NCBI RefSeq assembly: GCF_902713615.1
Contig: NW_024055665.1
Coordinates: forward strand, 248,001-294,976
Direction of reading: 5' to 3'
Length of the DNA: 46,976 nt
Origin: Scyliorhinus canicula
Lineage: Eukaryota
Each line of letters opens with the position of its first letter. Positions within the stretch are counted from its first letter, which is position 1. Below are positions 1-46,976 of this stretch, piece by piece. A model generated the notes under the pieces. The model made no database searches. It had not been told where the DNA came from and saw only the letters and a list, made by a program, of their open reading frames with translations. The position numbers and the translations under genes were made by a program.

Positions 1-99
1 CCTGAACACTGGCGCCATCCTGCGAAGTCAAATCTATGCTCCTGACCTCTATACTCTCAATCTCCCGTACCCCAAAATTACAATCCAGGTTTCCATTCC

Positions 100-180
100 C
101 CTGCTGATGTAGTTTAAACCCCCCCAAAGAGCACTAACAAATCTCCCCCCCAGGATATTGGTGCCCCTCAGGTTCATAAT
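100..180 (-). mobile_element. Short CR1-like LINE fragment (region upstream of ORF2)
   Basis: tagtttaaacccccc...aggatattggtgcccctcaggttca resembles the reverse strand of the ORF1/inter-ORF region of shark CR1-like LINEs (recognised from memory, no alignment run). Confidence 0.4.
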
Positions 181-959
181 ATGTTGAAAGATCTGAGATT
201 AATGTGAATATAGTTCACTTCTCTGCCTCATGTTTGGATTTATCTACTTTAAATCGGTTACTATTTCAATCAAATTAACATTCAGTGGAATAATGGCCTG
301 TTTAAAGATGTTTTATTAATTGAGGCATCAGAATTTTCAGAAATAATCTTTAATTTAAACGTATTTTGTATTTCAATTAAGAAACATCTGTTCTAATGGA
401 AGTTTCTATACATTTTATTATTCTGTCAATATGCTTAAAATAACCCGCGATTTTGAGTTGAAACTAATCAATACGTGAATGTGTTTATCTCGTTTTGCTA
501 ACATGAACATTTCATTGTGACCAGTGAGGTGTTTATGTAAATAAACACAGAAATAGAAGTCCCAGATTAGATTGTGGACTGACAAAAGCACAACATCTAT
601 ATCCCCACCGGCACAGCACAGAAATAGAGATAAAGATGTAAATAGATCAACCGATTCCAGTAGTGTTTGTTTTTGGACATTTGTCTCTTCATCAGTTATA
701 TGAGAAAAATGCCATGATGATATCCATGTTCAGAATGAGGAAAGATTCCCTCCAATCTCGAAATATAATGACATGCGAAATGTGTTCGCAGGGTTTTCCT
801 GTATCTGATATCTGTGTCTTTCTCCTAACTGGTTCTGTTTCATGTCTCTCCACGATGGGCCATTGTCTTTAATCGACAACATGAAGTCAACATGTGTCCA
901 ATATATTCTCTCAGCCCAATCTCACCCCATTGGTTTCCAACTAAATGTATCGAATCCAA

Positions 960-1297
960 TGAATTGGAATACATAGAGGGGGTTTTACTCTAAAATGTGG
1001 TTGGAGCATTCAATTACCTTGTAGTGTTTAATGGGAATGTAGAGAAAAATGTACTCTGTATCTAACATGAGCTGCACAGAGTGGTGAAGATTTGATGTGG
1101 CAGTGCCGAAGGATCTTTCCTATATCATCCGGGCTGACAGAGATAGATAGTTTCTTGATTAATAAGGGGATCAGGGGTTATGGCGAGAAGGCAGGAGATA
1201 GGCTATTAGAAACTTAACAGTTATGATTGAATGCGGAGCACACTCGATTGGCCGGATGGTCTAATTCTGCTCCTGTGTCATATGGTTTTATGGTATG
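960..1297 (+). mobile_element. CR1-like LINE 3' end fragments
   Basis: aaggggatcaggggttatggcgagaaggcagg...gattgaatgcggagcacactcgattggccggatggtctaattctgctcct followed by a (TTATGG)-type tail; same 3' end architecture as the CR1 copy at 12604-13426. Confidence 0.65.
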
Positions 1298-1465
1298 AAG
1301 CCCATCTCTGGACTATCTTACGATATATAGGTACCTGGTTGCCTTCGCAGATATGGTGGGTGAAGGGCATCTTTCTGTATTGTAAACCTCTAACTCTCCA
1401 TGACTCTATGACAAGGTCTAAAATGATTATCACTCATACAGGGTGGCGATTAACCTAAACTAATC

Positions 1466-1722
1466 TAATAATTTTTTTTGTCACAAGGTCGCTGACATAA
1501 GCACTGCAATGAAGTCACTGTGAAAAGCTCCTAGTCGCCACATTTAGACGCCTGTTGGGCTACACAGAGGGAGAATTCAGACTGTCCAAATTACCTAACA
1601 GCACATCTTTCGGGACTTGTGGGAGGAAACCGGAGCACCTGATGGAAACCCAATCAGACACGGTGAGAACGTACAGACTCCGCACAGACTGGGACTCTGG
1701 CGCTGTGAAGCAACAGTGCTAC
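1466..1722 (-). mobile_element. tRNA-derived SINE (HE1-related shark family)
   Basis: Shares the core gggacttgtgggaggaaaccggagcacc and tail ttgtcacaag...cactgcaatgaag..actgtgaaaa with copies at 15443, 35092 and 39524. Confidence 0.8.
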
Positions 1723-1737
1723 TGAGCTTGGATCTAG

Positions 1738-1930
1738 TGCAGTGATTACTGATGCAGGGTCTAGACTAACATAAACCGAGACAGGCTCTCGTGGAGGAAT
1801 TACTGATACAAAGGTTGATTACCCCTAAATGATATAGGATATAGAGCAGTGATTATTGATTCAGGGTCTGGAATATTCTAAACTGTGGTAGGGTCTATTG
1901 CAGTCATTCCTGCTGCAGGGTCTGGATGTG
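1738..1930. repeat. Short degenerate tandem repeat (gcagtgattactgatgcagggtct-like, about 4 copies)
   Basis: Variants of gcagtgattactgatgcagggtct recur near 1739, 1797, 1846 and 1900. Confidence 0.6.
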
Positions 1931-2389
1931 TGTAAAGAGTTATTAGGTCAGATTATTAAAAACTTGGTCGATGAGGCACGTTATATGGGGTGATTTTAAT
2001 AAGGGAATTGAGGTAAAGAGGAGTACGGAATGCATGCCGGAGATTAGGGCCGAGATGCATGAAGACATCGCAAAGCGAAACAATTAATTCTGAAGATAAC
2101 ATTGCGCCTTGATCGATTACAGTTGCAAAACTCAAGAACAATATTTTATCTGCACACCTACATGAACGGCTAATCCCTTTTTTGCAGAGAATTCACTTGC
2201 ACTTCTGAGCCGATAGAGGTTCTATGATTGGGTGGATATTTAACCTGTGGGTGCTAATCTGGTGATTCTGTGAGAGCACTGATACTGTCTGACACTAGCC
2301 AGTGTAATCAAGACGATTGGTGAATATAAAACTAGGCAGGGAAAATATACCTCACCATGAAAACAACTTTCCAATGGATAGAGGTGTCA

Positions 2390-3900
2390 CACAAGAGTAA
2401 ATTCCATCATTTTGAACAAAATAGAGTTTTCCATTACTTTTGGAAGTTGCAGTGCACCTGTGTTCACATGTAGAAACCTGTCCCTCAAGCCCAGTTCACA
2501 CTGGGACGTTGGTAAAATATTAAACTCAATATTACCACACATGATAGCAGAGCAAATACAAATTTCCTAGGTTTAGGACATTATGTCACACTTGGAAGAA
2601 TCCTTGAAGTGGAATATCTGCCTTCCCACTGGGTGCGTGGCTCCAGCTACTTCGCAAAGGAGGAAATTCCTGTGGTCGTGTGACCATGGCCGACTTAGAG
2701 ACCACACGGGAGAATGTGCAAGCCACCTCTTTTTAATTATCTTGGAGAGACTTGAATGCTCTGTCTTTGAGAGAACGGCCGGCGTTTCTGATTTTGTCCG
2801 GCCAGTAATATCCATAAAAGCATTGCGGACAACAAAGATGACATTGGCTGAGCTATTTTTCCTTCACAGCTGTAAGTGTTCCTTGTTTCACAGCCATACA
2901 GCAAGGTTCGGCGTTCAGGCCTTATAAACCATCTGCTTGTTCCAAAGGGTCAGCTTGATGTTATTCAATGGACATTAATGAGTGAAGTAAGGTCGCATCT
3001 GCTTTCCCCATGACAGCATCACATTCTACATCCAGGCAGTCATTCACCATGGAAACCAGGGAGCAGAATCTGCTCACTTGCTCTTATTTAGTGTGACTGT
3101 GGCGAGAGTGCGACACCTTGTCCCATGGCCACGGTTTTCCTCATGCGTGTGGGAAGGAAGCAAGTTACAGGCACTGGGGAGAGAGTCCATGAATCTCTGT
3201 AGATTGATGTTTTTTTTGGATGACCGAATTTTCAGCGTAGAGAAATTATTGATAAGGATATATTGTGATTATATCTCCGTTTTCATGACTGAAAGTTGTA
3301 GAGGTTGCAGCCTGCATAGTGTGCAAGGGGGAGATCATCCTATATTCAGGGAAAGCGAAAGATCAGCAGCATGGAGAGGAAGCTGCAGAATAGAGTTGGG
3401 TGTGGGACATGGTCCTCTTTCACCCAATTATTCACTTAGAATCTGGATTAAGTGGAATCATCAAACTGTACAATGCTGTGCATTTTGCCATGGAAGAAGT
3501 GATTGAGACAGGGGAGCTTTAGGAGACAGCCACTTTCCCAAATCTTATATTCCCTACTTCCGCTGACAGTGTCTAATGTTTATTGAGATTGACGAAAGTA
3601 AGGTGACTAGGTAGACATGTGGCAGAGGGAGACAGATCATGTCCAGAGTAATCTAGCACGCAACACATTGCTCTCAGCTACATTCAGCCTGCAGCCATGA
3701 AGTGTTTAAAGTGTGACCAGTGGAAAGCCTTCCAGTGCTGCTGTGAATGATATATGTCGATAGTTGCTGCAATCTCCATCTGTCCACTTTGTTTTCCGTA
3801 TTGGTTATGATTTTGCATCATGATCTCCTCTGGATGTCTTATATCTTCCAGCAGAGAAGCGTAGAGGTCATAAATGTTCAGAAGCATAGCAATTATGTTT
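2390..3900 (-). mobile_element. Degenerate RTE-clade LINE, reverse transcriptase region
   Basis: Manual minus-strand translation across frameshifts gives RTE motifs in the correct order: DCSNYRHIS (DCNNYRGIS), TFVNLNK-LDTVS (AFIDLTKAFDTVS), FHGKMHSIVQFD, VKEDHVPHPTLF (VKQGCVLAPTLF), LLYGCET at 2884-2904, YWPDKIRN. Confidence 0.75.
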
Positions 3901-4034
3901 CACCAATTTTCATTTATTTATGAATATAAGTAGTAGATTGACAAATTCCCATCGGTCCACAAAGTACAGGTTATAATTAATTATACGGTGGGGCCGTCGA
4001 GGGCTAAGCAATGACTTTGTCCATCGCTAATTGC

Positions 4035-4810
4035 CTTTCACAAAGAGGAGGTGAACTGCCTGTTTGAATCTCTACAGTCACTCTGGTGTAGGTACACCGA
4101 CGCTGCTGTTAGGGAGGCAGCTGTAGGTTTTTGAACCAGCGACAGCGAAGATTCGGTGATATATTTCCAAGTCAGGATAGTGAGTAATTTGGAGGTAGAC
4201 CTCTTCACCATACTTTTATCAATCTCAATAAACATTCGACATCGGTCAGCAGGGAAGGGACTAGAAGATTGGAGGGGAATTTCCAAGTGGTGATCTTCCC
4301 ATTTGTTCAGCTATATTTTCCTTCTGGGAGGTAATGGTCCTGGGTTTAGAACGTGTTCCAAAGAAGATTTGCTGCGTTCCTGCAGTGCATTTTGTGGGGT
4401 GGTACATTATTGTCATTGGTCGTCGGTGGTGGGATGGAATGAGTGGCAAGAGGGTGGCAGTCAGAGCGGGGCTGCTTTGGCCTGGATGGTGTCGAGCTTT
4501 TGAATTTTGTTGGAGCTGCACGCAGCCAGGCCACTGGAGAGTATTCAATTGCATTCCTGACTTGTGCCTTGTAGATTGGGAACAGGCTTTGGGAGTCAGG
4601 AAGTGAGTTGCTCGCCGCAGGCTTCCTGGACGCTGACCGTATCTTGTAGCCTCAGCATTTATATGGTTAGTCTAGTACAGTTTCTGGTCGGTGGTAACCC
4701 CAGTGTATTGATCGTGGGGGATTCAGCGATGGCAATATCACTGAATGTCAAGGAGCGATGGTTAGATTCTACTTTCCTGGAGATGGTCATTGTTCAGCAA
4801 TTCCGTGGCG
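4035..4810 (-). mobile_element. Degenerate CR1-like LINE fragment, same family as 15830-16695
   Basis: ggggattcagcgatggcaatatcactgaatgtcaaggagcgatggttaga is the reverse complement of the block ccactgccccttgacattcaatggcattaccatcattgaatcccc near 16180-16225. Confidence 0.65.
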
Positions 4811-4944
4811 AATATTACCAATTGTCACAATTCACAAAGTTAAATAATATTAATCAATTATCATCAACTCACTACATAAAAAAGTTATATTCACCAATTA
4901 TGATCCGCATTTTCTTTTACAAAATGTAAATGCAATTCATTTAA

Positions 4945-5055
4945 GAGAGGTGGATTTGAGACCAGGAAGAGATCAGCCATGATGATTGAATGACGGAGTG
5001 GGCTCGAAGATCTGAATTGCCTTCTTCCGCTCCTCTTTCCTATATTCGTATGTTT
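4945..5055 (+). mobile_element. CR1-like 3' terminal fragment
   Basis: agatcagccatgatgattgaatgacggagtgggctcgaag...gctcct hairpin and tatg tail, matching the other CR1 3' ends in the window. Confidence 0.55.
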
Positions 5056-5145
5056 AACATAATTTATTCAGAGTAAACTTAATTGAGATAGCATTGACCA
5101 TTCTGTCACCAAGAAGTCACATCTGCATCAGAATTCAATGTGAAA

Positions 5146-5361
5146 GGGCAGCACGGTGGCCTAGTGGTTAGCACAACCGCCTCACGGTGCTGAGGTCTCA
5201 GGTTCGATCCCGGCTCTGGGTCACTGTCTCTTTCACATTCTCACCGTGTCTGCGTGGGTTTCGCCCCCACAACCCAAAAATGTGCAAAGTAGGTGGATTG
5301 GCCATGCTAAATTGCCCCTTAATTGGAAAAAATAATTGGGTAATCTAAATTTATAAAAAAA
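5146..5361 (+). mobile_element. Short tRNA-derived SINE with perfect 16-bp TSD
   Basis: A box (tggcctagtgg), B box (ggttcgatccc), A-rich tail; flanked by AGAATTCAATGTGAAA at 5130-5145 and 5362-5377. Confidence 0.92.
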
Positions 5362-6124
5362 AGAATTCAATGTGAAATGGAATTAAACCACACCAAGGAT
5401 TATGTGCAGCTACCCAGCAGCCTCTGCTGCATTGGTCAGTAATCACCTCAGAATCTCCAGACTGGAGTGTGAGATGATTTTTAAAGTGATGGTGGAAATG
5501 AAAATGTCTGTATCTAATGTCTGTATTAATGACGTTAATGCACCTTTAAATCCCGATTTATTATTACACTGTTTTGTAAAGTAATTCAATGTCTGCAGCT
5601 GTCCACTGAATTTCACCGTATTTCTATTTTCACTTTAATATGTTTTTAGTCTGGTGTCTTCATTAATTTGGGTGAGGACATCTGGATTGACATGCAATGA
5701 CCTCATGCTCCAAATATTACAACTGTCCCTCCTCAACGTAATCATGTTCCCGCTTTCTGTCTTTGAGATAAAGATTCACCATCAACAGAGAAGAATCGCC
5801 AGAACCGCAGGAATATCTCCAGTTTCCTCTTAGTGACGTCCAGCTCGTCAGTTCCCGATAGTCTGGGGATGGAATTCACCCAGAAAATCTTCAGCCGCCG
5901 ATTGTGCCATTCTGACGCAAACTATAGAGGACCTGCTTTAATTTGTGAAGTTATCAAGCGCAATACTGAGAATGTAGAACAACATCTTTCAGACCATCTA
6001 TCCATCCATCAACGCCATTCACTGATTCCTCAATCAAAATATTCAGGCATCCAACCAACATCCATCCCGATATCAAAGCAGTAATCCCTTTATCTTTGGG
6101 TGGGTGGGCGGGGGAGTATTCATG

Positions 6125-6455
6125 CCATTGAACCAATAATCCAAGGCCCGGGCTAATTCTGTGGAACTCTGGAACAAATCCCACCATGGCCGGTGGGGGA
6201 ATTTGAGTTAATTAATAAATCTGGAATACAGACTAACTGTGGCCATGAAATCCTCTCTGCTTCACCAATGAAGGAAATCTGACATCCCTCCCTGGTCTCA
6301 CACACATGTGGCTTCAGTCAGACAGCAACATGTCTGACTCTTCAGTTCCTTCTGAGCTGGCCCAGCAAACCACTCAGTTCAACAGCAATTAGGGACAGGG
6401 AACACGTGGCGATCTTGCCAGTGAGTCCCGCGTTCCATGGAAGCATATAGGAAAA
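6125..6455 (+). mobile_element. DeuSINE/SacSINE1-like SINE (degenerate)
   Basis: aaatcccaccatggc...gaaggaaatctg...ccactcagttcaacagcaattagggacaggg matches the Deu-domain SINE as recalled; its 3' end is shared with the LINE end at 16600-16695. Confidence 0.65.
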
Positions 6456-7999
6456 AAGGCAAGAATATACATGTTGATTTGTTACAAATGGGCCCCTGTC
6501 TGATAGTCCAATTGTATTTCTATCCATCATCACAATGTTATGAGATGTGGGAGAGATCCGTCAGCCGGCTATGTTGCGAAGAGTGGCAAGAGAAGCTGGA
6601 TAACTCTCCATAGAGGTGGGAACAATTCAAATAGGTTCACAATTTAAAACGTAAAATGATCTTCCAGTACTGTTGCTGGGTAGAATTTGTTTATAAATGG
6701 TCCTCATTGACAATGTTAAGAGTTTGAAATTGGCCTGCAGCCAAGCGGTCAGTACTGAGCAAACAGATCTTTGAAAAAAAATCCAGATGCTTCCTGTAAA
6801 CAACATTGAACATTCGAGCCTCCCTGACTGCAGGCTGCTGGATTGCTGCCAAATACTGTGTGGGGCAGATTAACCTGAATATGAATGGATTAAATGGGAT
6901 TTATCCATTCAAACAATAAATTTTTCAGTCGCACATGAAGTAAAAGTTTTAGATGGTATTTCATCTAAATAAATATATTAACTGAATTCTCTGTTCACTC
7001 TGAGGTTATTTAATTTATCTTCGTTCCGAGTAAAGGTCACTAGTTTTTAAAGTCCGTTTTTTTAAACCTAATCAAGTGAGAGTGAGGGGTGTTGATGGAT
7101 CCAATCCACAAGCCCAATAAGATCAGTAGAAATGCAAAAAAAAAAGTTAAATTAAAAGAAAGTCTTAAAACTGCCTTCAACCCGCCGGAATTCCTGGAAT
7201 ATTCTCCGAGTTGTTGATTTCATTTAAACGGAGGCGTCTCTTATACCCGATTAACACCGTGTTCTGTACAGTTTAATTTGTGCTGATTTCCATTATTTAA
7301 CAGTCCCTCTTATTGCTGCCATTGAGTGGAGAAATGACCAGTTTATGACCTGCTTCAGTGGAAGATAAAACATTTATTCCTGTGATATTGTGTAATATGC
7401 CGCAAAGTCCTGACATCCTGTGTTCCCAACACCAGTGAATGTTAGACAGCCGGTGGTCAGTACAATTAGCTGCAATGGTTTGGATGCTGAAGAATAACTT
7501 TGCTGATCGCCGCGTCCGTTCTGATTCATGAACTTCTCTGTCAAAAGCTGGTGTGCATTTTATGTTTCTCTGTCAACTCACTCCTGAATTATCAGGCAAG
7601 CGGCTTCTTTTACCGCGAATGTTCACAGGACTGTCTGAGGCTCAGGAACAGTTCGAGAAATACCAGGAGAGACATTGTGTAATGTGAGAGTTCCTTCTTG
7701 TCTCCAGGCCCACATTGTGCAGTGATGGCCAACCGCACTGCAAATGGAATCACGTTGTTCATTCCCGCATTTAGTTACATAAATCGTTAACAATTCCTCT
7801 GATGAATGATACTTGTTTGCAAACGGGATTGAGACTCTTATTGTTGTAAATTAGACTGAATTTACAATGGAATAGTTTTTTTATCACCAAGTTCGCCATT
7901 AGAACCATTGGGGACGTTATAAAGAATCAATTCAGACAAATAAATATCCCGCTACAGATAAATGTCCACTTTTAATAATAACCTATAATAAATCTCTGT

Positions 8000-8204
8000 G
8001 TCCATTCTGTTGGCGGGGAGGGGAGGGGGGTGCGGGTGGAAGGTGGGACGTGGATCCAGTCGCCGCCTGCACCAGGGAATCAACAGGCGGCGCCTGGAAA
8101 GCCGCCCCCTTCTGCCGGGTATTAAATGCCGCTCACTGGACCCGAATCCAACAGTCCGGGAGCTGGTTTGTTCACTGAGTTCCTGACACAACCATTTCCC
8201 CCAA
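8000..8204 (+). promoter_or_regulatory. Putative VH promoter: GC boxes plus TATA-like TATTAAAT at 8120-8127
   Basis: GGCGGG and CCGCCC boxes and a TATA-like element about 90 bp upstream of the leader ATG. No perfect ATGCAAAT octamer seen nearby (only CTGCAAAT at 7738-7745). Confidence 0.5.
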
Positions 8205-8216
8205 ATGACCAGAAGG

Positions 8217-8262
8217 ATGAGGTGGGCCATTTCTCTCAGTTTGTTGCTGACTTTCTTATCCC
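8217..8262 (+). CDS. IGHV: IgH leader exon (MRWAISLSLLLTFLS; alternative in-frame ATG at 8205)
   Basis: Hydrophobic signal peptide, phase-1 donor C|GTGAGT at 8263, 128-bp intron ending TTTTACAG at 8390; splicing restores the frame R-V-Q-S-D-V-V-L. Confidence 0.92.
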
Positions 8263-8390
8263 GTGAGTAGTTTTTATTGTCCAAGTCTCTCACTGTTACT
8301 GTCTCAGTGTTAGTCTCTCTCTGGAATGTTCCAGAGTCACCAATCATTTCACCAGCATTAATCCTCGGGCTTTTTGATATATTTTTACAG

Positions 8391-8695
8391 GTGTCCAGTC
8401 GGATGTTGTGTTGACTCAGCCAGAGGCAGAGACCGGGCGTCCCGGAGGCTCCCTGACACTGACCTGTAAAACCAGCGGCTTCAATCTTGGCAGCTACGAC
8501 ATGTACTGGGTCCGCCAGGTTCCCGGACAGGGGCTGGAGTGGCTGCTTTACCACTATAGTTCATCTAACAACAACTACGCCCCAGCAATTAAAGATCGAT
8601 TCACTGCGTCCAAAGACACTTCAAACAACATCTTCTCTTTGGCCATGACGAACCTGAAGACCGAAGACACCGCCATCTATTACTGTGCAAGAGGC
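8391..8695 (+). CDS. IGHV: Immunoglobulin heavy-chain V segment (shark IgM VH), unrearranged, open frame
   Basis: [22 protein letters not shown]...[12 protein letters not shown]...RFTASKD...[10 protein letters not shown]: both canonical Cys, the FR2 Trp and the YYC motif are intact. Confidence 0.98.
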
Positions 8696-8734
8696 CACAG
8701 TGAGAGGAACCAGGGCTGGACCCGCACAAGAACA
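8696..8734 (+). other. V 3' recombination signal sequence (23-RSS)
   Basis: CACAGTG (8696-8702), 23-bp spacer, ACAAGAACA (8726-8734). Confidence 0.95.
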
Positions 8735-8902
8735 GCTCGAGAGGGAATTCAGCAACTTGCACCTTAACCTGAAGGTCAGCACTTGATCCAAATCTAATAT
8801 TAATGTCAGGGGTCAGAACCCGACCACGAACCGCGTCTGACACAACTGAGACAGACAAATGTTCACAGTAAAACCTAACAAACCTACCGATATCATTTTG
8901 AC

Positions 8903-9101
8903 GAAAGGGAAAATGCTGGAAAATCTCAACAAGTCTGGGAGCATCTGTAGGGAGAGAAAGGAGCTAACTTGACTCTTTGTCAAAGCGTCACCGGACTCGA
9001 AACGTTAGCTCTTTTCTCTCCCTACAGATGCTGCCAGACTTGCTGAGATTTTCCAGCATTTTCCCTTTCGTTTCAGATTCCAGCATCCGCAGTAATTTGC
9101 T
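8903..9101. mobile_element. Palindromic insertion, probably Penelope-like retroelement derived, with 14-bp TSD
   Basis: Inverted arms 8902-8968 and 9004-9070 (67 bp, 3 mismatches); direct repeat GATATCATTTTGAC at 8889-8902 and 9102-9115. The Penelope assignment rests on recalled similarity of gactcgaaacgttagctc...cagatgctgccagacttgctgag. Confidence 0.8.
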
Positions 9102-9309
9102 GATATCATTTTGACTGTGTTTATATGTAATGTCTCAGTTTCACCAATTACTGACCTGAATATGATCCTTGTTTTAATATGTCTATAATTTGGGGCAGAG
9201 CTTTGTACATTGTGTTTTGTAAACGTTTGAATAAATAGTAAATTAGATCAGAAGTAAACGTGTATTTGAAGTGAATATTGAGCGGCAGGACTGAACAGAG
9301 AGTGAGTGC

Positions 9310-9337
9310 AGTTTTTGTGCGGGTGTCTGTCACTGTG
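9310..9337 (-). other. D 5' RSS (12-bp spacer)
   Basis: AGTTTTTGT (9310-9318), 12-bp spacer, CACTGTG (9331-9337). Confidence 0.95.
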
Positions 9338-9360
9338 ACTACAGCAGGGGATATACCTGG
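9338..9360 (+). CDS. IGHD: IgH diversity (D) segment, 23 nt ACTACAGCAGGGGATATACCTGG
   Basis: Bounded by two 12-RSS; all three forward frames are open (TTAGDIP, LQQGIYL, YSRGYTW). IGHD here is the diversity-segment symbol, not IgD. Confidence 0.93.
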
Positions 9361-9388
9361 CACAGCAGTTACTGTCAGTACAAAAAGC
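9361..9388 (+). other. D 3' RSS (12-bp spacer, non-consensus heptamer)
   Basis: CACAGCA (9361-9367), 12-bp spacer, ACAAAAAGC (9380-9388). Confidence 0.9.
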
Positions 9389-9716
9389 CCCTCAGCACTA
9401 ATTAACTGAGGCTAGCTTAGTGCTCGCTTTTACAATCCAACTTTATTCACAGTGTAGCATTATTTATGTCCAGCACTGACAAAATGACAATAATTAACAT
9501 GGGAAATCTGTGGCAATTATTCACTCATTAGTTAGTGATTTCAATAACATGTTCATGTGTTACTCTGCAATATAAAACATTAGCGTCATTTCTGAACAAC
9601 AAGCGACATCCACAAATGCAATTATAATTTAATGAAAATTCATTACAAGTTTACTTTGCCACTGGTTTGTGAAAATTTAAAATAATGGTGGATTTCTGTC
9701 TATTTTGTGTAGGTGC

Positions 9717-9754
9717 GGTTATTGTACGGAGCTGCCCAGGGATGTGACATTGTG
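9717..9754 (-). other. J 5' RSS (22-bp spacer)
   Basis: GGTTATTGT (9717-9725), 22-bp spacer, CATTGTG (9748-9754; CACAATG on the bottom strand). Confidence 0.9.
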
Positions 9755-9802
9755 CCGCCATGGACGACTGGGGACAAGGCACCATAGTGACGGTGACTGC
9801 AG
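9755..9802 (+). CDS. IGHJ: IgH joining (J) segment AMDDWGQGTIVTVTA
   Basis: WGxG motif with TGG at 9769; phase-1 donor G|GTAAG at 9803. Confidence 0.96.
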
Positions 9803-12603
9803 GTAAGAACCATTCCATTATTTATGAACTGTTTTACTTGAGTGATACTGTGTGGCTGGGTACTTTAAATACCTAACGCCTGTAAACAGTTTGGTATTTC
9901 TGCAATGTTTAATCTCAGTGACATCTGGTGGCTGCAGGTTTTACCACCTCCTGTACAAGTGTTAGAAATCGACCCAATATTCACAAAATATGCTGAAGCA
10001 TCAATGTCAATTTATTGAACACTTCAGGCTTATTGACAATGCTGATGATATTCTTCCATATTTCTGTGTGTTTTAATTGTTCATTCACTTGCTGAAAGGC
10101 GGATTTCGTGGGTTCTAGACTGAGATTTTCTTGAAATGCTGTTTGATTCTGTTGAATTGTAGATTTGAGCTGGTTCTCCATGAGACGAATTTCAGCCCCT
10201 CGGTGATTTAATTTGGTGTTTTTCTGCTCAGGAGATTCTGTCTGGGTGATTTTGAATAAGTAAAGTTTATGAAACGGTTCTGGCGTTTCTATGTTCTTTA
10301 TACTCGTTGATACTGAGCGGTTCCATGTTTTGTAATTGAATGAAAACAATACACGTGTTTGAAACTGCTGCACGATTTTAGGCAGAATACAGTCAGGATT
10401 TTAGAGTGCTTTTTAAAAGTGATGGTTGCAGATTAAACTAAGCCACAGTTTAAAATGCTCTTTCCAAACATAATTTGTTACTGCAATCACAGCCTGGCTT
10501 TTCTTCAGTGTCCCACCTTGGTGGGATTGATGGATGCAGCTTTATCTCTCCTTCCAACTGTTTAAATGCGTTTGAAATATGGTCCAATATGAATAAAATG
10601 TGGTAAAGTTTCAAAAATATTTTGGACATACCCCACATACTCACAGTGATATTACTGTTGTTTTGTATTTCTATTTAGTTTGATAATTCATACATTTGGT
10701 GGCGAACTGGTTTGCTAGATTCGATATTCAGATGTTTTTGAAATGTAACGTTTGATTCTGTTGAATGTAGAATTGAGCTGTTTCTCAATGAAACGGGTTC
10801 AGCCCTTACGATGATTTGGGGGTTTTCCTGCTGAGGAGATACTGTGTCCGGGTGACTTTGAATAAGTACAATTTGTGAAGCGGTTTTCTGTTTCTCTGTA
10901 GTTTCTGCATTGTTCAAACTGGGTGACATTGAGCAGTTACACGTTTTCTGGTTAAATGTAAAAAGGTTTGCGTGTTTTAATCTCCTTGAAATACAATTGT
11001 AGGGAGTAAACGCAGCAGGTTTCGAAAATAAAGAAAGGAATTAAAGATTTGATAGACATTTTTAAATTTAACATGGTGATAACTGATTAAACAAAACCAT
11101 GGCGTCATTAAGAACGCAATTCGTTACTGCAATCTGAAACTATTTAATTAAAACGTTTTCAAATTAGTGAGTAAAATTAATATAACTTAAATAATTATAA
11201 TGCTATGTTATAACCATATTATCCAAATATGTTATCATATTAATGTCATTAATCATCAATCGCCTTCCACCATTCTGCTGTGCTCTGCAAACCATTAATC
11301 AGTGCAACACTTAATGAAAACTACTGAGTCAGATCCTCTATATCACTGAAACATAATGAGAAAATGATGGAGAAATGTTCTTGTTCAATTTATGATTTAA
11401 TAAGAAATAAGCTTGAGGCTCAGATATAATCCATTCTTCTATTGTATAATTTGTTTTATTGTTATATTGTGTACAGCACAGCTCTGCGAGACAGGATGTT
11501 ATTATTTTTTGCACAGCTAATATTCTCCTTTTGTAATTAAATTAATCTCTTTGAATTTCGAGCTTTTACTGTCTCCAGCAATGAGCAGTACGAACATTTC
11601 TACAATTTAGATAAAATCATAAGAACAATTCCTTCACTTTCAGCGACTTCCACCTCTGAGAAACTCCTTATGATTAAAATAGAGACAACGACAACTGACG
11701 CTGAAGAGATAATATACGAGCTGCTGCACATAACTAATATAATAACCGGATACATAAATTGCCAAACTGCAATATAAAACTCCTACTTAAGTAACTGAAA
11801 ACGTAATCAGAGAAATAAAGAATTAAAATATGTCTTGAGCAACTGAACAGTGCTGTAGAATCAGTATGTTATTATTAAAACAGCTTCATAAATAATCACA
11901 AAATATTCCCAGCCTATAAACTTTTCCGGTCATGCTATTTTTCTTTAAGCAATATTTTCAAGAATAAAGTTAATCGAATTGCCTGAATGATTAAATCTCG
12001 GAAACACTTTTATTGATCACAAACTAACAAGGACTTTATTGTTAGATATATAGTTTCGAGTAACAACAGTTTATCAATTCGAGAGCACCGCTTTAAGAAA
12101 CAGATGATATATTACACATGTCTGAATTATTCCATCCGATAATTTGAAGTTTAATATTTAATTAACTCCAAATTATTTAGCAGATTTCAGGCAGCAACAG
12201 GTTTTGAATTACAGAGAACCATTTTTTATTATTTATGTTATAGAGTACAAATCAGCAGACAGGACAACTAATTGACAATTGGCAATAACTTGCAATGCGA
12301 CATTAGTACTAACTAATTCAACATAAATTAACTCCTACAAGAGTAATACACTGGCGTGCGATATCAAAGCTATTGGAGAATGTTTAATTGTACTGAAAAT
12401 AATTTAGAAAACAATACATTTATTTACTCAGGTTGAAGAGGTGGCCCGCCTCGATTGCTTTATTGATTATATTTAATTAGAAAATTGCATCAAATCAGGT
12501 CATCAGTTTCCAATGTGAATGTTTCCTGGTTTGTTTATTTCTTGGCAAACACTGGATCTCTGTCACGGACATTAAACACCCGTCAATCTGTTATATTCAA
12601 TGT

Positions 12604-13426
12604 GAACATAAGAACATAAGAACATAAGAACTAGGAGCAGGAGTAGGCCATCTGGCCCCTCGAGCCTGCTCCGCCATTCAATGAGATCATGGCTGATCTT
12701 TTGTGGACTCAGCTCCACTTTCCGGCCCGAACAACATAACCCTTAATCCCTTTATTCTTCAAAAAACTATCTATCTTTACCTTAAAACATGTAATGAAGG
12801 AGCCTCAACTGCTTCACTGGGCAAGGAATTCCATAGATTCACAACTCTTTGGGTGAAGAAGTTCCTCCTAAACTGAGTCCTAAATCTACTTCCCCTTATT
12901 TTGAGGCTATGTCCCCTAGTTTTGCTTTCACCCGCCAGTGGAAACAACCTGCCCGCATCTATCCTATCTATTCCCTTCATAATTTTAAATGTTTCTATAA
13001 GATCCCCCCTCATCCTTCTAAATTCCAACGAGTACAGTCCCAGTCTACTCAAACTCTCCTCATAATCCAACCCCTTCAGCTCTGGGATTAACCTAGTGAA
13101 TCTCCTCTGCACACCCTCCAGTGCCAGTACGTCCTTTCTCAAGTAAGGAGACCAAAACTGAACACAGTACTCCAGGTGTGGCCTCACTAACACCTTATAC
13201 AATTGCAACATAACCTCCCTAGTCTTAAACTCCATCCCTCTATCAATGAAGGACAAAATTCCATTTGCCTTCTTAATCACCTGTTGCACCTGTAAACCAA
13301 CCTTCTGTGACTCATGCACTAACACACCCAAGTCTCTCTGCACAGCGGCATGCTTTAGTATTTTATCGTTTAAATAATAGTCCCGTTTGCTGTTATTCCT
13401 ACCAAAATGGATAACCTCACATTTGT
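12604..13426 (-). mobile_element. 5'-truncated CR1-clade LINE (RT C-terminus, 3' UTR, (TTCTTATG)n tail)
   Basis: ORF 12777-13343 with VRPHLEYCVQFWSP, RRMRGDLIETFKIMKG and FFTQRVVNLWNSLP; AACATAAG x3 at 12605-12628 is the reverse-complement tail. Confidence 0.95.
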
Positions 13427-13629
13427 CTCAGTGATAATACATTGTGCCCAGTTCAGACAGACAGGAGAAATAGCTGAAAGGCGAAGGGAGTTTTGAAATT
13501 AATTTCAGAGAGGTTATTGATTTGTTATTGTCGTAAGTTGACCATTTATCAATTAGAATCGAGCAGTTTGCATGATTCATTCCCCCGTGTTTCAGAATGA
13601 AATTTGACAGACTAAATAATCTCTCATCG

Positions 13630-15410
13630 TCACACTGTTTCTCCCTCACACACTCCCTCTCTCCCACAAACCCGCACTATTCCTCAAACACACAGTCTCT
13701 CTCTCACACACACACAGTCACACACACGCACTGCCTCACACACTCAGTCTCTTACATACTCTCTGTCACCAACTTTATCTCTGTCCAACTCTCCCTCACA
13801 CAGACTGTCACTCACTCTCTCACATGCACAGGCACATTATCCCTCTCTCTCTTTCACAGGCAATCTCCCTCTCACACTCTCTCACACACACTCTCTTACA
13901 CGCTTTACCAATCTCAGTCACATTAAAAATCATTCGCAGACACACATACACACACATGCACTCTCGCACACATTATCTCTTGCACACACGCTCGTTCACA
14001 CACATGCTCTGTCAGACACATCTCTCACACACAAAATGCTCTCTCACATACAGGCTCTCTCACACATTCGCTCTCTCACACATACACTCTCTCACGCATA
14101 CGCCCTCTCTCTCACACTCGCCCTGACATGCATGGTCTCTCGCACGCACACTCTCTCACGCTCACACACACGCTCTCTCACACACACACTCTCTCAAACA
14201 CACGGCCTCTCGCACAGGCATGCTCTCTTGTACTCCTGCTCTCTCACACATATATCCTCTCTTTCATACATGCTCTCTTATGCACATGAGCTCTGATACT
14301 CACACTCTTGCACACACTCCCTCACTCACTCACTCACACTCATGTTTGCTGACACACATGCTCTCTCACGCACATGCTTTCTCACACACATGCTCTGTTG
14401 CGTACATGCTCTCTCACACACATGTACTCTCCCACACGTGTGTTCTCACACACACGCTCTCTCACACACACACTCTCTCAAACACACGGCCTCTCACACA
14501 CACACGCTCTCTTGTACTCTTGCTCTCTCACACATATATCCTCTCTTTCATACATGCTCTCTTATGCACATGAGCTCTGATACTCACACTCTCGCACACA
14601 CTCTCTCACTCACTCACTCACACTCATGTTCGCTGACACACATGCTCTCTCACGCACATGCTTTCTCACACACATGCTCTGTTGCGTACATGCTCTCTCA
14701 CACACATGTACTCTCCCACACGTGTGTTCTCACACACACGCTCTCTCACACACTTATCTCTCACACTCACGCTCTCTTGCACACACGGTCCCTCACACAC
14801 ATGCCCTCTCACTCACATGCTCTCTCATTCACTCACTCTCTCACACACCCATGCTCTCTCATTCTCCCTTGCACACACACTCTCTCACACACATGCTCTC
14901 TGGTACTCATGCACTCTCGCACACATGCTCTCTCACACATGTTCTCTTGCACACATGCTGTCTCGTTCACACTTTCTCTCACACACATGCTCTCTCACAC
15001 ATGCTCTCTCACACATATCCTCTCTTGCACACATGCTCTCACACATATGCTCTGTCACACACTCACACACACACACGCTCTCACACACATGATGTCTGGC
15101 ACACATGCTATCTCAAACACAGTTTTCCGCATACAGTCTCTCTCCTGTGGACACTATTTTGCTCCCTCACACACACACATCCTCTCGCTCGCACAAATAC
15201 ACACAATGGCGCTCTCACACACAGATATTCTCTGACACACAGAGATACTCTCACACATACACACACTCACACATATACTCTCTCTCCCTCTCTCTTGATC
15301 CATCTCTCGCATGCATGCAGCCACATACATAGACACAAACACATGTTCTCAGACCCATACCCACACTCTCCCTCTCTCTCACACACACTCAGACACGCAC
15401 ACACTTTCAG
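13630..15410. repeat. CA/CT-rich low-complexity tract containing a 284-bp tandem duplication
   Basis: Mixed (CA)n/(CT)n with CACATGCTCTCT-type units; the block near 14164-14448 recurs at 14449-14733, and ORFs 14342 and 14626 start with identical peptide. Confidence 0.9.
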
Positions 15411-15442
15411 ATACACAGATGAGAGCGACTGAATCTAGCATC

Positions 15443-15758
15443 AATAATAAACAAAATAATCTTTATTATTGTCACAAGTGGGCTTACATTAACACTGCAA
15501 TGAAGGTACTGTGAAAATCCCCGACATGCCACACTCTGGCGCCTGTTCGGGTACACCGGGGAAGAATTCAGAATCTCCAATCCATCTACCAGGATGTTTT
15601 TCAGGACTTGTGGGAGGAAACCGGAGCACCCGGAGGAATTCCACGTAGACACGGGGAGAACCTGCAGACTCCACACAGGCAATGTCCCTAGTGGGAATCG
15701 AACCCGGATCCCTGGTGTTGTGAAGCGACAGTGCTAACCACTGTGCTACAGTGCCGCC
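15443..15758 (-). mobile_element. tRNA-derived SINE (full length)
   Basis: Reverse-complement A box (gtgctaaccactgtgc) and B box (gggaatcgaacc), shared core and (TTA)-rich tail. Confidence 0.88.
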
Positions 15759-15829
15759 AAATCAAGGCATAATTTAAACGTGTGGCCTCGGGGAGCCCAA
15801 CCAAAGAATGAATGGATGGGAATCAGGAG

Positions 15830-16695
15830 AACAATCTCCGCTGGTTGGAGTCATAACCAGCACCAAGGTAGATGGATTCCATTGCTGGAGGTTAATCATC
15901 TCAATTCCAGGACATCACTGCGAGACTTCTTCAGGGTAGTGTCCTCGGACAAACCATCAATGCTTATTCATCAATGACCTTTTCATCATAATGTCTGAAC
16001 TGGGTTGTTCTCAGATGATTGCACCAAGCTCAGCACAATTTGCAACTGTGCAGTCACTGAATAAATCTACGTGTAAATAAAGCAACATGGAGACTACATC
16101 AGGTTCTGGCTGACAAGTGGTAAGTAACAGTCAAGTCACCCAATCGAAGGCAAAGCCCACCTCCAGTAAGAACGGTCTAACCACTGCCCCTTGACATTCA
16201 ATGGCATTACCATCATTGAATCCCCACTCGAAACCTCCTGGGGGTTCACATGGACCAGAAAGTGATCTGGACGAGTCATATAAATTTTGAGGCCAGAAGA
16301 ACAGATCAAAGGTGAGTAATCCTGCGGTGAAAAACTAATCTCCTGACTCCCCAAAGCCTGTCCACCATCTAAAGATCCGCTGCAGAAACTCATCATGTCT
16401 CCTTAGGCAGCACCTTCCAAACCCATGACAGCGGCCATCTGGACAAGGACAGCAGACACATCGGAACATCACCAAGTGGAAGCTGAACTCCAAGTCACTC
16501 AGCATCATGACTATAAAGTATGTCACCGTTCCTTCAGTGCCGCTGGTTCAAAACCATGTATGTAACTGACTTGGGGAAACACCACATGGACTGCAATGGT
16601 TAAAGAAGGAAGCTCACCACCTTCTCAAAGGCAATGAGGGATGGAAAATAAATGCTGGCCCAGCCAGAGACGTCTACATCACAAGAATGAATAAA
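15830..16695 (+). mobile_element. Degenerate CR1-like LINE (RT to 3' end), probable partner of the DeuSINE-like element
   Basis: cttcagggtagtgtcctcgga...ttcatcaatgacctt corresponds to the PQGSVLGP...FINDL RT motif; 3' end ggcaatgagggatggaaaataaatgctggcccagcc...gaatgaataaa. Confidence 0.7.
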
Positions 16696-17069
16696 CACAA
16701 CAACACTGTCCGTGATACAATATGACAGAAAAATCCCATTTGCAAAATGAAAATCCATTAAGTTGCAGGAATGATCATTGTCCCAGTCCTAAATTTTTTT
16801 GTGGAAAATGAAATTACATCGGCATTAAAGCAGCTACCCAGTGATCTACACTGCTGTCTGACTTTACAAAGCCGGTGTTACTGAAAGCTGATCAATGTGG
16901 AGAATCAGGACAGGATGGATGGAGAGAAGAGGAGGAGGTGGGGGTGGTGGAGCCGAATGGAGGAGCCCCCAGCTCGGCTGTGGACAACAGGCATCGGAAA
17001 GCTGAGCCTGAGCAGAAAATCATCCAGAGAAATATCGTCCTGATGGGCTGGGAGCATCTGGGAATGGTC

Positions 17070-19930
17070 ACTCACCCACGCTCACTCACTCACTCACTCT
17101 CACCTGTCTTCAATCATTCACTTACCCTCACTCACTCACCATCACTCATTGACCCTCACTCACCCATCCTCAATGGCAAACCTTTCCTCAACCACCCTCA
17201 CATACACCCTCACACACACGGTCACTCACTGACCCTCACTCACTCACCCTCCCTGACACATTCTCACTCACCCACCATCACTCACCCACCCTCCCTGACA
17301 CAAACTCACTCACCCACCCTCCCTGACAGACTCTCACACACCCACCCTCCCTGACACACACTCTCTCACCCACCCTCCCTGACACACTCTCTCACCCACC
17401 CTACCTGACACACACTCTCTCACCTACCCTCCCTCACACACACACACTCACCCACCCTCCGTGACACACTCTCACTCACCCACCCTCCCTGACACACACA
17501 CACTCACCCACCCTCCCTGACACACACTCACTCACCCACCCTCCCTGACAGACTCTCACTCACCCACCCTCCCTGACACACACTCTCTCACCCACCCTCC
17601 CTGACACACTCTCTCACCCACCCTACCTGACACACACTCTCTCACCTACCCTCCCTGACACACACACTCACCCACCCTCCGTGACACACTCTCACTCACC
17701 CATCCTCCACGACACACACACTCTCACCCACCCTCCCTGATACAATTTCACTCACCCACACTCCCTGACACCCTCACTCACCCACTCTCCCTGACACACT
17801 CTCACTCCCCCATCCTCCCCCTCACTCACACACCCTCCCTGACACACTCTCACTCCCCCATCCTCCCCCTCACTCACCCACCCTCCCTGACACACACACA
17901 CTCAACCACCCTCCCTGACACAATCTCACTCCCCCATCCTCCCCCTCACTCCCCCACCCTCCCTGACACACACACACTCACCCACCCTTCCTGCCACACT
18001 CTCACTCACCCACCCTCCCTGACACACTCTCACTCACCCACTCTCTCTGTTACACACTCACTCACCCACCCTCCCTGACACACACTCACTCACCCACACT
18101 CCCTGACTCACTCTCACTCACCCACCCTCGGTGACACACCCTCACTCACACACCCTCCCTGACACACTCACTGACCCACATTCCCTGACACAGACTCACT
18201 GACTCACCCTCCCTGACACACTCTCACCCCCGTGACACATTCTCACATACCCACCCCCGCCCTGACACACACACTCTCACCCACCCTCCCTGACACAGCC
18301 TTACTCACCCACCTTCCCTGACAGACTCACACTCACTCACCCTCCCTGACACACTCTCACTCACCCACCCTCCCTGACACACTCTCACTCATCCACCCTC
18401 CCTGACACACACTCACTCACCCACCTTCCCTGACACACACTCACTCATCCACCCTCCCTGACACACACTCACCCACCCTCCCTGACAGACACTCATTCAC
18501 CCACCCTCCCTGACACACACTCACTCACCCTCGCTAACACACACTCACTCACCCACCCTCCCTGACACACTCTCACTCACCCACCCTCCCTGACACACAC
18601 TCACTCACCCACCCTCCCTGACACGCACTCACCCCCACCCTCCCTGTCAGACACTCATTCACCCACCCTCCCTGACACACACTCACTCACCCACCCTCCC
18701 TGACACACTCTCACTCACCCACCCTCCCTGACACACTCACTCACCCTCACACACACACTCACCCAGCCTCATTCAGCAACACTCGCCCTGATTGACTCAC
18801 CCTTTCAAGCCCAACCTAACTCGTTCACCCTCACTCACACACTCTCACCCACTCATCCTCAAACTAACGCCCATCGTCACTCATTCTCACCCACTCTCAT
18901 TCAGGCTCTCACCCTCACTCAGTCACCCACCCACACTTACTCCGCCACCCTCACACACCCTGACTCACACACCGTCACTCACCCACCCTCACACACCGTC
19001 ATTCACCCACTCTCACACACCCTCACCCACCCACCCTCACTCACTCCCCACCCTCACGCTCACTGAATCACTCACCCACACTCACACACCCACACACCCT
19101 CAATCAGTAACCCACCCTCACCGACACATTCACTCCCCCCTCAATCAAATACCACCACCCACCCTAACTCGCCCACACTCACTCACTCACCCTCCAACCC
19201 ACCATCGCTCTCGAATCTTCCCTCACACATCTACAATGACTCATTCATACTCACTCACCCAGCCTCACTCATTCACCCTCACACTCGCACCCATCCTCTT
19301 TCACACACCTTCACTCACAGATCCTTACCCTTCCTCACTTACGCACCCTCACTCATTCACATTCCCTCATACACCCTTATTGAGCCATCCTCACCAGACG
19401 CACCCAACCTGTCACCCACTATCACTCACCCTCACTCACCCACCCATCCTCACACACCCTCATTTACCCACACCCATCCCCTCACTCACCCTGACTCACT
19501 CAACCACCATCACACACCCACCCTCGCGCACCACCCACACTCATTCTCTGCCACTCACACTACCTCACTCACCCTCGCACACCCACTAATTCTCAATAAC
19601 GCACCTCACTCACTGAGCAACAGTTACATCCTCACTGACCCGCACTCACTCATGCATCCTCACTCAATCATCCTCACTCACCGACCCTCATTCACCCAAC
19701 CTCGTTCACTCACCTTCATTGACTCTCACTACACAACCTCACTCACCCAGCGGCACTCATTCCCTGCGTCTCACTCACTCTCCCTCACCCATCCTGGCTC
19801 ATTCGTGCTCGGTGACATACCCTCACACATTTACCCTCACTCAGTCATTCACCCTGATCTGCCACTCATCAACACTCAGACATCCTCAATCAGCCAACTC
19901 ACTCACACACACTCACTCTCCTACCCTCAC
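17070..19930. repeat. C-rich minisatellite (unit about 25-30 bp, CACTCACCCACCCTCCCTGACA[CA]n), homogeneous 17230-18750 then degenerate
   Basis: Dozens of CCCACCCTCCCTGACAC copies are directly visible; the top strand is nearly G-free. Confidence 0.95.
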
Positions 19931-20065
19931 TCAGTTACTCACTCATCCTCTCTCACTGATGCTCAGGAAATCGGCAAGGGAGCGTCTGCAGCGAGAGGAA
20001 TAGAGAACTGGAGCGAAACTGATGTCCAGTGGCGCCCGAATGTGTCTGCATAACACGGGAGTGGC

Positions 20066-21500
20066 GAGAGCCGGGGGAAGGAGCCGGAGGAAGGAGCCGA
20101 GAGCCAGGGGAAGGAGCCGAGAGCCGGGGGAAGGCGCAGAGAGACGGATGAATGAGCCGAGAGTCGGGGGAAGGAGCAGAGAGTCGGGGGAAGGCGCCGA
20201 GAGCCGAGGGGAGGAGTAGAGAGCCGGGGGAAGGGGCAGAGAGCCGGGGGGAGGAGCAGAGAGCCGGAGGAAAGTGCGGAGAGCCGGGGGAAGGAGCCGA
20301 GCGCCGGGGGAAGGCGCAGAGAGACGGAGGAATGAGCCGAGAGTCGGGGGAAGGAGCCGAGAGCCGAGGGAAGGCGCCGAGAGCCGAGGGGAGGAGTAGA
20401 GAGCCGGAGAAAGGTGCGGAGAGCCGGGGGAAAGCGCCGAGAGCCGGGGGAAGGAGCAGAGAGCCGGGGGAAGGTGCCGAGAGCCGGGGGAAGGAGCAGC
20501 GAGCCGGGGGATGAGAGCAAAGAGGCGGCGAAAAGGCAGAGTTGGGAGGAAAGCACAGAGATGCAGGGGAATGGGCAGAGATGCAGGGGAATGGGCAGAG
20601 ATGCAGGTGAAATGGCAGAGATGCAGGGGAATGGGCAGAGATGCAGGGGAATGGGCAGAGAGCCGTAGAAAAGGACAGAGGAAGGAAGGAAGTGGAGAGA
20701 GCAAGGGAAAGGCGGGGGACGGGTAGTGGGAGTGCAAGGAGCCAGGGGAAGTGCAGGGAGGGGGAGGGGTGCGAGGGGTGGGGGTGCGAGTGCAGGGGGC
20801 CGGGGCAAGGCGCAGAGAGCCGGGGAAGCAGCAGAGAGCCGGGGGAAGGAGCAGAGAGCTGAGGGAAGGTGCAGAGAGCCGGGGGAAGGAGCAGAGAGCC
20901 GGGGAAGGGGCAGAGAGCCGGGGGAAGGAGCAGAGCGCCGGGGAAGGAGCAGAGAGCCGGAGGAAAGTGCAGAGAGCCGGAGGAAAGTGTAGAGAGCCGG
21001 AGGAAAGTGTAGAGAGCCGGGGGAAGGAGCAGAGAGCCGGAGGAAGGAGCAGAGAGCCGGGGGAAGGAGCAGAGCGCCGGGGAAGGAGCAGAGAGCCGGA
21101 GGAAAGTGCAGAGAGCAGGAGAAAAGTGTAGAGAGCCGGGGGGAGGAGCAGAGAGCCGGGGGGAAGGAGCGGAGAGCCGGAGAAAGGAGCAGGGAGCCAG
21201 GGGAAGGCGCAGAGAGCCGGGGACAGTGCAGAGAGCCGGGGGGAGGCATAGAGAGCCGGGGGAAGGAGCAGAGAGCCGGGGACGGTGCAGAGAGCCGGGG
21301 GAAGGCGCAGAGAGCCGGGGGGAGAGTGCAGAGAGGCGTGGGAAGGAGCAGAGAGCCGGGGGAAGGAGCAGAGAGCCGGCGTAGTGCAGAGAGCCTGAGG
21401 AAGGCGCAGAGAGCCGGGGGAAGGCGCAGAGAGCCGGGGGAAAGTGCAGAGAGCCGGGGACCGGGGGAAGTGGCAGAGAGCCAGGGGAAGGAGCAGAGAA
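20066..21500. repeat. G/purine-rich 20-bp tandem array (GAGCCGGGGGAAGGAGCAGA), roughly 70 units, degenerate tail to about 21780
   Basis: Unit directly visible; includes a sub-array AGAGATGCAGGGGAATGGGC at about 20557-20660. Confidence 0.95.
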
Positions 21501-22232
21501 CCGGGGAAAGGTACAGAGAGCTGGCGCAAGTGCATAGAGCCGGACGAAAGTCCATAGAGTGGGCGATAAGCCATAAGAATCGGGGTAAAGCTCACAGTCC
21601 TGGCGAAATGTTCAAAAAGCCCGCGGAAAGTGCCAGGAACCGGGAAAAGCCCAAAGAACTGGGGAATGTGCAGCGGACATGGGCAAAGCACAACGAGCAG
21701 GAAGAAAATTCAGAGCCCAAAGTGCAGAGATGCGGAGGAAAGCGCAGAGAGCCGTGGAAAAGAGTAGAGAGCTAAACGATAGTGAAGGGACCAGGAGGAA
21801 GGTACAGAAATCCAGCGGGGACGGCAGAGAGATGGGGGAACGCTCAGAGAGCGCGGGGCGGGGTGGGGGGGGGGGGGGGTTGCAGACAGCCCGGTCTCAG
21901 TGGCAGGCAGAATGTAGGGTTAACACCACGATCAGCACAGCCAGGATCTTACTGAATGGGGAGGAAGCTGGACGGACCGAATGGTCGCCTCCCACTGTTA
22001 ATGTGCATGATCCTAAAATTAGAGAATGTTGCAATTACTCAAATGTAGAGTTTTATTGTAATTATATAAAGGTGCATTCGGAAGGTGTTTTTGAAGCAAA
22101 GCAACTATTCTCTGGTTTGGGGAGTGGGGGTAGTGAGGTGGAGAGAGGAGGGGGCATCAGTCAGTTTGTACAAAGGGAATTTCCCAAAACTGCAATGATA
22201 CAAATGAAGAGACATCCTTTGTAAGACAAATT

Positions 22233-23618
22233 GATTGTGACGTACACAGCTCAGTTAGGTGGATTGTGACGTACACAGCTCAGTTAGCTGGATTGTGACG
22301 TACACGGCTCAGTTAGTTGGATTGTAATGTACACAGCTCAGTTAGCTGGATTGTGACGTACACAGCTCAATGAGCTGGATTGTGACGTACACAGCTCAGT
22401 TAGCTGGATTATGACGTACAAAGCTCAGTTAGCTGGATTGTGACGTACACAGCTCAGTTAGCTGGATTGTGACGTACACAGCTCAGTTAGCTGGATTGTG
22501 ACGTACACAGCTCAGTTAGCTGGATTGTGACGTACACAGCTCAGTTTGCTGGATTGTGACGTACACAGCTCAGTTAGCTGGATTGTGACGTACACAGCTC
22601 AGTTAGCTGGTCTGTGACGTACACAGCTGTTAGCTGGATTGTGACGTACACAGCTCAGTTAGCTGGATTGTGACGTACACGGCTCAGTTAGTTGGATTGT
22701 GATGTACACAGCTCAGTTAGCTGGATTCTGACGTACCCAGCTCAGTGAGCTGGATTGTGACGTACACAGCTCAGTCAGCTGGTTTATGACGTACATAGCT
22801 CAGTTACATGGATTGTGACGTACACAGCTCAGTTAGCTGGATTGTGACGTACATAGCTCAGTTAGCTGGTTTGTGACGTACATAGCTCAGTTAGCTGGAT
22901 TGTGACGTACCCAGCTCAGTTAGCTGGTTTGTGACGTACACAGCTCAGTTAGCTGGATTGTGACGTACACAGCTCAGTTAGTTGGATTGTGACGTACACA
23001 GCTCAGTTAGCTGGATTGTGACGTACACAGCTCAGTTAGCTGGGTTGTGACGTACACAGCTCAGTTAGCTGGATTGTGACGTACACAGCTCAGTTAGCTG
23101 GATTGTGACGTACACAGCTCAGTTTGCTGGATTGTGACGTACACAGCTCAGTTAGCTGGATTGTGACGTACACAGCTCAGTTAGCTGGTCTGTGACGTAC
23201 ACAGCTGTTAGCTGGATTGTGACGTACACAGCTCAGTTGGCTGGATTGTGACGTACACAGCTGTTAGCTGGATTGTGACGGACACAGCTCAGTTAGCTGG
23301 ATTGTGACGTACACAGCTCAGTTAGCTGGATTGTGACGTACATTGCTCAGTTAGCTGGTCTGTGACGTACACAGCTGTTAGCTGGATTGTGACGTACACA
23401 GCTCAGTTAGTTGGATTGTGACGTACACAGCTCAGTTAGCTGGATTGTGACGTACACAGCTCAGTTAGCTGGATTGTGACGGACATAGCTCAGTTAGCTG
23501 GATTGTGACGGACACAGCTCAGTTAGCTCGATTGTGACGTACACAGCTCAGTTAGCTGGATTGTGACGTAGACAGCTCAGTTAGCTGGATTGTGACGTAC
23601 ACAGCTCAGTTAGCTGGA
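22233..23618. repeat. 29-bp tandem array (AGCTGGATTGTGACGTACACAGCTCAGTT), about 48 copies
   Basis: Period of 29 measured (tgacgtacac at 22441 and 22470); occasional 27-bp variants. Confidence 0.98.
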
Positions 23619-23800
23619 CGGCTGGTTCATGACGAAGAGCGATCCCAACAGCACGGATTCAATTGCTGCACCGGCTGAGGTTATTCATGAAGACCCCCAT
23701 TCTCAACCTTGCCCCTCGTTTGATGTGTGGTGACCCTCAAGTTAAATCACCACAGTCAGTTCTCAAAGGGAAAGAACAGTCTCCGGGACTATGGCCTCAT
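23603..23800 (+). mobile_element. tRNA-derived SINE whose head is the last unit of the 29-bp array
   Basis: agctcagttagctggacggctgg...ggctgaggttattcatgaag...ttctcaaccttgcccctcg...gtgaccctcaagttaaatca aligns by eye with the independent copy at 43823-44040. Confidence 0.85.
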
Positions 23801-24122
23801 TTGCATTTTATATTACATGGTGGCTGAAATAATGGAGAAAACTCTCTGCTCCTCTCTTTCAATTCAATGAAAGTTACACCATTCAGATTACATCAAAATG
23901 TGTTTTTTTGGATGGAGACGGAGAAAGAGGTGAGTTTCTGAAGAAGGGACAAAAAGTAGTGATTCCGAACGATAGAACTGACAGAAGATTCAATGTGGAT
24001 GTGGGATTTAATCGGTAAATGTTAGGATAAAATCATAGTTCTAGTCAAATTATGAAATGCTTGGTTACTTATAAATTACAAATACCAGAGTCTAACTTGT
24101 TGAATGGGCCATTCTCCCCCAG

Positions 24123-24422
24123 TGACACCGACTCCGCCCACTCTCTACAGCCTGGTCTCCTCCTGTCAGCAACACAACACCCACGGCTCCGTGACCTTCG
24201 GCTGTTTGGCGATGGACTACTCCCCAGAAATCACCAGCCTTACCTGGAAGAAAGATGGGCAGCTGATCACCACTGGAGTTAAGAAATACCCATCAGTAAA
24301 AACCCAGAAGGGAACCTACACCCTGAGCAGCCAGTTAACCATCACCGAGTCAGAGGGGGAATGCAGCAAAATCAACTGTGAGGTTCAACACAGCGTCTCA
24401 GACAAGAGCATTGGAATGGAAT
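24123..24422 (+). CDS. IGHM: IgM Cmu1 exon
   Basis: Acceptor TCTCCCCCAG at 24122; (V)[16 protein letters not shown]...[17 protein letters not shown]...NCEVQH...GME; donor T|GTAAGT at 24423; phase 1 matches J. Confidence 0.96.
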
Positions 24423-24631
24423 GTAAGTGTTGTGGAACCTGTGAGAAATAGAAAACCTATGATGACCTTGTATAGGGTCTTGGATAGAACTCATTTGTAA
24501 TACTCGGCAAATTCCTGATCCCTGGAAAATCCAGCTTAGTGTCTATTGACCACAAACATTTTTTTAAGTATATGAACTCATTTTGTTTATCAATTTCTTC
24601 TGCACGAAATATCTAATTGTGTTTCTTGAAG

Positions 24632-24940
24632 GTCCCAGAATTTATGCTCCAAATGTTCTCCTCACCGTGAGTTCCAGTGAAGAAATCACAAGACAGAAAT
24701 TTGCAACCATCGTCTGTTCAATTAACGATTTCCAGCCAAATTCAATCACGGTGAAGTGGCTGAAGAATGGACAACCCATGAGTTCAGGAATTGTCACCTC
24801 TCCCGCCTGTGAAGTGAACGGGAACTTCTCGGCGAGCAGTCGGCTGACAGTCTCCGCTGGGGAATGGTTCAGCAAAGCGGTCTTTACCTGCCAGGTCACT
24901 CATCAAGAGGTCACCCAAAATCACAACATCACCGCGTCTG
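24632..24940 (+). CDS. IGHM: IgM Cmu2 exon
   Basis: Acceptor TTCTTGAAG at 24631; (C)PRIYAPNV...[10 protein letters not shown]...VKWLKNG...FTCQVTH...NITAS; donor G|GTAAG at 24941. Confidence 0.96.
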
Positions 24941-25387
24941 GTAAGAGATCTAAACAGAGGAAACAATAAATTATCCTGCATTCTGATGTTAATCCAAATC
25001 AGGAATGTACTGAAGTTTGTACAAAGCACATAATAACTTCTAATTTACTGCCATGTAGTTTGTGTTTCATTCTGATGTAAGGGCTGCATTAGGGTTGCTC
25101 ACCATTCAGGATATTACCAGAACAGCAAAGAATGTTTCCACTACTTTGAAATCATTTAGTGAGTGAGGTGGAATTGATATCAGCTTTATTCCGAAACAGC
25201 TGATCATATTTCAGAGGCAGTGGGTGGCATGAAACCTTTATTGTTTCGGGTGAAAGTGTTGGAAAGTTCATCCAACCTATTTATAAATGAGCATTCATGA
25301 CTGCGCTCCAGAGATCAGGAATTATAAATCGCATTGGGAATGCTGCAATACTGATTCATTAAAATGATACCGGGGCTAAACGATTTT

Positions 25388-25712
25388 CACAATAGTGGTT
25401 AGCACTGAGGCCTCACCGTGCCTGGGACCCGGTTCAATACTGACGGCGGGTGACTGTGTGGAGTTTACACCTCCTCCCCGTCTCTGCACGGGGTTCCTCC
25501 AGGTGCTTTGGTTTCCTCCCGCAGGCAAATATGTGCAGGTTAGGTGAATTGGTCATGCTAAATTAACGCTGAACGTCCAATGATTAGGTGGGGTTGTGAG
25601 GCTACAGGGATAGGGTGGGGGAATTGTCCCAGGTAGAGTGCTCTTTCGCGGGTCGGTGCAGACTCCATGGGCCGAATGGTCCTCTTCTGCACTGTAGTGA
25701 TCTATGATTCCT
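25388..25712 (+). mobile_element. HE1-like tRNA-derived SINE (degenerate)
   Basis: agtggttagcactg head, ggttcaat B box, CR1-type 3' end atgggccgaatggtcctcttctgcactgtagtgatctatg. Confidence 0.8.
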
Positions 25713-25885
25713 TAATAGTTTTCACAGAACACGCTGGTTTTCTATTGTATATCGAAGATTAAAGGCGGTCTGTCGGGGTTGATATTTTGAAGTTGCTTTA
25801 TTCCCAATTAGAGAGTGAAGGCTGAATCCTGCTGTCCTGATTCTGAAGATGAAACGTGGGTTAATTTTCATGTTTTCATTCACAG

Positions 25886-26194
25886 ATCCTTACGCTTGCA
25901 CTGTTGCCTCAGTAACAATACTGCCACCGCCAATAGAACAGGTCTTACTGGAGGCGACTGTAACCTTAACCTGCGTCATTTCGAATGGTCCTTATGGAGT
26001 CAACGTGTCCTGGAGTGAAGCGAAGAAGCCGCTGAAATCAGAGATTGCAGACGAGCCTGGGGCAGATATTGAGAGCGTGCTCAGCAAATTAAACATCTCG
26101 ACACAAGCGTGGCTGAGTGGGGCTGTGTTTAACTGTGTGGCGAGCCATCAGGACCTGCCAACTCCTTTAAGAATTTCAATCCACAAAAAAATAG
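25886..26194 (+). CDS. IGHM: IgM Cmu3 exon
   Basis: Acceptor TTCACAG at 25885; (D)[15 protein letters not shown]...TLTCVIS...VSW...[13 protein letters not shown]...KKI; donor G|GTGAG at 26195. Confidence 0.96.
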
Positions 26195-26411
26195 GTGAGC
26201 GGTGAGACTGAAGCAATAAGTCAGTCATTGTGTCTATTTCTAGTGTCAGTGCAGCGGTCAGTATTTAGCATTCAGTGTATTTATGGTCCATTCTGATTGG
26301 TAATTCCACTAACTAAATACTCTGGGCCCTTAGAGTTTAAGGGGGAAATTGATATGCAGACGAATGAACAATGAATTGAAAACAGCGATGTTGAGTTTAG
26401 ATGGAGCGAGA

Positions 26412-27700
26412 CCATAGTCCACAGGACTTAGGCGCAGATGTAACCCATTGGGCCCATCAACACTGGTCCAGCCTTCAGTGAGGTCATGACTGATCTGCTG
26501 TGATTATCTTCAACTCCTCTTTCCAGCCTTATCCCCATATCCCTTGACGCCTTGACTGATTTAGAATATGTCTCCCTCAACCTTGAACGTACTCGCCGAC
26601 CCAGAATCTACAGCCCCCCTGCGTTAAATAACTCCACAGCTTCACTACCCTCTGAGAGAGGAAATTCCTGCTCATCTCTGTCTGAAATGGGCGAACCCTC
26701 ACTTTGTGATCCTGCACTGCTCCGAGACGCTCCCACAGGGGTAAACAACCTCTCAGCGTCTATACAAAGAAACTCCCCGAGAATCTTGTCCCAATTAGGT
26801 CGCTTTATTCCTCTGAACTCCAAGAAGTACAAACCAGCAAAGTTACCCTCAGCTCATAAGAAAATGCCTCCATACTCGGGATCAACCTCATGATCCTTCT
26901 CTGGACTGCCTTCAAAACCAATCTGTCTTCCTCAGATAAGGGCAACAAAACTATTCAAAGTGTATCAGGTGTAGTCTAACTAAATAATAATAATTGCTTA
27001 CTGTCGCAAGTAGGCTTCAATGAAGTTACTGTGAAAAGCCCCTAGTCGCCACATTGCGGCGCCTGTTCGTGGAGTCCGGTACGGGAATGCCTTGTATAGT
27101 TTTAGCCAGACTGCCCCATGTTTATATTCTATTCCCTTTGAAATAAATGTCAACATTCAATTTGTCTCCATATTACCTGCAGAATTTGCTTTTTGTGGTT
27201 TCTGCACGAGGACCCCCAATTCCCCCGTTACTTCAGCTTTCTCCAGTCTTTCTCCAGCTAAATAATATTCCGCTATGTTCTTCCTCCTCCCAAAGTGTGT
27301 AACCTCACATTCTCTGTCCCTCTGTGGATTTTCTGTAATCCTCACCACTTGCCTTTCTACCTATTTTTGCCATCTGTAAACATGGGAATAGTACATTCAT
27401 TTATTAAACACAGTTTTGAAATTCATGTATATTACATCTATTGCCCCCCACCCCTCCCCCTCTCTAGCCTTCGCGTTATCACCTCGAATAAGGGCAATAA
27501 AGTTTTCAGGCATGAGTTACCCTTCATGAAGCCGTGCTGACTCTGTTTGATTATGTTATGTATTTCGAAATGCTCAGCTATTGGATCTGTTATAATGGAC
27601 TCGAACCGTTTTCCACGGACAGATGTTAAGGTCGCTGGCCTAATAGTTACCTGATTTTGACTCCCTCCCCTTTTGAATAAGGCAGTTTTCCAATCCTCTG
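26412..27700 (-). mobile_element. Degenerate CR1-like LINE 3' portion, interrupted by a SINE fragment at about 26983-27088
   Basis: Reverse-strand CR1 3' end (cttcactaccctctgagagaggaaattcc), RT remnants (ORF 27157-27348 EVTHFGRRKN...ELGVLVQK); the internal SINE piece ttactgtgaaaagcccctagtcgccacatt is shared with 31706 and 34692. Confidence 0.7.
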
Positions 27701-27996
27701 GGAGTAAGGTGGGAGGAGCCTGGTGTGGAGTTTATACACCAGCGCAGAACAGTTGGGCCGAATGGCCTGTTTCCTTGCTGTACACTTTCTGAAACTTTCG
27801 AATCCAATATCCGTAAATTCTCAGGGAAAAGGTTGTGTCCACCTCTGCTCCGAGCTGGGAAACCGGACAGATCCCAAAGTGGAAAATGGAAACCTTTAAA
27901 ATCCAACACAAAACACATTTCTCTCATATCTAACCCGCGGTTCCATTGTCTCCGGAATTCCCCATTTTATTGACATTTATTGTACATTTTCTGCAG

Positions 27997-28388
27997 ATCC
28001 CAATCCACGGGAACCGTCTGTCTCTGTCCTCCTGCCCTCGGCTGAAGACGTCTCCGCTCAGAGATTCGTCTCCCTCAGCTGCTTAGTGAGAGGTTTCTCC
28101 CCCCGAGAGATCTTCGTCAAGTGGACCGTCAATGACAAGCCGGTGAATCCCGGGAACTACAAGAACACCGAGGTGATGGCGGAGAACGGCAATAGCTCCT
28201 TCTTCATGTACAGCCTGTTATCCATTGCAGCGAAGGAGTGGGCCAGCGGCGCTTCTTACTCCTGTGTGGTGGGACATGAAGCCATCGCCTTGAAGATCAT
28301 CAACAGAACGGTTGATAAATCCAGCGGTAAACCCAGTTTTGTGAACATTTCCCTCGCTCTGATGGATACCATTAATTCATGTCAATGA
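27997..28388 (+). CDS. IGHM: IgM Cmu4 exon with secretory tailpiece
   Basis: Acceptor TTTTCTGCAG at 27996; (D)[13 protein letters not shown]...[18 protein letters not shown]...YSCVVGHE...DKSS|[20 protein letters not shown]; N-glycan site NIS and penultimate Cys; internal donor G|GTAAA at 28327 for the membrane form. Confidence 0.97.
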
Positions 28389-28410
28389 GAATCGATTGGT
28401 TATATTTTGA

Positions 28411-28430
28411 AATAAAATAAAAATAATAAA
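28411..28430 (+). terminator. Secretory-form polyadenylation signals (AATAAA cluster)
   Basis: AATAAA at 28411, 28416 and 28425, starting 23 bp after the tailpiece stop. Confidence 0.85.
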
Positions 28431-28789
28431 GTTATTTTCCCTCCAGTTGTGATTTAAATGTACAGCCACTTAATTAATGTCGCTTCCACTTTGCTGATAT
28501 TAGATCTGTTCAATGAGACCCGGATTTCTACAGGTCTCGGCCCCAAGTCTGATACAATCAGTGCTCCCAGCTCAGATACACCCTGGGTTAGAGACAGAGT
28601 AAAACTCATTCATTCCAGGATTCAGCAAAATATCTTCATTGACTTTCCTCCCGCTGAGGAGAAATCGGACAATTTCCCATTTCAGACAAACAAACCCATC
28701 ACATTTAAATCTCGGTGTTCCTGCTTCTCCCATTGTCCATCCCTTTAAAATTAATGTCAGCTTTAAGTTACTGCATCACACCCACTGGG

Positions 28790-30510
28790 AACAGAATTGA
28801 GGGTCACACAGAAACATGGACCAACAATTCCCCATCAAAGAGAGGGGAAAGGGAAATGATTAACCCACTGTACCCACACTTTCCCAACAGAGGCGGAGGG
28901 CCTTTAGGTAATCAACTGTACCCCCACTTCCACAAAAAGAGAGTGGGAGGGCCTTTCGTTAATCCACTACATCACTTCCCCAAGAAAGAGATAGGCGGAA
29001 TCCAGTTTGTTCATTCACTGTATCCCCACTCTCCCCACAGATAGATGCGGAGGGCCTTTAGTTAATCCACCGTACCCCCACTCTCCCCACAGATAGAGGC
29101 AGAGGGTCCTTAGTTAACCCACTGTAACCCCACTCTCCCCACACAGAGAGGCGGAGCTCCTTTAGTTAATCCACCATCCCCCACTTCCACAACAAAGAGA
29201 TTGGGAGGGCCCATAGTTAATCCACTGCACCCCTACTTTCCCAACAGAGAGAGGAGGAGGGGCATTCCTTTATCCTCTATGTGCTCACTTCCTCAAAAGA
29301 GAGAGAGGCGGAGGGTCTTTATTTAATCCCCAGTACCCGACTTCCACAAAAAATGAGATTGGGAGGGGCATCAGTTATCACACTGTACACCCACTTCCCC
29401 TGGAAAGAGATAGGCGGAGTGCCTTTAGTTAATGCACTGTACCCCCACTCTCCACACAGAGAGAGGCAGAGGGTCTTTAGTTAATGCACTGTACCCCCAC
29501 TCTCCCCACAGAGAGAGGAGGAGGGTCTTTTGTTAATCCACCGTACCCCCACTCTCCCCACAGAGAGAGGAGGAGGATCTTTAGTTAATGCACTGTACCC
29601 CCACTCTCCCCACAGAGAGAGGAGGAGGGTCTTTAGTTCAGACACTGTACCCCCACTTCCACAACAAAGAGATTGGGAGGGCCTTTAGTTAATCCACTGT
29701 ACCCCTACTTTCCCAATAGAGAGATGAGAAGGGGCTTTCCTTTATCCTCTGTGTGCTCACTTCCTGAAAAGAGAGGAGGGGAATTATTTAATCCGCGGTA
29801 CCCCACTTCAACAACAGAGAGGGCAGGGGCATTAGTTAATTCACTGTACCCCCACTTCCCCAAAAGAGAGAGGGGAGGGGCATCAGTTAATCCACTCTGT
29901 CCACATTTACCCAAAAAAGAGAGGGGAAGAGGCATTCGTAAATGCCCTGCACCGCAACTCCCTAACAAAGAGGAAGGGATATTAGTTAACCCACTGTAAC
30001 CCCACTTCCACACCAATGCGTGGGGAGTGCAGTATTTAATACACTTATCCCCACATATACACCATATAAAGGAGGGGAGTTTGTTAACACAGTGTACCAC
30101 ACTTCCCCAACAGAGAGGGGGGGAGGGGCATTAGTTAAATAACTGTACCCCCACTTCAACAACAGAGAGGGGAGGGGCATCACTTAATCCACTGTTCACC
30201 CACATCCCGAACACAGAGGGGGAGGGGCATTAGTTAATCCACTGTGCCCGCACGTCCCGAAGAGAGAAGGGAGGGGGAGGGGCATTAGTTAACCCACTGT
30301 ACCCCCACGTTCCAAACAGAGAAGAGGAGGGACATTAGTCAATCCACTGTACCCCCACATCCCGAACAGAGAGGGGAGGGGCATTAGTTAATCCATTGTA
30401 CCTCCAGTTCAACAACAGAGAGGGGGAGGGGCATTCGTTAACCCACTGTACCCCCACTTCAACAACAGAGAGGGGAGGGGCAATATTAACCCATTTCACC
30501 TCCACGTTCC
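28790..30510. repeat. 52-60-bp minisatellite (GGAGGGGCATTAGTTAATCCACTGTACCCCCACTTCC..ACAGAGA), about 30 copies
   Basis: Core TTAGTTAATCCACTGTACCCCCAC recurs throughout; period of 52 measured at 29471/29523. Confidence 0.92.
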
Positions 30511-31009
30511 CGAGGAAAAGTGGAGGAAGGTGATGAGTGGACTCTCTGTATCTCCACCTCCTCAGCAGGTGGAAACCCAAAGAGAATTTGTTCAGCTGAC
30601 CAGAGAGAGGGAGATTATTCACTCCAAAGAGAAAATGCTGGAAAATCTCAGCAGATTCCAGCATCCGTAGGAATTTGTTTTTATCCAGAGATGATTAACT
30701 CACTGTCCTCCCAATCCCCAAGCAGCGAGTTTGAGAGCGGACGGGTCTATACTCTGAGCATTCTGTCACTGACATTACAAGTCGGCTTGTAGTTTACTGC
30801 CTGAAGATGTGAAAAGACCACCATGATAAAGATGTTCTTTAAATATCTATTTATGCAACAGAATTTTACTTTTTTTTGCACTCTAGTTCCTCTTATCCGT
30901 ATGCTAAAACTGATTCCCCATAATCCAAATCCAGACTGGTGATGGAATTCTCCCTGGATTTTCATTGTTCTCTCCTAAGGCACCTCCTTGTATTTTTGCA
31001 TTAGGTCAC

Positions 31010-31700
31010 CTGATGTCAGCTTGCAACTCACACAAAACACACTTATAAGCACAAAGTTCAACATATGCAACATCGGTACCAATAATACCCACAACTGGCA
31101 AAGCTACAGGCAGCTGATACAAATACACAAACACACAGTTAAACAGACTTAAACACAACACATACATACACCCCCTTCCCCACAGACATATACACATGCA
31201 CACATGGACACAAACACACACACAGAAACACACACAAAACATACACCCGGCACCACAAACCAAACATATATTGACACAAGAACACACGCGAACGTGTACA
31301 GAAATGCACAAACATGCATACAAACACAAAAAAGCACACGCTTATACTCACATACACATTGACACATACAGACACTAATATACGTACACAATCAGGCACA
31401 CAAGCGTACACAAACATACGCATACACCCACATGTCCACACAGATACACAAAGATGCAAACGCAAACATATAAAACCAGACAAGTAGACTGACAAGTAGA
31501 ATATGAAACACAAATGTAACCAATAACATATACAATCACACAATTTCACGATGACAGAAGTATAGAATTAAGGACAGAGACAATAATCCACATTACCACA
31601 ATTATGGGTACACGTAGATATATACTCGTACACATGTTAACACGAATATACATTAGTGCACATGGAGACATCAATACACAAGTAATACATAGCTATAAAC
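31010..31700. repeat. CA-rich low-complexity tract (similar tracts at about 32225-32435 and 32670-32870)
   Basis: Degenerate (CA)n/(CATA)n; produces spurious C/V/M-rich ORFs on the minus strand. Confidence 0.8.
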
Positions 31701-31705
31701 AACCA

Positions 31706-31872
31706 TCATTTAGCACAGAGCAAAATTGCTGGCTTTGAAAGTAGATCAAGCAGGCCAACAGCATGGTTCGATTCCTGTAACAGCCTCCCCGAACAGGCGC
31801 CGGAATGTGGCGACTAGGGGCTTTTCACAGTAACTTCATTTGAAGCCTATTCGTGACAATAAGTGATTTTCC
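31706..31872 (+). mobile_element. tRNA-derived SINE, same family as 34692-34899
   Basis: gctggctttgaaag...ggttcgattcctgta...ggcgccggaatgtggcgactaggggcttttcacagtaac. Confidence 0.85.
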
Positions 31873-31894
31873 TTTTTTTTCATCAACGCATACA

Positions 31895-32222
31895 CAGCAC
31901 TACTGTCTCCCAGTGCCAAAGGCCGGGTTCAATTCCAACCTTGGGTGACTGCCTGTGTGGAGTTTGCACGTTCTCCTGTGTCTGCATCGGTTTCCTCCGG
32001 GTGCACCCGTTTCCTCCCACAGTCCAATGATGAGCAGGGTAGGTGGATTGGCCATGCTTCATTGCCCCTTAGTATCCAAAAGGTTAAGTGAGGTTATGAG
32101 GTTATGAGGGTGGGGCGGGAGCGTGCACCTCGGTAGGGAGCTCTTTCACAGGGTCGCTGCAGACTCGATGAGCCGAATGGCCTCGTTCTGCACTGTAGGG
32201 ATTCTATGATGATAATTCTATG
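31895..32222 (+). mobile_element. HE1-like SINE
   Basis: gggttcaattcc B box, gtttcctcccacagtcc core, gccgaatggcctcgttctgcactgtagggattctatg tail. Confidence 0.82.
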
Positions 32223-32437
32223 ATAAAACACACACACATATATATGCACACGCATATACAAGCACAAATGCGCTTATCCAGTCACAAACATTAAGACACT
32301 GGCATGCATGATGTACGCAAATGGACACAATAACACATATTACTAGGCAGGAAAGTACAAACACATATTAACCCAGGCATTAATAAATAAACATAGACTT
32401 CCACACATAAGCATACACAATAACAGACTCATATTAA

Positions 32438-32665
32438 GGCAGCACAGAAGCGCAGTGGATTCTCCCTGATGCCTCATGTCGCCAAAGTTACAGGTTCGAT
32501 CCCGGCTCTGCGTCACTGTCCGTGTGGAGTTTGGACATTCTACCCGTGTTTGCGTGGGTTTTGCCCCCACAACCCAAAATGTGTGCAGGCTAGGTGGATT
32601 GGACACGCTACATTGCCTCTTAATTGGAAAAAAAATGAATTGTGTACACTAAATTTATGAAAAAA
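32438..32665 (+). mobile_element. Short SINE, same family as 5146-5361
   Basis: caggttcgatcccggctctg...cccccacaacccaaaatgtgtgc...ttaattggaaaaaaa. Confidence 0.85.
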
Positions 32666-32875
32666 ATAAATAACACACTCATATCTCCACATTGATAGAA
32701 GATAAACAAAGTGTACATACAGGCGCTGACACACAAATACACAGATCAGTACTCATTGGCACATGAACACACACAATGGCATTTTACATACATCTGGACA
32801 GGCAAAAGAAGCAAAACATGAGATCCCCATCCACACAGACACAAATGCTAAAGAACAAATACAAATGTCAGGCAA

Positions 32876-33050
32876 GGGGCGGCATGGTGGCGCAGTGGTT
32901 AGCACTGCTGCCTCACGGCGCCGAGAACCTGGGTTCGATCTTGGTCCTGGATGACTGTCCGTGTCCGTGGGTTTGACCTCCACAATCCAAAGCTGTACAG
33001 GGTAGGTGGATTGGCCACGCTAAACTGCCCCTAAATTGGAAAAAGAAAGT
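32876..33050 (+). mobile_element. Short SINE, same family as 5146-5361
   Basis: ggggcggcatggtggcgcagtggttagcactgctgcctcacggcg...gggttcgatc...taggtggattggccacgctaaactgcccctaaattggaaaaa. Confidence 0.85.
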
Positions 33051-33212
33051 TACAGAGATCGGTTGGTGAGTGTCACGAACTCTACAGTAGCTATGCAATG
33101 AAAAATATATTAGAGAATGAATGATCAGATAAAGAAAATTAAATGAGAATATTAACAATGTATCCTGGATTAATAAACAACTTAATATATTTATTGGGCT
33201 CTATCCTCGTAG

Positions 33213-33340
33213 ATACCACAGACCACACCTGGACTGAAGACGATGAGGATGATAACAGGAACATCTGGACAACCGCTTCCACATTCATCACACTGTTCGT
33301 CCTGAGCATGTCCTACAGCGCTGCAGTCACTCTGGTGAAG
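33213..33340 (+). CDS. IGHM: IgM transmembrane exon TM1
   Basis: Acceptor CCTCGTAG at 33212; (D)TTDHTWTEDDEDDNRNIWTTASTFITLFVLSMSYSAAVTLVK with acidic spacer and CART-type TM; phase-0 donor |GTGAGA at 33341. Confidence 0.95.
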
Positions 33341-33478
33341 GTGAGAAGATTCAATCCACTCACCCTTCAAACCGGCAGAAGCCTTTTTAAAACCATAAAT
33401 GCTTGATTGATTAAAAACTCTAACATCAATGTCCCAGATCATAAACATCTGCTTCATCATTTTATCTCTGTTTTACAG

Positions 33479-33487
33479 ATCAAGTGA
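33479..33487 (+). CDS. IGHM: IgM TM2 exon (I-K-stop)
   Basis: Acceptor CTCTGTTTTACAG at 33478 then ATC AAG TGA. Confidence 0.88.
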   Translation: MK

Positions 33488-33885
33488 TCGGTTGACGTTC
33501 AGACGCTGTAGATTTTCCTCAGCTGTTTATTATGATCTGTGTGTGACAGAAATACAATATCTCCTCTTGGTGACTCGAATAGTAAAATTCTCTCAGTTTA
33601 TTATTCTGCATCTGTAACTGAGACAATCATGGACAGTATTTCTGCTTTCAGTTTGAAATGTACGAGACATAATTGTATTATAATTGTAGCTAATAATTTC
33701 CCTCAATGTCACGTCTAAATAAGTAACTTATCTTGTTCCTTATATAACTGTTGCCTTCCCTTTATGTTGAGCTCCTGTTCTCTCTTGTGCCTGTTACAGT
33801 TGTACACACATTTGGCAGCTCAGAGGGCATGTGTTCTGTTCTCACTGTGACCCTCAATCGCTATGTTCTCTTTTGTAAACATCAA

Positions 33886-33891
33886 AATAAA
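33886..33891 (+). terminator. Probable membrane-form polyadenylation signal
   Basis: AATAAA about 400 bp after the TM2 stop, followed by T/GT-rich sequence. Confidence 0.6.
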
Positions 33892-34691
33892 CTTTTGTGT
33901 AATATTTTCTCAGAAATTTTAATTAACATTGAATGAAAAATGAAGAAAGTAAGACTTTGCTGAACTCATTTCTCTCAGGTCCATCGGCACTGATCCTTTT
34001 CCCCGATTATACAGTTGTCTCCCCTTTCCCAGACAGATATTCCTCACCAGTCCTGTCTGGGATGTGTCTGAACTTAAGGCCCCTCAGTGAAAGAGCCACT
34101 GCGCCACCAAGCGGCCCATCCAGGTAAAGCCAACTTCACCTCTGCCTATTTATGGTAAACTGCAGAGATAGAATGCCAGCTGAAGAATTCCACAGATTCA
34201 CTACCCTCTGATGGAAGAATATCTCCTCATTTCTGTCCTAAATTTGAGACCCCTCACTCTTAGATTATGCCCTGTCGTGCTAGACTCTCCCACAAGAGGA
34301 AACAAGATGATTTTTCAGGCTGTGTAACTGGTTAAAGCTCTTTCCACAGTCAGTTCACTGGAACACTCCCACTCAGATGTGTGTGTGTGTCGGGGCTTTT
34401 CCAGTCACACTGATGTTTGAAATCGCTTCCCACAGTCAGAACAGACAAGCACATTGACAGTTTGTGATATTTAGATCATAATGAATTGAGTGACTGTCAG
34501 GTCTTGATGTTAAATTTGGTTGGAGTTGCCCAGCTGCCAATCCTCCCATTCAGATGTCTGAAATAGGTTTCCAAAAATGATCACTGTTAGAATGGGTTAG
34601 AAATTCACAACAGATCATTCTGGTTTCTATCGAACCTTCTTTCTGCTCTTGCTTTCCCCAAGCCTGTGGTCCAGTCAAAATAAACGACCTA

Positions 34692-34899
34692 AAGGGGCTG
34701 GTTTAGCTCAAGGGGCTGGTTTAGCTCACAAGGCTAAATCGCTGGCTTTTAAAGCAGACCAAGCAGGCCAGCAGCACGGTTCGATTCCTGTACCAGCCTC
34801 CCCGGACAGGCGCCGGAATGTGGCGACTAGGGGCTTTTCACAGTAACATCATTGAAGCCTACTCGTGACAATAAGCGATTTTCATTTCATTTCATTTCA
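34692..34899 (+). mobile_element. tRNA-derived SINE with duplicated 18-bp head and (TTCAT)n tail
   Basis: AGGGGCTGGTTTAGCTCA twice (34693-34728), B box ggttcgattcc, tail ttcatttcatttcatttca. Confidence 0.9.
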
Positions 34900-35091
34900 A
34901 ATCAGCCAAAAGCCCCATCAAAAGTGTAGGGTTCCCAGTGTCTCTGAAACACTCTGTCCGCTGAGGTAGCCACTGGGTGTGGAAGGTGTCAAACATTCCG
35001 GTGGATACCACATGCTCCCTCTTCAGGGCCACTGGGAATAGACAAGACCACGGAACAGAAGTCGGCAGCCAGAGTAATCACCACCCCCTCC

Positions 35092-35376
35092 ATAATAATA
35101 ATCTTTATTGTCACATGTAAGCTTACACGTGAAAAGCCCCTAGTTGCCGCATTCCGGCGCGCGTTTGGATACACAGAGGGAGAATTCAGAATTCAGAATG
35201 TCCAATTCACCAAACAGCACGTCTTTCGGGACTTGTGGGAGGAAACAGGAGCACCCGAGGAAACCCACGGGATGAACGTGCAGACTCCACACAGACAGTG
35301 ACCCAATCTGTGCATCGAATCTGGGACCGTGGAGCTGTGAAGCAACATTGCTATCCACTTTGCTACCATGCCACCC
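35092..35376 (-). mobile_element. tRNA-derived SINE
   Basis: Same core and tail as 15443-15758; reverse-complement head gctatccactttgctaccatgccacc. Confidence 0.85.
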
Positions 35377-35715
35377 ATCCCACCCAGCTACAATGCAGTG
35401 TATTAATCAGACCCAAGAGTAGATTGAAGATGTCACGTTGGGCACAAGGATACTAGATATTATAGACTGTAAGATCCACAAACTCTGCCAAGGTGGCTGC
35501 AACTTAACATGTTATTATGGACATTAAACTGTGGGCAATAGTCGATGCTGTGACCCATATTTAGTTGAACACGGACCTGCATAAGGAAAATTTACAGCCA
35601 CCTGTGAAGTTTAAATGTCTCGTTGTGTCAGGATGAACCAGCATTTGAGGAATATGAAATCTCTGGACTGTTGGTCTCCAAGTGCCATATTGAACACAGG
35701 AGAATGAGCTCGAAT

Positions 35716-38250
35716 TGGGATTGGATTGGATTGGATTGGATTTGTTTATTGTCACGTGTACCGAGGTACAGTGAAAAGTATTTTTCTGCAAGCAGCTCAA
35801 CAGATCATTCAGTACATTGGAAGAAAGGGAATTGAACAGAATTCAAGAAAGTACATGAGAATACATAATAGGGCTACACAATATATACAATGTAACTACA
35901 TAAGCATTGGCATCGGATGAAGCAGACAGGGTGTAGTATTAATGAGGACAGTCCATAAAAGGGTCGTTTAGGAGTCTGGTGACAGTGGGGAAGAAGCTGT
36001 TTTTGAGTCTGTTCGTCCGTGTTCTCAGACTTCTGAATCTCCTGCCCGATGGAAGAAGTTGGAAAAGTGAGTAAGCCGGGTGGGAGGGATCCTTGATTAT
36101 GCTGCCTGCTTTCCCCCGGCAGCGGGAGGTGTAGATGGAATCGATGAATGGGAGGCAGGTTCGTGTGATGGACTGGGCGGTATTCACGACTCTCTGAAGT
36201 TCCTTGCGGTCCTGGGCCGAGCAGTTGCCATACCAGGCTGTGATGCAGCCCGAGAGGATGCTCTCTATAGTGCATCTGTAAAAGTTGGTAAGGGTTAATG
36301 TGGACATGCCAAATTTCCTTAGTTTCCTGAGGAAGTAAAGGCGCTGTTGTGCTTTCTTGGTGATAGCGTCGACATGAGTGGACCAGGATAGATTTTTGGT
36401 GATGTGCACCCCTAGGAATTTGAAGCTGCTCACCATCTCTACCTCAGCTCCGTTGATGCTGACAGGGGTGTGTACAGTACTATGCTTCCTGAAGTCGATG
36501 ACCAGCTCTTTAGTTTTGCTGGCATTAAGGGAGAGATTGTTGTCATTGCACCACTCCACTAGGTTCTCTATCTCCCTCCTGTATTCAGACTCGTCGTTGT
36601 TCGAGATCCGGCCCACTATGGTTGTATCGTCAGCAAACTTGTAGATGGAGTTGGAACCAAGTTTTGCCATGCAGTCGTGTGTGTACAGGGAGTAGAGTAG
36701 GGGGCTAAGTACGCAGCCTTGCGGGGCACCGGTGTTGAGGACTATTGTGGAGGAGGTGTTGGTGTTCATTCTTACTGACTGTGGTCTGTTGGTCAGAAAG
36801 TCAAGGATCCAGTTGCAGAGTGGAGAGCCAAGTCCTAAGTTTTGGAGCTTTGATATGAGCGTGGCTGGGATTATGGTGTTGAAGGCGGAGCTGTAGTCAA
36901 TAAATAGCAGTCTGATGTAGGAGTCCTTGTTTTCGAGATGCTCTAGGGATGAGTGTAAGGCCAGGGAAATGGCATCTGATGTGGACCGGTTGCGACGGTA
37001 TGCGAATTGAAGTGGGTCAAGGCATTCCGGGAGTATGGAGGTGATGCGCTTCATGATCAGCCTCTCAAAGCACTTCATTACAACTGACGTCAGGGCCACC
37101 GGGCGGTAGTCATTGAGGCACGTTGCCTGGTTCTTCTTTGGTACCGGTATGATGGTGGTCTTCTTGAAGCAGGTGGGGACCTCGGAGTGGAGTAGGGATA
37201 GGTTAAAGATGTCTGTGAAAACCTCTGCCAGCTGGTCCGCGCAGGTTCTGAGTGCACGACCAGGGATCCCGTCCGGGCCCATCGCCTTCCGTGGGTTCAC
37301 TTTCAGGAAGGCCGATCTGACTTCGGAAACTGTGATGGTGGGTATGGGTGAATTATGGGTTGCTGGGGCACTCGATAGCGGGTTGTTGGTTACCTGCTCA
37401 AACCGAGCATAGAATGCGTTAAGTTCATCGGGGAGGGGTGCACTGCTGCCAGAGATACTGCTCGGCTTCGCTTTGTAGCCCGTTATGTTGCTTAGTCCTT
37501 GCCACAACCGCCGAGAGTCTGTCTGTGACTCTAGCTTAGTTTGATATTCTCTCTTGGCATCTCGGATGGCTTTGCGGAGGTCGTACCTGGATTTCTTGTA
37601 TAGGACAGGGTCGTCTGCCTTGAACGCTTCAGCTCTGTCCTTCAGTAGGGAATCAACCTCGCGGTTGAGCCATGGTTTCCGGTTGGGGAACGTACGTACT
37701 GCTTTCTTTGGCACGCAGTCGTCCACACATTTGCTGATGAAGTCTGTGACGGTGGTGACATACTCATTTAAGTTAGTCGCTGAGTTCTTAAATATGGACC
37801 AGTCCACTGTCTCCAAGCAGTCACGTAAGAGCTCTTCTGTCTCCTCAGACCAGCACTGCACAACCTTCTTAGCTGGATTCTCCCGCTTGAGTTTCTGCTT
37901 GTAAGCCGGGAGAAGGAGCACAGTCTTATGGTCTGATTTCCCAAAGTGCGGTCGGGGGATGGAACGGTAGGCGCCCTTGATTTTTGAGTAGCAGTGGTCA
38001 AGAGTGTTGTCGCCCCGGGTGGTACAGGAGATGTGCTGGTGGAATTTTGGCAGTACACTCTTGAGGTTGGCTTTGTTGAAGTCTCCGGCCACAATGAACA
38101 GGGCCTCCGGATGTTCTGTTTCATGGTTGTTTATGACTGTGTACAGTTCATCCAGCGCCTTCCTCACTTCTGCCTGGGGTGGGATGTAGACCGCTGTGAT
38201 AACGGCTGAAGTGAACTCACGTGGAAGATAGTATGGGCGGCACTTTAGTA
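35716..38250 (-). mobile_element. Rex1/Babar-like non-LTR retrotransposon, 5'-truncated, with intact RT frame
   Basis: Uninterrupted ORF 35939-38284: endonuclease C-terminal remnant (VITAVYIPP, FIVAGDFN, SDH), RT motifs (DYRPVALTS, DPLQFAYR, FIDYSSAFNTI, GAPQGCVLSPLLYSLYT, FADDT, KFLGV), C-terminal KKAQQRLYFLRKL...NSFFP; (CCAAT)n tail at 35716-35740. Confidence 0.93.
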
Positions 38251-39079
38251 GATAGTATGGACAGAGATAAGCGTGAGTGAGCATCGTAAACTGCTATTGT
38301 ATCGGGGTGTTCTGGGTCTCAGAGTTTTAACCATGCAGTTAATTGTCAGGGATGCAGTATAATAAACCCTGAACAAAGCAAATGTGTGTGTGTGAGAAGC
38401 ATCTGAAGTACCAGGAACCAGCTGAACCAGCAGAGCTGAATGTCTCCCAGTGCAGCCACAGGACTGAACTTATTCCAGCTTCCAAGTCCCCCTGAGAACC
38501 AACCTCCTGGCTCTTCATCTACAAGAAGCTTCAGAGCCTCGTGAGAATTATATATTTCTAAAAACGCTTCACTCCAACTAAAGGATCAGCTAAACAAGAA
38601 GACAACTGGCCTGCAGCGATATAAAGATTGGAGGCTACGTTCCATTTTCATCATTACAGTTTCAACTTGACCTTTACCTAATTTCTGTTTGTGTCAGTGA
38701 GTGTGAAAGAGACGAGAGACTGAGATGTTCAACATCCAGGGAAATAGTGTGATAATAAATAATGTTCCATCCGTTAAAAATCACCAGTAAGCCTGTTGCT
38801 GAAATGTATTTTAAATAAAGAAATATCACCCTAATGTTAAGAAAATATCACACACACATCCTGATAATGAACTGGAAAGGACCACGAAATGTAATCAAAC
38901 GTTGTATAACCCACTTCAGGTAGCTATACAGAGGCTGCAGCCTCTCACACTGAATGTATACGGATCCATTGACACCTCCAGGCAACAAACATCCATCAGC
39001 TTCAGCCTGGGAGTGGGTGAATTTTTAAAAAACCAGTTCGCGCACTAGGACCCGGCTGGGAACAGAAACCTTCAGGTCT

Positions 39080-39240
39080 CGCCCACCAGCTGTTGCGTCG
39101 CCAAGACGCTAGCGCATGCGCTCTGCTTCTCCAAGCTGGTGGCTGTGACGCAGGGCCTGGTCCCGGGAGAGAGAGCTGACCGGCGGTCATGTGACCTGAG
39201 GATCACCACACCTCAGGCAAGGGGCCAGGTTGGGAAGGCG
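39080..39240 (+). promoter_or_regulatory. Candidate CpG-enriched promoter or first exon of the zinc-finger gene
   Basis: Perfect NRF1 palindrome GCGCATGCGC at 39112-39121 and USF/TFE-type GTCATGTGAC at 39186-39195 in a locally CpG-rich patch. The link to the ZNF gene is inferred. Confidence 0.45.
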
Positions 39241-39523
39241 GTGCCTTCAGGAATAACTGGGAAGGTGATGTTTGGTCAGTTGCTGCAGTCTGTGTAGTGA
39301 AGGTGCTGTCACAGTGGTGTGAGGTAAGGAAGTACAGGATTATCACCCAGCAATGATGAATTAAGGGGAATGTAAATCCAGCTCAGGCTGCTTTCAGATT
39401 AGAAAGGGAGCTAAGGTGTGTCCTTAGAGCTGGTGAATGTTGTGGCTTTGGCAGTTTCTCTGTAATGTCCTTCTCATTCATTCCCTCTCTTTACAGCACG
39501 GATAGAGGCTCTTTGACCCATTC

Positions 39524-39830
39524 ATTGTAATCTTTATTATTGTCACAAGTCAGCTGACATTAACACTGCAATGAAATTACTGTGAAAATCCCCTAGTCGC
39601 CACATTCCGGAGCCTGTTCTGGTACACAGAGGGAGAATTCAGAATGTCCAATTCACCTAACAGGCTCATATTTCGGGACTTGTGGGAGGAACCCGGAGCA
39701 CCCGGAGGAAACCCACACAGACACGGGGAGAACGTGCAGACTCTGCACAGACAGTGAACCAAGCTCGGAATCGAACCCGGTTCCCTGGCCCAGTGAAGCA
39801 GCAGTGCTAACCACTCTGCTATTGTGCCGG
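39524..39830 (-). mobile_element. tRNA-derived SINE (full length)
   Basis: Same family as 15443; reverse-complement A box gtgctaaccact and B box ggaatcgaacc. Confidence 0.88.
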
Positions 39831-39949
39831 CCAGAAGATTATTAGATTACCAGGTCTGAATGAATTGTGTCCCAGGATGCTGTGGGAGGCGAGGGAGAGA
39901 TTTCAGAAGCTCTGACCCAAAGTTTTAACGACAAATTTGGCCTGTTTTC

Positions 39950-40330
39950 ACCAAAATTTAGACATTTTAGGTGTGATCTGATTGAAGTATTTAAGATATT
40001 AAAAGGGAAAGACAGGGTAGATAAAGATAAACTATTTCCACTGATTGGAGATTCTAAAACTCAGGACTATTGTCTAAAACAATTAGGGCTGGACCGTTCA
40101 GGAGAGGTGTTAGAAAGAACGTCTTCACACACAGGGTGGGAGAGGTTTCGAACTCTCTCCCACAAACAGCAAGTGAAGCTGGATCAGTTATTATGTTTAA
40201 CTCTGAGGTAGAGTTTTGTTGAGCAAAGATATTCATGGATATGGAGTTCGGTCACAGATCAGCCATGATCTCACTAAATGGCAGGACAGGCTCGAGGGAC
40301 TGAATGGCCTACTCCTGTCACTATGTGTAT
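39950..40330 (+). mobile_element. CR1-like LINE 3' end
   Basis: RCDLIEVFKILKGKDRVDKDKLFPLIGDSKT in ORF 39867; 3' hairpin cagccatgatctcactaaatggc...gaatggcctactcctg and tatg tail. Confidence 0.8.
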
Positions 40331-40334
40331 TTCT

Positions 40335-41700
40335 GTGATTCTGAAATTCAGACAACACCATAACAGGAAAAGAGTCCGGAGTAGAACCTGAGTTAGTCCG
40401 AGCTGCAAACCATCCCTCCAGATCCTTGCCCTTCATGGATTTAATAAAGACCAAGGCAATAGTTGGATTATTGAAAGACTTGACGGAGTTGTTGGATACC
40501 GTTTTTCGGGTTGCAGGGTAAAGCCTGACGTAATTCACTCCCCACAGCCTTGAGCTGCCTTTGAACTTCATCGAAGCCTCGACGCTTTGTGTTGCTGCCG
40601 CAAAGTCCTGGAAGGAGTAAATCCTCACTCCTTCCTGGGGCCAGGTGCTACCTCGCTGTTCCCCCTCCAGGACATTCTCTCAATTTGTGGAAGTGAATGA
40701 TTACAGGCCTGGGATGAAAACTATCCCTCGGCTTCAAAGACCGATGCACACTTTCTAATTTGAAATGCCCAGGCTTCATATCCAGCTTGAGAAAACGTGG
40801 CAGTCGGTCCTTGAAGTACCTAACGGGAGTCTTACCCTCCACACTAAATGGACAGAAAATAACATCATTATGGGCAGCACGCTAGCACAGTTGCTTCACA
40901 GCTCCAGGGTCACAGTTTCGATTCCCGGCTTGGCTCACTGTCTGTCTGGAATCTGCACGTTCTCCCCGTGGCTGCGCAGGTTTACTCCGGGTGCTCCGGT
41001 TTCCTCCCACAGTCCAAAGATGTCCAGGTTAGGTGGATTGGCCATGACAAATATCCCTTAGTGCCCAAATAACAGGTGGGGTTACTGGGTTATGGGGATG
41101 GGGTGGAGGTATGGGTTTGGGTGGGGTGCTGTTTCCAAGGCGCAGACTCGATGGGCCGAGTGGCCTCCTTCTGCGCTGTCAATTCTATGATGACCATCGG
41201 ACAGGCCGACGACTCGGATGTTCTTTCTCCGACCCTCGATCCTCCAAGTCCTTCCTCCAGGACCTCCGCCAGCAACTCGGCTGGTTTTCAAAGGATTGAA
41301 TTCTTGCCTCCGTCAAGGAGGCATCTTGCTGAATGTTCAGGATTCTCTCCTCCAGATCATCGAACCTCTTCATGGCGTTTTGCAGCTGGGCCGCATGAGC
41401 TCACAGATATTGAGTCAGCACACTCAGCCTCTGGTCAAAACCACGGATAATGTCGGCAGTCATCATTTTCGCCGCCTCCCAGAGAGCCCCGGAGAGCGGG
41501 GGGTCGAGAGACCTCCCGAGGGTCAGGCCGCCATGGTGAAAAGGCGGCTTCATTCCCGCTGAATCCACCTGCGCTGTTTATCGATGATTTCTTCACTTTT
41601 TCCAGCATAATCCTACCAGACCAAACCCCGAGTCTTCCAGGGACACGATAACAAATATTAATTCAAGGATTAGGGAGATGAGTGCCGGGCAATCAAGATA
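40335..41700 (-). mobile_element. Degenerate L1-clade ORF1 region, split by a SINE
   Basis: Coiled-coil (FDDLEERILNIQQ), GRRKNIRVVGL-SDG, VEGKTP..F...L, VHRSL.P...PRPVIIHFH, IYSFQDFA: L1 ORF1p (Transposase_22-type) motifs across frameshifts. Confidence 0.75.
40871..41191 (+). mobile_element. HE1-like SINE inserted in L1 ORF1
   Basis: gggcagcacg head, gtttcgattcc B box, gatgggccgagtggcctccttctgcgctgtcaattctatga 3' end. Confidence 0.88.
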
Positions 41701-41769
41701 AGTGTCAGATTATAGGTTAGTGGCACCAGAACCTGTGGAAAAGCAGCTACTCCTGGACCCGTATCACAT

Positions 41770-42110
41770 GCCTGACAGCCCCCACCCCGAGCCACAGACA
41801 GATTTCTGATTGAGGGTGTGGAGGGTTATGGGGAACAGGCAGGTAAATGGAGAGAAAGCTGAGATGAGGAGGGATTTCTTTGTTTGAGGATGTGGTGAAG
41901 GTTTGGAATTCTCGACCTCCGAGGATTCAAGAGCTTCAGTCATCAAGTATTTTCAAGACACAGACTGATAGGTTTCTAGATATTCAAGAGGTCAAGGGAC
42001 ATGAGGATAGTGTGGGGAAAATGGTGCTGAGGTAGATCGGCCAATGATCCCATTGAATGGTTCAGGTTTGATGGGCCGAATGGCTGACTGCAGCTCATAT
42101 TTGTTCTGAT
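41770..42110 (+). mobile_element. CR1-like LINE 3' end (degenerate)
   Basis: gtttggaattctc...tttcaagacacagactgataggtttctaga...gatcccattgaatgg...gatgggccgaatggctgactgcagctc. Confidence 0.65.
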
Positions 42111-42705
42111 CTCCTGGACGGGAAGCTGTGAGTTTGGATCTGTCAGTCAATTAATCAGCACCTTCAGGAGAATTGGGAGGGTGAATATTAGATACAGCAG
42201 AGTGAGAATAGAGGGAGAGTGTGTGGGATGGAAATTTGCAGCTTTCGGGGAATAAGAGAAAGGAAAGAATGTGACATAGAAACTAGAATTGTCTGTTTCT
42301 ACCCTGTACTGACAGTGATGAATTTTGTAAATTGTTTTTACAGGATATTAGACAAGGAGGAATTACAGACAGAAATCTCAAAAGTCACGTCTCGATCTGA
42401 TAGTCACTCAATTCCTTAGAACCTGAATATCATCGGCCTTTGAATCAAGAAGGTGAAATGTTTACCGGAACTGTCAGCTAAAGATTTCAAACATCAGTGT
42501 GACTGGAAAAGCACCGAGACCCACACAACACACACCCAAGTGAGAGTGTTCCAGTGAACTGACTGTGGAAAGAGCTTTAACCAGTTACACAGCCTGAAAA
42601 AACATCACACTATCCACAGCGTGTAAAGACTGTACCCGTGTTGTGTGTGTGTGGATGAGGCTTCAACTGATCATCCGGCCTGGAGAGAGACGAGGAGACC
42701 AAAAC

Positions 42706-43356
42706 ATGGAGAAACCGTGGAAATGTGAGGACTGTGGGAAGGGATTCCAAGCCCCATCTCAGGTGGAGATTCATATACGCAGTCACACTGGGGAGAGGCC
42801 GTTCACCTGCTCTGGGTGTGGGAAGGGATTCACTCAGTTATCCAGCCTGCAGACACACCAGCGAGTTCACACTAGGGAGAGGCCGTTCACTTGCTCTCAG
42901 TGTGGGAAGGGATTCAGTGATTCATCGGGCCTGTGGAAGCATCAGCGAGTTCACACTGGGGAGAGGGTGTTCACCTGCTCCCAGTGTGGGAAGGGATTCA
43001 GTCATTTATTCAACCTGCAGACACACCAGCGAGTTCACTCTGGGGAGAGGCCATTCACCTGCTCTCAGTGTGGGAAAGGATTTACTCACATTTCCCACCT
43101 GCAGAGCCACCAGCGAGTTCACACTGGGGAGAGGCCATTCACCTGCTCTCCGTGTGGGAAAGGATTCACTCAGTTATCTCACCTGCAGACACATCAGCAA
43201 GTTCACACTGGGGAAAGGCCATTCATCTGCTCTCAGTGTGGGAAAGGATTTACTCAGTTATCCACCCTGCGGAGACATCAGCGAGTTCACACTGGGGAGA
43301 CGTCGTCCACCTCTCAATGTGAGACGGGATTGCATGTTTCACCACACTTGCTGTGA
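42706..43356 (+). CDS. C2H2 zinc-finger protein, 7 intact fingers (gastrula/oocyte ZNF-like)
   Basis: [14 protein letters not shown]...H then six [15 protein letters not shown]...HQRVH-type repeats; ATG in AACATGG context; probable exon acceptor TTTTTACAG at 42343. Confidence 0.88.
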
Positions 43357-43822
43357 CACCAACAATTTCACAATTGATTACAGGGGTTGGATTCTGCTGT
43401 TACTGTTTCTGCTCCGCACCCAGGGCTTAATTTTGTTAATTCTGACAGGTGGTCAGTGGGGATGGTCGGAGGGTTTCTTTCTGCTGGACTGGCCGGTCTC
43501 ACCACTTTGCCTCCAGTGGGCTGATGCTCTTTGAGCTTTGTTGCTACAACCTGGCTTCAAATTGCACAAGGATCACAGAGTGAAAGGGTGTTTGCAAGTG
43601 TGAAGATATTTAGTTTCCATTTCTGTTTCAAACCCCCCAAAGCGTGCCACGTTGCCATGGAGATGGGCCCTGGTGTTTACATGGTTAATTTGTTTAAGTT
43701 ATCTGGATGTCTCTCACAGAAGAAAACTATCCGGGTATGAGGGGCAAGATGTCTGAGGTGGACTGGGAAACTGATTGGTACAGGGACTACCTAATGGTTA
43801 AGGAATTATTACATATTTAACA

Positions 43823-44040
43823 GGGGTCGGTTAGCTCAGTTGGCTGGACGGCTGGTTTGGGGCCAACAGAGAGGATTCAACTCCTGTACTGGCTGAGTTT
43901 ATTCATGAAGGCCCGGCCTTCTCAGCCTGGCCCCTCGCCTGAGGTGTGCTGACCCTCAGCTTAAATCAGCTCCAGTCAGCTCTCTCTCTCTGTCAATGGC
44001 GAGAGCAGCCTATAGTCCTCTGGGATTTTTGCAACTTTTA
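43823..44040 (+). mobile_element. tRNA-derived SINE, same family as 23603-23800
   Basis: A box TAGCTCAGTTGG at 43832-43843, ggattcaactcc B-box-like, shared body with the 23603 copy. Confidence 0.82.
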
Positions 44041-44059
44041 TTTCACACATATACCACAA

Positions 44060-44521
44060 ATATAGATTCCTTTAAGGAACAAAAATCCAACAGGAAAAAT
44101 GATGTAACCGTGGCTAACAAGAAAAGTTAAAAGATTCCATGAGATCCATTAGAATTCAGCAAAGGAGGATCAAGAAACCGATGAGAGCAAACTGGTGAGA
44201 AACATAAAAACCGACTGGAAAAGCTTTGACAAGAATGTGAAAAGGAAAAGATTAGCAAAGACCAATGTGGGTCCATTCCAGGCAGAGACAGGAGAGTTTA
44301 TAATGGGGAGTAAGGACATGGCAGAGAAACTGAACAATGTGTGTCTGTCTTCACAGAGGAAGATACAGAAATTGTCCCCAAAACACCAGAGAACCAAGGG
44401 ACTGGCAGAGATTAGTATTGGTGAAAAAGTAGTACTGGAGAAATTAATGGGGTTGGAAGTGAATAAATCCCCAAAAGCTGATGATCTGCATCCCAGAGTG
44501 TTGAACAAGGTGGCTGTAGAG
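44060..44521 (+). mobile_element. CR1-like LINE ORF2 fragment upstream of RT
   Basis: ORF 44195: NIKTDWKSF...KRKRLAKTNVGP...EFIMG.KDMAEKLN...LEKLMGL..NKSP..DDLHPRVL. Confidence 0.85.
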
Positions 44522-44655
44522 ATCTCTATTCCTCATTCTAAATTCTCCTGACTCTATCTGGAATGGACAAATCCTTTGTCTGAGCCAAACGTTTCCTTTT
44601 TACGTAGTCATAGAAACGTTTACAATCCATTTTTATGTATTTTGCTAGTTCACAT
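44522..44655 (-). mobile_element. CR1-like fragment in inverted orientation
   Basis: Reverse complement aactagcaaaatacataaaaaatggattgtaaacgtttctatgactacgtaaaaaggaaacg...gtccattccagatagagtcaggagaattt parallels 44187-44320. Confidence 0.65.
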
Positions 44656-45624
44656 TCTATTCTATTCTCCCTTTGTTTCTCGGTGTCTTGGTTGAAGAAC
44701 GGAAGTAAATCCTCGGGAATGAATCATCACTTTGGACAGGTTCTGAAACAATTAAGTTTTGCCTTCCAGGAAAGAGTAGCTATAATCGTGGAATGTGATT
44801 TTAGATTGTTCAAAAGGGCAAAGTTCTATTTTATAGTTTACTGTGCAGTTTCTGAGTTAAAATAGCTTCTAGTTTGTTTGTTGTATAAAAAGTCATAAAA
44901 CTTGAAGTCTCGTTGTGTGATCTTTTAATTTGTTGACTGGGCATTTGATTTTTTATAAGAAGTTGCTGACCTTTATAGGGGTCCTAATCCACAAGTTTTG
45001 TCTTCCTATTTGAGCCTCGGGCACCTTTCTGTCTCTATTGCTCATGTCAATGACAGCGAGGTGATGGAGCTGAGGACTGAATTTAGCTGAGAATAACGGG
45101 GCCTGTTGCCCAGTTGGGAAACTGCAATGGGCGTCGCTAATAGAGACAGGAAGGTGCTGGAGGGCTGACAGGGAACTGGACATCCGACCAATCAGGGTTC
45201 AGGGGCGAGGGGGGGGGGGGTGACCAGGGCTGATGGTGATGTGACCCCCAGGATTCAGTGCCCCGTGTCCAAAGTTGGGAAGCACAGGAACAGGGTACAG
45301 AGGAGCTGAAGGGAAACCATTTGGGACCCAGAACATTGTGAACATCCTGTTACTCTGGTTGTCTTTGATCCTCAAGTAATTTTCCATTAGTTTTTTTTAA
45401 CCACGTTTCTGTTTCATCAATAAACTTTTAACAGGAAAATATTTGAATTTGTTGGACTTTTCCTGATTAATTTGTTCACTTTCGGGAAAGTAGGTGAGAG
45501 GGGTTGACAGGCTCTTTAACAAAACGTGGTAATCTTAGGTAATTGGCAAAGGATTCAGAGGTGGAGAAGAGATTTTATTTTTCTTTTGACCCAGTGTTTG
45601 AAAATGGGGTTCAGGGAATCAATT

Positions 45625-45836
45625 GTGATTGACTAATTTATCAAGGTTCTCTGAGGAGGTAACACGTGATGTCAATAAATGGGAACCTGTAGATGTGATT
45701 TATCTGGATTTCCAGAAGGAATTTCCCAAGGTGCCACATCAAAGGTTAATACACAAAATAAGAACTCATGGTGTGGGATCAACATATCAGCATGGATAGA
45801 GGATTGGTTAGCTAACAGGAAGCAGCCAATTGGTAT
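45625..45836 (+). mobile_element. CR1-like RT fragment
   Basis: gaacctgtagatgtgatttatctggatttccagaagg...aaggtgccacat (PVDVIYLDFQK...KVPH) and WIEDWLANRKQ. Confidence 0.8.
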
Positions 45837-46396
45837 TGTTGTATTTTATATTTTCCCCGCGTCTTGACTGTGATAGAGAAATTCAAACAGCATTCATTAG
45901 GTAAGCAAAACTGAACTTTATTTCCGAATTTGAACTGACTGCTAGCAGTAAATGGCTGATACTTGGAGTCGGAAAGCAGTCAATTACAAACTGCTGAGTC
46001 CGTCCCAAGTCTGCGATATTACAGAAAAGAAGGTGATTCTTATACATTATAGGATCAAGATAACATGAATACAACTTAGTCAGGAATTTGATCGAAAGTA
46101 AAACATAAGTAATAATCGTTACAATGGCATCACCTTGCTGACCTTTAGGGGACTGGAGTTTCATATCATTTTCTTGTCTTTGTTTTAAGAAAGGGAAGAA
46201 GTTGTTTAGGAACAGGAAAAAATAGTTGTTCAGCTTGTTATGTATTAAGACTGCTTCTAGTTCAAGCCTTATCTAGACTCTCAGGACATGCTGTCTATGT
46301 ATATTCTGAATCTGTGTCTTAGGTTAAATTCAATTGTACCAAGAAGACTTGACTAGTTTTCCCATCATGCCATTATTTGCTTCACACAATACCACA
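45837..46396 (-). mobile_element. ERV 3' LTR (about 560 bp)
   Basis: Starts TGTGGTATT directly after the PPT and ends AATACAACA (imperfect terminal inverted repeat, TG...CA); minus-strand TATAAGA near 46040 and AATAAA near 45920. Confidence 0.8.
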
Positions 46397-46408
46397 CTCC
46401 CCACTTTT
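46397..46408 (-). other. Polypurine tract AAAAGTGGGGAG
   Basis: Lies between the env stop (46428-46430) and the LTR TG. Confidence 0.8.
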
Positions 46409-46427
46409 GTCATTTCATGACAACTAG

Positions 46428-46976
46428 CTAAATAGGTATATCCATGATTCGTTTGAAAATGCATTTACACAAGCAGGCAAGCAATCCTATCCCTAGTAGC
46501 ATTAGTAGCAGTAGAATAAAGGCCTTAAAGATCCAGTCAAATAATCCATGACCCAACCACCCTAGCCAACCCGGCGGGTTATAGTCGTGAAATTCACTGC
46601 CAATTTCTTGAATTTGAGCAGCCTGTCTCTTAATATGGTCGGCCAGGTTAGTGATATTTTCAGAGCCATCTGGAATGTAAGTACAGCACTCTTGGCCTAT
46701 GATAGCGCACGTTCCTCCCTGCGAGGCTAACAGATAATCCAAAGCCAGTCGATTTTGTAATGCCACGGTCCGGACAGCCACTAGCTCAGCTGAGACCTCG
46801 GCCAGTACCTGTCCAGTGTCCCTGGCTTCTGTTGCAGTTACGTTTGCCAGATGTTCCAATGCTGAGGCCATGTAGATCAGTTCGTTGGATGCCTTGCCCG
46901 TTCCGTTTTAGAAATTGTTCTTTTTGCTCGCGAGGGGGAGTGCTTAAGGGTGGATTGGTGACGCATTTGGGGTATG
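46428..46976 (-). pseudogene. env: Class I (gamma-type) ERV env, TM subunit and SU end, frameshifted; continues beyond the window
   Basis: Immunosuppressive domain LQNRLALDYLLASQGG, CX6CC (CAIIGQECC), hydrophobic anchor; furin site RAKR at 46919-46930 lies in a different frame. Confidence 0.92.

Follow-up and report, generated by a model that had tools for sequence, protein, structure and literature searches.

A single-D IgM heavy-chain cluster in Scyliorhinus canicula, probably formed by a germline D1-D2 joint

Introduction

Partly germline-joined IgM clusters were reportedly first described by Kokubu et al. in 1988, in the horn shark. The germline-joined IgM layouts given in reviews are VD-J, VD-DJ and VDJ (PMC5192425, PMC4279169). 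Germline-joined shark Ig genes have been traced to split genes that underwent RAG-like joining in which TdT was little active (PMC2193156). A fusion confined to D segments is known from type III IgNAR of the nurse shark (V-D1D2-D3-J), in which D1 and D2 are joined in the germline, one rearrangement fewer is made and CDR3 is restricted (PMC4622739). In the nurse shark, V-DD-J is a frequent one-step somatic intermediate of thymocytes, found also in B cells (PMC2435157). As a germline layout for IgM, V-DD-J is absent from the layouts of the reviews and from the searchable literature, where it appears only as a somatic product; the 1988 original lay outside this search.

Here we describe an IgM cluster found in 46,976 nucleotides of Scyliorhinus canicula DNA, the whole of which is called the window below. 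In this cluster D1 and D2 were probably joined by a V(D)J-type deletion, and the joint is most likely inherited, a reading that we hold with fairly high confidence. By the literature searched, the germline layout in which D1 and D2 alone are joined (V-DD-J) is new for IgM; the pre-joining of shark Ig genes is itself already known.

Materials and Methods

All DNA comparators were orectolobiform: L001-L005 and L007 are from the bamboo shark Chiloscyllium punctatum, and L006 is from the whale shark. Two of them only, L002 and L007, have a D1-D2 spacer, and they come from a different shark order from the window species.

Spacers were compared by Smith-Waterman local alignment against 200 shuffles each, with the RSSs excluded, with lenient scoring, and with the insertion described below removed from the V-D spacer. 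A first flank test, with RSSs included and harsh scoring, gave weak z scores of 1-6 and is superseded by these RSS-free lenient tests. BLAST at +1/-1 proved unstable for the V-D1 match, which was present in plus-strand-only runs and lost in some others; for this reason the V-D1 homology is based on Smith-Waterman scores against shuffles.

Results

On its + strand the window holds a single complete IgM heavy-chain cluster, made up of a V and its 23-RSS, one D, a J and its 22-RSS, four exons for Cmu with a secretory tail, and one for TM:

8217..8262, + strand: leader exon, with its ATG at 8217, another ATG in frame upstream of it at 8205, and a GT donor at 8263 (read from sequence)
8391..8695, + strand: intact VH exon (VQSDVVLTQ...YYCARG), ending TGTGCAAGAGGC (Pfam V-set, E 3e-21)
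8696..8734, + strand: V 23-RSS, CACAGTG / 23 / ACAAGAACA (sequence and RSS scan)
9310..9337, + strand: D 5' 12-RSS, AGTTTTTGT / 12 / CACTGTG, with 1 mismatch to consensus and collinear with the D1 5' RSS of L002
9338..9360, + strand: D, 23 nt, ACTACAGCAGGGGATATACCTGG, open in all three frames
9361..9388, + strand: D 3' 12-RSS, CACAGCA / 12 / ACAAAAAGC, homologous to the D2 3' RSS
9717..9754, + strand: J 22-RSS, GGTTATTGT / 22 / CATTGTG (sequence and RSS scan)
9755..9802, + strand: JH (AMDDWGQGTIVTVTA) with WGQGT and a GT donor at 9803 (sequence and alignment to bamboo shark)
24104..28388, + strand: Cmu1-Cmu4 and secretory tail (ORFs 24104-24451, 24583-24969, 25849-26205 and 28086-28388, whose coordinates are ORF limits rather than mapped exon borders)
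33143..33406, + strand: ORF with the membrane (TM1) exon (...TTASTFITLFVLSMSYSAAVTLVKV), from the ORF list

The leader exon encodes MRWAISLSLLLTFLS, resembling the VH leaders of horn shark and bamboo shark. Identity of the VH is 84-86% to Scyliorhinus torazame, 87% to Mustelus asterias, 78% to horn shark and 74% to bamboo shark, carcharhiniform V genes being the nearest relatives (84-87%). The first base of the V heptamer is 8696, a small correction to the initial annotation. The Cmu ORFs encode four C1-set domains (E 4e-14 to 2e-8), with Cmu1 resembling Mustelus IgM and the last ORF ending in an IgM secretory tail, and the ORF at 33143..33406 (+) presumably contains the IgM TM exon, its membrane segment being of the typical mu kind. 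One VH with a split leader and a 23-RSS is thus present as in a shark minilocus, as is a JH with a 22/23-RSS followed on the same strand by Cmu1-4, secretory tail and TM exons. In place of the two Ds of a minilocus (12-D1-22/23 and 12-D2-12), there is one 12/12 D between V and J.

Repeat arrays stretch the J-Cmu1 intron to ~14.3 kb. From about 12000 to 23800 the window consists of skewed low-complexity arrays within this intron, C-rich at 12-20 kb and G-rich at 20-22 kb. Further ORFs lie at 35939-38284 (-), 12777-13343 (-), 42643-43356 (+) and 46428-46871 (-); by their translations they resemble a LINE-type reverse transcriptase (781 aa) accompanied by another fragment, an array of C2H2 zinc fingers, and a transmembrane envelope protein of retroviral type.

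The cluster has a single D. The initial annotation had reported one 23-nt D with a 12-RSS on either side, and this is what a consensus scan picks out: allowing up to 3 mismatches, the 12-RSS consensus has 3 matches in the 47-kb window against 0.98 expected, and the convergent pair around D, 23 nt apart, makes up two of them, with no other D between V and J. A relaxed RSS scan found neither a second D nor a 22/23-RSS in 8735-9309. In 9389-9716 the same scan found no second D and one weak RSS candidate only, at 9448-9487, which has a perfect heptamer CACAGTG, a spacer of 24 and the nonamer ACAAAATGA, matching at 6/9 positions. This candidate is probably a chance match, since the relaxed scan yields about 0.8 comparable matches per kb of window, both strands counted; it could function as a cryptic RSS. 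It aligns with the ordinary D2-J spacer of bamboo shark, and with its spacer of 24 and poor nonamer it was rejected as a relic of the D1 3' RSS.

Two bamboo shark clusters, L002 and L007, are canonical V-D1-D2-J, with a V 23-RSS, a D1 3' 22-RSS, a 12/12 D2 and a J 23-RSS, and so bear out the layout given in the initial annotation (V-23, 12-D1-22, 12-D2-12, 22/23-J). Their D1 is ATACTACAGTGGGT in L002 and ATGCGACAGCGGGT in L007; the D2 of L007 is ATATAACTGGGGTGA (L007 11204-11218). D1 is the same in nurse shark and bamboo shark, and the split D1/D2 arrangement is conserved among Orectolobiformes (nurse shark, bamboo shark). Germline VDD-J is the layout of bamboo shark L004, L005 and both clusters of L003, which lie head to head; whale shark L006 is fully VDJ-joined.

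Several peculiarities of the comparators were noted. The V heptamer of L007 reads CGCAGCG and is probably dead, and the J of the second L003 cluster has CGQG in place of WGQG. At L002 11289-11330, D2 coding bases (ATATAGCTG) adjoin a conserved spacer block, and the true D2 3' RSS is absent together with about 190 bp, either because the germline lost this stretch at D2 or because the assembly is faulty there. The block itself, CATGTGTTACTCTGCAATATAAAACA, belongs to the D2-J spacer (window 9553-9580, L002 11303-11330) and is nearly invariant between the window and all bamboo shark clusters. It resembles a decayed heptamer-12-nonamer, and may represent a relic RSS or else have a regulatory role.

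The DNA on the two sides of the window D was compared with the spacers of these clusters:

8735..9309, + strand: V-D spacer, homologous to the V-D1 spacer and broken by a foldback insertion (BLAST and Smith-Waterman)
9389..9716, + strand: D-J spacer, homologous to the D2-J spacer (BLAST, Smith-Waterman and alignment)
8903..9103, no strand assigned: MITE-like foldback element, inserted between direct repeats of 14 bp (GATATCATTTTGAC) at 8889-8902 and 9104-9117

Against the V-D1 spacer, the V-D spacer scored z 16.6 (L002) and 12.2 (L007), with 0/200 shuffles; against the D1-D2 spacer it scored 0.9 (L002) and -1.1 (L007), and against D2-J or DD-J spacers 0.2-2.6. BLAST placed 8698-8883 on L002 10486-10670 (E 4e-16) and 9123-9308 on L002 10706-10891 (E 4e-13). 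The D-J spacer gave z 31 (L002), 26 (L003), 28 (L005) and 36 (L007) against D2-J or DD-J spacers, about 0 against the V-D1 spacer, and 0.6 and 1.5 against the D1-D2 spacers. Its alignment to the comparators is unbroken over the whole stretch between the D 3' RSS and J, and BLAST matched 9350-9810 to L007 11203-11668 (E 4e-46) and 9358-9775 to L003 from the DD 3' RSS through J (E 1e-24).

The D1-D2 spacers of L002 and L007, searched on both strands of the whole window by the stricter BLAST, gave no match at E <= 0.05, and the best weak match of a looser search (E 0.018) lay outside the cluster. By these same searches, the window holds no excised D1-D2 spacer reinserted elsewhere. The alignment to paralogues that the initial annotation had called for, made here with two canonical clusters of another order, thus returned a D1-type 5' flank, a D2-type 3' flank and an absent D1-D2 spacer.

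The arms of the foldback (8901-8968 and 9004-9071) are 68 nt long and 96% complementary. It is absent from the equivalent site in L002, where the two L002 matches leave window 8884-9122 as a gap. Its 14-bp repeats are a target-site duplication, and the insertion is separate from the D fusion. The whole V-J stretch is accounted for, because V-D1 homology and the foldback together explain the length of the V-D spacer. Relatives of the foldback occur at about 30626-30671 in the window, at 12280-12356 in whale shark L006 and at 15144-15236 in bamboo shark L004.

The D itself can be read as two parts:

9338..9350, + strand: D1-derived part, ACTACAG + CAGGGG, with the exact 7-mer ACTACAG of the nurse shark and bamboo shark D1 ATACTACAGTGGGT
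9351..9360, + strand: D2-derived part, ATATACCTGG, 9/10 identical to the first 10 nt of the L007 D2 ATATAACTGGGGTGA

The D cores named in the initial annotation agree with the published nurse shark D1, ATACTACAGTGGGT, and with D2, which is ACATACTGGGATAG or one of its variants (PMC2435157 Figs S1, S11). Its division of the D into a D1 core and a D2 core also holds, with ACTACAG exact at the start and the first 10 nt of D2 matched at 9/10 at the end. From 9351 the match to D2 begins at D2 base one (ATATACCTGG vs ATATAACTGG), and the long BLAST alignment to L007 opens one base ahead of D2, at window 9350 = L007 11203. Against the L002 D2 ATATAGCTG, the D2-derived part is identical at 8/9. The probability that a random 23-mer has both the D1 and the D2 features is about 2e-6.

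The six bases CAGGGG in the middle of the D are G-rich, like TdT additions. They may be a diverged D1 3' end (TGGGT in other sharks) or junctional bases, and because they fit either, the joint is not divisible into D1, P/N and D2; the undivided DD core is GCAGGGGATATACC. On the D2 side the 5' end is complete, which leaves no more than some 6 bases without an assignment, the D1s used for comparison being orectolobiform. At its uncut 3' end the D2-derived part is 4-5 nt shorter than orectolobiform D2, which we assume to be a lineage-specific difference; this shortened end adjoins an intact RSS.

That RSS, the D 3' RSS, can be aligned position by position to CACTGCA / 12 / ACAAAAACA, as found in bamboo shark L003-L005 and L007. 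Translation of it and its flank, AQQLLSVQKAPQH, matches the read-through tail AQQLLSIQKAPQH of an S. torazame VD-J gene model, which marks it as the ordinary D2 3' RSS of catshark-like IgM clusters. In its nonamer and part of its spacer, the D 5' RSS resembles the D2 5' RSS of bamboo shark no less than the degenerate D1 5' RSS, and the putative D1 identity of this RSS is a matter of its position, not of its own sequence.

Discussion

The flank types, the missing D1-D2 spacer, and a D in which an entire D2 5' end comes after the D1 core all support the D1-D2 fusion proposed in the initial annotation. The D is best read as a D1-D2 coding joint from which both inner RSSs have been removed, which would make this a V-DD-J cluster. 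The deletion would have run between the D1 3' 22-RSS and the D2 5' 12-RSS, taking both inner RSSs and the D1-D2 spacer, about 350 bp, and leaving a 23-nt DD coding block that keeps the outer 12-RSS of D1 and the outer 12-RSS of D2. As in other joined genes, two neighbouring segments have lost a single RSS pair along with the spacer that separated them, and both coding ends are kept. Because exactly one RSS pair is lost while the coding cores and outer RSSs are kept, we infer a RAG coding joint (22-RSS with 12-RSS), presumably made in a germ cell rather than in a lymphocyte, as for other germline-joined shark Ig genes. Related sharks also carry germline DD joints, those of bamboo shark L003, L004 and L005 (VDD-J).

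The same join is made somatically, and the assembly might have taken in the V-DD-J intermediate of a lymphocyte clone, a joint that is not inherited. V-DD-J is common among the thymocytes of the nurse shark and is also found in its B cells (PMC2435157), and CAGGGG might be a G-rich N region. Two nurse shark somatic DD joints, however, have 6 and 9 added bases along with trimming (PMC2435157), whereas the window D2 5' end is untrimmed and about 6 bases at most are unassigned. Since an assembly consensus needs a majority of reads, and lymphocyte clones should be rare in the usual source tissues, a somatic joint seems improbable here. An inherited deletion need not involve RAG, and replication slippage or end joining could have removed everything from the D1 3' RSS through the D2 5' RSS. 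Indels are common in these spacers, as in the 9-20 bp differences near the D1 5' RSS among L002, L007 and the window, and about 190 bp were lost after D2 in L002. A random deletion of about 400 bp would, however, hardly remove a whole RSS pair and keep the coding cores, with both break points no more than a few bases away from the borders between heptamer and coding end, and we regard this origin as very unlikely.

Two further readings dispense with a joint. D1 may have been lost, and the 23-nt D may simply be a D2 that is long or has expanded and has 12/12 RSSs of its own. In favour of this, D2 natively carries a 12-RSS on both sides, the nonamer and some of the spacer of the 5' RSS resemble the bamboo shark D2 5' RSS, and D1 and D2 are similar to each other, the first 13 nt of the D aligning loosely to D2 (8/13, alignment read by eye). 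A D that matches a lone D2 together with its flanks, an outcome raised in the initial annotation, is nevertheless not what was found, because the DNA upstream is V-D1 spacer, reaching right to the 5' RSS with no D1-D2 spacer ahead of the D, and because the D begins with the exact D1 7-mer, D2 homology starting only at 9351; we give a long D2 very little credence. The other reading is an ancestral, never-split D, from the like of which D1 and D2 elsewhere arose. The flank test alone cannot separate a fusion from such a pre-duplication state, and a V-domain tree, meant to polarise split and fused states, had no resolved branching and gave no polarity. Against an unsplit D, the clusters of sharks and skates as a rule have two Ds (PMC2435157), and the window V is nearest to carcharhiniform V genes (84-87%) and is not basal, both of which make it unlikely; further, D1 is identical between nurse shark and bamboo shark, and both paralogous cores stand in tandem, as in a join of two Ds. 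We consider an ancestral single D extremely unlikely, and no known one-D lineage, the other source suggested beforehand for a D of this kind, was found in the searchable literature. Unequal crossing-over between D1 and D2 was rejected, as the expected hybrid is ~14 nt and the observed D is a 23-nt tandem of both cores.

On the preferred reading, an inherited D1-D2 joint, the cluster should still be able to rearrange. The 12/23 rule is obeyed at both remaining steps, V-23 to 12-DD and DD-12 to 22-J, and the V, J and C parts are open, so that the cluster looks intact; it should therefore assemble VDJ in two steps, not three. CDR3 would then have a germline-fixed core of up to 7 residues (TTAGDIP, LQQGIYL or YSRGYTW, by frame), with trimming and N addition confined to two junctions. 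On this reading the cluster would be expressed and would affect the CDR3 repertoire.

A more speculative proposal, which we advance only tentatively and think doubtful, is that V-DD-J forms an inherited, duplicated IgM family here, kept for a semi-invariant CDR3 that is quickly assembled from the fixed DD core. If true, this family would be the IgM equivalent of both IgNAR type III and the germline-joined IgM1gj of neonates, and its joints could be dated against canonical paralogues, giving the rate of RAG action in shark germ cells.

Germline-joined shark Ig genes are a natural record of RAG outside lymphocytes and a source of innate-like, pre-set antibody specificities. A joint of D to D only is the cleanest such record: because the partners are short and conserved and the outer RSSs survive, it could be dissected (trimming, P and N) and dated with a paralogue from the same species. 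It also offers a natural repertoire experiment, in which a cluster that lacks one junction and has a fixed CDR3 core of 7 residues stands beside three-junction clusters in the same animal. The general picture of shark Ig genetics is unchanged, with one more configuration added to a list known since 1988.

The window cluster shares with VD-J (= VD1D2-J), VD-DJ and VDJ clusters the loss of one or more RSS pairs and spacers, in its own case from DNA that is probably inherited, with the outer RSSs kept. It differs from them in that V is still free and only D1 and D2 are joined, leaving two rearrangement steps and a 12/12 D. With the VDD-J clusters of bamboo shark L003-L005 it has in common the D2 3' RSS and the D2-J spacer.

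IgNAR type III of the nurse shark is alike in having a fusion of D to D only, made in the germline as the window joint probably was, which lowers the number of rearrangement events by one. IgNAR, however, has its own V and C and three Ds, whereas the window has a VH, four C1-set Cmu domains, an IgM tail and no further D; an IgNAR V, IgNAR constant exons and a third D, by which type III genes are recognised, are all lacking from the window cluster. Early-life expression is known for type III (PMC4622739).

The somatic V-DD-J of nurse shark has the identical configuration and comes from the same RSS pair, D1 3' with D2 5' (PMC2435157). It is made cell by cell, with 6-9 added bases and trimming, whereas the window joint is an assembly consensus with probably little or no addition. 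In its RSS logic (V-23, 12-D-12, 22/23-J) the fused cluster is like the IgH of bony vertebrates (tetrapods, teleosts), a likeness that is a by-product, because the shark D2 is already 12/12; bony-vertebrate IgH has arrays of segments, whereas the window has a minilocus with one segment each of V, D and J.
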